Shown here piece by piece: positions 1-64,000 of a DNA stretch of 64,000 nt (positions are counted from its first letter, which is position 1; each line of letters starts with the position of its first letter). Source of the stretch: Macrostomum lignano. Lineage: Eukaryota. The DNA lies in assembly GCA_002269645.1 (NCBI GenBank), contig NIVC01000221.1:496001-560000 (forward strand), in the 5' to 3' direction. A model generated the notes under the pieces. It was given only the letters and a program-made list of their open reading frames with translations. It was not told where the DNA came from and made no database searches. The position numbers were made by a program, and so were the translations under genes.

Positions 1-55
1 GCTATAATTCTTGCCCAGAATCCTTTTAACAGTTTTTCATTAGAGATGAATCAGC

Positions 56-510
56 GTGGCAGTTTCATCCAGACCCACTCAGCATCACAGCTTCATCCAG
101 ACCCACTCAGCTTCACAGCTTCATCCAGATCCGCTCAGCCTCACAGCTTTAATTAGACCCACTCAGCTTCACAGCTTTATCCAGATCCACTCAGCTTCAC
201 AGCTTCATTCAGACCCACTCAGTTTCACAGTTTCATCCAGATCTGCTCAGTCTCACAGCTTTAATTAGACCCACTCAGCTTCACAGCTTTATCCAGATCC
301 ACTCAGCTTCACAGCTTCATTCAGACCCACTCAGTTTCACAGTTTCATCCAGATCTGCTCAGTCTCACAGCTTCATCCAGACCCATTCAGCCTCACAGCT
401 TCATCCAAATCCGCTCAGCCTCACAGCTTCATCCAGACCCATTCAGCCTCACAGCTTCATCCAGATCCGCTCAGCCTCACAGCTTCATCCAGACCCACTG
501 AACCTCACAG
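56..510 (-). repeat. 28-bp minisatellite (about 16 units) derived from the WSC-PAN gene 3' end
   Basis: Tandem units such as CAGCTTCATCCAGACCCACTCAGCCTCA; reverse complement is GAGGCTGAGTGGGTCTGGATGAAGCTGT, which encodes EAEWVWMKL followed by the stop. Confidence 0.93.
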
Positions 511-640
511 ACTCAAGGTGCAGCCCAGACAGTCCGGGCTTCTCTGGCAGGTGGCAGCTCACTCGATGACTTCGCTGACTTCTGCGCTAAGGTCAGTTAC
601 GGATCTCAGCTTCATAAAGCTTGAAATGCTCGGCATTTTT
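500..640 (-). pseudogene. Degraded PAN-like exon 2 of a WSC-PAN paralog
   Basis: Minus strand reads MPSISSFMKLRSVTDLSAEVSEVIE*AATCQRSPDCLGCTL, homologous to MPSI...ECAAACQRSPDCQGCAF; TGC>TGA stop and an internal deletion joining it to the satellite. Confidence 0.8.
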
Positions 641-1147
641 CGCCCCTTGCAGCCATGTCAGCAGAGAGCGATCTGAGTGTGATACACGCGTTAGGATAGG
701 ACATTCGATCAATTTTTAAGACCAATTATTGTCAAAGATATGCTTTTCTTACTGAGCAGTCAAATAGACGCCCCCCCCCCTACTTACCCACAGGGTAAAT
801 TACTTCATAAGCAGAGTCGCTCAGTTCAAGGCCGCACATCTGAGACACATTTTCGCTGCATTCGGATTGACAGTTGCTCTCCAATTCCTTCCAGTTGGAT
901 CCGCTAGTCCGGCCGCAGGAGCGTGAAGAGTTTTAACAGTGGCGATCAGTCACTCGAAAACTCCCACTTCTATAGACACTGGGGGACACTTGCTGAACTG
1001 TAGTAGTGATAATTGGCTTCTGTGAACTGTTGTCTCCTGGAGTCCTTAACTTTATCTGTTGATCGGGCAAAAACAAGAGCGAATCAGAAGTCCTGACGGT
1101 CCTCGAGCTCGAAATTAAAAATTGAATTCTCTGAGTTTCTGTAGTAG

Positions 1148-1195
1148 GTCCTCATGAAGGGCGTCTTCTTCGTTACGTCCGAAACGTGACGGATA
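1148..1195 (+). ncRNA. Degenerate minimal hammerhead ribozyme-like motif
   Basis: CTCATGA-A-GGGCGT...ACGTCC-GAAAC-GTG; core mutated (CUCAUGA instead of CUGAUGA) and no clean NUH triplet. Confidence 0.4.
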
Positions 1196-1252
1196 TTTCA
1201 AATTAATAAAATACATCCTCTGGGAATATATATCCTAAGAAACAAGGAGGTC

Positions 1253-1612
1253 GAGGGGGCCGTAGCCCAGCGGTAGCGCAGCTGCTCTGGTGTGCCGCGA
1301 CCCAGGCTCGATTCCAAGTGCAGCCACATTAATTTGGGGCTGGATTGGAATCTTGGCTTGGCTCGCTTGTGCAATTAACGGCCTTGAGAGCCAACCCCCC
1401 CAAGGCGCAGTGAAGTGTACATGCCTAACAATTGATAAAGTTAGGGCCGCTGTACACTCCTGTATGAGTGTGTGCCTGCGTAACGTATCCGCGCGCTTGT
1501 ATGCCTGCTCAGGGGAGTCGGCGGAATGGGCATTAATGCCTTTCGCCGGTTGTGTGCCAATGACGCTTAAATTGCGCCAGGGTGCACACAACCCCCCTGC
1601 CTCTAATAAAAA
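1253..1612 (+). mobile_element. tRNA-derived SINE, full length
   Basis: A box TAGCCCAGCGGT, B box GGCTCGATTCC, tail CTAATAAAAAA; 13-bp TSD AAACAAGGAGGTC at 1240-1252 and 1613-1625; homolog at about 55350. Confidence 0.85.
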
Positions 1613-2094
1613 AAACAAGGAGGTCTTTCTTAAATGGGCCGGCAAAAAGGCTCTCGTAAGCAACTATAATAAACTTATTAATTAACGCTAGCAACAAAGA
1701 ACTAAATTTGGTAAGCGCTTACCAATTGGACAAGTATCGTCCCTCAGAGATTGGTCTTCTTTTCTTTGTCTTCAAAGTCTTCTTTGAGACCGCTCCGGGT
1801 CTGAATTTTTTACTCGGATTTTCACTTATATTTATAGCAAAATTTTCGGGAAAAACCGGTTTGAGATCAGATATTTACTTAGGTCATACATGTTTGAATA
1901 AGCAGTAATGAATGTCTGAGCATTACCACGTACTGAGTTGAGCAAACACAGCTGCTAAAATCCGGTCCTTGGATCAAATAAACGTTGGTCCTACGTAGGG
2001 CACTGAGTCACTTGTGTTTGAACATGATTCATTCTAAAAATAGATTGCAAGTTTAATAGGATTTTCGTAGAATATTACGATAAGTAGTTGATTA

Positions 2095-2384
2095 GGATAC
2101 AACTAACAGTTCTCTACAAGCATAACGAACCGAATAGAAGTCCAAAGTATCGGAACCGCCCGTAGGTGCAGATCTGACTGCACAAAATTTCACAGTGAGC
2201 GAATTGCTTTCAACAAAACTACCGATAGCAGCAAGTGTTCCAGTGATACGGGTTTCTAACGTCCTCCTAAAGCAACCCACGTAGCGAATGCCCTGCGGTT
2301 GGGTGGTACGGAAGCGGTGCACAGCCTAGCAAGGGCTGCCCAAAACAGCAGGAGATCAATTGCTAGTATTTTTAATCTCTGCAT
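2095..2384 (-). pseudogene. Frameshifted WSC exon 1 (pairs with 500-640)
   Basis: ATG at 2384 gives MQRLKILAIDLLLFWAALARLCTASVPP, shifts to QGIRYVGCF, shifts again to SQICTYGRFRYFG; matches the intact paralogs. Confidence 0.8.
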
Positions 2385-3404
2385 TGCCTAAGATGTTTAC
2401 AGGTGGCAACTGAAAACGTCGATTTTATCTGGAGTTTCTTCCCGATGAGACAAGCAAAGCCGTCACCATGGAAATCGAACGCGAGCAAATGTTTAATTCT
2501 ACGAGTAGCACACACGTCTGAGCAGCTGTCTGCTTTCCGACAGAGAGCGGCAACTCCCGCTTCCTTGCAGTGGATGGTAAATCTGTCCACGAGTTTGCTT
2601 TTTCACCTTCATCTATTTACTCAGACATTTGAATTTCTTGCTAATTAATGCAACGGATACATGCATATTCACAAGTCCTGTCAATGTTTACTGAACCCTC
2701 CTCCCTTTCTGCCGCTCTGGTGGACAGGAGTCGATTTGTGAGAACAATAGAATGAATGCATACGTAAGAAGATCCATTCGATTTCTGCCGACTTGCGGAA
2801 TCGCACTCTTTAATTCTTCATCGAATCGAATGCCGGCCAGCTGAGGAACCAGCCAGCTCTGTCTTGGCTGATTCACAGGCATCAGTGCAGAAGCATTTAG
2901 GATCAGTTTCTAACGGCTGAATGCAGGGAAACGTTTCCAGCTTCCTTGATGAAAAAAGCCGACCGTATGGTTGTTATCGCAGACCTGCCTCTGCAACTTT
3001 GGTTACACTGCTGGCATTTTCCATGGAGTTTCTCACGAATAATCAAAATGCAAAAGAAGCAACATTAAAATCGTGATACTTCACGGTTTTTTAGGTTGAA
3101 ATCCTTTTATAAAGCCGTGCGCTCGACTTAGGTGTCACTTCGAAAGTTTTTTATTTTGCGTATTATTTTGGTTCTATTCCTAACCTAACAACCTATTAAC
3201 CCAACGACATTAACGTTTAACTTTTTATCCTAAATTAAAAAGCCCTAAATTGCTTAATAGCCCCATATTAAATTACATAATGCACCTACAAGAGTCTTGC
3301 AGTAGCAGAAAAAGTACTGATAAAAATATATTGAAGTCTAAAAGGGCTTCCGTTTGACTGAATAGAGTTGTAGGACAGTGACAGTTCTTCAGACCCTCGC
3401 AGCC

Positions 3405-4373
3405 TCACAGCTTCATCCAGACCCACTCAGCCTCGCTGGACACCTCAGCGGGCACAGCAGTGAATCTCAGCAGGTGGCACATGCGGTTCGTAGGCACGAA
3501 GGCGCAGCCCTGACAGTCCGGGCTTCGCTGGCAGGCGGCAGCGCACTCAATGGCGCTGTCGGTAGAGACGCTGCTGTGGGTGATGGAGCTCAGTGAAGCT
3601 GTGATGCTCGGCATGGCAGAAGTTGGGAGCCTGGCCACTGTTAGGCCAGCTACAAAGTTCAATTAAAACAGAATTTAGGAAAAACACAACTAAAACAGGA
3701 AGGTCAGACCCAATCGATAGTGTGTTTTTATAGACATCTCTATATGATTTATTCAATGCGAATTGCTTTACATGACTTTTTCAAAATCTTTGCATTCTCA
3801 ATAGAGTTTCAAAAAGAATATTTTCAGCACAAACTAATCAGTGCTATTCTGATTCGTGCGACCGTTTTTAACGTTATAAAGATATTTTGACGTCCAGTGC
3901 TCTCAATGACAAACAAAACAACATTCGCTTCGGAAAAAGTCCCTCTCACCGTGATTATAAATATTTTCGTAGACGGAGTTCCTCATGTCTCCACCGCAGA
4001 TTTGAGATGAGTTTCCGTTGCATTTATACGAGCAGTCACTCTCCGGGGCTGGACCGAACGAGCCGTAGCTGTTGCCACAGCAGCAGTATCCACCGTACCT
4101 CGCACCGAAGTATCGAAATCTCCCATAAGCGCAGATCTGGCTGCACAGCTGCAGTGTCATTGAAGCACCATGTGCAATTGATGGCCATCCGGAATGTGTC
4201 CAATACGGACCGACTGTAGCGACCCCAACAAGGCCTGTCATGTCGGGGTCCCTTTTATCCACAAAGCAACCGATGTAGCGGAATGCCGTCGGATGAGGCG
4301 GCACCGAAGTCAAGCAGCTTCCGAACGCCGCCCACATCAGCAAGTAGCCGACAGAAAAGCCTTTCCAAAGCAT
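3405..4373 (-). CDS. Secreted WSC + PAN/apple-like protein (gene A); exons 4373-3950 and 3649-3405
   Basis: Signal peptide, WSC motifs YIGCF, LCSQIC, FGARYGGYCCCG, CGG..RNSVY; phase-1 GT at 3949, AG at 3651-3650; exon 2 ECAAACQRSPDCQGCAF...MCHLL. Confidence 0.88.
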
Positions 4374-4628
4374 TTGATTTGATACCTATGGTGGTCTTAT
4401 CAGTTAGTGCTTGGAGTATTGGCGTTTCAGAATATGCCAGCTCTGTGCTATGAACCGATCTCTGGCTACCGGCTTATGTTTTGAGTGCAATTGGGCTCTG
4501 GAGTTTTCTGGACTCGAGAATGGCTGTCTGGTTTCTAGGGGCCTGAGCCAATGAGAAATCAGCTGCATTTCGTAAGCCCATGCTGCGCTCATGGACCACT
4601 AAAATAAAGTTAAGGACTCGCCAATCAC

Positions 4629-4760
4629 GGGCTGTAGCCTAGTGCTTAGAGTGACGAACTCATGACTTGAAGTCGAGGGTTCGATTCTCGACCCACTCGG
4701 AACAATTTGTGCACTTGAGCAAGATACTTAACTCTGCATTGCTTGAGTACACAACTGTAT
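4629..4760 (+). mobile_element. Relic tRNA-headed SINE with CORE-like segment
   Basis: TAGCCTAGTGCTT A box, GGTTCGATTCT B box, then TGTGCACTTGAGCAAGATACTTAACTCT resembling the CORE consensus TGTGACCTTGGGCAAGTCACTTAAC. Confidence 0.55.
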
Positions 4761-5339
4761 TTTGTGCGCTGTTGCTCTCTAATAATGCATTTTCGAACTA
4801 TTTCTCGGAATAGCTTGTTTCACGTTGTATTCGGCAGTCCAGAAAGTGAGACGCTGGAATTTAGTGTTAAAAAACTGAATTTAGCAGTGTGTAACACGTC
4901 AGGTTCAGAATGTTTGACAATTATTATACGATAAAAAACTCGAAGGTAAAATTGAGCTAGTAAAAGTCAATTTTGAATGAAATAATTTTTGTTAGTAATT
5001 TTTGTAGAACTATAAAGTTTTGCCGGACAATTTTTCGTCCATCTTCTTCTTATTTTCCGTAGCCGTCATGGCAATGGGCGCACCCACTCACATGCAGCAG
5101 CTTCCTGTCCCTTCGCTGCTTTTCCTAGCCTCTCTATTGCCCATCCGGTCCATTCTCTCAGGTCATCCTCCCACTGTCTTTTCGATCTTCCTCTTCTTCT
5201 TTCACCTTTCACTTCTCATTGAATACAGACATTTGCCATGGCTCCTTTTGTCATCTGATGTCCGTATTATTTGAGCTTTCTCCGCTTGATGATCTCCACC
5301 ACATACATGTATTGTGGTTCCTTTCCCAATACCTCCTTA

Positions 5340-7480
5340 ACTTTTCTCCAGACCCAGGCATTTGTCTTTTCCTCTTTCCATGAAATCCTTAGCATTATTC
5401 TGTAATCAGCATGCTTTCCTTACCGTGAGGTCGACTGACAGCACCCTGCATGCGATAGTCGAGAAAATTGAGCGTTCGGTACTGGGTGACAGTTACGCCC
5501 TGGCTCTTTTTCTTGACATTGTTGGTACGTCATTTTTTAAGCGTTTTTTGAGGGCCCTTCAAAGTTTCAAATCTCATGTTACCCTCATACGATGGATCAT
5601 GTACATGATCTTCAACCGTACAGTCATTGCCCAAATCCTAGAGCAAACTACCTCCGCCAGATCCCAAGGCGGGAGGGAGGATCCCAAGGCGGAGTCCTTA
5701 CCCCGACGCTCTGGAACTTGGTCATTGACGCTCTTCTGGGCGACTCCCGACCTGACCCCGTCTTCAAAGTCGGGTAAACTGACGACGTCACGGCCATTGT
5801 GGTATGGCCATCCCCCAGCACGCTGAGGGATCTGATGCAGAGCTTTATCTGCAAAGCAGAATCCTGGACCAATGACAATGGTTTAGAACTCTCTGAGCCC
5901 AAAACTGTTGCCATTATGTTCACCAGTAGAACACGCTGGAACATACAGTGAGGCCTCTGCAGCTTTACGGTAGCTTTCGAGAAACAGACCAGATGTCTCG
6001 GGGTCATACTAGACTACCGGCTCAACTGGTCCTTCCACGTGAAATCAAAAGCCAAGCGGACCTCAGCCATCCTGGCCCAGCTCCGACGAGCACTTGGCAC
6101 TTCCTGGGGTCTATCCCCAAAGCGCATTTGGTGGATCTACACTTCAGTAGTTAGACCTGCCATTACGTACGCTTCTGTTGGCTGGGTCAGCGCCACCCAG
6201 GTCAAAAGCCATGCAGATTTGCTCAAAACGATACAGGGCAGAGAGTGTAGGCTTATCTGCAACGCCACTAGGTCCACGCCCTTTGCTGGCATGGGGGCCT
6301 TCCTCGATCTACCGCCTCTCGACCTCTTCGTCAGGGGTAAGGCGGCTTGAACGACGCGGCGTCGACTAGATGCCGGAGTCAAATTTCTTTACATGAGAGC
6401 ACCTGCTAAGCGGAACCTCGCCTCGCATAGCGGCCTATGCCTCAATATTCTCAATGAGTACCAGTCCTATCGCGTCTTCACCGAAGGCATGACCCTTAAC
6501 GCTCAACCTGAGACAGCGCTACTCCGGAGCTATCGACCGCACGATACCACCAAGTCCCACTGGAACCCTTGTGAGCTCCAGTGCTACACCGACGGTTCTA
6601 AGCAGTCAGCCAACACCGGTTTTGGTGTTTAAATCTGCCTGAACGGGGTGTCATCGTGACCCACGTTCAGTACACTGGGGTCAACTCCAGTGTTTTCCAA
6701 AGTGAAGTTCTCGCCATCAGCTCTTGCACTGCAGAGCTTCTCGCCACTGGCGTAACGGGTAAGAGCATCGTTTTCCATTCGGACAGCCAAGCTGCCTTGC
6801 ATGCCATCAGTGGCTGCAGCACCAACTCTGCTACAGTCCTCGACTGTATCAAACTCCTAAACATGTTGGGCTCCACCAACAAAATCACCCTAAAATGGGT
6901 TCCGGGGCAGTTGGGGATCCTAGGGAATAAGCTGGCTGACGCAAAACGCAAAAGTTGACGCAAAAGTTGGTGCCTCCGGCTCCTCTCTCGGGCCCGAACC
7001 CCTTGTCCCGATTCCCGGCTGTGTCATCGACTCGCGCATCAAAGCGTGGATCAGGACCCAGCACCGCTCGACTTGGGCGAGCTGCACTACCTGCAGGCAA
7101 TCCAAAGGCGCCGTTCCTCAGCCCTCTCACCAGCTCCGGAAGCTCCTCTTGCGCCTCTCGCGAAGAGACATCCGGGCTGCCACCATGACCATCTCAGGTC
7201 ACGGCTGTTTCTCCAGACACCAGACACCAGACACCAGTTGCTCAGAGATTTGAGCAACCCTGCCTGCAACACAGGTCAGTCAAGTGCACAGAACTACAGA
7301 TGGCGACAAGGAAGGCATCGGAGCAGAAAGCGCAGTGTTGTAAACAAACCAGGTGCACTCTTGGCCACCGTGATGACATTCACTCCGAGATTCTCTGCAG
7401 TTCCATGGCTACGCCAATCCTGTAGATTAATTTCGTCTGGTGGACTCTCCAGCTCCGTTTGCAAGGCGGAAATTATAATT
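5340..7480 (+). mobile_element. 5'-truncated, degenerate non-LTR retrotransposon with RT and RNase H (LOA/R1/I-group like)
   Basis: NQHAF..RST, LFLDI, SQGGVLTPTLWN, decayed YADD (TAA ACT GAC GAC), IYTSVVRPAITYAS, RNase H CYTDGSK, SVFQSEV, SDSQAAL, KWVPGQ.GI.GN..AD; many frameshifts. Confidence 0.9.
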
Positions 7481-8049
7481 GCCTAAGTTTAACTGCTACG
7501 AAAAGCCTACATAAAGCAAAAAACAAAAAACCTTAGTCAATATTGAACTCCGTTTTATAATTGGAATTGGTTGTGAATTTCAGCGAGGCGAAAAAACGAT
7601 AAAATAAAATTCTACCGGCAAACGTTAAAACTTTCGGGCATGTCAATTTAAGGGCTTTAATAATTTTAAATTATTAAATTTAATATCTATCATTGCAATA
7701 TTGAAATCGAGTTAGTTTATAGTTCTTTAGGTTTAAATCCTTTTATGAAGCCATGAGTTTAGCAATTACGTCGGATGCAACGATGTGTCACTCATCGATA
7801 GTTCATTACTTTTCTTATTATTTCGGTTCTGTTAATAAGGCGTATTAACCTAAACAAGATCAGCTCTTAAATCTTAATTCAAAAAAGCACGGAATCGCTT
7901 AAAGCCACATTAAAGTACATTAAGCTCGCGGTACAAGCGTTACAAAAGCAAAATATTGCATAATTGATAGAACATAAAATATTTTGAAGTCTAGAAAGGC
8001 TACCGTTTAAGTTAATTGTTGTACTTGCGGTGATATCGAATAGTTTTAT

Positions 8050-8150
8050 CCAAACCCACTTAACCTCACAGCTTCATCCAGACTCACTCAGCCTCCACAG
8101 CTACATCCAGATCCTCTCAGTCTCACAGCTACATCCAGACCCACTCAGCC
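8050..8150 (-). repeat. Short array (3-4 units) of the 28-bp stop-codon minisatellite
   Basis: Degenerate CACAGCT(T/A)CATCCAGA(C/T)CC units directly downstream of the gene B stop. Confidence 0.85.
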
Positions 8151-9041
8151 TCACGGCTTCATCCAGACCCACTCAGCCTCGCTGGCCACCTCAGCGGGCA
8201 CAGCGGCGAACCTCAGCAGGCGGCACATGCGGCTCGAATGCACGAAGGCGCAGCCCTGACAGTCCGGGCTTCGCTGGCAGGCGGCAGCGCACTGGATGGC
8301 GCTCTTGGCAGAGACGCTGCTGTGGGTGATGGAGCTCAGTGAAGCTGAGATGCTCGGCATGGCAGTAGCTGGCAGCTTGGTCATTGCTTGGCCAGCTACA
8401 GTGTTTCATAGATATGGTGTATGATTTATTCAAGATAAATTTCTATCCATCACTTTTTCAAAATCTAAGCATTTGCCATAAAGTTTAAAAAAAGAATATC
8501 CTTAGCACTAGTCACGTCATCACTGTTGTTCTTCTTCGTGTGATAGTTTTTGAGGTTTTAACGTATTGTGTCCTCCATGAAAGAAGCAACATTCCTTTTA
8601 GAAAAAGTCCCTCTCACCATCAATATAAATATTTTCGTAGACGGAGTTCCTCATGTTTCCACCGCAGATTTGAGATGAGTTTCCCTTGCATTGACGCGAG
8701 CAGTCAGTAGCCGGGGCTGGACCGAACGAGCCGTAGCTGTTGCCACAGCAGCAGTATCCACCGAACCTCGCACCGAAGTACCGAAATCTCCCATAAGCGC
8801 AGATCTGGCTGCACAGCTGCAGCGTCATTGAAGCGCCTTGCGCAATTGATGGCCATCCTGACAAGATCGAATACGGACCGAATGTAGCGACTCCAACGAG
8901 GCCGGTCATGTCGGGGTCCCTTTTATCCACGTAGCAACCGATGTAGCGGAATGCCGTCGGATGAGGCGGCACAGAAGTCAAGCAGCTTCCGAACGCTGCC
9001 CACATCAGCAAGTAGCCTACAGAAAAGCTTTTTGAAAACAT
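8151..9041 (-). CDS. Secreted WSC + PAN/apple-like protein (gene B); exons 9041-8618 and 8395-8151
   Basis: Close paralog of gene A; phase-1 donor GATG|GTGAGA at 8617, acceptor TGTAG at 8397-8396; ends EAEWVWMKP*. Confidence 0.88.
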
Positions 9042-9904
9042 TTGATCCTCTGCCGGTCTTTATGGTCAGTGTTTGGAGTTTTGGGGTTTCCGAATGTGCC
9101 AGCTCTGTGCTGTGAACCGGTCCCTGGCTACTGGCTTATGTTTTGAGTGCAATTGGGCTCTGGAGTTTGCTTGACTCGGGAATGGCTGTCTGGTTTCCAG
9201 GGGTCCCAGCCAGTGAGATGCAGCTGCATTTGGCTCTCTTGTAAGTCCATGCTGCACTCACGGACCACTAAAATAGAGTTGAGGACGCTGCACCAGCCAA
9301 TCCATCAACATGGATATGAGAGATTAGTTTGCAGCTTTTCATCGCAAGTTCAGTGTCATTCTGCTTCGGCTGCCCATGGTTGATCTCCGCTGTTCTGATG
9401 CCATGAAAATTGCTAAACAAGCACAAGTGAATTTTCTAAAAAAATTGCACAAAATTGAAAGCCTTTTTTGTTAACTGAAGAAACTATACGAGCGTATGCG
9501 GTATAGTTAGTTACGAAACTAATTTCGTAACGGTTGATTGATTTAATTGATAGCACTGTTTACCCGGGCTATTTTTACAATTATTGTTGAACTTTTACCT
9601 GCTTGCAAACTAATTCTTTAAATACTCGTAGAGCCCCAGTAAGTTTGCTTTGTTGCATTATCCTAACTACAAGCGGTCCGCACGAAGCTAAAAGAGATTG
9701 AGTAGATTTCCGTATTGCAGCATAGAAGAGTACCATGTCTGACTCAATAAATGGAGTAACTGTGACGTTGTCAGTTTCAGTAGCCCCGCCAAGGGCCGTT
9801 TTGACATACGGTACCAATCTTTAATATTGCCGGTTTCGTTCGATAATTTCTGTTCCTGTTTTTCTCAGCCGGCCAATAGAAAAGCCGCGCATTAATAATT
9901 ATAC

Positions 9905-10409
9905 CAATTTCTCTCGCGCGCCACCCCCCCCCCCCAGCCCGCTCCTTATCAGTTCTGTCTGGCCGTGCGCTCGGGGTTTAGAACGTTCGGAGCCTCTCCT
10001 CTTCGCTCCTTAGACTCCTTTGCTCCGCCGCCACCCCGTTTGGAGCCTTAGCCTGTTTAGACTCCGTTCAGACTCTCGCACCCTTGCGAGCCCGTGTAGA
10101 CTGCAGACTCTGGCCGCCTTTACTTGTTTACTTGCCTTCTCTCTCCGCCACGGTTCTAGCCACGCCTCTGCCACTCTCAGCCACGCCACTTCTACTACCT
10201 AAGCTATCTACTTTGTTGTTGTGTAGCCGCCAGTGCATTGTTACGCCTTGTACTTTTGTTGACAATAAATAAAGTCTGCAGTCATCGATCGCATTAACGT
10301 TAACTAATACTACTGCCAAGTGCTACCGCTACAAATTTGCCTCTGCCGCATTCATTTGCCTTCGCTCATTCTCGAGGCCGCCACACTTATATCGTCACAG
10401 TAACCTTCG
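9905..10409. repeat. Dispersed LTR-like repeat, related to 57890-58400
   Basis: Shared colinear motifs GCCGCCAGTGC, TTGACA(A)TAAAT, GCCAAGTGCT(A)CCGCTACAAA and a pyrimidine-rich 5' part. Confidence 0.4.
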
Positions 10410-10416
10410 GACAGAC

Positions 10417-13400
10417 CAGGGAATCCTAAAGACCTGGAAGTGACACTGCAATATTCAGGCCCTCCAGGCCGGTCCAACCCAGGCCGATAACTTTTTTGGG
10501 AGAGAGGACAAAGAGGAAAAACATTTTCTTGCAGGGGCTAGTAAAGCGACTCGAAAAAGGGAGGAACGAAGGATAGAGAAGGGGTTGAGTGGACTGAGAG
10601 GATAGAGAGTGCAGAGAAAATCACTGTCCAAATAAAGACTGATTCAATATGAAAGGAGCGCATTGTACATGAGTGTACGAATTCTAAACATGATGACGCA
10701 CTGTTGAATGCACACATAACTCTTATGCCCCTATCGAGCTGCATTTAAGTAAGCTTTCGTGTGTTCATAATCAAACTGAATATCCTCTCATTTGCAAGCA
10801 TCATAATGGGTTACAAGTGCTGTGTATTTGGCTGCAAATCTGGCTACGCGTCGCAGAAGACAGAAAATGTGAGCTATTATGCTTTTCCTAAAGACACCAA
10901 CTTGCGACAGCGCTGGCTTCGCGCCATTCCAAATGCTGATTTAAATGCTTCCGAATTTCAACGCGTCTGCTCGAAGCATTTCACTGAATCAGATTTCGTG
11001 AAGAGTTCATCGGATGCGAATCAACGCCGGAAGAAACGACGCTTTTCTGCATCTGATTCAAAGCTGCATCTGATTCGACTCAAAGACGATGCAGTTCCAT
11101 CTCAATTTGAAGGCTTGCCGAAATACCTGAGCAAGCCAATTACGCAGGTAAGAAGTCAAAATGCCACTTCCGCTGCGCGCTTCATGGGAGACCAAGTCCG
11201 CTTAGATGAGGAAATCAGCGACTTTTTTGGCTCCGACGAGTTGTGCGATTTCAGCGATTTGATTCAAAAGCTGGAACAAGCGACGATTCCCTCTGGATTC
11301 GTCAGAAGTAAGGAAGCAGATTCAGTCTCGTTTTACTTGATAACAAGATCTGACTCGATTTCAGCTCCTTGTCTGCTTGCCTCTATGACAGTACTGCAGG
11401 ACCTTACCTTCCAAGTCTTCATCTCTGGCCTTTCTTGCTCTGATAGCATGTTTAAACACCTGCTCAAAGATGACTCGCTACATGTGCGTCAGCTTTCGAC
11501 TTTAGAAAACATGTTAGCCTTGATTAAGTCTTCGGCTACTGTTGCTGTTGACTCTCGCAATTCAAATGTGTCGTCTGCATTTGTTGAAGGCGTTTTAAAA
11601 GTCTACCTCGAATCTTTGAGTGATGATTCTGAACTGAGCAGCAATGTCAATTTCTTAGCTGAACAGTTCTCACTGATTCATCAAAAAGTATCTGCTCGAC
11701 GATATTCACCATCAACAACTGTGTTTGCGTACTTGATCTTTTCGACAAGTCGTGCCGCCTATAAGGCAATCCTAGAAAATGGTGCCCTCTGCCTACCATC
11801 TGTAAGAAGCCTTGTCAGGCTAAATGCTGTTCTTTCGAAGGAGCCTGGAGTGGTTGAGGAAATGTACCTGCAGTTGAGGACAGAGTCACTGTCTAGCAGA
11901 GAGAAGCACGTTGTGCTCATTATTGATGAGGTCGCAACAGCTAAAAGAATCGAGTTCAATTGCGACTCTGCTTACGGCCTTGCGAGTGACGGTAAAATGA
12001 CCTCCTCAATTCTTGCCTTTCTAATCAAGTCCGTCGGCGCATCCTATCAGGATGTTGTCGGTCTATTTCCTGTTAACTGCTTGACCGCTCTGGACTTATG
12101 CAACATGGCCAAGGAAGTGATTGCGGCTGTCACAAAGAGTGGATTTGAAATTGTTGCATTGTCCTGTGACAACTCCTCTGTCAACCGAAAGTTTTACTCA
12201 ATGTCAGCTGTACCTGAACATGGGCTGTCTATGCGACATCCATGTGACGATCAGAAAGAAATCTTCTTGCTGATGGACACTACTCACAACATTAAAAATG
12301 TGTATAACAACTTTCAGAGACGAGGTGTATTTCACTGTCCAGCGTTCGACAATTGCAGCAACTTTGTGGCAAGGTTCAGTGATGTTGAGGCTATTTTTGA
12401 AATTGAAAGAGGTCAGTCGTCAAAGATTGCCTTCCGTCTGTCGGAGAAGGTTTTACGTCCTCTTAATGTCGAGAGAACTAGTGCTTCACTGGCTGCAGCT
12501 GTGTTCGATGACACAACAGTTTCTGCACTCAGACTGTATTCAAGCACAAAGAGCACGGAGGTAGACACTTCAACGTTCAATAGCACAGCCAATTTCTTGT
12601 CCATGATCAGGAAGCTGTGGGCAATATTGAATGTTCGAACGCCATTCGCCGGTCAACAATTAAGAAGACCGGAAAGTGAGCCGCTAACTAATATGCAAGA
12701 CTGGCAGCTCCAGTACCTTGCTGACTTTGTTGGCTTCCTAAAGAAGTGGCGAGCGGTATCAACAGGCGCAGATGGTCTGACAAACGAGACATTTGGCAGC
12801 CTCATTCAAACATGCTCAGCCATTCCACTATTGTGTGCGAAACTTTTTTCTACTGGCCACTTTGACTACATTCTGCTGGGAAAGTTGTTGTCCGATCCTC
12901 TTGAAAGGCAGTTCGGAAAGTACAGGCAGATGTCCGGCGGATTGTATTTTATCAGTGCAAAGCAGGTCGTTCAGTCCGAGAATAAACTTAGAATGACTTC
13001 ATTGCTTAAGCACTCGGAAATAGACTTGCTACGCTTAAAGAAGTCTTTCATGAAGGATGTTGAGCAGGAAGACACTGACGTTAGTCTAAGAGCAGCAGAA
13101 ATCTTCGCTGATGTGTCAGATGAGCCATGCATGACCTTGCGCAGTAACGAGATGGGCTGTTTGAACGTGATGTTCTACATAGCAGGTTACCTTTCAAAGT
13201 CCATCAGCAAGGGATGTGCTGATTGTAGAGAATTTTTGGTGAGCGAAGACAAGGTCCCTCCAATGGAAGTGACTCTCGACGATGCTCCTAATCGTGATTT
13301 CCTAGTTCGACAGTCATCACGGGGAGGACTGTGCTGTCCATCGGATTCTGCTTTCGTTCTCTGCATGACAGCGTTCAATTCGTTTGAGCTCATCAAGGGC

Positions 13401-14112
13401 TCCAAGCAGCTGCTGCAGAAGCTTCTTAGCTTTAAACCGCATCAAACATTCGCATCAGTCGTGATAGTAAAAACTCAAAACTGTGCAAAATTTTCGGCTC
13501 GTCGCTTCCGCTGCTCAAATCATTCACTTAGACAAGTCATTCGGCAGTTTTCTTTCCGACTCCTAAACTGTTTTCTGAAAAACCTTTCTTCTGAAGCTAA
13601 CCGCCCATCCGTTGTAGGCAAACGGAAATCGGGAGAACAGAAGAGAACTGAGGACTGCTCTCGCAAACTGGCCAAATTGAATCCTTAGTACTCGTAATAG
13701 TATATTTTTATAAGCTTCATTGTTTTGACGATTCCGAGTTACTGCTAATTATTTTATTTACGAGTAAGCTCCCAGTTTATCCTGATGCATAATTACTGCC
13801 TTTCTGATGTCCGATGATCCTTCAACCCTGGTAAGTTTGATTAAAACCCTTTTTATGTTTATATAGCCTATGGTTTACCAGTTTTATGCATAATTGTTTC
13901 TTATAAAAGGCCTCATGAAACTTTCGTTTATTTCGTTACAATAAGGACTTTAAAAAATTCAGGGGATATGACTTTTCAGCGCTGTATCATCGAGTTGATA
14001 CTGAAAACCCTATAGAAAATGGCATGGGCTGCCTTGTTTGGTTAGGTAGGATCGGCCTGAGTTGGACCGCCCCCATTGGACAGTGTCACTTCCAGGTCTT
14101 TAGGATTCCCTG
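10417..14112 (+). mobile_element. Complete P-superfamily DNA transposon
   Basis: 32-bp perfect TIR CAGGGAATCCTAAAGACCTGGAAGTGACACTG at both ends, further subterminal match GGTCCAAC.CAGGCCGAT; 7-bp TSD GACAGAC (10410-10416, 14113-14119). Confidence 0.93.
10806..13688 (+). CDS. THAP-domain P-element-type transposase (960 aa, uninterrupted)
   Basis: THAP: MGYKCCVFGC...FPKD...RWL...VCSKHF...AVPSQF; core LIIDE, SCDNSSVN, DTTHNIKNVYNNF, SDPLERQFGKYRQMSG; C-terminal CxxC. Confidence 0.93.
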   Translation: MGYKCCVFGCKSGYASQKTENVSYYAFPKDTNLRQRWLRAIPNADLNASEFQRVCSKHFTESDFVKSSSDANQRRKKRRFSASDSKLHLIRLKDDAVPSQFEGLPKYLSKPITQVRSQNATSAARFMGDQVRLDEEISDFFGSDELCDFSDLIQKLEQATIPSGFVRSKEADSVSFYLITRSDSISAPCLLASMTVLQDLTFQVFISGLSCSDSMFKHLLKDDSLHVRQLSTLENMLALIKSSATVAVDSRNSNVSSAFVEGVLKVYLESLSDDSELSSNVNFLAEQFSLIHQKVSARRYSPSTTVFAYLIFSTSRAAYKAILENGALCLPSVRSLVRLNAVLSKEPGVVEEMYLQLRTESLSSREKHVVLIIDEVATAKRIEFNCDSAYGLASDGKMTSSILAFLIKSVGASYQDVVGLFPVNCLTALDLCNMAKEVIAAVTKSGFEIVALSCDNSSVNRKFYSMSAVPEHGLSMRHPCDDQKEIFLLMDTTHNIKNVYNNFQRRGVFHCPAFDNCSNFVARFSDVEAIFEIERGQSSKIAFRLSEKVLRPLNVERTSASLAAAVFDDTTVSALRLYSSTKSTEVDTSTFNSTANFLSMIRKLWAILNVRTPFAGQQLRRPESEPLTNMQDWQLQYLADFVGFLKKWRAVSTGADGLTNETFGSLIQTCSAIPLLCAKLFSTGHFDYILLGKLLSDPLERQFGKYRQMSGGLYFISAKQVVQSENKLRMTSLLKHSEIDLLRLKKSFMKDVEQEDTDVSLRAAEIFADVSDEPCMTLRSNEMGCLNVMFYIAGYLSKSISKGCADCREFLVSEDKVPPMEVTLDDAPNRDFLVRQSSRGGLCCPSDSAFVLCMTAFNSFELIKGSKQLLQKLLSFKPHQTFASVVIVKTQNCAKFSARRFRCSNHSLRQVIRQFSFRLLNCFLKNLSSEANRPSVVGKRKSGEQKRTEDCSRKLAKLNP

Positions 14113-15024
14113 GACAGACCTAGAGAGCCGTGAGCAAGCGAGCCGAGAACGTGCCTCATAAACTCACAAAGTGAAGAAGTGGCGAAGCTCTATCAGTTGG
14201 GTCAATCAGTATTGCTGCTTGAGTAAAGGGGTTGCTGTTAATGTAACGGCAATTCTGAATGGAGATAGAGATATGCTCTGTGACGCAGGGAACGCAATGC
14301 GTAACTATGACGTCCCGGCCATTCTAAAAAAATGATCTGCAATTTTAGCCTCACCACGAGCATCAGCTGATTGGGAACGGATTCATAACACCTGCATTAC
14401 ATGCCTTACCTATGAGAAATGGGGGTGGAGTTCTGACATCTCTTCAAGACTTCCAGCTAGTCTAGCTGGTTCAAAGTAGTTTAAGTAGAATCTAAGTATG
14501 GTTTTTAAGGGAAGCTAATGTCTCTCAAAGGTGACTCCCAGGACTAGTGTGGGTGTGTGTGGTGCGGTCCGTCACACTCGGGGTATCGTCGGGGTGTCAC
14601 GAAAGTCGGGAGATGCACCTTCTTGAGAATGGAGGAGCGGATGAGCCCGGCCGGATCGTGAGCGTCTGATGCGTAGGGGGATCCAGGTAGCTTAGGGGGA
14701 CTGACCCATCATTATCAAGGTGACTTTAGGGAGGACTGACGTCATCATTTTCATGGTGGCTTGGGTGTTTAAAGGTGTGCACGGGCCCTAAATCACAGTA
14801 CATTTCACTACCAGTCTTTCTTAACCAGAACCCTCCGAGCTCAGGTAGCCCCGGACATCCGCCGTTGGCCCATGGACTACTTTTCGGACGAGATGTTGCT
14901 CCAGCTGCGCCGCCTCATCAACACCCTGGTGAGCCGGGCAGAGTCGGAGACCGGCGCTGGACAGCGGCGCCCTGGACGGCAACCCCTTCGGGGTGGACAG
15001 GCAGGCATTGACCGGTAGGTTGCG

Positions 15025-15250
15025 GAAATTGGGCGTGGGGAATTGGGGTTTTGGGAATTGGGGTGTGGGGAATTGGGTGTGGGGAATTGGGGTGTGGAGA
15101 ATTGGGGTTTTGGGAATTGGGGTATGGAGAATCGGGGTGTGGAGTATTAGGGTGTGCGGAATTGGGGTGTGGGGAATAAAAACGTGGGAAATCGTGGTGC
15201 AGGAATTGGGGCGCGAGAATTGGGTGTTGGGAATTAGCGTGGTGACTTAG
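15025..15250 (+). repeat. G-rich degenerate repeat of about 15 bp (GGGGTGTGGGGAATT)
   Basis: Visible tandem units with runs of three or more G. Confidence 0.8.
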
Positions 15251-15278
15251 AAATTGTGAGCATTGGGCATTCTTCTTA

Positions 15279-15610
15279 GAATCGTGAACAGGTATCCTTA
15301 GAATTGTGAACAGGTATTCTTAGAATCGTGAACAGGTATTCTTAGAATCGTGAACATGTATTCATAGAATCGTGAACGGGTATTCTTAGAATCGTGAACA
15401 GGTATTCCTAGAATCGTGAACAGGTATTCTTAGAATCGTGAACAGGTATTCTTAGAATCGTGAACGGGTATTCTTAGAATCGTGAACAGGTATTCCTAGA
15501 ATCGTGAACAGGTATTCTTAGAATCGTGAACAGGTATTCTTAGAAGCGTGAACAGGTATTCTTAGAAGCGTGAACAGGTATTCTTAGAATCGTGAACAGG
15601 TATTCTTAGA
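15279..15610 (+). repeat. 22-bp minisatellite AATCGTGAACAGGTATTCTTAG, about 15 units
   Basis: Head-to-tail units with few substitutions and no spacers. Confidence 0.95.
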
Positions 15611-15796
15611 AAGCTGGGAATTGCGTTGCAAATGCATTTGCTATCCAATGACAAGCATCCAGTGTGCATAGGAGCTGTATCCAATGACAGAGCAGCAGCA
15701 GGTATAGATATATTGATGACAATATCAATGATATCAACGCGAAGTCTGCATCAAAGTTGCAAAGCAGCGGCCACAATAAAAGTGAGCGGTAAGGAT

Positions 15797-16691
15797 ATGC
15801 CGTTAAAAACCCTCTTCGCTAGTTGTTTTCTGTTGTACACTTGTCTCTGGAGCTGCATGGCCTCCGCAACGCCGAGTCCGCTGGGTTTTCAGTACATCGG
15901 CTGCTATGTGGACGGCGATGACAGCAACCGAGACTTGCGAGGACTTCAAGGCATTGTCATGTTGGGTCCGTACGCCACGAAACCGACTGTGCCCGCCTTT
16001 GTGCAGAAGCCGGGCGAGATGACGCTGCAACTGTGCGCCGACATCTGCAATTACGGCCGATTCCGCTACTTCGGAGTTCAGTTTGCCGAGTACTGCTGCT
16101 GCGGGTCGGCCTACGGCTCTCTCGGAGCCGCTCCTGACTCCCAGTGCAACCTTCAATGCGGCGGGAATGCATCGCAGGTGTGCGGTGGTGCCAATAGAAA
16201 TTCAATCTATGAAATCACCTACCCGAAGTGTAAGCGAATGAAATGTTTATCAGTATGGGTAACTTTGGCGTCGTGCACATGATGGGTTCCGTTCGGGTGT
16301 GTATGTTGAAAGGAATAAGCTTGTAAGCTGAAGCGTTGAATGCAGGCCAGCACCAGGGGCTTTAGCACCAGGGGCTCAATATTTTATGCATAAGAACAGC
16401 AATTGGATTGCTAGCAAAATATCCAATCACCATTTATTCCAACCAGATGAAAACATTTCGAAGAAGCTGGCAGCTGCATCGATGCCCAACATGAGCAGCG
16501 CTCAGAGCTCCATCACTCACAGCAGTTTCCCAGCCAGAGTTGAATTTGAGTGCAGCGCCGCCTGCCACAGCAGCCCGAGCTGCCTGGGCAGCGCCTTCTC
16601 GCCATCAGGCCGCATGTGCCGCCTGCTGAAGCTCCACGCTGTGCCCGAGGAGTTGGCCAGCGAGTTCGAGTACGTCTGGATGAAGCCGTGA
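15797..16691 (+). CDS. Secreted WSC + PAN/apple-like protein (gene C); exons 15797-16229 and 16447-16691
   Basis: MPLKTLFASCFLLYTCLWS signal; YIGCYVD, LCADIC, EYCCCG, CGGANRNSIY; phase-1 donor T|GTAAG at 16230, acceptor CCAACCAG ending 16446; ends EYVWMKP*. Confidence 0.88.
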
Positions 16692-18238
16692 GGCTGAGGG
16701 CAGCCAGCAGCTGCCAGAATGGAATCAATTGCAATAACTAGCCAATTAGAACTCTGGGAATGTTGAACGAAGGCTGGTGGAATGGGTCTGAAGCATCCAT
16801 TCGTTATTTAATTGGAACTCAATGAAGCCAGAATCTATCTGGTGTCTTTACTGGTGTACTTTTACTGTCTTGTTTTCCGTTCTTAAGCCTGTCAGTCTAT
16901 CCTACTCACGAGACAGATGCTTATGAGTTTGAACTCAGAGTTGAGTACCAAGTTTCTTCGTTTAATCTGTTCGCTGTAGTTTACTTTGTCTTTTTAACAA
17001 CTTGATACTTGCAGCGTTGCGCTTGTTTTGATATAAACAGATCCACAATTAAAATGTTTTGTTTTAATTATCAACCAATATGAACTGCATTTATGGGCGA
17101 TTCTTACAGGAAACAAATTGCTCAATGAGTAGTCTCGGTGCGTGCCAGCCCTAGACTCCAATCATGGACAAGTCATCCATGATTCATACATGAACCCATC
17201 CATGTATCATCCCTGCTCATGTATGGCCCCATCCGTGATCATGTATGGTTCCATGTTGAATTCATGCATGGAAAGATGCCATCCATGTCCATGTATGAAA
17301 CTAAAAAGCGGTCAATATTCCTCATGACACTACTTTTGCAAGTAGAAATTACAACATGTGCTTAGAGCGCTATATATATTCCTAATTGTTGTCCTTGATC
17401 ATTCGTAATTATCATTATTCTTTAAAGAAGCTCTAAAAGAAACAAAAGCAAATCCAATGGAAATCATTTCATAGCAACGAAAGTGTGTTATATAGGTAAA
17501 TTTTATAGCCTTTATAGAAATGGGAAAACGACATGTATTTGAGAAAAATAAAATAAAAACTATTAAAAGAGAACATAAAAAAATGCACACAAAAAATTAA
17601 ACAGTTGATAGAAATGACAGCGAAACATAGGAGTCTTTTAGCATAAAAGACTGTGAAAAATGTAACGGAGCAATCAACGACAAAAAAGTGCTGACACACG
17701 AAAAGCATATGCATTGGAGTACAAATTTTCACTGGATAGAGCACATGTACATAAGACATGACGTAATTAAAAATAGACAATGAATAGAAATTAGAAGCAA
17801 GCATTGGAGCACAAAAGGAACAATATGAAAATGTACACAAAAAATTAACTGCAAAAACGTATGCTCGCATGAAACACAATGGGGGGCATGGAACGCACAT
17901 GTGTAGCTTTTGCAGGCATCGAACATAAAGCCCTAAATAATGGCGCATGATAAATTGAAAGTTGAACAAATATGAATGCACACGGATAAAATGACACATT
18001 TGGCGCACTTTTATCAAACAAATTCAAAGATTTACAAGTCAATTTTTCGCTATTGCTAACTGCCACTCTTGGCAACCAGATATTATGTCACATTCTGCAT
18101 TTGATAAAAAGCCGACCCGGGAATGCGCCACAAACTTTTTGACATTGATGTAGGTAATTTTTCGCCGAAATTAGCGGATAGCTGCTTTTAAAGCACGCCA
18201 AGCATATGTCAACTCGTAGTAAACAAAATAATTGCTTC

Positions 18239-20533
18239 CTAATCATGCTCAAATGATTTGCACAGGGGAATAGCACAAAAGCAATCCTTACTATAGGACG
18301 CTACGGGAACAGCAATGCAAGGACGGTCGATATCCGCCAGATTGACAAACTTTTCCGGGGACAATCGCTGTGCAGTCGACAAAATAACTAGAACATAATT
18401 AAATGACGAGCACCTCTTAAACATTGCGCTAAGCATCTGTTGCCACTCTACTAAATCCTCAGGCCATGATGTGCTAGAAGAAATGTAGTCAAAAAGCGAG
18501 ACGATTGGTTCCAGAATTTGAACGCGCACATGATTCGGTAATTTAAATTCAAGGATTGAGCAAATTTCGCCAGACTTCAAAATGCAAAGATGATTTGAGC
18601 TGGTAGATTTGCCAGCAGAGAGTACACTGGAAAACAAATATCCATGGACATAGGCTTCAGAGCTTCGAAGAATGCCCTCTGATCGCATTGGCTATCTGAT
18701 CGAATTGAAGGCTTCTAGAACCGCAGGATCCTGGGCTTGACTAAAATAATGAAATAGCTCCTTTTGCCACAAAAACTTCAATACTAGCTGGGAGCCAAAC
18801 GATGAAGTTCCACACAAAAATTTCTTAAACATTCCAATTGCGCTTTCAAAAGCAAACATGGAATAAAAAGACACAGGACCAAGCAATTCATACTGATCAG
18901 CAATGTGCAAAAGCAAGTGAAAGTTTAGACGCAAAATTCTCGGACCGAAGACTTTCTGAGCATTGCCAACAAACGACTCAGCCAATTTTTCAATGTCGGA
19001 CTTATTCGACCATGGGTTATATAGCATGTGATAAAGAAGCACCAAATTAGTAAGTAGCAGCTTCAGAGGCAAATGCGTTACTCGCTGCACTAAGGTAGGA
19101 AAAAGAAAATACAAAGCAAAACTTTTAAAATGCTTGGCCTTCCAATCCGAAAAGCTTCCAAAATTAGAATTAACGAAAACACTGGATGGGATGACAGAAT
19201 TGCGTATACAAGCTGCGACAAATGCCAGACAACTTGTTGAGCAAAAATATTGCTCATGTCTATTCGCCGAGGATGTCAATTCTTCTAAAAGGTATTTTAT
19301 ATGACCTTCAAAAAAGCAATGTAAGCTGTCGATGGCATAGCAGTTCGGAAAAGAAATGTAGTTCAACAAACAACTGCGTGCTTTTACACCGAAAACAGGC
19401 TTGTTGCGAATGTTAGCAAGTTGACAATGCTCATTGTGAGTAGCTGCTGTTCGCAGAGGAAAAATGTGGTTCTTGTCAAATCGGAAAACCCAATTTGATC
19501 CCTTTTGAGACACTTTTATACTCTCGCCAGGATGGAGACACTTCGGACAACTAAATGCCCCATTGAACTGACGAATGCAAAAGAGCTTAGCAAGAGCTGG
19601 TAAATCACACACAAATAGTGTGCAATGGACGTACACACAATAGTCCAAAAAATCAAACTGCTTCGGCAAGCGATTCATTAAATCGGACAAAAAATATTGA
19701 AAGTTAGGAACGGCCCTGGAGGAAACAAGGGCTATGAGAATTAGATTGGCAAAGCGTTGACGAATGTGCCCTGGGAGATTCAGAATTTGGGCTTGAAATG
19801 GTCAAAAACTGCTCTGAATGCTTTCGAAAAAGTTGGCACCATCAGCAGATATGAGAAGATGCAAGTGGAGTTCTTTGCCTGAGGATAGCTTTAAATTTTG
19901 CTTGTTCACAATTTCAGAATTCAGGACATCACTGTTTCTACTCATTCGTAACTCCTGCTCATACTGGAGAATTGTTCCAATGTACCTAGTCAAGATGACC
20001 CGGAGCTGAGGAACAATGTCTAGAAGAGTCACGGTAGCTTTTGCCTTTAGAGGATGAACATCACATTTGCCTTTGCATTCACTGCAAACAGAAATCTCGG
20101 AAACACAGCTGTCATTAATAGAACAAACATTGTTTAGTCTCGACTTAAGCACTTTAGCGCTGGTTGGAAATGTGTGGGGCCCTGCACCCCGAAGAAGAAC
20201 AGAAGCAAGCTTTAATAGCCTATCGAGAGCTGCCTCAGAAACCCCCGATGTAATGGCCCATTGGTAGATTAGAGCGGCTTGTACATCAGGATCAGAAATG
20301 GTTGATAGACTAGACAGATTTTTAATGTCCTCATCATCTGGCACTAAATCATCAGAGCAAGCAGTAGCAGCAGTGCTAGTCCGCTTCAGATCGATTTCAA
20401 TGCTAGGTGCATTTGCATTCGCACTGATATTGCTCAATGATGAAATATCAGAAGGCGAACTAATGGACTCGCATAAGTGCGCCGAATAGTCAGTTGAGAG
20501 AGAAGGCTCGCTTTCATTTTCAGACTCTACCAT
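18239..20533 (-). pseudogene. CMC/EnSpm transposase, one frame interrupted by two nonsense codons
   Basis: ORFs 19802-20533, 18692-19690 and 18239-18688 share a frame; TGA at 19802-19804 replaces W in S.WP..I.NLP; TAG at 18692-18694; motifs ISADG, CDLPA, NG..SC..C, DSLH, HLLLH...GP...SMFAFES. Confidence 0.88.
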
Positions 20534-20710
20534 AATTTGTTGAAAAAGAACTAATTACTTTTGATTATAGAGCAAGTGAGAATTCCAGGCATTTTCGAAT
20601 ACTTCAGACAAAATTATGAAAGGAAATACATTGTAGTAGAAAAAAATAAGCACATGCAAAAAGAAGTCAGCATAGAGGATGCATCCATGTCCATGAGAAG
20701 AACGACAATC

Positions 20711-22664
20711 TTAGGCCGCTGCTTCAGCAGCAGATCGCTTCCTGGAACGCGTTTCTTCCCTGGCTAGCTGGTTAAGATGATCGCGGACAGACTGCCATAT
20801 ATTTCGCTGAAGTTGAAGCCAGATGTCCGGTAGCACAGCTGCAGAAGACCTGGAAGACGAAGTATTTGGGGGATAGAAATGGTTGAACTTAATACTTACC
20901 ATTACGAAAATGCCCTCCATTTGCAAAATTGGTGCATGCCTAAAAATCACCTCTTAATTAATTACACTAAAATTGAGTCTAGATCTCAGTTCCTGGTCTA
21001 AATTCAAATTTACAATTCATCTTTCTATAATTTAGAATTGTTGGCAAGATAAAGTTCACATAAACTTAAAGTTCATAAAGTTCATAAAGTTCTTAAAGTT
21101 CACATAAAGTTCTCATAAACTTCTGTTTTTTCAAATGAATTGCATTAGCATAGTACAAATAACATTACGCTGAAATTCAGCCACATGCTCAGCTGGAGCT
21201 GGTCGCCGGGCACTGCGTCGCCCAGAGGAGGAGTCGATAATGTGCTCTATTAGGTACCCTTCACCAAAGCGATGCTTGATGTAGCGCTTAATGAAGACCT
21301 TAGGGTCGTTACACAAAATTGATGAAACAGTAGCCAGAGATCCATCAATGCATCTGAACTCCTAAAATCAGTATGTATAAATAACTATAAGTATGTTAAC
21401 CAAAAGTACAATTTGCTAATACTCAGAATACCAGAGCTACCTCATCTTGATACTCCTTAATTGTCAGCTGGCCACCAAAGCTGACATCCTTCCTTAGAAG
21501 GCGACTCATCCTGGCCATTAGGTGCTTCTCAAGTGCAATTAACTCAGCCCAGATGAACTCTTTGATGTCTAAAAGTAAAGATGAGCTTAATGAGGCTTAC
21601 TAATTTTTAAATACTTTTACAATCAGCAAAACACAATGGAAACCATTTTTACCTGACACAGATTCAGCATTGTGACTGGCTGCATCTTGTGTAGCAAGAG
21701 CATTGCCTAGATATAACAAGAGGAAAATATAGATGTATCCTTAGATTACATGAACAATAAAATATAATAGGAGTATAATGATCTTCTAAATAAAAATGAC
21801 TTCTCCTTATAATCTAAGTCAAGAAAATCATTAATTAGTAAAATATTTTTCATTAGTCAACATGAACAATTATAAAAAAGAACAGAATTTGTACTAACTT
21901 GAGTCCATGAAGCTTGCAGCTTGTGCAATTTCATTGGTTACAATGCCAACCTCCTTGTCAAAAACAGAAGCCACTTTAGCTAAAAATGGAAACAAGCTCT
22001 CATTGAAATATGAAAATATCAGAAGCAAACATTTTTATCTATCTTTAAAGATGAAGCCCAAAGAGTTTCTTACCCATATGCTGAGGCACTGATTCCAGGA
22101 ATGAGCTTTGTTGCTCATCATCTACTCCAGCTAGGTCATACATGTCATTCAGAAGGTCATGGTCATGTGAACTAGGCTCAATAGCCTGCTGGTTAGAGGT
22201 AGACTTCAACTTTGATGTTGAGTCACTCTTCCGAAAATGCTAAATTGCCTGTTCTATAAGGCTATCTGTATTCTCTGCCTCACTAACCAAGTTTGAAAGT
22301 TGGTTCATGGCAGAAGTGATATGGCACTCTGTTCCCTTTGCTACTAGGGTAGCAGCAAAGAGCTTACCATACATGTGAAGAAACACTTTGTTTCCCTAAA
22401 AATAGGAAAAAAAGAAATCTAGTTTATTATTAATAAATTAATTTTTTTGATTAATTTTTTTTTAAAATCAAACAATTCTCTTACTTGTATCAATTGAATC
22501 TTATCTTCATCAGTCATAGACCTTGGCCAATATGGTGAACCAAAAGAAATAGAAACATATTGTTCATCATGTGCTACTGAATGCAAAATGAAGCAATAGA
22601 AGGTTGATGAATAGTCAGTTGTAAATCTTGAAGGCGTCTTTGAAGTCCTTTGGGTAGAAGCCAT
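20711..22664 (-). CDS. Putative spliced second gene of the CMC element
   Basis: Coding-like segments at about 22420-22664, 21900-22370, 21190-21360 and 20711-20880 separated by AT-rich GT-AG-like gaps; exact exon structure not resolved. Confidence 0.45.
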
Positions 22665-22923
22665 GACTTAAATCACATTCTGAAGTATAAAATTGCCTAG
22701 GTAAATGATTTTTTATAAGGGAAAAACTTTTTGAAAGTCATAAAGTCACTAGACCAAAGAGGCAAATGCCATGCATGGATACCTAATTATAAACCAGATA
22801 CCAGACTACCACATCCAAAACAAAGTAAGATGACGAATAGTCAGTCCAAAATCTCAATGGCATTTGAGCATATAAAAACAATCTAAATATTTCTGCATTT
22901 CATTCCAGCATATTTATTACAGC

Positions 22924-22964
<41 letters not shown>

Positions 22965-24512
22965 ATGTATATAGCCACATTGAAAAGTAGATGCCTGAGC
23001 AAAAAAGGCAATTTGCCATAGTTTTGTTACACTAATATTTAATAATATAATATAATGCATATACCAAATGTGGAGACCTATGTTGGTTTGGGAAAGAGAA
23101 ATAAAATGCCATAGGTCAAGAGAATTAAAACTTTGTATAAGCTTAGACATTGCATAGGGCCTATTCTTATTACTTTATATTTACTGATGTAAATTAGAAT
23201 AGGAAGCAGATTTCTTTAGTCTCCTTTATTAGGTATCCACCTTTGAAGATGGTCTAGATTCTAAAATATATGACATGCCAAGTAGTCCTAATAGTAGCCC
23301 CTAGCCTCTATTTTGCCTTTGGGTCTATTATTGACCCTAGAAATAAATTGATTTTTAAAGGACAATTCTAACTTCATAAAAAGTAAAATAATATATAAGT
23401 AATGATAACAATATATGCTTTATTGTCATAGGCCTACTCATATATCTCATAGATAAGGCCTTATAAATATGTTTATACTGCATAGAGCCTAGTATAGGCC
23501 TAGTCTATATTAAATCAAAGATTAGGCTTAGTGCCTAAGGAACCTATATGATATAGGCCTAGCCCTATGTGGGCCCTATAATATATTAGGCCTAGGCCAT
23601 ATATTACAGGGCCACAAGGGCAACATCTCAGTGAGTCAAATGTTACATAGCCATTAGCCAATAAATATAGGTGTATTAATATTACTAAGCTTCACAAAGG
23701 CAAGGCATACAAAATTATATTCATTCATCATATTGGCATCAACTTGGCATTTAACAATGGCAATAGTCAATACCAATATTAATGCATCAATAAAAGCTAT
23801 TGTAGATAATATACATAGATATGAATATATAATATATAACTAAAGTTCATTAGCAAACAAATTGCAGTTGAAGTACAATATTACAAAATAGAAGAATCGA
23901 GAATTCTACTCTTTGCAGACAACAATAAAGTTTGAAACACAGAGCTGAAAGCTTTAAAGTACCGTACTATATTATAGGCCTAACAATAACATTGTACGAT
24001 ACTAAGATAATTCCATTTCAGCGCACCATTCATTTTAGTGTTTTCATTATGATTTGTACAGATTTGCGTGAGAAGAAATAACAAAAAAACACAACACAAG
24101 TGAAGATGAAATGGTATTCCGGTCACCACAGATCAACTTTTTTAATAAATTCCTTTTCTGTGCTACGTTCATTTTCAGTAACACTCTCGAACAATTTAAA
24201 TTCTAAAGCCATGCATGGGATATCGATGGGACAAAAAAGAGGCCATGCATGGAAACAACATGGTCATGCATGGTTTATGCATGTAATCATGGACCATGCA
24301 TGGATAATCCATGATTGGAGTCTAGGGAGTTGACTTCGCTGGCTAAATGAAACTGACGGCTTCGAGAATCGAGTTTACGAGTAGGTCTGCTAGGCGCGTA
24401 TTGCGACTGTACAATGCAAAGCTGATCAGCATAAAGCAGGTCGGAAGTAAATATTATCGAGACTTGTTCCTTTGAGGTAAGAATTGCTAGCTTGGCGATG
24501 AGAAGAAATGAG

Positions 24513-25434
24513 CAGTGTTGGACACTTCCGTTACCGAGTAACTTGCAAATGGTAACGCAAGTTGCTTTTTCGTAAAGCGTTCCTTACGCAATTTACTTTT
24601 TATTTTAGTAACGGAGTAACGGTAAGTTACTCAAATTTCGGATGTCCGTTACAGTTACTTTGCAAAAATCGCAATATTTAAATTTAAAACTGAAATGCTT
24701 AGCTATTACGCCGGTTGTCACATGTTTTTGCGATTTTTCCTAAATTCAAAATTAAGTGAATAGTATCACATGGTATTGCGCCTAATTAATGAAGAAATAC
24801 TTGAAACATGTTTTACTTTGTTAATTTCGGTAAAATATTTTCGCCTTTCATTTTCAATTTACTAAAAATTTTCAAGTTTGATTCAAACAAACATCCAAAG
24901 AAAGAAAGTCATCTGTAGTCTCCACAAGTCCCTCCACTGGCACTGCAGTACACTACACCATTTTATACAGTTCTATTTATTTTACAGTTCTATTTATAGC
25001 CTCCACAAGTCCCTCCACTGGCACTGCAGTACACTACACCATTTTATACAGTTCTATTTATTTTACTCTATTGAATTATTGATATTCGTTTATTTTATCA
25101 TATATAGTTTTAATTATTGATTGCCATTGCCATTGTTCCTTCTACTTGCCTCGCATCGTGTCGCCAATTCCTGTCTCTGTCTGTTAATCGGTTAATCCCA
25201 ATGCCCAATGGCAAATTTTGGTAACAACAGTGTGAAAAAATGTGCAATGTGAAAAACGCAGAAAATTTTGTTAATAACAAGGGTAACGGAAGTGAGTAAA
25301 GGACAGTAACTTAAAAGTTACCGGGTTTTTGTCTAAAGTTACTAGGCTAATGTAAGTTAAATTTAAATTTAAATTAACAAAGTAAAACATGTTTCAAAAC
25401 TTTTTAAAAATTGGTAACCTTAGTTACAACACTG
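24513..25434. mobile_element. Non-autonomous hAT-type element (MITE)
   Basis: Termini CAGTGTTG...CAACACTG, GTAAC/GTTAC subterminal repeats, 8-bp TSD GAAATGAG (24505-24512, 25435-25442); internal tandem duplication of about 70 bp near 24917-25070. Confidence 0.9.
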
Positions 25435-25519
25435 GAAATGAGAAGCTAAGAATCAACGCTAAAGGTGAATTTTTGTGCATTTATGGTACAATACAAAATA
25501 AAAAATTGACAGTGAAAAA

Positions 25520-25830
25520 TCTAGGTCCGCGGGCCACATGCGGCTGCTCGCTATTCTGCTCTCGGGTCCTTTGAAACTTCAAAAGAAAAAGAACAGAGAA
25601 TAACCGAGAAGAGCTGTCTCCTCTTAGCTCTCTTCTAGCTCTCTTCCCTCTTTTTTATTTCCTTTCTTCTCCCCTCTCATCTTTCTAGCCTTCTCTCATC
25701 TTATCTTCATTCTCATCGCATCTCTTATCTCACCTCTCACCTCTCACCTCTTTTCTCTTTTCTCTCCTCCATTCCCTCTCCTTACCTCTCCCACCTGGCC
25801 CGCAACAACAAGCTAGATTCTTTATCTGGG
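25520..25830. mobile_element. hAT-like MITE remnant with CT-rich core
   Basis: GCGGGCCACATGCGG and AGCTAG..TTTTATCTGG motifs; inverted homolog of 28532-28807. Confidence 0.5.
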
Positions 25831-26919
25831 CCTTGAGGTAAGAATAGTTTACTGTCTCCTGCTTAAACAATCTTGACTATACCGAAGGCCTTGGCTTCTC
25901 TCTTTTGTGTTTAGTCTCTCCGGTCTCAGGTGAAATTGAGCCCCATCGCTTAGGAAAATAGAGCATTTAAACAATTGTGAATTTCCATTTCGAGACCGAC
26001 ACTGAGCCCCGGCTAAACAAAACGCGGAGCAGACTCGCTCCTTCTTTTGTAAAATACTCAAAATCAGTAGCTAGGGGGGTTCGCTCTGCCCTCGCAGGGG
26101 CAGCAGAGTTGGGGGTTTTCGCATTGGTTAAGTTGGATGCGGATCTCTTCCCGTGGCCAGCTAATCCGCGGTAGCTTTTGATCGATCTGCTTGTCCTCAG
26201 ATCTTCTCTGGGTCGGGCTGGCTGATTGAAATGATGGAGTTTGCTCTTCTATTTGAAAATTTATACCCATTTGAAACTACTGAAATTAGCTAGTTGTAAA
26301 AATTACTGCAGCGAAGTCGGGCTGATGGCTCAAGAATCGCACTGAAGCCGGGACCCTGGTAGCTCCGGCCGGTGCTTCTAGCGCCAGCGCCGCCGCACCG
26401 GGGCCACAAGCCTGCATGCGCAACTGGGTGCTCCGCGGAGGCCCGACGTGCTCTCAACGGCGACGGCGACAACGAGAAGCTGCGGGCCGGCCACCTGCGG
26501 AGGGGAAGCCTAGGGAGGACGAGGCTGCTTTTGGGCCGAAAAGAGCCTCAGCGACCCCTGTTGGTGGATCCAACCCCCGCTGGTGAGCCGCCTAGCAAGC
26601 CTGCAACCAGCGCAGCCGGGCCTTCGGGAACCGCCGCCACCAACTACGCCTCAAAGGTCAAGCACCTACCGGCAATTATGTAACGAGGTGCACTCGAAGA
26701 TAGTTCATTAGTTTGCTTGTATTTCGGTTCCGTTCGTGGAGCGTATTGACCTAAGTATCGAGGTAAACTTTTAATTTTCTATCTTAAATGAAAAAGCACT
26801 AATTTGCTTAAAACCATGTTAAAGTGCATTGCGCACGTACTAAGCGTGTTACAGTAGCTCGTAGTACTCGTAGCAAGATAATGCAGAATCTATCTATCTA
26901 TCTTTCTAACTGTCTACTA

Positions 26920-27112
26920 TCTGGGAAGAGAGGAGAGGGGAGAGAGGAGAAGAGAGACAGGAGAGGAGAGAGAGGAGAGAGAGAAGAGAGAGAGGAGAGG
27001 AGAGAGAGGAGAGAGGAGAGAGGAGAGAGGAGAGAGGAGAGGAGAGAGAGGAGAGAGGAGAGAGGAGAAAGGAGAGAGGAGAGAGGAGAGAGGGGACAAG
27101 AGAGGAGAGGGT
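26920..27112. repeat. GA-rich simple repeat (GAGAG)n
   Basis: Purine-only tract. Confidence 0.95.
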
Positions 27113-28531
27113 AGTCGATAAGTACGGTCTGAAAGTCCGAGAACCTAAAAACGAAGAACGCTTTACAGATACAAAATACCCTAAATGGTCCAATCAGCAC
27201 TATCTTTGTGTCAATTTACCTTGCTACTACTATCTTTTTCAGTGGCATAAGCGTATACTTGCTTTATTTTTTGTCTTGAAATAAAAAAAAATAAAAGTGA
27301 GGGTAATGCGTGGGATTTGCAACTAAATGATGGGATCCTTGCCTCCAAGTTTGATGCATCATTTAGTTGAATAAAATAAATGTTGCTTTTTACGCTTATA
27401 CTACTCTGTATGGAACAAAGAGTATTTTTGCTAAACATAGTTGAATAAATCATCTAGGGTATTTAGTATCTTTCCCTAGTTATCCAAGCCCTACCTGAAT
27501 TTTCACACATACATTGTGCTGATTAACGGAGAGCAGCACCGATATCCGCGTGTGTTCTTTGAAAAAAGGAACTTCTTTGTGAACGCGGGTTTCAAACTGA
27601 TTATTTTAACGGTTTTGATCAAACGGCAATGCTGGGATGGCATTTGTCTACCTAAGCGTGACAATAAGCGTGTAATCACAATCGTATGCTAAGCTAAAGT
27701 TTCTCCAGGACTGAATTGCAATGAGGGCCTGAATATTTACGCAGTGTACCTGTAATTGGCCCCAAACTGCTAGCCAGTTTTATCAGTTCTGTCTTGATGG
27801 GATCAATCCCGTGTGTTTATTCACGTCAAGGCGCTATCAATAAATTTATTATCAATCTTAAGAGTCAAGAAATCATAAATTTAGGTTGCAGAAGACAGAC
27901 TTTCAATGTTTATATCGCGACTTTCTTAGTCATTTCTTCAGTTCATTTGCACTTGTCTCTCTTTGCTGTGTCTTCTTTCCTTCTCTGTCCAGTTCAGTCT
28001 TGATATTCTTATCTCTCTCCCTCGCAGCCTTCTGATTGGCTCTTGAATCTCGTTTCTTTTCTTAGTCGCGCACTCCACCCCTCATTTCATATTCAGCACC
28101 CTTTCTGTCCAGTTCAGTCTTGCTATTCTTATCTCTCTCCCTCGCAGCCTTCTGATTGGCTGCTCAATCCTAAAATTTCCTTTGTCGCTCCCTCTACCCC
28201 TCTTTTTCCTACTTGCACTCAACCTTCCACTACAGGTAATGTCTTATAAACATACCCATTTCGGCCCTGTGCCAAGCTACTTACTTTTGATTTTCAACTC
28301 AAATTAGATCCATTTCTCTGAATTTTCAATTACTATACTCCCTAACTAAAGCTTACTTATACGTCACCCGAAAAGTGACACATAGGCTCACCCAGTTGCG
28401 CTATTTTGGCGCCATACAAAGCAGCATTTTGGCGCCACAAAAACGTCACTTTAGTGCTAGGAAATTGGCGCCTCTCTACGGAATGAAATACGCTTTTTGG
28501 CGCCCCAGTAAGCGCAGAAGAGCTCCTAAAG

Positions 28532-28807
28532 CAGGGGTTGGCAAGCTATTTTACCATACAGGCCAGATAAAAAACCTAGCTAATGACTGCAGCCCAGATG
28601 AGAAGAAAGGAGTGCGATAAGAGGGAAGAGATGAGGGAGGAGATGAGAGGAGAAGGGGGAGAGAGGAGGTGAGAGTGCTGCGAAGAGACCTCGAGCGGGC
28701 CGGATTGCCATGGTGAAGTTGCAAATGACCCGATGGCCGCGGATAGAGAGGCTCCACGGGCCGCATCATCCGCATGTGGCCCGCAGGCAGGAGTTTCACG
28801 ACCTCCT
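28532..28807. mobile_element. hAT-like MITE with GA-rich core
   Basis: CAGGGGTTGGCAAG start, GCATGTGGCCCGC motif, ...GACCTCCTG end; no convincing TSD. Confidence 0.55.
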
Positions 28808-30245
28808 GCCCAAACCCCTAAATTTCTCATGTTTAATTTAAAACTATGTGGAATTTGAATCGGCGCCATTCCCCTAGCTACTACGGCTTTTGCTACACCA
28901 CACCCATAGCCCCAACAGCGGCTCCTCCATAATGGGCTCTCGTATCCCACCCAGCCATCATGGGGCGAGCTCTGCAGGCTGACCCCACCGAGGCCAACAC
29001 TCCTGCAGGAGAGAAATTAAAATTTGTGGGCTGGGCCCTCCCATGGGGCGGTCATAAACTGTCTACTTTATGCTTTTATGATGGGGGCACAAGCAAATTG
29101 AAGCTCCAATTAAGTTGGCTCGTAATTGCTTGCTAACTGTCAAAAACATTTTATAGATTAGGAGTCAGCAAGATTTTTTACCTGATGGGCGAGAGAGAGA
29201 ATCCAACTCATGACTGTGGCCTGCGAGCCACATGAGAGTGGAAAGTAGAAAGAATAGAAGATGAGCTAGATGAGAGAAGATGAGAGAGGGGAGGGTAGAG
29301 GAGGGAAGAGAAGATAGAAGAGAGGGGGAGAACAGGAGAGAGGGAAGAGAAGAGTAGAGACGAATAAAATAGCTCTCCGTACGAGCGAATATACTTGTTT
29401 ATGCATACTGTTACTTATCTGAGTGCAAGAATAGTATATAGACTAGCCATTTTGACGTCCTTCGGTGCGAAACGCGCATGCTGAAAAGAAAAGATTTGAA
29501 TCTGAAGAACAATACTCAAACAATTTATGGCCAAGAGGCGGACAAATTAAAAGAAAAATACTACCTCGTAATTACTCGTATGTAACTTTGCTAGAAAAGA
29601 TATATTAGCGATTGGTCTTTTAGTTTGTAGGTAAAATTTTAGACTTCCAAGTTTTGCATGACTAAAAAATAGAGACTTTTTTGGTCAGCAGAAAAAATAG
29701 TATTGGCAAGAGAAAAAACAACAGAAAATTGTTTACTGGTCAGAAAGTGAACATAAACAGCAAGGGCCGAAATGAAACCAAGGGGATACATATACATGTA
29801 GCTTGCGGGTGCACACAAATTCCCATAAAAATTTAGATGTTAAATTCAAAAAAGGTAAAATATATAGCAATTTTTCTTCTTCCAGTATCTTTAATTTTAT
29901 TTCATTATTATTTTTTCAGCTGAAGTTCGCGTTTCTGCAGTCGATCAAATTTTGTTGAAATGGTTGAACACAACTCCGAAGATTCAAAATTGGTTTCGCT
30001 GGCTGGCTAAGCAGATTTGAAGTTGTAGGCGCGGTTTGTTTTTTCTAAAATTCTGTAAGGTAAAAAGACAGGTGACCCTTTTCAGTTACCTGCTTTATTC
30101 AGCAATGCACAACTTAGCAATATAAAACATGTAAGCTTTCGAGCCAAGCAAAAACTACTGCTGTAACCTATCATCCCCCAGTTGAATATACACGTACTGT
30201 ACTGCGATCCCAAAAAATCGGACACCACAGTGCTCAAATCTCTTG

Positions 30246-31356
30246 CTAACCTTGGATGCCGTAGGCCATGAACTCGCAGATGGTGACGGGCTCTGCCGGA
30301 TTGCTGCGACTCAAGATGCGGATTTTCGAGCCGTGGGCGTTACAGATAAAGTTGGAAACAGTGAACGGAGTGCTGCGCCTCACCTGGTTACACACAGACC
30401 CGTCCACAAGAATGTCGAACTTGTTTAGTGCCTTAGCGCAGCAGTCCTGCCTGTTGTAGATGGTGACGAATGACACGAGAGATGGAGCCGTGAGACTGCC
30501 TTCCCACCACTCACTGAGGCCGTTGTGGGTGTGAGTGCAGGAGTTTTGATCATAAAATGGATTCGTGTTGCCGTCGATGGCGCGTCTGCACGACACCATC
30601 GATGAGCTTTCGCTGCAGCTGGCAATCGACAGTTTCTTAGGTGTAAAATCTGTAATTTAGGTACGTGCAAGCAGTTATTTGTTGTCGTTGCGCTCACGCG
30701 ATAATATATTTAATCAGACGCAACGCAGATGCGCACTGACGAAACCAGGAATTTTAATTGGAGGGGCGCAGTCCTAAGGTGCGCCAGCATTTGGTGTTCT
30801 GTTGGACACTGTCTCTTAATGGGCACCCCTGTCTCTTGGTGAGCTTCCAGCTGTCTCTTGACGGGTCTTATCTCAGGCATCAGGCATGTCAAAGATGGGA
30901 CAAAAGTTGCGCTCTTATGCATGTCATTCGTATAGCTTGTTGTCCTTTTTTAATAAGTTTCTGGAGAGCGCGATTTTTTCGGGTCACGGCCTCCCTTCTG
31001 CAAAAGCTACTGCGGATGCGCAATATGCAACTGCTATCAGGTGACTCACCTCGTACGAAGACGTCACACGTGCCGATGCTGTCCCAGGCGCTGGCATTGA
31101 AAAACGCCTTCAAGTCGAACAGCCGGCACGCGCCGAGCAGCCAGTAGAAGCCGAAACAGTCGGACCTGCGGCTGCACACAATGCCGCAGCCGATTTCGCT
31201 GTCTTCGGGCTGCACCAGAAGCTCCGACGGAGCGACAGCACTGCTCGTCCTGGCAGCGGAGAACTGCACACCCGAACTGACGACTTCCGCAGCCATTGCA
31301 GCTGTCAAGCAGACAGAAAGCACGACTTCAAAGGTGCATCTTCTCCGGTAAGTCAT
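30246..31356 (-). CDS. Secreted PAN/apple + F-type lectin (fucolectin-like) protein; exons 31356-31050 and 30649-30246
   Basis: Signal-like N-terminus; CGIVCSRRSDCFGF...CRL; phase-1 donor G|GTGAGT at 31049, acceptor TTACAG ending 30650, in frame; AIDGN, CTH-x26-RQDCC, ICEFMAYG. Confidence 0.85.
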
Positions 31357-31698
31357 GTCGGTATTCCTGTCCGAACTGTTGATCGAAATAACTCAGAATT
31401 ATCAAATTCGGTGAGGTGGGACTCGGTATTGAAGGGCTAGTGTTGAAGAGGATCCAAGCCGAACTCGACTGAACAAAGACGTGATTAGACTGAGGACAGG
31501 TGAGACGGTTATGGGAACTCAAATACGCGGGTATCGCAGACTCACCAGTTTAGTCGTAAATTTTTATTTGTGAAATAATTATCGTCACTGGCCCAGTAGG
31601 AGAGGCTGCCACCACTTTAACTTATCCAGTTGAAAACGGTTGAAAACGGTAGGTGACCAATAGCGGATAAATAAAGCTTAAGATCAACATTTATGGCG

Positions 31699-31741
31699 AA
31701 AACCAACGCGTTTCAACCCACTAGGGCCGTCGTCAGGGTAT
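31699..31741 (-). ncRNA. Minimal type I hammerhead ribozyme (inverted copy)
   Basis: Reverse complement of the 31912-31954 motif. Confidence 0.7.
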
Positions 31742-31911
31742 ATTTTATCACTGAACGAAACACTCAATATAAATAAGCAAACGATTGTACTATCTCAAGT
31801 GTCAAATTGAAAACGGGAGGGTAACCAATGTACGAAAAACATAAAAAACTAGGGGTTGGAGTTAAGTGAGAATAATGAGAGAGAGAGAGAGAGAAGGCAA
31901 ACAGATGTAAA

Positions 31912-31954
31912 ATACCCTGACGACGGCCCTAGTGGGTTGAAACGCGTTGGTTTT
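31912..31954 (+). ncRNA. Minimal type I hammerhead ribozyme
   Basis: ACC-CTGACGA-C-GGCCC-TAGT-GGGTT-GAAAC-GC-GT-T-GGT: core CUGANGA/GAAA, stem II, palindromic ACGCGT stem III, GUU site, stem I ACC/GGT. Confidence 0.7.
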
Positions 31955-32769
31955 CGCCATAAATGTTGATCTTAAGCTTTATTTATTTGCTATTAATTAA
32001 GCGAGCAACTCTACCACAAGACCAATAGCGGACTCTTGAAAGCTGCTGAATGCATCATGCGCTTTGGACAGCTGAAGCAGCTGATGGACGCTGGAGGCTG
32101 GTGCCGCTGTCTCTTGGTGGGGCACCGCTGTCTCTTGTCTCTTGTTTTACCCTGTCTTTCAGGCCATTGGATGCCAGATCTCAAAAGAGGAGGAAAACTG
32201 AGCTCCTGTCATTTATCGAGCTACTGGTTACCTCTTTCATTAAGTTAGTTTTTGGAGGAGCAAACATTTTTTCATGGGGCTCCTCGCTAGCGGAATGGGC
32301 GACGCTCGCCTCCCCGCTGCGTCTTCGGACCGCCCTGCAGCTGGGGCTCCTCGCACCTGTGTCTATACGCCACTTCAGCCAGTAAGTTGTATGTTTATTG
32401 TAGCAAAACACAACCGTATCGAGGATAAGCGAGTGGTGCGTCACTTCCCACTAATTCCCAGTCATTGAATTTGTCAGTCAAACTGATCGCCATTGAGAGA
32501 GAGATCCTTGAGAACCCTGAAGTTGTTCTGCATATTCACGGAAAGTCTACAGTATGAGCTATTTGACGGACAATTGTGTCATTAGAAAGCAGAAAAACGG
32601 TTGAATTATTTCTTAAGAGACCTGTGTCAACAAACTCAAAAGCCTAGTGATTGATGGGGCAGCAGTTGAGTCTGTTTAATATATTTAATACACTGCGTCC
32701 CGAAGGAATTTTCGTTAGGAAGCTCTGAAAAGGAGGCGTTGTACCATCCTATTTCTGTACGCTTAGACC

Positions 32770-33530
32770 ATGTCGCCAACAGTGCTGATTTTGACTGCTT
32801 TTACCGGCTGCGTTTCGGCGATGCTGACGCCCCAACTGCTGGGAGTTCGCTACCTTGGTTGCTATGCGGACGGAGATAACAGCAACCGAGACATGAGCGA
32901 ACTGCAAGGCATCGCCAGCTTTGGAACTTACAAAATCGATGTCCTGAACTTGGCCTTCGTAGTTAACGCAGAGATGACGCTAGAAATGTGCGCTCAAATC
33001 TGCGCCATCGGTCGATTTCAATTCTTCGGTGCCCAGCGAAGCAACTACTGCTGCTGCGGCTCAGCCTACGGCAGACTCGGTAGAGCGGCGGAGAGCGACT
33101 GCTCAACGGCTTGCGCAGGAAACTCGTCTCAGAAGTGCGGAGGAATGGGCAAAAACTCTGTCTATGAAATATTCTACTCTCACGGTATGCAAACCGAAGT
33201 CTTGATGTTCTATAATTTAAAGGCTAATTTGTGACGCAAAGTTATTGAAATGAATATTTATTCCTCTACGATTACCCACTAACAGTCAAGGACACCATGA
33301 CGCAGCTGCAGGTCGCAGCGATTCCCAGCATCTCAAGCTTTCCGAATTCAACAACTCACCGCAGTGCTGCTGCCAGAAGCCCTACCAAGTGCGCCATCAA
33401 CTGCCAAACCAGCCTGGACTGTCAGGGCTGCGCCTTTGAGACTTCGAGCCGCATGTGCCGCCTGCTGAGATTCGTCGGTGTGCCCGCCGAGGTGGCCAGC
33501 GAGGCTGAGTGGGTCTGGATGAAGCTGTGA
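32770..33530 (+). CDS. Secreted WSC + PAN/apple-like protein (gene D); exons 32770-33184 and 33286-33530
   Basis: MSPTVLILTAFTGCVSA signal; YLGCYAD, MCAQIC, NYCCCG, KCGG..KNSVY; phase-1 intron 33185-33285 (GTATGC...CTAACAG); ends EAEWVWMKL*. Confidence 0.9.
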
Positions 33531-34062
33531 GGCTGAGAGGGTTTGGATGAAGCTGAGGCTGAGTGGTCTGGATGAAGCTGTGAGGCTGAGTGGGTCTGGA
33601 TGAAGCTGTGAGGCTGAGTGGGTCGGGATGAAGCTGTGATGCTAAGTGGGTCTGGGTGAAGCTGTGAGGCTGAGTGGGTCTGGATGAAGCTGTGATGCTA
33701 AGTGGGTCTGGGTGAAGCTGTGAGGCTGAGTGGGTCTGGATGAAGCTGTGATGCTAAGTGGGTCTGGGTGAAGCTGTGAGGCTGAGTGGGTCTGGCTGGA
33801 TGAAGCTGAGGCTGAGTGGGTCTGGGTGAAGCTGTGAGGCTGAGTGGGTCTGGCTGGATGAAGCTGAGGCTGAGTGGGTCTGGCTGGATGAAGCTGAGGC
33901 TGAGTGGGTCTGGATGAAGCTGTGAGGCTGAGTGGGTCTGGATGGATGAAGCTGAGGCTGAGTGGGTCTGGCTGGATGAAGCTGAGGCTGAGTGGTTCTG
34001 GATGAAGCTGTGAGGTTGAGTGGGTCTTGATGAAGCTGTGAAGCTGGGTAGGTGTGGATGAA
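33501..34062 (+). repeat. 28-bp stop-codon minisatellite, about 19 units, the first overlapping the CDS
   Basis: GAGGCTGAGTGGGTCTGGATGAAGCTGT units with 26- to 32-bp variants. Confidence 0.95.
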
Positions 34063-34619
34063 ATTCTACCGAACGTTTAAATAATTAACTCAAAAAGTAG
34101 TAGTTCTTCTAATCTTCAAAAATAGTTTCATGTTGTATCAATATTACATGCTATCGTATCACTAGCAGCGAGCTACAAACGGAATATGCAACTAATTCAC
34201 TCATTAATGCATAATGTACTTTAATATGGTTTTGAGCCATTTCAGTACTTTTTTCTTCAAGATAAACATTTTAGTCTTGACTCTTAACTTGACCAGCAGA
34301 ACCAAAACAATAACCAAACAAATAAAATAGATGAAGATGATAATATTTTCTAAGAGATGTCAACTTCCGTGAACTTTCGGTTTTCAGATTTTGCGTCTTA
34401 AAATCCTTTCTGTTAGAAAATTTCGATAGCTTCTCGGATTAAAAACTGTTCAAGTTAATTGGCAGTTTGTTCAGCACCCATTTTTAACTGATTTGAGTTC
34501 ACTCTACTGCGAGTTTTACTACGGCTTCAAATGGTATTGCTAATCCAATAATTAACTAAACTAGACTAACAAATCATTAACTGGTCTGCCAAACATTGAG
34601 GACTGCGAGACAAAAGATC

Positions 34620-35120
34620 CGTTATTAGAAAAGGACCTGTCCAAAGTGGCATTTGGGTTGGAAAATGTGGTTCGCTTCCTGTTCAAGTACAGTTGGAACT
34701 TTTATTGCGCTCTCCGTGATAAATTTGAATATGGAAATCTCTGATAAAGTCTTAATACTTTGGTCGCGCAAGAAATTTTTACAGGGCAGCCAATAACACA
34801 CCACAAAAATGCTGGTAGAGTCGCTCGCTTGGCGAGAAGAATAAATAGAAAGCTTATTATCAACATTTGAATATGATTGCAATTTCTAACAACTTCAACG
34901 CGTTTCGCACGCCATGGTGCATCGTCAGGATTTTATTAGAACGATTTGAGAAATTGAGATTGAAAGCGATTGATTAAATATTGGTTTTGCAACGTACACA
35001 GGTAAGGAGGGTAAGATTGAAAACAATTGATTACAACTTGGCTTTAACAACATACTATTAATTTAATGAAATTGCAATCATATTCAAATGTTGATATTAA
35101 GCTTTCTATTTATTCTTCAC
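34620..35120 (-). mobile_element. Penelope-like remnant with an inverted tail repeat of about 50 bp
   Basis: 34836-34886 inverted at about 35067-35117; tail AAATGTTGAT..TAAGCTTT resembles the 31.9-kb element; contains a hammerhead. Confidence 0.5.
34891..34934 (-). ncRNA. Minimal hammerhead ribozyme
   Basis: Minus strand ATC-CTGACGA-T-GCAC-CATGGC-GTGC-GAAAC-GC-GT-T-GA; G-C-closed stem II, weak stem I. Confidence 0.65.
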
Positions 35121-35777
35121 ACCACAAAAAGCAAAGTAACACATTGATGATATTTTATGAGGGCGAAATTCTTGAGAAGTGTCAGCAGTTGAAATCAGAA
35201 AGCCACCATTCCCTCCCTGATACCCCAGCTCTCTACAGATCGTATATTGCTCAAGCCAATTAAAAAAACAGTTCTGAACCAAATGCAAACTAATTTAAAG
35301 TTCGTAACAGAAAGACGTGCCGCAAATTAAATTTAAAATGAAACGCCGAAGGAATGATTTTCTAACGTTTTTTCTTTTCTAACGAAAATAAGAAACATAT
35401 CTGAGAGAACTGACCAGAAAAAGAATTATAAACATCAGACCACTGCTTCTGACTTTGTCTCTTACATTTAGTTTGCTTTGGAAAGTGCAATCTTGACTAT
35501 CCCCACTCAGCTTCACAGCTTCATTCAGACAAACTCTGTCTCAAATTTTTTCATTTTCAAGGACATGGGGAGACCGCCTAATGAAGAGTAGCTATGAAAA
35601 AATCTATGAAGGGAACTCTTACAGTTTTTGTAAAAAAGTTTAGCATTTATAAAAAGATACCACTTTGAACATGGGTGCGCCAGCGGGGCCTCAGATCCTT
35701 CAGATCCTGAAGTAGTGGTCTAGATCAGCTGAAATTAATAAGAAAACAGTGACAGAAGCACTTGTATAGTAAGAATC

Positions 35778-36014
<237 letters not shown>

Positions 36015-36349
36015 CGTTGCTGCTGCTCCCGATCCTATAGCTGGCGCGCGCGACACTCAACGTAAATTTCAGAAAAAAAGAATAGCGTCGGGTGCCTGTT
36101 AATTAGCAAAAGCTCTCTCTCTCTCTCAATGCTAATCAACAGCAAGGCCCCCGTGTAGCTTTGGAGATCCGCGTTGTCAGGAAACACACGGAGGGATTCA
36201 AAGGGGTGGGCTAGCACAACCACTTCTAGAAGAAGACTCAGCCAGCTAGTTAGGTAATAATGACAGTAGGCAGAGATGCCCAAAGGATTCTGGGATGCTT
36301 TTGTTTAACAATGTTTAACGAGAGACACTGCACTGCCATTGAAAAGGAT

Positions 36350-37790
36350 CCCTGCACCTTCCCTGCATCTTAGACACTTCTCCTTCCCTGCATCTTAGAC
36401 ACTGCTCCCTTCCCTGCATCTTAGACACTTCTCCTTCCCTGCATCTTAGACATTGCTCCCTTCCCTGCAACTTAGACACTGCTCCCTTCCCTGCATCTTA
36501 GACACTGCTCCCTTCCCTGCAACTTAGACACTGCTCCCTTCCCTGCATCTCAGACACTACTCCCTTCCCTGCATCTTAGACACTTCTCCTTCCCTGTATC
36601 TCCGACACTTCTCCTTCCCTGCATCTCAGACACTGCTCCTTCCCTGCATCTTAGACACTTCTCCTTCCCTGCATCTCAGACACTGCTCCCTTCCCTGCAT
36701 CTCAGACACTGCTCCCTACCTGCATCTCAGACGCTGCTCCCTTCCCTGCATCTCAGACACTGCTCCCTACCTGCATCTCAGTCACTGCTCCCTACCTGCA
36801 TGTCAGTCACTGCTCCATCCCTGCATCTCAGTCACTGCTCCCTCCCTGCATCTCAGTCACTGCTCCCTACCTGCATCTCAGTCACTTCTCCCTCCCTGCA
36901 TCTCAGTCACTGCTCCCTACCTGCATCTCAGACACTGCTCCCAACCTGCATCTTAGACACTGCTCCCTACCTGCATCTAAGACACTGCTCCCTACCTGCA
37001 TCTTAGACACTGCTCCCTACCTGCATCTCAGACACTGCTATCTCAGCCACTGCTCCCTTCCCTGCATCTCAGACACTGCTCCCTACCTGCATCTCAGACA
37101 CTGCTCCCTACCTGCATCTTAGACATTGCTCCCTTCCCTGCATCCTAGACACTGCTCCCTTCCCTGCATCTTAGACACTGCTCCCTACCTGCATCTTAGA
37201 CACTGCTCCCTACCTGCATCTCAGACACTGCTCCCTACCTGCATCTCAGACACTGCTCCCTACCTGCATCTCAGACACTGCTCCCTTCCCTGCATCTCAG
37301 ACACTGCTCCCTTCCTGCATCTCAGACGCTGCTCCCTTCCCTGCATCTCAGACACTGCTCCCTACCTGCATCTCAGACACTGCTCCCTACCTGCATCTCA
37401 GACACTGCTCCCTTCCCTGCATCTCAGACACTGCTCCCTACCTGCATCTCAGACACTGCTCCCTAGCATCTCAGACACTGCTCCCTTCCTGCATCTCAGA
37501 CACTGCTCCCTACCTGCATCTCAGACACTGCTCCCTTCCTGCATCTCAGACACTGCTCCCTACCTGCATCTCAGACACTGCTCCCTTCCTGCATCTCAGA
37601 CACTGCTCCCTACCTGCATCTCAGACACTGCTCCCTAGCATCTCAGACACTGCTCCCTTCCTGCATCTCAGACACTGCTCCCTACCTGCATCTCAGACAC
37701 TGCTCCCTAGCATCTCAGACACTGCTCCCTAGCATCTCAGACACTGCTCCCTAGCATCTCAGACACTGCTCTTTCCCTGCATCTCCGACA
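36350..37790. repeat. Minisatellite of about 25 bp CCTGCATCTCAGACACTGCTCCCTA (22- to 26-bp variants)
   Basis: About 1.4 kb of tandem units with blocks of variant types. Confidence 0.97.
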
Positions 37791-38061
37791 CTGCTACTCC
37801 ATACCAAAAAGCCATAAGGCTGCTAAGAATTCAGCCAATTCTGAAATCTGAGGCGTATTCAAACAGATATTTGTACCACGCCTGATGCAAAATTGAATAT
37901 TTAGAGCTTGTTTGTTTCTTTGAGACGATATATTCCATTAACATACTAGGGTTGAAGTTACATATCATAGTTAAAAAAATCAGTGACACAACAAGGCAAA
38001 ATAGTTAGGTTGTCAATCTTTAGGTGGAGATTTGCTGATAACAGCCGTTTGTTCCGGGCAC

Positions 38062-38590
38062 TCAGCCGAGCACGAAGAGAGTCCAGTCGGGTCCGGTCAG
38101 GCTGCCTGGCGGGTAGGCGAACGCCAGCAGGTGGCCGGCGAGCAGCCGCTGGAGAAAACAGCGGCCTGGCAGTCGGCTTTGGCGCTGCACTGGGCCAGGC
38201 AGTCCATGACGGATGTGGTAGGAGCCGGCCAGGACGAGGTCTTGCTGGTCACCACAGTGAGGATCAGATTCAGATTATGTTTTAGATAATTTTTTATATT
38301 CGTGACACCTAATTACACGTAGGTGCAAAATTATTCGTTTTCAACTTACTCGGATAGGTCAAAGCGAACACGGAGTTGATGGCGAAACCTCCGCAAGTCT
38401 GCAGCGAGTTTCCAGCGCACTGCTTGTTGAAGTGGCTCTCGCCAAGCTTTCCATGCAATCCGTAGCTTGTGCCGCAGAAGCAGAACTTCGTGCTTTGCAC
38501 TCCAAAGTAGGGGAAGCCGCCCAGAGAGCAGAGGTCGCTGCAGAAGTTGAGCGACATGTTTTCAGGGTTCTTTATTAATCCGATATTCTA
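38062..38590 (-). pseudogene. Diverged, damaged WSC-PAN paralog (gene E)
   Basis: MSLNFCSDLC..FPYFGVQ..FCFCG...CAGNSLQTCGGFAINSVF, phase-1 donor A|GTAAG at 38349; downstream MDCLAQCSAKADCQAAVF then frameshift to HLLAF; one WSC Cys changed to Phe; 5' part not found. Confidence 0.7.
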
Positions 38591-40879
38591 ATAGAAGCAT
38601 TCTAATGAGCTAAGGGGGCTTTGGTAACTTACGTGAATTACAATTTATATACTCGTAAGATCATGTACAAAAATACGATGCGTAAAGTCAGGACTAAGAC
38701 TCCCGATCATCATGTTTCAATGGTTTAGTTGTAGCTGTACTTTTCTTTTGCATTGCTTGTTTGTGTGTGTTGTTTGTTAGCCGCATGGATCTTAAGCGGC
38801 CTCAGAATGCCATCGAAGTATATTTCTTTGAAAAAAAATTACGTTAAACCTCTCCACAGCTTTCTTTCGCGGTTAGGATGGACAAAATATCTTCTTCGAA
38901 TGCAAATCTACTCAGTGCAGTTCAGATGTTTCCATTTTGTTCAGAGGTCTTGAAAAATCCCAGCTTTCTAAAAGGCCGAAAAATGCAAGCCAGCTTCTAA
39001 TCTTTCTGGTGTTCCTGCATTGCATTGAATTGTATGGGTGATTGAAGTCGTTTTTGTGGCAATATAAATACTCATATTTAATACAGTAAAAAATGTGAAT
39101 TGTGTGTTTGTACAATCCCCAGCTGAAAAGTCCTCTAGTTAGTGCAGCGCTAGACTAGACAGAGTTCCATCTTCGGCTGTAGGCAACTCCAGAGCTTGGG
39201 GAAGCTCTCCCAGTCATCTGGGCGGGGCCTCTGCCTCTTTAGAGGGGGAAATGACAATGCGCTTTGCTCATAAGGGGTGGGTTGCAGCCTCCGTTGTCCC
39301 CTTTAGCGGCCCAAGGACCAACAAAAGCAACTTTAGCAGCTGGAGAAGAGAAGGCTTCAACGATTGTCTTGAGTGCAGAGAGGCAGCTTCTGCTTTCAGA
39401 TCGATAGCTGCCAATCAGTTTCTTGACAGTAGCTTTAACTATAAGACCTGCGCGAATGACAATGGGAAAAAAGTCTACTTCAGTCAAAAAAGCTCCAGAA
39501 ATGCTTGCTACTTGCAAGCATGATGATGTTTCTGCTGAAAAGGCTGGGCATGTGCTGCTAAGTGAAGTTGGTGCTGAAGTCACTCACACTGATGTGGCAC
39601 AATTGAGAAGATGCGCAGTGAGGACAATGTAGAGGATAAAAGGCTAGCATACACCCTGTGATGAAGTTGTTTCTGCTGTGAAGCAAATGGAGACTTTATT
39701 TATGTTTCTGAGTGAGAGTCTGGATCTCTCCATCAGAAATAAAAGCAAGCCTGATTGCGATTGCAATCATTGATGCAAGAGTCGAAGGAGAATTTCTTGA
39801 AGAAATGAGATGGTTGGTTTTGGTTTGTTCTGTTTTTATGGCTTATTTCCTTAGTTTATTTCCTCTACATTGACTGCTACAAGAGCTCTTACATTAATTC
39901 AGTTTTTTCATTGATTTTCTATAGCCAGGCTGTTCACCTAAAATGATGAGAATTGAGAATTTTCATAAAGTTTCATAAATTTAATTTGTACTACTCAGAA
40001 TTTGAACAACACAAGTAGGCTGCGCGAATTTGAATTCCTGTTGTATTAGAAACACTTATTGAGTATTCTGTAGATATTCTGTGCCGCCTAATTAGCTTTA
40101 ATTAAAAAAGACTGCTCAATAGATTTAAGATTGATCAAATCAGTTTTAAAATTGTGTGTGAACCGATTTGTTGCTGAGATTTCGACTCTAAAAAGCCGAA
40201 AGACGATATGCTTTGATTTTAAAGTATTTTACTGACGTATTGCGTACCAGTATTTCCGAGAAAAAATAATAAAATATGTCAATTTTAATTTGCGTTTTAG
40301 AGGATTGGCTTATTTTATCAAGAAAGCAGCTTCTCATAGATACATGAGTCACCGATGCCTTATAGAAACATTGTACAGATTTTACGGTGAGACAACGACT
40401 GAAGAAGAAACCCACACTGGATCTTTGACACTCATTTCGGCGACACAACGCATAGACACAGACACAGTCGCATGAAGCAATAGCTGTTTTTAATTCTTAT
40501 ATTTTTCTTTTTTAGGCTGGGTTTTTAGGCTTTATTGAATTAGTCCAATAAAATATTGATCTTGCAATAACGCATTCTCATACTTTTCTGCTCTGATTAA
40601 GTCGCAAATGCAACTTTTTACATAGATTTGTGCTTTTTAACTGAGTTAATTGCATGATATTATATTCTTTGTCACACTATTCACAGTTCTCTAAGCTTTG
40701 ATCTCCAGTTTTTGTAACTTCCGGAAGATGGCTTGTTCAGTGTCAGGTAACACAATTTAGGATTCTATATGAACTGCATTAGAACAGTTTTCGCACAACT
40801 CTACATGCAAATCTACTGTGTTCTACGTGCCGGTGTGTTTGATTCATGCTGTTTCCTAAAAGCTTCATGTCATGGGAAG

Positions 40880-42978
40880 ATCATGCTTCAGGGGATTTTG
40901 CGGCACGGAATGTGACTGGGACGAGCCGATCGATTCGAAGATGGCGCGCGGAGAAGGCATCCTAATGGATGAGCGAACTTTCAGTTCTTCAGGAAGTCTG
41001 AATCCATAAGGCGGTCAAGCGAATATGCACACTTTCATGGACGCTTCTCAAGATGCGTACGGAGCTGTAGTCTAATGCCGAGGCCACAATATGGATGAGG
41101 AAGTAACGCTGAGCTTCGTAGCCTAAAAGTCGAAGATAGCCCCGCTATTGACTGTCAGCGTCTTGTGGCTTGAGTTGATGGTCGTGGTGCTGGGAGTTCT
41201 GCTGACCAAGACAATCGCCGAGGCTCTGGATGTCCATGTCCAGATAGTCTCGGAAGGACCGATAGTCAGAACGTCCTGTAATGGATATGAAACCGGAGCC
41301 GTGCGGTCAAGCTGTTTGTTGCCCACCGAATCGCACTGATTCAGCAGTAGAGATACCTGCCGACAAATTTAAATCCAGCGGACATTGTCTCCAGAGGCTG
41401 CAGTGCTTCCGAGTTGCCGAAGTTGCGATTGTGGTTCCAAGGACCAGAGTTGCTGTAGCAGAATGAAGAATGTTGGCCGGAGATATGGATTCCATTAATG
41501 CCGGAGGACGCAGAGGCTTCCAAGAGGCGTAAAGGTGTGGTCGCCATGGGAGCAGCGTCAGGAGTTGACATTCGTCGCGGAAGCGGAGACAACGGACAAA
41601 GGATGGTGATTGGAACCAACTTTATTCTCTGACTTCAAAAGACTGCAGCGAGTCATGGCTTATGTGCTGCGCTTCTTGTGAGGAACTGGCGGAAAAGTCC
41701 AGGGTTTCGAGAGAGCGGCAAGCTGTAGACGGACGAGTTTGGAAGATGTGGAAGAACAGCTCGTGAAATCCGCACAGGATAAAAGCATTCACCCGACAAA
41801 GGCTGCGGTGACAAGAAGCTGCACTGCTTGCAGCCCGTGATGGATCCGTCTGGAATGTGAAAGTCGACGGTCGCCTGAAGTTCGGACAGCAGTTACCGTT
41901 TGAGGCGAGACACCCAGCGATTCTGCCGAGAAAGCACTGGATCGGATGACTAAGCTGCTGATCAAGAAATTTCATGAGGAGCGAGCACAAAGAGGCACAA
42001 ACGATGTCTTGGCCGCGATTGCATCAAAGTATTGGATCATCGGAGCCAGAGAAGCGATTCGTCAGTGGGAGCTCGAGCACGTCCCGCAACGCAGAAGATG
42101 GCACCGCTGCCAGAGGCGCGTCTTGCGTTCTCACTCAAAGCATTCACGCGGTTGACGTGGCTGTTGACATGGGAGGTCGTTCACGATTGTTCAAAGGCGA
42201 GTCAATTGATCTTTTCACGTGGCTTGAGACACGCGCTGTGCATTTAGAGATGACCTTCGGGTTCGACACTGACTCGTCTTTAATGTTTTATTCCGAATGG
42301 GCAACCGTCGAGACTGTCAAAGGTCATGTACTCGGACAACGGTGGAAACTTCGTAAGAGGAGACGAGGAGCTCAAAAAGCTGGAGAGTGTGAACAAGGCC
42401 AAATGGCAGAAACAGACAGCAATGCATGGAGTGAGATGGAGCTTTCAGCTGCCGGCAGCACCGCATTTTGTTGGAGCTCATGAAATAATGATCCTCACAA
42501 AAAATCGGGAACTGAGCGCGATCCTCGGCAACGTGGATGTTAACGATGAGGAGTTGCATTCAGCGATCACCGGAGCAGAGACGCTTATTAGCTCGCGCCC
42601 AATCACGTACCAGACGGCTAACCCGATGGACGAGGCACAGTCAACACCCAATCATTTGCTGATTGGAGGATGTAGCGATCAATCCAACAAAGCTTAGGCG
42701 ACGGGCGTAGGATCTCTTGACAATGGATGCGAGAGTGGCTACCCGGCCTGCAGCCGAGGTCCAAGTGGATCGAACAGCAGAGAAGCTTGAAAGTAGATGA
42801 CGTAGTGCTGGTGGTCAAGCCCGACGCACCTCAAGGTCACTGGCCGCTAGGACGAGTGGTTTCGGTCTTCCCGGGTCAAGACGGTCGCGTGCGAGTGGCC
42901 AAGGTTCAACTCGGTCAGGCTGTGCTGGTGTGGCCTGTGTCTGAGCTGTGTGTCATTGAGACAGTAAGAACTGAGTAA
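40880..42978 (+). mobile_element. Degenerate BEL/Pao pol fragment (RNase H + integrase)
   Basis: FMDASQDAYGAV, SKIAPL, RAVHLE, YSDNGGNF, PAAPHF, SRPITY, TPNHLL, WPLGRV...GQDGRVRVAKV; many frameshifts. Confidence 0.88.
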
Positions 42979-44924
42979 CTGATTGTGGCAGAGACTATGA
43001 CAGAAAAACTGATTGTAAACCTTAGTTTTGAGCGTTTTGCTAGGTCTGACGTGCCCAAGAAGTATTTTTGTTAATTTTCCATAATTTTTGCTGCTTTTTT
43101 ATTACTTCTGTTGTTTTGCTGCTGCAAGCTGATGCGATCTTTCTGAATTTTTTTCTGGTGGAGCTTTTCCCTTTGCACTGTGTCGTTCTCTTTTTTGACT
43201 GATTTTTCATATATGTTTTCTAAACCGGTTACGTGTAACTTTGAGCCGCAATTCTTTTCAGGTTGGTCCGATTGTTTTTTGTGGAGATTGTTACACGAAG
43301 AGAGAGTTTTTTTACATATGAATTATTGAGGTTGTTTACCAGCAGTCCGTTGTTTCACACAAAGATTCCTGCTTCGTGATGAATTTTTTTAGCGCGTTTT
43401 TTGTCATTTTTCTCTTGCTAGTGGAGGACTGAACTCAATTAAGCTTGCTAAATTATTCAATTTTCGGTTACTCGACGCAGCGATATTGCTGCTTTTCAGT
43501 TTTCCTCTGGCTGCTGACATTTCATGTCACGAAGAGGTGCGTTGGCAAAAGAATTTAATATTTATTTCTACTAAGGATGTTAATTATTAATTAATTAATT
43601 ACTGAGGCCTGTTAGTATCGACAGAAATTTAAATCTTTCCAATTTAAAAAAAACAAATACGATCGCACAAGGTCAATAATAAGCGGATTCGAGGCCGACA
43701 AAAGCGTCAGATCTCGGGTACAGGTTTTTTATTGGTGCAGCTGCGGTCAGATCCAAACCAATGTACTGAAGTCTATAACTATTTGAACCCCCGCTAAAAC
43801 AATGCAATACGAGAACGATTAAGAAGGATTCAGCGAAAACAGGTGACGGCAGCCGGTTGTTTATGAAGTTTTGACCTTGTGAAGTTTCGAGCGAGTTCAA
43901 GTAGCTTGTACAGTGTAGAGAATTCGCATCGGTCGAAGGTCGAAGATAGGAGATACTTGAGAAAAACCTGAAAATAGATCAGCTTTGATGCTTCTTTAAC
44001 CTCATCTTTTCCGTCTTTGATGCTTGTTGGCCAACCCCCAAGGCATAGAGAGTGTACATGCTTTCAGTGTGGCCTTCGGGGTCGCTGTGTACCCTGTGCA
44101 TGTCTGCTTACAGTATTGTCAATGCACGAACGGGATTAATAGTTTGACTCCAAGCCTTGTAAACATCCCTGAAATTGGTTTTAATGCCTCGCATTGGAAC
44201 CAATATTAGTAACAGTGGATATATCATTTTGGCTCGCATCGTATTCACATTTTCCGTCCTGTTTTGTACAAAGAGAATTGAGGACTTCTTAGCTTGAAAG
44301 AATAGCTACTCAAATCATCTCTTGTCATAAAAGGAATTTTAATGTATAACATTTGGGCCAGCGGGCAAAGATTCAAAGCTCTTTATTCACCTCTCTTTAG
44401 CTGCTTAGGTGCCTCCGATGTTCTCCGGTCCAGCCGTTGTCAAGGACCACGAAGGCTCAATTGCAATTGCAGAGGAGTATGCTGCAGCTAAAGATTGGGA
44501 TGGAATACACAGAATATTCTCTCTATCATTTAAGCTCAGCTGGAAAGCTTATAGCCAACCAATTCTACAGTTGTAAAGGGTGGAAAGAGTGCTATTGATT
44601 TATGAGCTTCACAGTTGAACTTCATTGTTAGTTTCTTCTGATCCCGTAAAATCGACGAACAAACTTATCCCCCATTGCTCCCAGCAGCTCAATAACTAAA
44701 AGAACTGAAGATAAAAGGAAGAAAGGAAACCTTCAGTATTTTCCAGGAAGGAAAAATTTATTCGAATTTTCTCTTACAAGGTCGTAGGATGTAGATCTTA
44801 AAAGTAACTTTGTTTGACCAAGAAGCAACACAGGATGGTTGCTCATATAGTTCCGGCTTTGTGTCTGATTTGTTAAGTAAAGCAGATTGAAGCCTAAAAG
44901 GCAACTACAAAAAGCTTTTCAGTT

Positions 44925-46079
44925 TTACTCGTTAGTAAAGCAACAATTTTTGTGCCTCTGCTGCATTCGGATGTCAAGTTCCGCACAAGTTCTCCAACTG
45001 CAGGAGCTCAGTGACTGTAAGAGCCTCCTTGGCGACGGCATAGCAGATGAAGCGACCCCGAAGGGCGTGAGATGAACTGCTATGATAGCCCAGACGCAGG
45101 CAAAGCGGAGCTCCAGAGTAAGTGCTGGACTGAGGTTAGGAGTTTGCAGAAACGCGCCATCTTTGTAGAAGTTGCTCAGGGTGTTGCCAACAAACACGGC
45201 TGCCACAGAAGCCGGTTGTAAACTATTATCGTTCAAAAACACATTGCTGATTGATTCGCGAAGCAACTGGTAATTGTTTTGGTTTGCGGCAGCTGGGAAG
45301 GCGTGCACAACCCGAAGTCGTCCTCCGTTGTCGCTGAACTCTCCCCGATTAAGAGCCGACGTGGAACAGTCATGAAAGTAGTGATAGGTCTGGTGGTTTG
45401 GGTCGTTTCGCATGAGTCTCACGTAGAACGTGAACGATTTCGGGTGACTCAGATAAGTAGACGCCAGGTTGTTACCATCGGTGTCAACTTCGATATAGTC
45501 GTTATTGTTTCCACCAGGGAAGGTGACTCCCTCGCTGTTTTGACTGACGGCACCGTGGGGACTGGCGGCGTACTTTGCAGGATTGACAAGGTTTGTGTAG
45601 CCCTGCCTGAAGTCGAATAGGATGACCAGCTTTGAGACCAGAATGCCCAGGCCCTGGACTGCCGCATTGATTGTTGTGGCCGCAGATTGACTCAGAGTTG
45701 TCGTCACGGGGGCTACCGTTGTTTCAGTTGTTATCAGTGCATCTCCGTTGTTGGAAACTTTGACAAGGACTTTACAAACGGTTGGAATGGACGAATTCGA
45801 CGTTGAGATAAGTTCACTAGCTTGTTGGCTGTTTCCTAAATAGCAAATGCCGTCTTCACTTCGGTAGATGACAGAACAGTTGCTATCGAGTCCACACACC
45901 AAAGCACATTCTTCTACCGATCGAAATTCTTTGACCTTTTTTAGCATAGCAATGGTTGAATTTCCCGGGCAAGTTGGCACGATTTTGAATCGAACCCGAT
46001 TACTCTCCGAGCAGTTGCTGGCCGAAGTTTCGGCAGTCAACCAGAACAGAATCAGCAGCAGTATGAGATTAGTAGCCAT
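44925..46079 (-). CDS. Secreted PAN + Thr-rich linker + LamG/ConA-like protein, copy 1, frameshifted near the 3' end
   Basis: Signal MATNLILLLILFWLTAETSA; ECALVCGLDSNCSVIY...CYL; KLVILFDFRQGYTNLV shared with copy 2; the paralog-matching C-terminus is in another frame ending at 44974. Confidence 0.75.
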   Translation of the reverse strand: MATNLILLLILFWLTAETSASNCSESNRVRFKIVPTCPGNSTIAMLKKVKEFRSVEECALVCGLDSNCSVIYRSEDGICYLGNSQQASELISTSNSSIPTVCKVLVKVSNNGDALITTETTVAPVTTTLSQSAATTINAAVQGLGILVSKLVILFDFRQGYTNLVNPAKYAASPHGAVSQNSEGVTFPGGNNNDYIEVDTDGNNLASTYLSHPKSFTFYVRLMRNDPNHQTYHYFHDCSTSALNRGEFSDNGGRLRVVHAFPAAANQNNYQLLRESISNVFLNDNSLQPASVAAVFVGNTLSNFYKDGAFLQTPNLSPALTLELRFACVWAIIAVHLTPFGVASSAMPSPRRLLQSLSSCSWRTCAELDIRMQQRHKNCCFTNE

Positions 46080-48263
46080 TGTTTCGTAGATTTCTTTTGA
46101 TCAACCAGCGATTTCTGTCGCAACCTACCACTTGCGTTGCATGATAAACAGTGAAATTAGCAGCTCATTGGCGTACCACTGCAGCCAATCAGAGATGCCA
46201 AGACACTGAGCCTTTGGGAATGATGTCCTCGCTACTTTGCCACCTATCTGTTCATCCGAGGAATGCTTGTCTTGTACTCAAGTGGTATACTGCTTTCTAT
46301 ATAGTTCCTCATTCAGCTAGTTCTAATTCGTCAATTCATATATTCACCTGTCAATCAAGCTGATGAAAAACTCTGTGATGCGTTGGATAGCTCAGAAACA
46401 ATGCAAAATACTTGCGGGGATAACTCTTTTTTGGTGAGCGGAGAACAAAATATGATTGCAAGCAGGCCCGGCGAAGCAGAATATATTTTGTCTGCAAGCC
46501 TAACTCAAGAGCAATGAGCCATGGATCCTGCTGGAACGTCACGAAGAATTATTGAGGCAGAACCTATTATCAAATCTTCGTTGTTCACACACTATATAAC
46601 CTCGTCGCCCATAGGGGTAGTGGACCAATTACTACAGTTATAGCCAATTCTAACCACAGACACTGAGGCATTACATTTACCTGCAGAAAATGAAGGAATT
46701 TTTTGATAACCTATCAAAAGAAATCACTGAGTGTTATCCGACCTGCGATGCACAGAATGGTGGACAGGAGTGAGAAACCGGTGCTGGTGCTGGCATCTCA
46801 AGGTTTGCAGATTGCGGATCTTTGGGTCTCCTCGCCAATGCCGACGCATCTCTTTTTGCTGCGACGATACGAGGTTCGACTGAGTTGAGGCGGCTCAGAG
46901 TTAACCGGTAATTCACCCCGACGATCTCACCTGGCTGTTCTTAACTGCCCAAGGCACCCAACAACACATGGACTACTGGTTGCTGTTGCAGCGAATATCG
47001 ACCTGGGGGTTAACACTGGGACACTGAGATTCTATGCTGAGTCGCTGACAAACAAGGCGACGTTAGAGAGGCGAAGTTTTGGTCTGGTTTTCTACGTTAT
47101 CCGAGGAGCGGCAGCATCGCTGCGGGCTTGGTTTGGCTGCCTTTTGTTTTGGTGAAGGCAGTCCTGCTTTTCGAGGCCCTATACCTGAATGTTAGAGGCG
47201 GGTGTTACACTTTACACTATCCGGGGTTTTTTGTTTGGCCCGGATATCCGAACGCACTTAAAATATCCGCCCGGATACTGCCAAGCAAAAAACCTGCTTT
47301 GTTTTCTCCTTCCCGGATATCTTGAGCTGCTTTGCATTGTCCAGGCACTTTGAGATGTCTCTCCCGGACATCCTACGGCACTGACTCTGCTATCCGGCCC
47401 GGAGATCACAAGAAGGGGAAATTTGTCTTAGGACATCCGACTGTAGGTTGAAAGAGAGGGGTCAGTCTGCGGAGACAGAGGTTTGCTTTAGGACATCCGG
47501 CAACTGATGTCCGGGGTTAGGAATAGAAAAATTTCGAAATCAATTTTCACAAAGTAGAAAAAACTTTTTGCTACTTTTTCAATAGGCAAACATCTGCGTC
47601 ATGCTTCTTTAACCGAGTGTATTTTCAATCACTATTTTGCATTTCACACACTCCAAACAGAAGTAAAATTAAAGCATTTATACTATATATTGTCAACCGA
47701 AAAACGGTTACTTGATTAACCAATCTACATGTAATTTGATCAATCAAAAACAGGCGATCCGCTGAATGAAGCGTGAAGTTTTCGCTCTTTTCTCTGATTT
47801 TTAGTTTTACGAGCGTAGATTATCTCTCTCTTTCGTACTGGAATTTTCTGGCAGCTCAACATACTCGTCCTTCAAAACATAAAAAAAACACTTGGTTCAG
47901 CGATACTTAAGCCATCGAGAGATAAATTTTCCTAAACGTAGAACTTCGACAAGAAATAAACTCTATATATCTTAAAAGTTAGGCGTAATATGTTCGTAAT
48001 TTGCGCAACACTTTCCTTTGTGGGCTATTAGCTCGTACACTGATCTTCATTGTACATATACTTTCCTTCAGACGCAATGAAGTTTAATTTAGGCCATTAT
48101 TCCACACTTTTGGAACTTTCCATAAACAAAAGAGTCAATCAGTATATTTTAACCAATAAGCAACGGATGCAAATACGAGAACTCGTATAACTGAAAAGAT
48201 ATCAGGGCCTCACGGCTAGTAGTCTATGGCCAAAACTGTGTCAAACAAGAAAAACATATACTA

Positions 48264-48488
48264 CACCTTTTCACGTTCATTTTTTATCAAAGTCCAGTTC
48301 TAAAAAAACTAGCGGAAATTCAATTCAGATAATTCAGACTTGGGCAACAAACCCCGGGTTCAAAACATTATGCAACCGAAGCAAGTTTTAGCCATAGACA
48401 AAATTGTCCCCAGTCTGAATCGTCTGAATTGAATTTCCGCTAGTTTTTTTATAACTGGAGTTTGTTCAAAATTGAACGTGAAAAGGTG
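48264..48488. mobile_element. Tc1/mariner-type MITE
   Basis: Imperfect inverted arms of about 80 bp starting CACCTTTTCACGTTCA, flanked by TA on both sides. Confidence 0.75.
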
Positions 48489-48767
48489 TAAAAGCTGCAT
48501 TCATCCATGCATTAAATAAACGTGAACACACATCCAGAACAGGAGCAATTAAATGTCACTGTCTATCAACGTTACTGCAGATGTCAAAGACGCCTATTAC
48601 TTACCCCCAAAATTAAATGTACAGTTTTCAAAGCAGCAATTTTCGAAAATACGGGACACTTGTGCCTGGGCGTTCATCACTGCAATAATTTAAAGCGAAA
48701 CTGTTTTTACACCAAAGGAACATTTATTCACCAACAAACATTATCTGATAAATAGACATTCATTTAG

Positions 48768-50133
48768 TTACTCAAACTTACCACTTGAAACTTGCACTTC
48801 ATTAGCCGGCTTGACTTCGACAGGTGAGATACCGTCGACACCTGTCTCAATGCACGGCATGTTTACGCCGTTCGATTGCTTGGGCACCTCGATAGGACGA
48901 TCTAAGGCCGCGCTTACAGCCGTCGACGCTTCAAAAACTGCGCGGTCGCGCTTCCTTGATAGATATCGGCGCACCGTTTTTTCGCTCTTCTGACCGGTGA
49001 TGCACATGATATCATTCATTCCATGGCCAGTCTCGTGCAAGTCCGCGATTCGCGTCACCCGTATACAATGATTTGTATACTCTCGAGATAGATTGCATTG
49101 CTTGCTAAGCCGTTTCATCAATGAGGTGAACCAATCGATGCCTCGTACCTGCTGAGATGAAAAACGCAAACAACCCGTTGTCTTGTCATTCGGTAGTGCT
49201 CTTGGGAACAAGCAGTCGTCCTTGCGATCCGATGGGAGCAGCGAAATGTATTTATTGACCAGGTCCCGCTGCTTCCCATACAGCCTAGCTTGCTTCGGGC
49301 GGTCGTCCTTACAACGCGTAGGATCGGAATTTTGATTCTTCGTAGGCAGTATTGGAAGCGACATATAGGGTCTGCCATCAGCATCCACCTTCGTCAACAG
49401 ACTGCTTGCTGCCTTCAATGCCGGCAGGTGCTCTTGCCCACGCTCTCCAAAAACGTACAAAATGGTGAACAATACCTCATCCTGCAACTTCTCAGCGGTA
49501 CTTCCGTCTGCTCATCAATGCTCGCAACTTTGTTAGATCAGCTTCCTCGATAGCTTCAAATTGCTTGGTAACGCCTCCAGCATTGTGGAATTCCCTCACC
49601 TTCACTCTTAGCATGCGATTGGAGCTCGCAAACTCTTCTCCGTCAATGAAGTTGATAGAGCGCTTCAGAATTAGGTTAAAGTACCGGTGTATCCCAGCTC
49701 TAATGCACACAAGACTTGATGGCGAATACTTTTCACCGTTCGTCCTCTGCAGACCGAAATAATAATAGCGCAAGTACTCATTCAGCTTCCACACTTCCAT
49801 CGTCACAGGCGACTCCTCGGTTGTCTCAGAGAGAAACTTTACGAAAGCCTGCCCATGCCGATTCATCTGGTCCACCGTTGACTTTGGCAGTGACTGAATT
49901 TCTACCCCATCCATTCTCGAACTTAGGTCCATGTCGTCGCCCGCCACCTCCGGAAGTTCGGGCAGTTCATCAGTGCCATGATCGTTCTCAAGCCACTTAA
50001 TGAAATCACTCAGGGCCTGGTCATCGTGATGTTCTCCATGCATGCTTATCTCCGACAAAAGTTGCAGCTCGTCCATCTTGACACCATTGAGCGAGTCGAC
50101 CGGAAGATTTTTCCAATTGATAAGCGCAGGCAT
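48768..50133 (-). pseudogene. Crypton-like tyrosine recombinase, frameshifted near 49510
   Basis: YSPSSL..IRAGI.RYF, LQDEV.F....FGERGQE, YTNHCIR, ITGQKS...RY. Confidence 0.82.
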
Positions 50134-50370
50134 TTTGAAGCTACAAAAACGCGTCCCTTAATATGTCAAGAGTGATTAGAAATGGACATCAATTTTGCAA
50201 GTTTTCTGTCTATGGTCCAAGTAACCTCTGCAGACAACATAGCGAGCAACGTTTAGTCTATGGTCAAGAGAAAAGTGTGGAATAATGACCGCGACAAAAG
50301 TGTGGAATAATGGCCGCAAAAGTGTGGAATAATGACTGCGCGCTGAGTGAAAGTATAAATACAATGCACT

Positions 50371-50579
50371 TGTATAGTATGCAACTGAGTTGAATAATGG
50401 CCAAAACACGAGTGCGCTACGTGCGTAGTGCAGTATTGGAGTATTGCAGTATTGCAGTATGGTAGATTGTATAGTATGCAACTAAGTTGAATAATGGCCA
50501 AAACACGAGTGCGCTACGTGCGTAGTGCACTCGTGTTTTGGCCATTATTCAACTCAGTTGCATACTATACAATCTACCA
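50371..50579. repeat. Direct repeat plus long hairpin, probable Crypton terminus
   Basis: 62-bp direct repeat (50371-50432, 50468-50529); arms of about 54 bp at 50460-50512 and 50527-50579 with one mismatch. Confidence 0.75.
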
Positions 50580-51097
50580 TTGCACGCACGCTTGTAGTGC
50601 TAGCAATCTGACACCAGTCCATTATCGATTTATTCTTAGATTGCATCTCATCTGCCCTCCCCTGTCTAAGGTGCAGTCAGGGCCCTTCCCTGGCCTTTGA
50701 GTCAGCTCCATTCTCTCGAAATGATGTCCTGCCCCATTCACATGCGCTTTATCAGGAAAATAACTTGACCACCTTGCCACCCAAATCTTTATTCAACCGG
50801 ACAATTTAAGACCCAGGAGATTTCAAAGCCCGATTTTGTTGTGCCTTGGATTATCCAGGGTAGGTTATCGCAAAGTGACAATCATTTTGCTTTGCGATGT
50901 CCCCCGGAAAAATTAAGACCCCGAAGAACAGAAAGCCTAACACCGGCGTTAAGACGGCAAAAACAGGGTGATTCCTATTAGCATGAAAGGGAAAAAAGAC
51001 AATACGAACAATGCAAAAAACAGGAAAATTAAAAAAAACTCATCAGAAAAATTGCAAAACCTAACAACGTCTAATTCTCTAGCAAAGGTTTCGCAAA

Positions 51098-54000
51098 CTA
51101 ACCTGCAGATATTGGACACAACTTTGTTATTGGTCTCGTCATTGTGCGATCACCGACTCTGATTGAGGCGACTCTCACGTGCCCGTCAGGACCGCGCATG
51201 ACGTCCAGCACGCGAGCCAGCGGCCAGTGACCCCGAGGCGAGTCCGGGCTCACCAGCAGCGCTACGTCTCCGGGTTGTAAGTCAGGCAGCTCGCGGCGCC
51301 ACTTGCTCCGCGGTGCGAGTCCCGGCAGCCACTCGCGCAACCACCGGCGCCAGATCTGCGACACCAGCTACTGAACGTGACGCCATCTTCTTGAAGGGCT
51401 GCGGGCGATGGCAGCGTCGACCTCCGGTGCAAACATCCCGCCGACTTGCCCGATGAGGAAGTGATTCGGCGTCAGTGGCACATCATCATCAACACTCGGA
51501 TGCGCCGTCTGGTACGTCAGCGGCCTTGAATTCAGAAGTGCCTCCGCTCCAGCAAACGCGCTTAGCAGCTCCTCATCCGTGACATCCGTCTCTCTCAGAA
51601 TTGACTGCCAAAGCTCCTGCATCAGAATCTTCGCCTGCACGACAAACGGGGAGATCAGTCCAAGTGGATCAAAGACACTCGCTAGCTTTGTTAGCAGACT
51701 CCTTCTTGTGGTCACCTGATACGACTCGTTTTCGTCTTTAAAAGTAAATTCGTCCTGCTCACTCTGCCACGTGATACGCAGCGTCTTGGTACTCGGTAGT
51801 TCTTTGCTATCCAAGGTAACTTCTGCTGCGCGGTCCTCAGGTGGGATTCTATCGAGCACAGCTCTCGAGTTCGAGACCCATTTGCGCGCGTGCATGCCGG
51901 CGCGCCTCCAGAGCTCACTGAGTTGATCGTACAGCCTGCAGGCGGCTGCCTCGGTGGGCGCAGAGTCCAGGCTGTCATCCATATAGGTAGAGTGCAGTAC
52001 TATCTCGGCCGCCTCTGGAAGCTCACCTTTTAACTTTTCAGCATGGCAGCGGGTAACGAACTGTGCCAAGAAAGGAGAACTGGTGACGCCGAACACCACT
52101 CTGTTGAACTCGTAGACATTCGGCTGCTTTGAAGGATCGGCGTCCCGCCAAAGGAAACTGTGCAGCGGCCTGTCCTTCGGGTCCATCTCGATCTGGAGAT
52201 ACATTTCCGCTACGTCGCATGCGATCGCAATCGGGTGTCGGCGGAACCGAAGCAGCACGTCAACCAAATCTCTCTGCAGTTTGGGGCCCTGGAGGATCTG
52301 GTCGTTCAATCTGGCAGCCGATGCATCAAAGACTATCCGCACTTTTGTTGTAGCCTTGTCTGGCCGCAGCACTGGGAAGTGCGGCAGGAAACAGCGGCCT
52401 TCAGTCTCAGCTTGCGACACTTTTCGGATATAACCTTGCTGTTCATACTTTTCAAGGATTTCCTGATACTGCTTGCAGACGTGCATATCCTTAATCAGCC
52501 GCTGTTCGGTGTTCTTTAGTCGCTTCAAGGCCATTGAGAAAGTGCCTGCTGGAGCCAGCCGATCCTTTTTCCATGGAATCCCGATCTGGTAACGGCCCTT
52601 ACTTTAGCAACGACTTGGCTTGCTGGACGGCTCTCTCCTCATCAGCGGTCAGCGGACTTCGATTGGCACCTTCTGAGACGTTCTCGATCTCCCAAAACTG
52701 CCGCAGGATCTTAGCCACCTGACCAGATTCGGAATCGCAGCTGAAGAAAGTGGCAGCGAAATGGGCGTTCTGCATCTCAGAATTGTCCTGCTCTGTGCGA
52801 CCGATGCACGTCCAACCCAGGGGAGTCAGGCGCGCCTTTGGCTCCAGCGGCTGTCCGACGATTTCCTTGAGAGACATGTGAAGGTCCGGGTGATCAGCAC
52901 GAATCAGCAAGTCCACTACTGCAGGCTCACACAGCTTCGGAAACGGCACATTTCTCAGATGAGGCCACTGCTGCGCTTCTTCGTGCCAGTCGACGCCTTT
53001 GAGGGACCCGGTCACGTGATCAGCGGTGAAGGCGACGATCATTGAGCTGGTCTGACCATCCAGACTTTCCAAGCTAAAGCAGACTGGGGCTGTCATGAAG
53101 GTCTCTTTTTGGCCATTGATGACTCCGACTTTCACCTTTTCGAGCGCTCCATGCACTCCAAGCGCTTCTGCTATCCCGATGTTGACGTAGCTCCTGGTAC
53201 TGGCATCGTCGAGCAAGGCGTTCACCTTCAGCTTCCGGGACCCGTTCCGTATGACTACAGGCACCGTTCGTAACGAGATTGCCATTTCACCAGCCGACAG
53301 AAGCGTCACCGGTCCAGTCTTTCCTGAACTGGAAGCGGATTTAGCGTCCTTGGATGCAGTCTGCTTCGCTTCACCAGACTTGGCCAACACTTTTTCTGCA
53401 TGAAGCAGGCGATGATGGAACTTTATGCAGCTGTTGATGCCGCACCGACGACCGGTTGCCAAGGCTGCCAAGATGTCCTTGGCCCAAGCACCGGAAACAA
53501 CACTTCGAGCTCTGCGCCACGTCCCAGCGTTTTTCCACCGGAAGCTCCTTGAACTCACTGCAGGACCACAGCTCGTGATCACCTTGACAAACAATGCAAA
53601 TCTTTCGCTGTACCTTCTTGTCACTGTCCGTATAGTAGTAACGAAAGTCTTTGGTCACTGCTCTCGCTTTTGACGCTCCTGCTGCATGGTGGCAACGCCC
53701 TGCACAATCTCTGACGCTTCAGTCTGAAACTCTGCTTCTTGCAGCACCCAAATTCTCAGATTTCTAACACTCTCCGGCTTCCGCTGCTCAAAGATCCACC
53801 TCCGGTAGCTGGCAACCATCTGCTCAAGCAACTTTTTCTGCAGCCTCACATACAACATCCCATCTTGAAGCTCTGCCTCTTTACCCGCGTCCTCAAGGTT
53901 AACGACAGCCACATCAAGTAGATAAGCAAAGCTTTTCAGATCCTTGGCGTTTCCATTTCGCACGATCGGGAAGCTGTCCAGCTCTTCCAAGTGCAGAGCA

Positions 54001-54773
54001 AGTTGCCTACGCTGTCCACCAAATTCTCTCTCTAATCTCTCTTTTGCAGCTTCAAATGCCGCAGCAGAGTGTCCTAGATGTTCTATAACCTTCAAAGCTT
54101 CACCGCTGAGGTACTGCCTAAGCTGCAGCAACTTGAATTCTGGTGTTGCAGGGGCGCTGTCGATGCACGCAACAAAGGCTGCCTTCCAGTTTTCATACTT
54201 CTGCTTTTCTCCACTAAACGTTGGGATTTCAACACGCTTCAGCATCTTCCACAAATCCTTTGAAAGCTCCTTCGGGTTGGATCCTTTGCTGGACGCAGCA
54301 CTGCCAGAAAGTTTGTGTAACTCACCAGCTGCTTCTTCTTGGTCAACCGCAGCGTTCTCACCGCTTGAGCTCGCGGCAGGAGCTTCTTGGGCGCGCAGCA
54401 ATCTCCGGTTTCTGGCGCTTTCGACGCGCTGCGTGGTAGCTTGGTAGTCGCGCTCCGTCTTCTCCATTTCGTCTAGTAGGCGCTGTCGCCTCTCGTTGTC
54501 CTTGGCGTCGGCGTAGCCTTGATGCAGTTCTTCCTGGATGGCGCTGACCAGATCTTGCAGGTCTGACAGAGCGTCACAGGCAACTTGCACTTCGTCATCA
54601 GAGGCGTGCGTCTTTAACAGCCAAGACAGCTTGTTTTTGCAACGAGTGAACGTTGCTTTTTTTCGGGATTTCTTGAAGCGCAGCTTCTCTAAACGTAGGG
54701 CGCCGGCATCGTCTTGGGCTTCCTGCTGTTGTTCATTGGCGTCGGCACTGTCCATCCTGGTCCTTCGTTTCAC
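51098..54773 (-). mobile_element. BEL/Pao retrotransposon internal region (gag, protease, RT, integrase tail), internally deleted
   Basis: Gag IPTFSG...YENWKAAF, zinc knuckles, protease ALLDDAS, RT FLPHFPV, VFDASA, FGVTSSPF, YMDD; LWQS fused to the integrase tail; WPLARV...GPDGHVRV. Confidence 0.93.
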
Positions 54774-54820
54774 AGTAGGGTTCTATTGCTTGCCACGTCA
54801 GTGGTAAGTTAAGCTTGTCC

Positions 54821-54838
54821 AACCACGCTCTGCTACCA
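54821..54838 (-). promoter_or_regulatory. Primer binding site complementary to the tRNA-iMet 3' end
   Basis: TGGTAGCAGAGCGTGGTT just upstream of gag. Confidence 0.8.
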
Positions 54839-54842
54839 AAAA

Positions 54843-55238
54843 TGTACTGTAGAAATGAAGAGACCGATGGTCCGCCAAACTATTTTGGAGCTGAGGCTCA
54901 AGCGAGACGCTAACAAAACGAAAACCATAAACCGTACACAGGGCTAATAAGCCCTCTCGATGATATATATATTTACTGCAGTCAGTCAGAATCGGCCAGC
55001 GTGGAGGGGGGTGGGTGAGATGGGCCTGGGCTAAATCAGCGTACATAGAAAATTGAATAATAAACACGTACGTACATTAAATCACGCAGTGCAATTGGAA
55101 AGAAAATCAATGCTACTAATCTACCTCCCAAACAGGCGTTGTTCCAGACGGCGATCGAGACTGTAGAGGTTTTACAACCACCAGACCTGGACGCTGACAG
55201 ACACACTCAAACAGCAATTTGAAGAGACGCACACTAGC
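54843..55238 (-). mobile_element. Putative LTR of the BEL/Pao element
   Basis: Lies just upstream of the PBS; begins TGCTAG after a purine tract GAAGGCGGGGGCA, ends near ...GTACA, TATA-like TAAATATATA; no second copy seen. Confidence 0.5.
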
Positions 55239-55348
55239 ATGCCCCCGCCTTCAAGATCGGTGACGAGCGAGAAACCAACGCGGCATTGCATCGCTGCATC
55301 ACCGATTGAAACTGCTTGTAGCAATCAAGCATTTTGAAGACAATATCG

Positions 55349-55600
55349 GCCCAGGCTCGATTCCAAGTTCAACCCAACAAGACCAACCCACAAGGCACAG
55401 TGAAGTCCATTTGCCAAACGTTAATAAACTTATGGTCGCTGTATCCTCCTGTGTGAGTGTGTGCCTGTGCGTATGACTGCGTACGCATCCGCACGTTTGT
55501 GTGCCTGCTCAGGAGAGTAGGTGGAATGGGCAGTAATGGGTGTTAAATGACCATGTCGCCTAAAGTGTGCTTGGGAACACTAGCATCGACTCTAATAAAA
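55349..55600 (+). mobile_element. 5'-truncated, diverged copy of the 1253-1612 SINE family
   Basis: CCCAGGCTCGATTCCAAGT, CAAGGC.CAGTGAAGT, GCCTGCTCAGG.GAGT.GG.GGAATGGGCA, CTCTAATAAAA shared. Confidence 0.8.
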
Positions 55601-56239
55601 TATAAATCTTATAGCTACCTACTTTTAGTAGGATAGAAAACTTTGGTCTACACAGCCACTAGAACAATATTGCCAGTCATGTGCTTGGGTAAGTGGTGAT
55701 TGTTTTGTGGTTAGCTCAATAGAGGGGAGGGGGTGAGGTGCAGAGTAGCGCATCTGACTCCAGAACCTCCATTTCTCCCCAACACACTTCAGCAGTGCTC
55801 GTAACGAGATGTTCCGGTCGCTGGATTCTCAGCATTCACTCATCCACAGCGCGTCTGATAAACACGTTAACGGCAAGAGCAAATGCTTCGGCAAGTTCTG
55901 CAAAGGCTTCACTCTCCAGAATGTCAAATAAGAAGTGGGTTGAGAGAGGAGGAGAGGATTCATGAGAAAAGAGATGACAGAGAACATAGGAGAGATTAGA
56001 AAGAGAGGGGAGAAATGGGAGATAAGACGATCGAGATGAAAGGAAAGAAGAGGGGAGAGAGGAGAGCAGGAGCGGGCTATTGTGTAATTTATGTCTCACT
56101 CAAGTCTTTCAAGTCTACTACTAGGTAGGTAGAAAAGTAGAATTGGAGATTGTAAACACGGGAAATTTTGATACTTTCTTAAGCTTACGTAAGGCTGATG
56201 ACGGCTTTGAAAAGTCGTATTTGAAACGAAAAGTTGCAT

Positions 56240-56640
56240 GTCTATGGTCATAAATCTGTAAATATCTTTACTTTAGTCTATCCTAAGTTGCTTTCGAGAA
56301 AGACCCACCTTCGATAAAGTTTAACTTGACTTGGCTTGACTAAAGCTTCACGTACTATGCGATTAGTGCTCAAGTGCGTCTTACGACTGATACCGAGCAG
56401 TCGTAGGGTTAAGATCAACCTTACGAAAGACCATAGACATACGAACGTTTCGAAAAACAGTCTTTTGCGCAAAGTTACGAACTCGTAAAGTTGCGATCAA
56501 TCTTAACGCATAGCTAACTTGCGAGCCCTTCGAGCAACCCGTAAGTGTAGCTTACCCAACTTACGTCTATGGTCTATCGTAAGTTGCTTTCGAGAAAGAT
56601 CCCCCTGAACATTAAGTTAGCGCACGAGTGTCTATGGTCC
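56240..56640. mobile_element. MITE-like remnant (possibly PIF/Harbinger)
   Basis: TAAGTTGCTTTCGAGAAAGA repeated at about 56285 and 56580; GTCTATGGTC motifs in both orientations. Confidence 0.45.
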
Positions 56641-56947
56641 TTGCCGCATGGATTTGCATGGTGTACTTTCTAGCATTGTTTAGTTTATTTAACCTGCAGA
56701 TATGACGGTTTACACTAAATTCCTAGGCTCCTTCTTTTCTAGTGGAACGATAGTCTACGGCCAAACCTCACTAAAAAACGAATCCTGAGAACTCAAAACG
56801 AGGCCTGTTAACCGGTTAACAGGCCTAAGAACAAGGCCTGAGAACATTTTAGAACGACTATAATTCGTCAGTTAGTCCATTAGAAGTATCAACTATCAAC
56901 AGCAGTAACGACCGATTCATTCTTGCCGATTTACTCGAACATGATTT

Positions 56948-57450
56948 CTACGGTGTTGGTGTCACAGTCATGCGCATCTTCTTGGTAGTACCCTCAGACA
57001 CGACATCTTGCTCATTGGTCCGCCCATTGGACTCCATGGCTCCTCCGGCGTGTAGAGCGTAGGTCATACGCGAATGATCCTGGACGTCTAGCCGTATGTA
57101 CCTCTCAATTGCGTTGGACGAATGTCCAGTGACGCGGGCTATATCGTCCCTAGCCAGTCCAGCCCGATGCAACCTGCTGGCACAAGTCTTCCTTAGAGAC
57201 TGGTTGGAGAATTTACCATCCGTAGACACGGGCTTGGTGATATTTTCTCTGCCATAGGAACCAAAAGAACAGACAAAGATTATATACAAGAAGCCAATTA
57301 GCTCGTAGCAGTGCGTGAGCAGACTCGGTGTGATGACAATTTCCTCTCTGCAAATCCATAGATTGATGATTTCGTCTGGTGGAATCTCCAGCTCCATTTG
57401 CACGGCGGAAGTAACTTTTCTGAGTTTAATTGCTAAAAAATGTCTGCAAA
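56948..57450 (-). pseudogene. 3' fragment of a second Crypton-like tyrosine recombinase, probably spliced
   Basis: KFSNQSLRKTCASRL..AG....IARVTGHSS.AIERY; polypyrimidine-AG acceptors near 57447 and 57251. Confidence 0.7.
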
Positions 57451-57889
57451 AAACAAAAACACAAGTCAACATTGAACTCCGTTGTCTGAATAATTTTAAC
57501 ATATTTTATATTTGTAATTTGTTCTGAATGACACAGAGGCTGAAAAAAAATCTGCCGGCAAACGTTACGATTTTTTATATTTTTTTATCAAATCGTGAAA
57601 CAGTGGGTTTTGGTTTTACTCGTAAAGCTTTTAAAAATTAGCCTTCAATTTATTGTCGATGTCAACTGTGACGTTGCCAGTTTAAGGTGGTCCCGAAAAG
57701 GGCCGTTGGACTGCTGTTTCTCCATAGTTTCAACCCTTCAGTTTCACCGTTTCAACTAAACTTTTCCATTTGTTTATTGCGACGTTTACTTGTAGTAGTG
57801 CCCAACGATTTTGTGACAATTTCTAATTCACTGTATATTTTGCTATCCTCTCTCGCGACCGTATAAAATTGGCACGATCGATAATTTTA

Positions 57890-58400
57890 AGTTCTCTCGC
57901 CAGCCAATGAAAACCACTCGTGCTTCGCGCTACCCCCCTCTGCGCTCCTTTATTAAACCCCCGCCTGGCGGCAGGCACTCCTCACTTCTCTTTCTTATCT
58001 GTTCTTCCGTCCCTTTTTGCGTTCTTGTCTGGCTGCCTCGAGCCTCCTTATTTCTCGCCACGGCCCCTCTGTCTGGGCCGGCCTACTCACACACTTACTT
58101 GACTGTCTCACGCCACGGCTAACGCCAATCTCGCCACTGCTATTCACTGCCTTCACTGTGCTCATTGCCATTGCTCATCACGTTACATCGCCATTGCACC
58201 GTTCGCCTGTCACTTGACTATCCAATTTATCTTCAAAGAAACCATTGTTGCAGCCGCCAGTGCCCAGAAAGCTATAGTTTGTTTATTGACATAAATTCTA
58301 ACCAAGCCTAATATTGATACTACCAATAAAACCAACTACGGCAGTCCCTGCCTTTATCGCCAAGTGCTCCGCTACAAAATCCGCTTTACAAGAATTGACT
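57890..58400. repeat. Dispersed LTR-like repeat, related to 9905-10409
   Basis: Shared colinear motifs, see 9905. Confidence 0.4.
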
Positions 58401-58557
58401 TCAACTTATTTTGGGACTAAAACGGCCCTTTTAAGGGTCATCGCATAGCTAGCCGCTACGTCAATAACGTGACATCAACTAAGGGCTTAAATTTAATTGG
58501 CTAATCTTTAGCTGGTCGAAAAGGCTTCTAGAAACGCCCAAAATCAAAGCGCAAGCT

Positions 58558-58589
58558 AACCAACTAACTAACTAACTAACTAACTAACT

Positions 58590-58680
<91 letters not shown>

Positions 58681-58725
58681 CTATAACTAACTAAATAAAT
58701 AACTATAACTAACTAACTAACTAAA
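58558..58725. repeat. Compound (AACT)n/(AAAT)n microsatellite
   Basis: Direct reading. Confidence 0.97.
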
Positions 58726-58766
58726 TAGATTTTTATCTAATGCTTGATTCGATGCGACGGAGAAAC

Positions 58767-59882
58767 TCAAGTGCAGAATGCCTCCAGCTGCCTCAGTTCG
58801 CTCTCCGTCAGCGCCTCTTTGGCAATCGCGTAGCATATGAAAGTGCCCTTGAATGCGGAGGACTCGTGGCTGTACCCAAGACGCAGGCACAGAGGGGGCC
58901 CGGAATATGCGCCGGAATCCTTGTGGACTTGTAGAATTTTGCCGTCGTGATACAGCTTGGCTTTACTGCTACCAGTGAACACGGCACCAATGGATAGAAA
59001 TTGGTCGGTGCCACCTTCGCTAATGACTTCCCCATCTGACTCGATATTCAATTTAGTTTCAGCGAGACCAGACACTGCCGGAAATGAGTGCTCGATTTCA
59101 AGGTTGCCGTTATTGATACCAAACACACCATGGGCACTTGTGCTTGAGCAGTCGTAGAGATAGTGATATGTCTGCTCATCTTGATGGGGTTCTCTCTTGA
59201 TTCGAGCATAGATAGTAAAGTTGCTGTCCTGTCCGAGAAATTCGGGCCCAAGTGAGTTGGATTCAGTGTCCACTTCGATGTAATTAACAGAACTGTCCGA
59301 TAAAAACCTGGCGCCCGTGGAGTCGCGGGTTACGGAGCCACTAGGAGAAGCGGCGTATTTTTTTGAGTCGACGAGGTTTGTGTATCCCTGCCTGAAGTCG
59401 AGCAGGATGACCAGCTTCTGAGCCAAAGTGACATTGAGTCCAATATTAATCGTATTCGTTTCAGGAGTAGTATCAGTCTGAGTGGATGTTTCTAAAGTTG
59501 AATTTTCCGTAATTTCTGTAGTGGGTGATTCGGTAGTCGCAGTGGTGGCATCCCCCGCATAGACGAACAGCATTGGCCATTTCACGTGACTCTCGCACAA
59601 GTTGTACTCCGATTCCTTCACTGGAGAGAAGAATTCATTGAGCTGATTCGAAGTTCCAAGAAAGCAGCTGGACGAAGAGTTTCGAAACAGCACGGTACAG
59701 TTGCGCCGAATCGCGCACTCGACGAAGCAGGCCCTGATGTCTGCAGCTCCATCCATTTTGTCCAGCTCATTGAGCTTTGAGGCAATTGGGCAAAGTGCTG
59801 ACTTTGTGAAGTTCACTAGCAGAGCTTCGGAGCAGTTGAATAGTTCAAGAGCAAACAAACATAGCAACAGCAAAGTTCTCAT
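58767..59882 (-). CDS. Secreted PAN + Thr/Glu-rich linker + LamG/ConA-like protein, copy 2 (intact, intronless, 371 aa)
   Basis: ATG 59882 MRTLLLLCLFALELFNCSEA; ACFVECAIRRNCTVLF...CFL; TTATTESPTTE linker; beta-rich C-terminal domain paralogous to copy 1. Confidence 0.8.
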   Translation of the reverse strand: MRTLLLLCLFALELFNCSEALLVNFTKSALCPIASKLNELDKMDGAADIRACFVECAIRRNCTVLFRNSSSSCFLGTSNQLNEFFSPVKESEYNLCESHVKWPMLFVYAGDATTATTESPTTEITENSTLETSTQTDTTPETNTINIGLNVTLAQKLVILLDFRQGYTNLVDSKKYAASPSGSVTRDSTGARFLSDSSVNYIEVDTESNSLGPEFLGQDSNFTIYARIKREPHQDEQTYHYLYDCSSTSAHGVFGINNGNLEIEHSFPAVSGLAETKLNIESDGEVISEGGTDQFLSIGAVFTGSSKAKLYHDGKILQVHKDSGAYSGPPLCLRLGYSHESSAFKGTFICYAIAKEALTESELRQLEAFCT

Positions 59883-60979
59883 ATTTGCTACCTTTGATAG
59901 CAAACTTTCCAATGAACAGATTTGCTTATTTGTGTGAGACCTATCTGCTAGAGCAAGCGGCAGTTAAAATACATTCTGAAGTCATGTTGTATAGCCCAAT
60001 CCCCAACTGCCATGTGTCAATTCACCCCGAGATATCCGGTCGATTAGTCCTAACTCTGCCACATACAATGGAACTCGCATCCGGCAGACAGGACAGCGGA
60101 CGTGTGTAATAGCTGAGGGTGTTGGGATAAAACTATAGGCTTTCCCATTTCCTCGCTTGCCTACGGAAAGATGCTTTGGGCCTGGTTTGATCAGTGTTCA
60201 GAATGATGTTTCCTGTGCGGCTATGCAGCGATAGTCTACTGGCGACTTGCTTTAGCATTTCCTGAACTGTTTCCTTGCATGAGCGTTTAGACAAACCTAT
60301 TGTTTGCTGCACGAATCGATATTCTTCCTTAGCTGGCTAAGAAACTGTGAGAGAGGTCCCAAAAATCGCGCGTTTCTTTATGACTCTGAAATTTATGGCC
60401 TGTCGCTAAAGATGCTGCTATGAAAAAGAAAGTGTGATATTTTAGCATTCTATGGTAAAAGTCCTGTAAAACCTTATGGTACTTTATAACAAGCAGAATT
60501 TCTGATTCAGTTAGGATTATGGAAAAAGCTAGGTGGATTCCAATATGGAAGTTTAACAAATAGTTTTACCAGTTACTCGAATTTTATGAATTATTAAACG
60601 ACTTTGGAAATATCAAAATATCAAATATAAAAATAGCATCAACAACCCTGTTCTATGGCTGATCCTGCTGCAGCGACCATGGGCTCTGATAAAGTTCAAG
60701 CCCCAAACATATACTTACGTCGAACGCATGCACATTATCTGAAGCTGTGTATGTCCCCTGGCATCGCGAGAAGCGAGGTTCTTCCGCTTGAGAGTCACTC
60801 AAGCGTTCGTCAATATGGGCGACCAACTGATGATGTAAGTAACTGACATTCGGTTCCTCTTAGTGCTTGCTTAAATATTTTAATAATTAATAGTTACTGA
60901 AACAGCTTTTCCTATATTGTTGGAATACGCTCGTACATTTGACTCGGTTTCTGGTAAACAATTCAAAAAATGAGCCCGA

Positions 60980-62760
60980 TAATTTCGGATCTTCAAAGTT
61001 CAATAGCATGCGAATGTCATAGTCTAACTTTTAGGGCCTTCTTGAACTTTAGGTAGATAAAATAGTTGCAGTTTCAATAGGATCATAATTTTGTCTCTAT
61101 AGGGGTTTTTGATGGTGCTGATTTCAAATTAGAGCTTCATTTTTTGTAGCTTAAAGCCAACCACCGGGATATGGGGAATGGGGGGTTTTAGGGTAGGGAG
61201 AATCTTCATGGGGATTGATTTTATGTACCTAAACTTCAATAGAGGCATAGGGGTCTATTGAAGATTAGGTAAATAACTTCAGAGACTGAGAGGGATGGGG
61301 GCAAGTCTCGGGGGGGGGAAGTCTCAAAGGGGGGGGGCTGACAACTACACAACTACCAACAACTGAGGCATGGGGAATGGGGGTGTTAGGGTGGGAGAAT
61401 CTTCATGGGGATTTATTTTATGTACCTAAACTTCAATAGAGGCATGGAGGTCTATTGAAGATTGGTAGATAAATTCGGAGACTGAGGGGGGTCCTAGGGG
61501 GAAAATTTAAATGAAGCTTAAATTAAAAATTCAACAATTTATCAAAGACACAACTATGGAGAAGAAATTATAATCCTATCAAAACTAATTGATATTAGCA
61601 GCTGTAGTTACCTTTGGAATGGAGACAACGCAGATTAGTAGAAATTAGTAGAGGTAAACAAGTAAAGAATGTACGGCTAGTGGTAATCAACAATGAGAGA
61701 ACAACAGCGAATCAAAAAGCGGGTGGCAAACCGTGAGTCAGCATTTTTAAAAACAGTAAACTGACATGGCACTCTTGCTGCACTATAACAAAGTGAAGAA
61801 AAATTAGAATAGACACTATTTTTTCAGAGATAAAACTCGAACGTTCTAAATGTTTTTTTAGAATAAATTCATCAAATTTTGGAAAACATTTACATTAGAA
61901 AGTTATGATTCTAAAAAAAGTTCAACTTTCAAACACACAATTCTCCAAAACTGCTTGGATCAAATTAACACTAGTTACATAGGAGATTAACAAATCGACC
62001 TCCTGTTACCTCAGAGAGTAATTTTTTGCAGTTTTTTTGCTTTATTATCATTTTGGACAGCCTCTAAGACTCTGGCGAAAGTTTCAGAAAAATCGGAAAA
62101 TTGGAAGTATTTTACGTACCTAAAGTTCAAGAAGGCCACTTTTAGACTCATTGAAGCAGGTTGTGTCGTTAGTTAATAATGGAAGCTTTAATCACTTGGC
62201 ATATTTTGAACGCTAACCTAAAAAATACACTGTCGGTTAATACTTAACGAGAGGCGCGTCACAGGGCGCGCCTCTGTGCTTCTGTTGCGCCTCCAACCGA
62301 ATCTTGCGCGCCTATTCTTGATGTTAGGGTGTCTGCAGCGCCATTAGCAATATCTGCACTGGTCCAATTGTGGACGGGATGATGTGACCTACCAGCTGTG
62401 AGTTTCCGACGGTGGGAATTCTTGAACTGTAAAGATTAGGTAGATAGTTCTTAGACCTTAATTAGGAGGGGTGCCATGACCAAATAGTCCATTAGCCAGG
62501 ACCAATATCTGGGGCACGGGCAATAGGGGTTTGATGAAGAGATTTTTTATGGGGTTCCTAGTGGGCATAGGGACCTATTAAAGATTAGGTAGAAATATCT
62601 CGGACCAACGGCCAAAAACCAGTGCATCGGGAATGAGGGATCTAGGGTAGATTTTTTGCTCTTTTGATCATTCTGGACACCTCCTAAATGCTTGGTGAAA
62701 GTTTCAAAAAGTGGTTAATCAGAAGTTTTTTATATACCTGAGTTTCAAGAAGGTCAAGAA
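60980..62760. repeat. Degenerate repeat of about 190 bp, several copies
   Basis: TTTTATGTACCTAAACTTCAATAGAGGCAT...TCTATTGAAGATT at about 61220 and 61415; weaker copies near 62110, 62570 and 62730. Confidence 0.6.
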
Positions 62761-62991
62761 GAGTCTTAAGCTACAGGATCTGCCTGCTTGCGTCAACGCT
62801 TCGGTTCCATGTGGGGTCGTGGGAGCTAAAACTGCTGAGGTACGAGTAGACGAACTGCTGATAACAGCCTCGATGTCGTCAGGCACAACGCAAAAGCGAT
62901 TTATCAACTTTCTAAATGCGTATCTAAATTGCTTGCAAGTATTGAGCCAAACAAATATTTGATTTTCTACATCTCCTTATTCCACAGAGCG

Positions 62992-63219
62992 ATGATCTGT
63001 CTAGGAAGTCTGCTGTTTGTCTGTCTTGTCATCGGCATGGTGCTGGGCATCCTGATCTGCTGCTGTGGAGTGGAGCTCTGCGTAACCTGCTTTGGTGGCA
63101 GGCAGCATGGACCTGTTGGCTACGGGTACAGCCCGAGTCCACACGGCGGTGGTGGCTCCTATCTTTTCTGCTGTTTGCCCTGCTGCTTTCAGGTCAACTG
63201 CACCAGAGGGCGAATGTAG
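62992..63219 (+). CDS. Small Cys-rich single-pass membrane protein (75 aa or last exon)
   Basis: Follows acceptor TTCCACAG; hydrophobic helix then ICCCG..C..C, Gly/Tyr/Pro linker, FCCLPCC; AT-rich 3' region. Confidence 0.55.
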   Translation: MICLGSLLFVCLVIGMVLGILICCCGVELCVTCFGGRQHGPVGYGYSPSPHGGGGSYLFCCLPCCFQVNCTRGRM

Positions 63220-63529
63220 ATGGCTTTAATATCAGACATATATTATTCCATTTCTATTATTCGCTATCGCGAGAGTCCGCAGAGATTTTATTAAACATTT
63301 GAAATGTTGTTTTGCTACCAATGCCAATTTATGTACAATGAGTGCTTTCCGCACTTTATTGAAAAATAATACACTGGCTTGAAAATACTATTTTTCGTTT
63401 TAACTTATCTTAAAGAGAATAGTTGTTTTTATTGGTGAATTCAAATGTGCAAATTATCTAATTTACAATATTGGATATTCTGTGTAATTGATTCTTGAAT
63501 GACTTGTGAAAATTCCACCAAAGTAAGGA

Positions 63530-64000
63530 TTAGTCGTATGGCAGGGAGTGAGGTGGCTGCACGAGCATGGGGTGTTTGTGCGGCGGGGAGTGAGGTGGCT
63601 GCAGGAGCATGGGGTGTTTGTGCGGCGGGGAGTGAGGTGGCTGCAGGAGCAAGAGGTGTTTGTGCGGCGGGGAGTGAGGTGGCTGCAGGAGCAAGAGGTG
63701 TTTGTGCGGCGGGGAGTGAGGTGGCTGCAGGAGCATGGGGCGTTTGTGCGGCGGGGAGTGAGGTGGCTGCAGGAGCATGGGGCGTTTGTGCGGCGGGGAG
63801 TGAGGTGGCTGCAGGAGCAAGAGGTGTTTGTGCGGCGGGGAGTGAGGTGGCTGCAGGAGCAAGAGGTGTTTGTGCGGCGGGGAGTGAGGTGGCTGCAGGA
63901 GCAAGAGGTGTTTGTGCGGCGGGGAGTGAGGTGGCTGCAGGAGCAAGAGGTCTTTGTGCGGCGGGGAGTGAGGTGGCTGCAGGAGCAAGAGGTCTTTGTG
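63530..64000. repeat. 42-bp minisatellite, about 11 units, continuing past the window end
   Basis: GCGGCGGGGAGTGAGGTGGCTGCAGGAGCAAGAGGTGTTTGT units. Confidence 0.96.

What the first reader, a model, noticed from the sequence alone, without database searches (positions are those of the whole stretch)
31655..32032. TSD-flanked 350-bp mini-element carrying two perfectly inverted hammerhead ribozymes
Two identical 75-bp arms face outward around a 170-bp spacer, and each contains CUGACGA-stem II-GAAAC-GC-GUU. The palindromic ACGCGT stem III is typical of the minimal, dimer-active hammerheads known from Penelope-like elements. A 13-bp TSD implies a retro-type insertion, and identical arms imply it is recent. 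It encodes no protein and sits between the divergently oriented PAN-fucolectin gene and WSC-PAN gene D. A transcript from either strand carries one ribozyme but can also fold into a 75-bp dsRNA hairpin, giving a possible choice between self-cleavage and small-RNA production.
Basis: partly seen in the sequence, partly recalled or inferred. Interest (0 to 1): 0.75.

Follow-up and report, generated by a model that had tools for sequence, protein, structure and literature searches.

The report
Truncated Penelope-like retroelement with inverted hammerheads
The 378-bp feature is real, but it is an ordinary by-product of a known retrotransposon class: two truncated 3' ends of a Penelope-like element inserted head-to-head, each with that class's usual minimal hammerhead ribozyme motif, in a flatworm-like genome.

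Summary
Two 75-nt, 100% identical inverted arms (31667-31741 / 31912-31986) lie around a 170-nt spacer. A 13-bp direct repeat, GACCAATAGCGGA, flanks the unit. Each arm has an outward-facing CUGACGA-N-helix II-GAAA-CGCG-UU motif.

A generic minimal-hammerhead descriptor finds exactly three sites in the 64 kb and none in 300 random windows. The third site is in a second, diverged element at 34797-35130. That element also has a 13-bp duplication, compensatory changes in helices I and II, and the same asymmetric anatomy.

In each element one copy ends with an extra 27-33-nt "tail" and the inverted partner lacks it. This matches the published insertion signature of Penelope-like elements (PLEs): 5' truncation, an adjacent inverted copy, a one-sided tail, a short duplication, and a minimal dimer-type hammerhead with an unpaired base after A9.

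The same ribozyme variant sits upstream of an RT/GIY-YIG ORF in a metagenomic PLE (L141).

Negatives: Rfam hammerhead models do not score the motif, and no autonomous partner or empty site could be retrieved.

At this locus the ribozyme is predicted to be buried in a ~75-bp hairpin.

Verdict: a new member of a known kind, of low to moderate interest.

The parts
31655..31667 (.). Element 1, left copy of the 13-bp target-site duplication GACCAATAGCGGA
   Evidence: Exact direct repeat with 32020-32032 (D6).
31668..31824 (-). Element 1, left PLE copy. It is sense on the - strand, and its 3' end at 31668 lacks the tail. It holds the 3' region, the hammerhead and upstream pLTR-like sequence. The inner end is approximate.
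   Evidence: It is the inverted partner of the right copy. A k-mer chain is colinear with the long copy of element 2 up to about 31824. nhmmer family profile E=6e-20.
31705..31736 (-). Element 1, left minimal hammerhead core (C3 at 31736 to U17 at 31705). The predicted cleavage site is between 31705 and 31704.
   Evidence: Generic min-HHR descriptor hit: one unpaired base after A9, helix II of 5 bp, palindromic helix III, helix I 4/6.
31825..31894 (.). Element 1, junction or filler between the two copies, of unknown origin. It includes a (GA)9 microsatellite at 31876-31894. Boundaries are approximate.
   Evidence: No match to element 2 or to the other arm. The GA run is visible (D3).
31895..32019 (+). 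Element 1, right PLE copy. It is sense on the + strand, is 5'-truncated just upstream of the hammerhead, and ends with the tail.
   Evidence: Arm identity. Alignment to element 2. nhmmer E=4e-32.
31917..31948 (+). Element 1, right minimal hammerhead core: CUGACGA, unpaired C, helix II GGCCC/GGGUU, GAAA, CGCG, U, U17. The predicted cleavage site is between 31948 and 31949.
   Evidence: The homodimer is predicted to form through the 8-nt palindrome AACGCGUU.
31963..32019 (+). 19-codon ORF start, MLILSFIYLLLIKRATLPQ, running to the element's 3' end. It is probably the N-terminus of the parent PLE ORF.
   Evidence: Same frame, same ATG position, no indel and no stop in element 2 (MLIISFLFILLAKRATLPA). 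Of the 10 codons that differ, 4 are synonymous-only and most of the other 6 are conservative hydrophobic changes.
31987..32019 (+). Element 1 'tail': a 33-nt 3' extension present on the right copy only.
   Evidence: The left copy stops at the equivalent of 31986. The tail core AAGCGAGCRACTCTACCA is shared with element 2.
32020..32032 (.). Element 1, right copy of the 13-bp target-site duplication
   Evidence: D6.
34797..34809 (.). Element 2, left copy of the 13-bp target-site duplication CACACCACAAAAA
   Evidence: Read; identical 13-mer at 35118-35130.
34810..35067 (-). Element 2, long PLE copy (sense on the - strand). It has a 27-nt tail (34810-34836), an ORF start (34866 down to 34810), a hammerhead, and upstream pLTR-like sequence containing a 57-nt internal duplication.
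   Evidence: nhmmer E=2e-39.
34897..34928 (-). Element 2 minimal hammerhead core: CUGACGA, unpaired U, helix II GCAC/GUGC with G10.1-C11.1, GAAA, CGCG, U, U17.
   Evidence: Helix II and helix I position 1.2/2.2 covary with element 1.
35068..35117 (+). Element 2, short inverted copy: 50 nt of the 3' region, without tail and without hammerhead.
   Evidence: Inverted repeat I1; 1 mismatch in 47 nt by eye; nhmmer E=4e-9.
35118..35130 (.). Element 2, right copy of the 13-bp target-site duplication

Best explanation
Element 1 (31655-32032) is a dead-on-arrival insertion made by the reverse transcriptase/GIY-YIG endonuclease of a Penelope-like element (PLE).

Inferred mechanism:
1. The enzyme nicked both target strands 13 nt apart, leaving 3' overhangs.
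2. Each 3'-OH primed reverse transcription on PLE RNA, in a way resembling twin priming.
3. The bottom strand started at the distal start site. This gave the right copy, which carries the 33-nt tail.
4. The top strand started about 33 nt further in. This gave the left copy, which has no tail. That junction shows 7/9 microhomology between the target end and the template.
5. Both cDNAs stopped early (5' truncation at about 125 and 157 nt or more). They were joined through about 70 nt of filler.
6. Repair of the overhangs produced the 13-bp duplication.

The hammerhead is not a device of this locus. It is the minimal, dimer-type type-I hammerhead that PLEs carry in their pseudo-LTR next to the ORF start, copied twice because both cDNAs covered that segment.

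Shown here: the anatomy, the motif and its covariation, the second element, and the same motif in a real PLE.

Inferred: the priming scenario and the origin of the filler.

Predicted only: any RNA from this locus folds into a ~75-bp hairpin that hides the ribozyme, so self-cleavage here is unlikely.
For: Anatomy in the window
- Arms, spacer and duplication are confirmed.
- A second, roughly 72%-identical element lies at 34797-35130. It also has a 13-bp duplication, one long copy with a hammerhead and tail, and a short inverted tail-less copy.
- In both elements the extra 3' segment (33 nt and 27 nt, ending ...ACTCTACCA+3 nt) is on one copy only.

Match to the published PLE insertion signature
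- High 5' truncation, an adjacent inverted 5'-truncated copy, and a 30-40-bp tail at one end (PMC8557442).
- A 31-bp tail on one of the inverted pLTRs, 8-10-bp duplications, and a pLTR that contains the first codons of the ORF (PMC3846280).
- A purified PLE protein nicks and extends both strands and starts reverse transcription at two adjacent internal sites that define the tail (PMC11167929).

The hammerhead
- The generic descriptor hits exactly 3 sites and 0 in 300 random windows.
- There is an unpaired base after A9, helix III is palindromic and helix I is short. These are the non-descriptor features listed for PLE min-HHRs (PMC4209133).
- That paper also reports pairs of min-HHRs 100-700 bp apart on opposite strands in Schistosoma.
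- Helix II changes from GGCCC/GGGUU to GCAC/GUGC, and helix I pair 1.2:2.2 from G:C to A:U, between the two elements.

Outside relatives
- A metagenome scan with the 19-nt core gave 81 loci. Fifteen distinct sequences, including the window's three, have helix II of at least 4 bp. All 15 have the unpaired base, and 13 of 15 have G10.1-C11.1.
- In that set helix I, which was not used for selection, pairs better than in the chance-like set (3.5 vs 2.1 of 5 positions, p=2e-4).
- L141 is a tandem 5.8-kb unit with this hammerhead upstream of ORFs that carry YIDD-type RT motifs and a GIY-YIG domain.
- L139 has two outward-facing copies in a 187-nt inverted repeat, the same layout as element 1.

ORF start
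- A conserved 19-codon ORF start runs to the 3' end of both elements.
Against: - No PLE reverse transcriptase or GIY-YIG ORF of 110 aa or more is present in the window.
- No protein starting with the 19-aa peptide was found. Note that the query was far below the length at which the search is sensitive.
- No Rfam hammerhead model scores the motif, even at E<=10 on 66-nt slices.
- Element 1's helix II closes with G.U, and its unpaired base is C, whereas the 12 outside examples have U or A. Its ribozyme may therefore be impaired.
- No empty site or further genomic copies could be examined, because the source genome is not in any searchable collection.
- The origin of the ~70-nt filler is unknown.
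- Which copy owns the spacer rests on short k-mer chains.
Confidence: 0.8

Rival explanations
1. Elements 1 and 2 are copies of a short, defined non-autonomous element derived from a PLE pseudo-LTR. It would be SINE-like or a solo 'non-LTR retrozyme' monomer, mobilised in trans by PLE enzymes, rather than random 5' truncations of a coding PLE.
For: - Both insertions are small (352 and 308 nt between the duplications), and neither reaches coding sequence beyond 19 codons.
- No autonomous partner was found in the window or by peptide search.
- Animal retrozymes are argued to be non-autonomous PLE pLTR derivatives, and solo monomers are common (bioRxiv 10.64898/2026.07.22.740005).
- pLTRs alone suffice for trans-mobilisation in Adineta vaga (PMC3846280).
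Against: - The internal junctions differ. The inverted copy is at least 157 nt in element 1 and 50 nt in element 2. The filler is present only in element 1.
- There is no head-to-tail tandem.
- The 3' 57 nt keep an open, indel-free frame with synonymous and conservative changes between two ~72%-identical copies. This suggests descent from coding masters. With 19 codons this is only suggestive.
Confidence: 0.15
2. It is a miniature inverted-repeat DNA transposon (MITE). The arms would be terminal inverted repeats recognised by a transposase, and the hammerhead-like motif would be incidental.
For: - Inverted arms flanked by a direct duplication are the formal hallmark of class II elements.
- An apparently intact THAP/P-element-type transposase ORF lies in the same window at 10761-13688.
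Against: - The termini are not symmetric. One end carries 27-33 nt that the other lacks, in both elements.
- By general knowledge, a 13-bp duplication is longer than those of the described TIR superfamilies (P elements give 8 bp).
- The arms contain a full hammerhead core with covarying helices, plus an ORF start shared with nothing transposase-like.
- The same motif sits in an RT/GIY-YIG retroelement.
Confidence: 0.03
3. The locus is a functional host hairpin-RNA or regulatory module between two divergent lectin-like genes, exapted from a PLE. Its RNA would be either self-cleaved or diced into small RNAs.
For: - It lies about 300 bp upstream of the ATG of the PAN/F5-8C gene and about 740 bp upstream of the WSC gene.
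- Either strand is predicted to form a ~75-bp perfect hairpin (-160 / -156 kcal/mol).
- PLE pLTRs have promoter motifs readable in both directions, and inverted PLE structures yield small RNAs in a rotifer (PMC3846280).
Against: - There are no expression, small-RNA or conservation data.
- The perfect identity of the arms indicates youth rather than selection.
- Single min-HHRs are inactive as monomers and weak even as dimers in vitro (PMC4209133).
- The opposite arm is antisense, so it cannot supply the second ribozyme. It competes with it instead.
Confidence: 0.05

Closest known systems
Minimal hammerhead ribozymes of metazoan Penelope-like elements (Cervera & de la Pena 2014, PMC4209133)
   Same: - Type-I topology with an open, short helix I.
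- CUGANGA and GAAA boxes.
- One unpaired nucleotide between A9 and 10.1.
- Helix II of 4-6 bp.
- No hairpin helix III; instead a short palindrome (ACGCGU) that can only pair in a dimer.
- Pairs on opposite strands 100-700 bp apart are reported in the flatworm Schistosoma.
   Different: - Element 1 has G10.1.U11.1 instead of G-C, and C as the unpaired base.
- The cleavage triplet is GUU.
- This sequence family and host (Macrostomum-like) are not described in the papers I could search.
PLE insertions with inverted pseudo-LTRs and a one-sided 30-40-bp tail (Arkhipova et al. 2013 PMC3846280; Craig et al. 2021 PMC8557442; Frangieh et al. 2024 PMC11167929)
   Same: - Head-to-head inverted 5'-truncated copy.
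- Tail on one end only (33 and 27 nt here).
- Short target duplication.
- A 3' module that includes the first codons of the ORF.
- Two reverse-transcription start sites, and extension from both target strands.
   Different: - Both copies here are truncated before any coding body, so nothing but the pLTR/ORF-start module is left.
- The duplication is 13 bp (8-10 bp in the rotifer examples).
- The tail-less junctions show microhomology to the target, whereas the in vitro study reports no homology.
Metazoan non-LTR retrozymes (Cervera & de la Pena 2020 PMC7229834; Li et al. 2026 preprint)
   Same: - Small non-coding retroelements with type-I hammerheads.
- Duplications longer than 4 bp.
- Related to PLE pLTRs.
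- Solo monomers occur.
   Different: - Retrozymes are head-to-tail tandem repeats with canonical hammerheads that give circular RNAs.
- Here there is no tandem, the motif is the minimal variant, and the two copies are inverted.
L1 twin-priming inversions (Ostertag & Kazazian 2001; from general knowledge)
   Same: Both 3'-OH ends of a staggered break prime reverse transcription. This gives an inverted 5' segment joined to a direct 3' segment inside one target duplication.
   Different: - In L1 the second primer anneals internally, so the two segments do not overlap.
- Here both cDNAs start at the 3' module, so the product is an inverted repeat.

Membership tests
PLE-type minimal hammerhead (min-HHR) | Catalytic boxes C3-U-G-A-N-G-A9 and G12-A-A14, followed by A15.1 ... 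U16.1-H17 | tested here: met
   All three copies have CUGACGA ... GAAA-CGCG-U-U.
PLE-type minimal hammerhead (min-HHR) | One unpaired nucleotide between A9 and 10.1 | tested here: met
   It is C in element 1 and U in element 2. The descriptor fits only with a bulge of 1. The same holds in all 12 outside examples.
PLE-type minimal hammerhead (min-HHR) | Helix II closed by a conserved G10.1-C11.1 pair | tested here: inconclusive
   Element 2 has G-C. Element 1 (both arms) has G.U and a second G.U next to it. It is still paired but departs from the consensus.
PLE-type minimal hammerhead (min-HHR) | Helices I and II supported by compensatory change | tested here: met
   - Helix II changes from GGCCC/GGGUU to GCAC/GUGC, and helix I pair 1.2:2.2 from G:C to A:U, between the elements.
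- Across 15 sequences helix I pairs at 3.5 of 5 positions, against 2.1 in chance matches (p=2e-4).
- There are only two independent window sequences.
PLE-type minimal hammerhead (min-HHR) | No helix III hairpin; palindromic 15.x-16.x able to pair only between two copies | tested here: met
   ACGCGU lies within the 8-nt palindrome AACGCGUU. The cofold dimer is -32.3 against 2 x -11.8 kcal/mol.
PLE-type minimal hammerhead (min-HHR) | Mg2+-dependent self-cleavage 3' of H17 | not testable with these tools
   This needs in vitro transcription of monomer and dimer constructs.
Rfam hammerhead families (Hammerhead_1, _3, _II, HH9, HH10) | Covariance-model score at or near the gathering threshold | tested here: not met
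   No hammerhead hit at gathering threshold on the whole window. None at E<=10 on 481-nt or 64-66-nt slices.
Penelope-like element insertion | ORF with PLE reverse transcriptase and GIY-YIG endonuclease | tested here: not met
   - None among ORFs of 110 aa or more in the window.
- The partner search by N-terminal peptide found nothing.
- These copies are truncated derivatives, not complete members.
Penelope-like element insertion | Hammerhead-bearing pLTR module next to the ORF start | tested here: met
   - The hammerhead lies 14 nt upstream of a conserved 19-codon ORF start in both elements.
- The same motif lies upstream of an RT/GIY-YIG ORF in L141.
Penelope-like element insertion | Adjacent inverted 5'-truncated copy | tested here: met
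   Found in both elements.
Penelope-like element insertion | Optional 30-40-bp tail at one end only | tested here: met
   33 nt (31987-32019) and 27 nt (34810-34836), each on one copy only, with a shared sequence.
Penelope-like element insertion | Short target-site duplication, single in the empty site | tested here: inconclusive
   13-bp duplications flank both elements. No empty site could be retrieved.
Metazoan non-LTR retrozyme | Head-to-tail tandem repeats of a 170-400-nt unit, each with a canonical type-I hammerhead | tested here: not met
   No tandem direct repeat of the unit. The motif is the minimal variant.
MITE / TIR DNA transposon | Symmetric terminal inverted repeats abutting the duplication on both sides | tested here: not met
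   One terminus carries 27-33 nt that are absent from the other, in both elements.

The most novel reading that the evidence does not exclude
The head-to-head hammerhead unit is not a dead end. It would be a PLE-derived 'retro-hairpin' that is transcribed from its bidirectional pLTR promoter between two lectin-like genes and feeds a small-RNA pathway. Alternatively, it would itself be a propagating inverted-repeat non-autonomous element. In either case the target/template microhomology seen at both tail-less junctions would reveal a homology-guided choice of the internal reverse-transcription start site in vivo.
Probability: 0.07. Interest if true: 0.6.

Novelty: new member of a known kind. 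Interest (0 to 1): 0.25.

Why it matters
It matters mainly for annotation. Such units look like MITEs or hairpin-RNA genes, and Rfam misses them, so they are easily mislabelled. The tail asymmetry plus the minimal-hammerhead descriptor gives a quick way to call them PLE debris.

The two elements add in vivo examples, from a flatworm-like genome, of three PLE features: priming from both strands, two reverse-transcription start sites about 30 nt apart, and a fixed 13-nt stagger. These fit the recent in vitro model.

The partial homology between the target end and the template at both tail-less junctions is a small, testable addition to that model.

There is no evidence that the ribozymes act at this locus.

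Tried and rejected
- Rfam. I searched at gathering threshold on the whole window, and at E<=10 on 481-, 66- and 64-nt slices. There was no hammerhead family, only noise such as CRISPR-DR, snoRNA and mir hits.
- Empty site inside the window. The flanks have no paralogous copy.
- Fetching the source or orthologous locus.
  - The closest proteins are from Macrostomum lignano at 76-87% identity.
  - Neither they nor the window's flanking ORFs are on record in the contig index.
- Autonomous partner by N-terminal peptide.
  - A 54-column alignment built from the window ORF found one word-sharing candidate and nothing at E<=10.
  - This test is weak, because 19 informative residues cannot reach significance in 5.8 billion sequences.
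- Viral-contig scans. The hammerhead core gave 53 loci, all chance-like. Most have helix II of 0-3 bp; L032 and L034 reach 7 and 5 bp. The generic descriptor finds 0 hits in 573 kb. I used these as a negative control. The 3'-region pattern gave 12 loci, which I did not examine further.
- PLE ORF beside each outside hammerhead. Most are solo copies. Only L141, and the L068/L103 family, showed coding PLE context.
- Deciding which element 1 copy owns the spacer by local alignment. The same AT-rich segment aligns to element 2 in both orientations, so this was ambiguous. A k-mer chain favours the left copy.
- Testing whether the flanks are older copies of the family. Only one 23-nt match was found.
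- I considered building a covariance model from the outside hammerheads and dropped it. They were retrieved with the window's own 19-nt core, so a hit would be circular.
Full report
1. WHAT IS IN THE SEQUENCE

- The repeat finder reports inverted arms at 31659-31749 and 31904-31994 (91 nt, 95%). It also reports a 13-nt exact direct repeat, GACCAATAGCGGA, at 31655-31667 and 32020-32032.
- A pairwise alignment shows the arms are 100% identical over 75 nt (31667-31741 against 31912-31986), which leaves a 170-nt spacer.
- Each arm contains CTGACGA-C-GGCCC-TAGT-GGGTT-GAAA-CGCG-TT. It sits on the + strand in the right arm (31917-31948) and on the - strand in the left arm (31705-31736). The two motifs therefore point outward.

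2. IS THE HAMMERHEAD MORE THAN CHANCE?

- The family-specific pattern CTGANGA-N8-30-GAAACGCGT has 3 hits in the window and none in 100 shuffles.
- A loose pattern without helices is not specific: 11 hits against 5.3 expected.
- I therefore wrote a generic minimal-hammerhead descriptor following Cervera & de la Pena 2014. It requires both catalytic boxes, an optional unpaired base after A9, helix II of at least 4 bp, A15.1 plus a palindrome of 0-6 nt plus U16.1-H17, and at least 4 of 6 pairs in helix I.
- It returns exactly three sites in 64 kb and none in 300 first-order Markov windows. It also returns none in 573 kb of viral-contig control loci.
- All three sites need the unpaired base.
- Rfam does not recognise the motif. 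There was no hammerhead hit at gathering threshold. There was none at E<=10 on 481 nt or on 64-66-nt slices. I record this as a failed membership test for the Rfam families. It is consistent with the 2014 authors needing a dedicated structure descriptor, since these variants have no helix III hairpin.

3. A SECOND ELEMENT

blastn of the element against the window found a diverged relative 2.8 kb away. Element 2 has these parts:
- A 13-bp duplication, CACACCACAAAAA (34797-34809 / 35118-35130).
- A long copy on the - strand (34810 to about 35067). It holds one hammerhead: CUGACGA-U-GCAC-CAUGGC-GUGC-GAAA-CGCG-UU (34897-34928).
- A 50-nt inverted copy of the 3' region (35068-35117).

The two elements are about 70% identical where alignable. 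The catalytic boxes and the palindrome are invariant. Helix II is rebuilt (GGCCC/GGGUU against GCAC/GUGC), and helix I pair 1.2:2.2 changes from G:C to A:U.

A profile of the shared 3' module finds only these four arms in the window.

4. THE ASYMMETRY THAT IDENTIFIES THE MECHANISM

In each element one copy runs 27-33 nt further than its inverted partner before it meets the duplication.
- In element 1 the right copy ends ...TTTATTTAT-TTGCTATTAATTAAGCGAGCAACTCTACCACAA|GACC, whereas the left copy stops at ...TTTATTTA(T).
- In element 2 the long copy ends ...TTATTCTT-CTCGCCAAGCGAGCGACTCTACCAGCA|TTTTT, whereas the short copy stops at ...TTATTCTT.

The extended ends fall at the same template position in both elements. 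The short ends differ by 6 nt.

This matches the 'tail' described as shared by and unique to PLEs:
- Craig et al. 2021 describe high 5' truncation, an inverted 5'-truncated copy adjacent to the unit, and a 30-40-bp tail often at one end only.
- Arkhipova et al. 2013 describe a 31-bp tail on one of two inverted pLTRs, 8-10-bp duplications, pLTRs that contain the first 12-22 codons of the ORF, and non-coding sequence captured between solo pLTRs inside duplications.
- Frangieh et al. 2024 show that a purified PLE protein nicks and extends both target strands. It initiates reverse transcription at two adjacent internal sites whose spacing is the tail.

From the orientation of the copies, the + strand 3'-OH at 31667 primed the left copy and the - strand 3'-OH at 32020 primed the right copy. 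This corresponds to a 13-nt 3'-overhang stagger filled on both sides. That step is inferred.

At both tail-less junctions the target end resembles the template just 3' of the start site: AATAGCGGA against AATAGCAAA, and TGGTGTG against TGGCGAG. This is read directly. There are only two cases, so it is only a lead.

5. ORF START

From an ATG 14 nt downstream of the cleavage site, both elements keep an open, indel-free 19-codon frame to their very end.
- Element 1 reads MLILSFIYLLLIKRATLPQ and element 2 reads MLIISFLFILLAKRATLPA.
- Of the 10 codons that differ, 4 are synonymous-only and most of the other 6 are conservative hydrophobic replacements.
- By contrast, the segment between the hammerhead and the ATG has a 16-nt indel.
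- This fits a pLTR-ORF junction of coding parent elements. With 19 codons it is only suggestive.

6. RELATIVES ELSEWHERE

Viral contigs. Scanning with the hammerhead core gave 53 loci that look like coding-sequence coincidences. Helix II is 0-3 bp in nearly all of them.

Metagenome contigs. Scanning with the 19-base core CCTGACGA-N12-20-GAAACGCGTTG gave 81 loci, which fall into two groups.
- One group is bacterial-looking and has no helix II.
- The other is the HHR-like set: 15 distinct sequences, 12 from metagenome contigs plus the window's three. Several of the metagenome ones carry identifiers that I believe belong to host-associated samples; I did not check the sample descriptions.
- In this set helix II is 4-6 bp and covaries freely. 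The unpaired base after A9 is always present. 10.1-11.1 is G-C in 13 of 15; the two exceptions are the arms of element 1.
- Helix I, which was not used for selection, pairs better than in the chance group (3.5 against 2.1 of 5 positions, Mann-Whitney p=2e-4).

Individual loci.
- L141 is a 5,931-nt contig whose ends overlap by 136 nt, which implies a tandem unit of 5,795 nt. It carries this hammerhead about 170 nt upstream of a 605-aa ORF. A 758-aa ORF follows, with FYILPKIHK, LDVESLY and YIDD motifs and a GIY-YIG domain (Pfam E=2.7e-5).
- L068 has a homologous RT ORF (E=4e-32 to L141) followed by the motif. L103 has the motif followed by an ORF.
- L139 has a 187-nt inverted repeat with a 4-nt gap and an outward-facing hammerhead in each arm, which is the same layout as element 1.
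- The 2014 paper already notes min-HHR pairs 100-700 bp apart on opposite strands in Schistosoma.

7. FOLDING

- The isolated motifs fold weakly as monomers (-11.8 and -13.3 kcal/mol).
- They are predicted to dimerise through the 8-nt palindrome AACGCGUU (-32.3 and -30.1 kcal/mol).
- The whole element 1 RNA from either strand folds into a perfect hairpin of about 75 bp (-160 and -156 kcal/mol) that contains the ribozyme.
- The other arm is antisense, so it cannot be the dimer partner.
- Published assays found single min-HHRs inactive and dimers only weakly active, and the anole PLE ribozyme needed its protein. Together with the folding, this makes self-cleavage at this locus unlikely. This is a prediction, not a measurement.

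8. CONTEXT AND HOST

- The window is metazoan. It holds a THAP/P-element-type transposase, BEL/Pao fragments, and WSC, PAN and F5/8-type-C exons.
- The left neighbour's first exon is 76-87% identical to Macrostomum lignano proteins. The source is therefore a Macrostomum-like flatworm or a diverged paralogue.
- Element 1 lies about 300 bp upstream of that gene's ATG and about 740 bp upstream of the WSC gene's ATG.
- No PLE ORF is in the window.
- The source genome could not be reached, and the peptide search for a partner was empty. Copy number, the empty site and the autonomous parent therefore remain untested.

9. VERDICT

- The best explanation (confidence 0.8) is a head-to-head pair of 5'-truncated PLE 3' modules made by dual-strand target-primed reverse transcription.
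- The main rival (0.15) is that the template belonged to a short non-autonomous PLE-derived lineage.
- A MITE (0.03) is contradicted by the asymmetric ends.
- A functional hairpin or regulatory role (0.05) has no support beyond position and predicted fold.
- This is a new member of a known kind. It is useful for annotation and as an in vivo illustration of the PLE tail model, but it would not surprise a specialist.

Noticed in passing
window 34797-35130: A second, diverged PLE-type insertion. It has a 13-bp duplication (CACACCACAAAAA), one hammerhead on the - strand, a 27-nt tail on the left, and a 50-nt inverted tail-less copy on the right. It lies 2.8 kb from element 1, on the other side of the WSC gene's first exons.
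   Followed up: yes
window 31639-31661 vs 31806-31828: The left flank plus the first 7 nt of the duplication (TTGAAAACGGTA-GGTGACCAAT) matches an internal segment of element 1 (TTGAAAACGGGAGGGTAACCAAT) at 19 of 23 aligned positions with one 1-nt gap, in direct orientation (score reached in 1 of 500 shuffles). Element 2 also contains ATTGAAAAC and GGAGGGTAA. This could mean insertion into an old relic of the same family, homology-assisted targeting, or a template switch onto target DNA. It is unexplained.
   Followed up: partly
window 31659-31667 and 35118-35124: At both tail-less junctions the target end partly matches the template just beyond the start of reverse transcription (AATAGCGGA vs AATAGCAAA; TGGTGTG vs TGGCGAG). 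The in vitro PLE study reports no such homology.
   Followed up: partly
window 10761-13688 (+): An uninterrupted 975-aa ORF with THAP, TNP-like RNase H and GTP-binding insertion domains. It is a P-element-type transposase that looks intact.
   Followed up: no
window 51368-54773 (-): Three adjacent ORFs with DUF1759, reverse transcriptase and Pao-type peptidase A17 domains. This is a BEL/Pao LTR retrotransposon body broken into several frames.
   Followed up: no
window 48768-50133 (-) and 56948-57502 (-): ORFs with weak, below-threshold matches to the tyrosine-recombinase (Phage_integrase) family. They may be DIRS- or Crypton-like fragments.
   Followed up: no
window 17469-20533 (-): A run of four ORFs with weak DUF4218 and DUF1258 matches. 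It is probably a decayed DNA-transposon transposase.
   Followed up: no
window 35700-36060: A long trinucleotide microsatellite that reads as poly-V, poly-S or poly-L in different frames. A stretch of strong negative GC skew (-0.44) follows at 36-38 kb.
   Followed up: no
window 33500-34050, 74-494, 8055-8180, 35502-35549: A short (~28-nt) repeat unit is shared by arrays downstream of the WSC exons, at the start of the window and near 8.1 kb. One copy lies just right of element 2.
   Followed up: no
L141 (Ga0224499_10001624), whole contig: An apparently complete tandem PLE unit of 5,795 nt in a metagenome contig. Reading along the - strand it has a hammerhead, a 605-aa ORF, then a 758-aa RT/GIY-YIG ORF, plus a 117-nt tandem array at 5377-5708.
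   Followed up: partly
L139 (Ga0268261_10086515) 1040-1417: A 187-nt, 97% inverted repeat with a 4-nt gap and an outward-facing minimal hammerhead in each arm. It is an independent example of the element 1 layout, from another metagenome contig (source organism not determined).
   Followed up: partly
L032 (IMGVR_UViG_3300036818_000161) 5579-5623 (-): This is one of only two viral-contig matches (with L034) whose insert forms a helix II of at least 4 bp with an unpaired base after A9; here it is 7 bp. It may be a real hammerhead, or a eukaryotic fragment filed as viral.
   Followed up: no

Follow-up and report, generated by a model that had tools for sequence, protein, structure and literature searches.

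A 28-bp flatworm minisatellite probably derived from the last codons and stop of WSC-PAN genes, with independent array turnover among paralogs

Behind gene D of the 64,000-nucleotide stretch of DNA analysed here (the window), a tandem array of 28-bp units begins inside the reading frame and runs through the stop codon into the downstream DNA, and arrays of the same unit, of very different length, stand at the 3' ends of its paralogs. The locus thus raises the questions of whether a minisatellite arose from the last codons of a gene or the gene acquired its last codons from a satellite, whether the differences in copy number among the paralogs are stages of one expansion, and whether the arrays do anything for the genes that carry them.

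The window, which is eukaryotic, contains four intact two-exon WSC+PAN genes (A, B, C and D) that encode proteins of ~220 aa; exon 1 specifies a signal peptide and the WSC domain, and exon 2 a PAN-like domain. According to the gene models, genes A (exons 4373-3950 and 3649-3405) and B (9041-8618 and 8395-8151) lie on the minus strand, and genes C (about 15797-16229 and 16447-16691, with the start codon picked arbitrarily) and D lie on the plus strand. Gene D is composed of an exon for the signal peptide and WSC domain (32770-33184; Pfam WSC E = 1.8e-11) and an exon for the PAN-like domain, the tail and the TGA (33286-33530), and the terminal exon is 245 nt long in all four genes. All four score above the Pfam cut-off of 27.8 bits for WSC (PF01822; 44.6-52.7 bits), and for PAN (PF00024; cut-off 21.4 bits) A (29.3) and B (26.1) score above the cut-off and D (17.8) and C (15.5) below it. 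A WSC-PAN remnant on the minus strand (59-2322) had been called a pseudogene in the sequence-only reading, rightly so: its first PAN cysteine codon has changed from TGC to a premature TGA, a deletion of ~66 nt adjoins its array, and its exon 1 is interrupted by an insertion (the remnant of the PAN exon lies at 507-636, minus strand). Gene E (38063-38590, minus strand) is a truncated and frameshifted relic of a distant WSC+PAN paralog that ends in ...PDWTLFVLG and a stop, has no array and served as the outgroup for the comparison of C-terminal tails; the DNA of its PAN exon is 87% identical to M. lignano counterparts.

None of the window proteins is itself in the database; the closest entries are Macrostomum lignano WSC-domain proteins with ~50-60% identity, and these stop at the identical position, with SEAEWVWMKL or near variants of it. 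Exact-protein look-ups returned nothing recorded for the M. lignano homologs present only in UniRef or for one window open reading frame, scans of metagenomes by protein alignment and with an exact 25-mer spanning the unit junction gave no match, and in the literature we found no account of this WSC+PAN family or of its 28-bp repeat in Macrostomum.

The array of gene D was detected by TRF at 33501-34062 with a period of 28, 19.8 copies, 86% matches, a score of 740 and the consensus GAGGCTGAGTGGGTCTGGATGAAGCTGT, together with an additional higher-order period of 88 bp. The unit contains 13 G and 3 C, that is, it has a G-rich strand asymmetry. At three or fewer mismatches the 28-mer occurs 29 times in the window and not once in 100 dinucleotide-preserving shuffles, and a gapped scan whose threshold was set from shuffles (null maximum 16) detects unit-like sequence no more than six times in the window, namely at the 3' ends of five WSC-PAN genes or relics and in one orphan of ~1.5 units (35501-35542, minus strand) that adjoins no WSC or PAN exon and is nearest to variants of the pseudogene array. 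Beyond the window, in 62 kb of M. lignano DNA that was scanned (for a total of ~126 kb of flatworm DNA, with one locus of the subfamily outside the window), the unit was seen only at the stop codon of P0173 in locus L003.

The unit had been proposed to be the codons for E-A-E-W-V-W-M-K-L plus the first base of TGA, and the gene models of D, A and B bear this out exactly and in frame. Unit 1 of each of these genes consists of the last nine codons (EAEWVWMKL, ending in ...KP in B) and the T of TGA, and the remaining GA of the stop codon forms the first bases of the unit that follows. When the arrays are dissected unit by unit, gene D has 20 units head-to-tail (33501-34067, plus strand): the coding, or founder, unit (33501-33528, an exact 28-mer) and 19 non-coding units (33529-34067), with five exact canonical units including the coding one, one 26-nt, one 27-nt and five 30-nt units, and a decayed last unit with seven mismatches. 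The 26-nt and 30-nt units lack GT and hence the stop, in agreement with the earlier observation of stop-less variants. Gene B has five units (8040-8180, minus strand), the coding unit (8153-8180, EAEWVWMKP) and four extra ones, the last of which (8040-8067) is decayed, with six mismatches. Gene A (3381-3434, minus strand) has the coding unit (3407-3434) and one decayed 26-nt unit (3381-3406), which is a genuine copy, its anchored score of 16 being reached by none of 5000 null positions. In gene C (16662-16698, plus strand), a diverged coding unit (GAGTTCGAGTACGTCTGGATGAAGCCGT, encoding EFEYVWMKP, plus T) is followed by GAGGCTGAG only. The pseudogene has 16 units, all of 28 nt (59-506, minus strand), which alternate with a 56-bp period and include 112 bp that are duplicated exactly, units 6-9 being equal to units 10-13; its array is the most decayed, with 2.94 mismatches per unit (43 transitions and 4 transversions) and no canonical unit, as against five in D and seven in P0173. 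These counts (1 + 19 in D, 16 in the pseudogene, 1 + 4 in B, 1 + one decayed in A and the 9-mer alone in C) match those of the sequence-only reading. TRF gives 16.1 copies for the pseudogene and 4.7 for gene B. With its 28-bp unit, head-to-tail arrangement, internal variants and higher-order repeats, the feature is a minisatellite. Many of the non-coding units contain stop codons when read in their own frame, and there is therefore no coding constraint on them.

How old the array is can be judged from P0173 (BOX15_Mlig013640g1), an NCBI-annotated M. lignano gene of the subfamily, which lies at locus L003 on contig NIVC01000038.1, is 49-56% identical to the proteins of genes A-D and ends in SETEWVWMKL and a stop. 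Its last nine codons run straight into an array (L003 10721-11219; TRF, 17.8 copies, 91% matches) in which all units are 28 nt, GAGGCTGAG and GAGACTTAG units alternate with a 56-bp period, and the consensus is the same as that of the window arrays at 28 of 28 positions. Because an array with an identical consensus stands behind a gene whose product is only 49-56% identical, the array must either predate the paralogs or be continually renewed, and, to judge from these sequences, either the array itself or its continual regeneration appears to span paralogs that are ~50% identical. Among the window genes, A and B have homologous 3' flanks for about 300 nt, and D shares a conserved block with them past its array (34209-34266, plus strand; putative 3'UTR), as seen by blastn and MAFFT. 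In the alignment, the decayed terminal units of D and B pair with the lone second unit of A, and A, B, D and the pseudogene have a G24A change in common in their last units. Given this pairing and the homology of the flanks, at least two full units were already present in the gene from which these four descend.

This bears directly on the proposal that the paralogs represent successive stages of expansion from a 9-bp seed, which is not supported. In that proposal, a single unit was followed in the ancestor by nine bases that happened to repeat the EAE codons, each paralog slipped separately, and C, A, B and D record successive stages of births that were independent of one another. Gene C looks like such a starting point, being a unit plus GAGGCTGAG with nothing unit-like further on (a second decayed unit is not significant, P = 0.24), and published models would permit a birth of this kind: Haber and Louis have minisatellites born by slippage between direct repeats of 5-10 bp, and Taylor and Breden have mispairing at noncontiguous repeats, with an incomplete terminal unit as the predicted outcome (PMC3389668). 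The 9 nt past the last unit of the pseudogene (CACGCTGAT) also match the 9-mer at six of nine positions, with an estimated P of ~0.01 for this one site, uncorrected for the four sites. However, the second unit of A is full length, lines up with the last units of B and D, and has homologous flank beyond it. Moreover, no array, whether of A, B, D, the pseudogene or P0173, stops at a bare 9-nt partial unit; in the first four, a full-length decayed unit comes last and non-unit DNA lies beyond it, and the array of P0173 closes with a 23-nt partial unit. Nor does gene C hold a seed at present, since its own codons (GAGTTCGAG) match the post-stop GAGGCTGAG at only six of nine positions and the 9-bp direct repeat is gone; in the other genes, the 9-mer after the stop is simply the start of unit 2. 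In addition, the transversion G3T is found in D, the pseudogene and P0173, and G17T in D and P0173, so that window arrays and the P0173 array have both in common, which speaks against separate births, although these shared variants could either be ancestral or have arisen more than once.

The position of gene C in the family points the same way. Neighbour-joining trees place C inside the clade, where it groups with P0173 and its 18 units, whether the tail columns are kept or left out; resolution within the clade is weak, and the topology inside it shifts once the tail columns are removed. Since C is nested and not basal, the copy-number series is not a time series, and we read gene C as at least as likely to be a truncated relic as a pre-expansion seed. 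Taken together, we regard separate births from a 9-bp seed as unlikely. The copy numbers at the several loci are outcomes independent of one another, and the birth event predates all of the available sequences, from which its mechanism is not recoverable.

Each of the arrays carries variants of its own: 30-nt units with a CTGG insertion and GATGCTAAG...GGGTG units in D, ATGTAGCTGT in B, GAGCGGATCTGG and GAAGCTGAG in the pseudogene and GAGACTTAG in P0173. The higher-order repeats are likewise specific to the locus, measuring 88 bp in D and 56 bp in P0173, with one of 56 bp and one of 112 bp in the pseudogene, and the possession by each array of its own higher-order period indicates local duplication of one to four units. 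Units 2 and 4 of gene B are each one base off the canonical unit although the 3' flanks of A and B are only 65% identical, and turnover of the array therefore outpaces the divergence of the paralogs. Nucleotide identity in exon 2 climbs toward the 3' end (from 0.33 to 1.00 between A and D); synonymous sites, however, are highly identical along the whole exon in every pair, and gene conversion is therefore inseparable here from codon bias and protein constraint.

Despite this turnover, the array consensus is identical at all 28 positions in D, B, the pseudogene and P0173 and equals the coding tail. This is likely to come about because young units are copied from canonical ones beside a founder that is held in place by selection on the protein, and we infer that the coding founder unit anchors the consensus of the array; this is the weakest step of the explanation. 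It fits with this step that the most decayed array is that of the pseudogene, which has no such anchor. The coding units of B (...CCGT) and P0173 (GAGACT...), on the other hand, differ from the neighbouring array unit, which argues against frequent exchange between founder and array and weakens the idea of anchoring. Alternatively, selection acting on the repeat itself could have kept the consensus identical while the flanks diverged by 35% or to the point where they no longer align.

Such selection would be expected if the array were a 3'UTR element in which an RNA motif binds a regulator (an RNA-binding protein or a small RNA) and copy number tunes the stability, localisation or translation of the mRNA. 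The unchanging 28-nt consensus among genes whose proteins are only ~50% identical speaks for such an element, as does the placement of the arrays upstream of the first poly(A) hexamers: in D, B and P0173 these hexamers occur only downstream of the arrays, the first ones 86-355 nt past the array (in gene D, the first AATAAA is at 34321), so that the arrays of the intact genes probably lie inside the mature 3'UTR. What argues against it is that the number of extra units in intact paralogs ranges from 0 to 19, A having only a decayed copy and C none, that the dead gene keeps an array of similar length (16 units), and that units vary freely, indels included. Rfam gave no match to the array at E <= 1, and 280 nt of array RNA did not fold better than shuffles (z = -0.89). 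We consider a selected regulatory element of this kind improbable.

A related proposal is that the array is a maintained store of C-terminus cassettes, a dosage-tuning 3'UTR element, or both. If this were true, in-register unequal exchange would carry array units into the coding position, residues of the tail would be swapped, stop-less 30-nt units would add 10-residue EAEWVWLDEA modules, and selection would account for the identity of the consensus across deeply diverged paralogs. ETE, WIW, WFW, VKL and DAE are indeed found both in the coding tails of paralogs and in array units. Among inferred single-base coding variants, 6 of 10 are shared with the arrays where 3.6 are expected (P = 0.09), and with transitions only the overlap gives P = 0.88; sharing above chance is thus not supported. 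We give this proposal, too, a small chance of being right. With no Rfam match or structure, with in-frame stops, with anything from 0 to 19 extra units and with an array persisting in a dead gene, we favour reading the array as a neutral by-product, a putative 3'UTR minisatellite for which a function is not needed.

The direction of descent, from gene tail to satellite, had been proposed in the sequence-only reading, and it is sustained by the wider family. Profile and word-index searches, the former covering 1.84 billion representatives, yielded ~25 further WSC+PAN proteins of ~210 aa, all of those looked up being from M. lignano. The family proteins all end at one alignment column with a [DE]-[WFY]-x-x-x-x tail (related tails are SEAQWVWVKL, GESAWIWMRN, GPDWTLYQRD, DGDYFVRG and DGEFYIRC), and about 30 family members, some of them from subfamilies without the repeat DNA, share the conserved tail and the position of the stop. 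As negative controls we used the M. lignano loci L001 and L002, which belong to a distant subfamily and were reached through P0159, the M. lignano counterpart of gene E; after the stop of gene E and of L001 and L002, the sequence is ordinary, with no unit-like DNA. Because the tail is conserved family-wide, even where there is no repeat DNA, the tail is old and the satellite is derived from it. The PAN_1 match ends at position 57 of the 76 positions of the profile and leaves 15 residues for the last 19 positions, which places the tail within the expected extent of the PAN domain. An AlphaFold2 prediction of protein D from an eight-sequence alignment, run to see if the tail forms a strand in the PAN fold, had a mean pLDDT of 38.9, and the model is unusable.

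The opposite direction, in which a 28-bp satellite already existed and the genes came to read into it for their last nine codons and stop, could draw on the orphan of ~1.5 units that lies away from any WSC-PAN exon and on the ~126 kb extent of the inspected DNA. Capture of this kind sits badly with a tail and stop position that are conserved in subfamilies lacking unit-like DNA, with a tail that falls within the expected extent of the PAN domain, and with a first unit that is exactly in frame in every gene, and we judge it very improbable. That the arrays are collapsed or expanded mis-assemblies is more improbable still, given that they occur at four separate window loci with different variant patterns, are short (54-567 bp) and have a matching counterpart at the P0173 locus (NIVC01000038.1, assembly GCA_002269645.1).

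We therefore think it likely that the arrays form a minisatellite of single origin, derived from the coding tail, in which each array has turned over independently and for which no function is needed. Its history may have been as follows. The minisatellite would have originated once, in the ancestor of the 'EAEWVWMKL' subfamily, when the last 28 nt of the reading frame were duplicated in tandem. Unit 1 would have stayed the coding tail, and 28-nt junctions would have rebuilt TGA; with a TGA rebuilt at each such junction, translation ends after unit 1 and the remainder is non-coding. After the paralogs had separated, each array would have expanded, contracted and partly homogenised separately, by replication slippage or by unequal exchange of one to four units, with 2, 5, 16, 18 and 20 units as the outcomes, and gene C would probably have lost its array almost entirely. 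The unit farthest to the 3' side would then be the oldest as well as the most decayed.

Several known kinds of tandem repeat offer a comparison. The human SLC6A3/DAT1 gene has a 40-bp VNTR in its 3'UTR. Repeats of this type resemble the flatworm arrays in having head-to-tail units of 10-100 bp, variant units, differences in copy number and strand asymmetry. In the flatworm, however, the progenitor can be identified (the gene's own last nine codons and the first base of the stop), the array has been inherited across a paralog family, and the copy-number differences are known between paralogs rather than between alleles; 3'UTR minisatellites and VNTRs have been surveyed genome-wide in humans (PMC8096271). 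With the seeded-birth models of Haber and Louis and of Taylor and Breden, the locus shares the arrangement of gene C, where a 9-nt repeat of the unit start comes directly after the unit, but the flatworm arrays lack the predicted terminal incomplete unit equal to the short repeat. Coding tandem repeats, such as those of mucins, yeast adhesins and PRDM9 zinc-finger arrays (reviewed in PMC6162428), are likewise built of codons, and the 30-nt EAEWVWLDEA variants would be in frame and stop-less; in contrast to them, no repeat past unit 1 is translated in the genes seen, and because a TGA closes unit 1 in A, B, D and P0173 this is not a coding repeat. Finally, satellites in concerted evolution have the same homogeneous, locus-specific interior, decayed edges and higher-order repeats, whereas the consensuses of the flatworm arrays have not diverged between loci and all equal the coding tail.

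By unit size, G-richness, variants, decayed edges and putative 3'UTR location, this is a typical minisatellite and not a new kind of element. It stands out in that its progenitor can still be seen, lying across the stop codon, in that it has been inherited throughout a family of paralogs, and in that its consensus has not changed. The birth of minisatellites is hard to study since the progenitor is usually unknown, and here the progenitor is explicit. With at least five paralogs and a pseudogene, extra units that number from 0 to 19, and a decayed terminal unit of ancestral age to serve as landmark, the family is a convenient natural series in which to follow array turnover against paralog divergence, and it allows a test of whether a constrained founder unit can fix the consensus of a non-coding array.

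Fragments of the tandem array and of the 3′ UTR of the WSC+PAN genes are also found apart from any intact gene copy. About one and a half copies of the 28-nt unit (which corresponds to the last nine codons and the T of the stop codon) lie on the minus strand at 35501-35542 with no WSC or PAN exon nearby, 1.4 kb past the end of the array behind the intact paralog D and in the opposite orientation to it. Their nearest relatives are variants from the array of the WSC-PAN pseudogene, and these orphan units may be all that is left of a lost paralog, or else a fragment that was captured. The block common to the 3′ UTRs of the intact paralogs A, B, and D likewise has an extra, gene-less copy at 26640-26860 (minus strand), together with 26927-27109, and a (CCTCTCT)n microsatellite precedes it in the place where array and gene would be expected. 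This copy represents either another decayed paralog or a block that is part of a mobile sequence.

Gene E (38063-38590, minus strand) consists of a truncated WSC exon and a PAN exon whose reading frame has to be corrected by 1 nt, and its DNA is 87% identical to two M. lignano genes (L001/L002) of a distant subfamily; it is therefore probably a pseudogene of that subfamily. Exon 1 of the array-bearing pseudogene is split by an insertion of ∼1.2 kb (918-2119) that contains a tRNA-like stretch as well as ORFs that overlap in sense and antisense orientation.

Two mobile elements were noted in the window. One is a THAP/P-element-like transposase ORF (10761-13688, plus strand; 975 aa) that looks intact and has THAP, TNP-like RNase H, and GTP-binding domains; the other, a retroelement of Pao/BEL type (51368-54773, minus strand), has gag-like, protease, and RT ORFs. 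Further tandem arrays comprise 15 copies of a 22-bp unit immediately upstream of the intact paralog C (15273-15611), (CTA)79 (35777-36014), a 25/50-bp satellite of ∼29-58 copies (36352-37795), and 11 copies of a 42-bp unit (97% identity; 63540-64000) running past the window end. On the minus strand, 1.4 kb upstream of D, a gene at 30246-31356 combines a cysteine-rich N-terminal exon with an F5/8 type C (galactose-binding-like) domain. Two paralogous single-exon ORFs on the minus strand (384 aa, 44925-46079; 381 aa, 58767-59912) both begin with a signal-peptide-like start and gave no Pfam match.

Across D's array (33501-34067), the junctions of the 28-nt units read CT/GTGAGG, a 5′ splice-donor-like hexamer present in ∼13 copies in the putative 3′ UTR; judged by their sequence, these junctions are candidate 5′ splice donors. 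The chimeric M. lignano gene model P0039 departs from the tail at ...EAEWFWMK/H. When exon 2 DNA is compared among the deeply diverged paralogs A (3405-3649), B (8151-8395), and D (33286-33530), identity rises from ∼0.35-0.5 at the 5′ end to 0.97-1.00 over the last 10 codons, a gradient that either ectopic conversion close to the arrays or constraint alone could produce.
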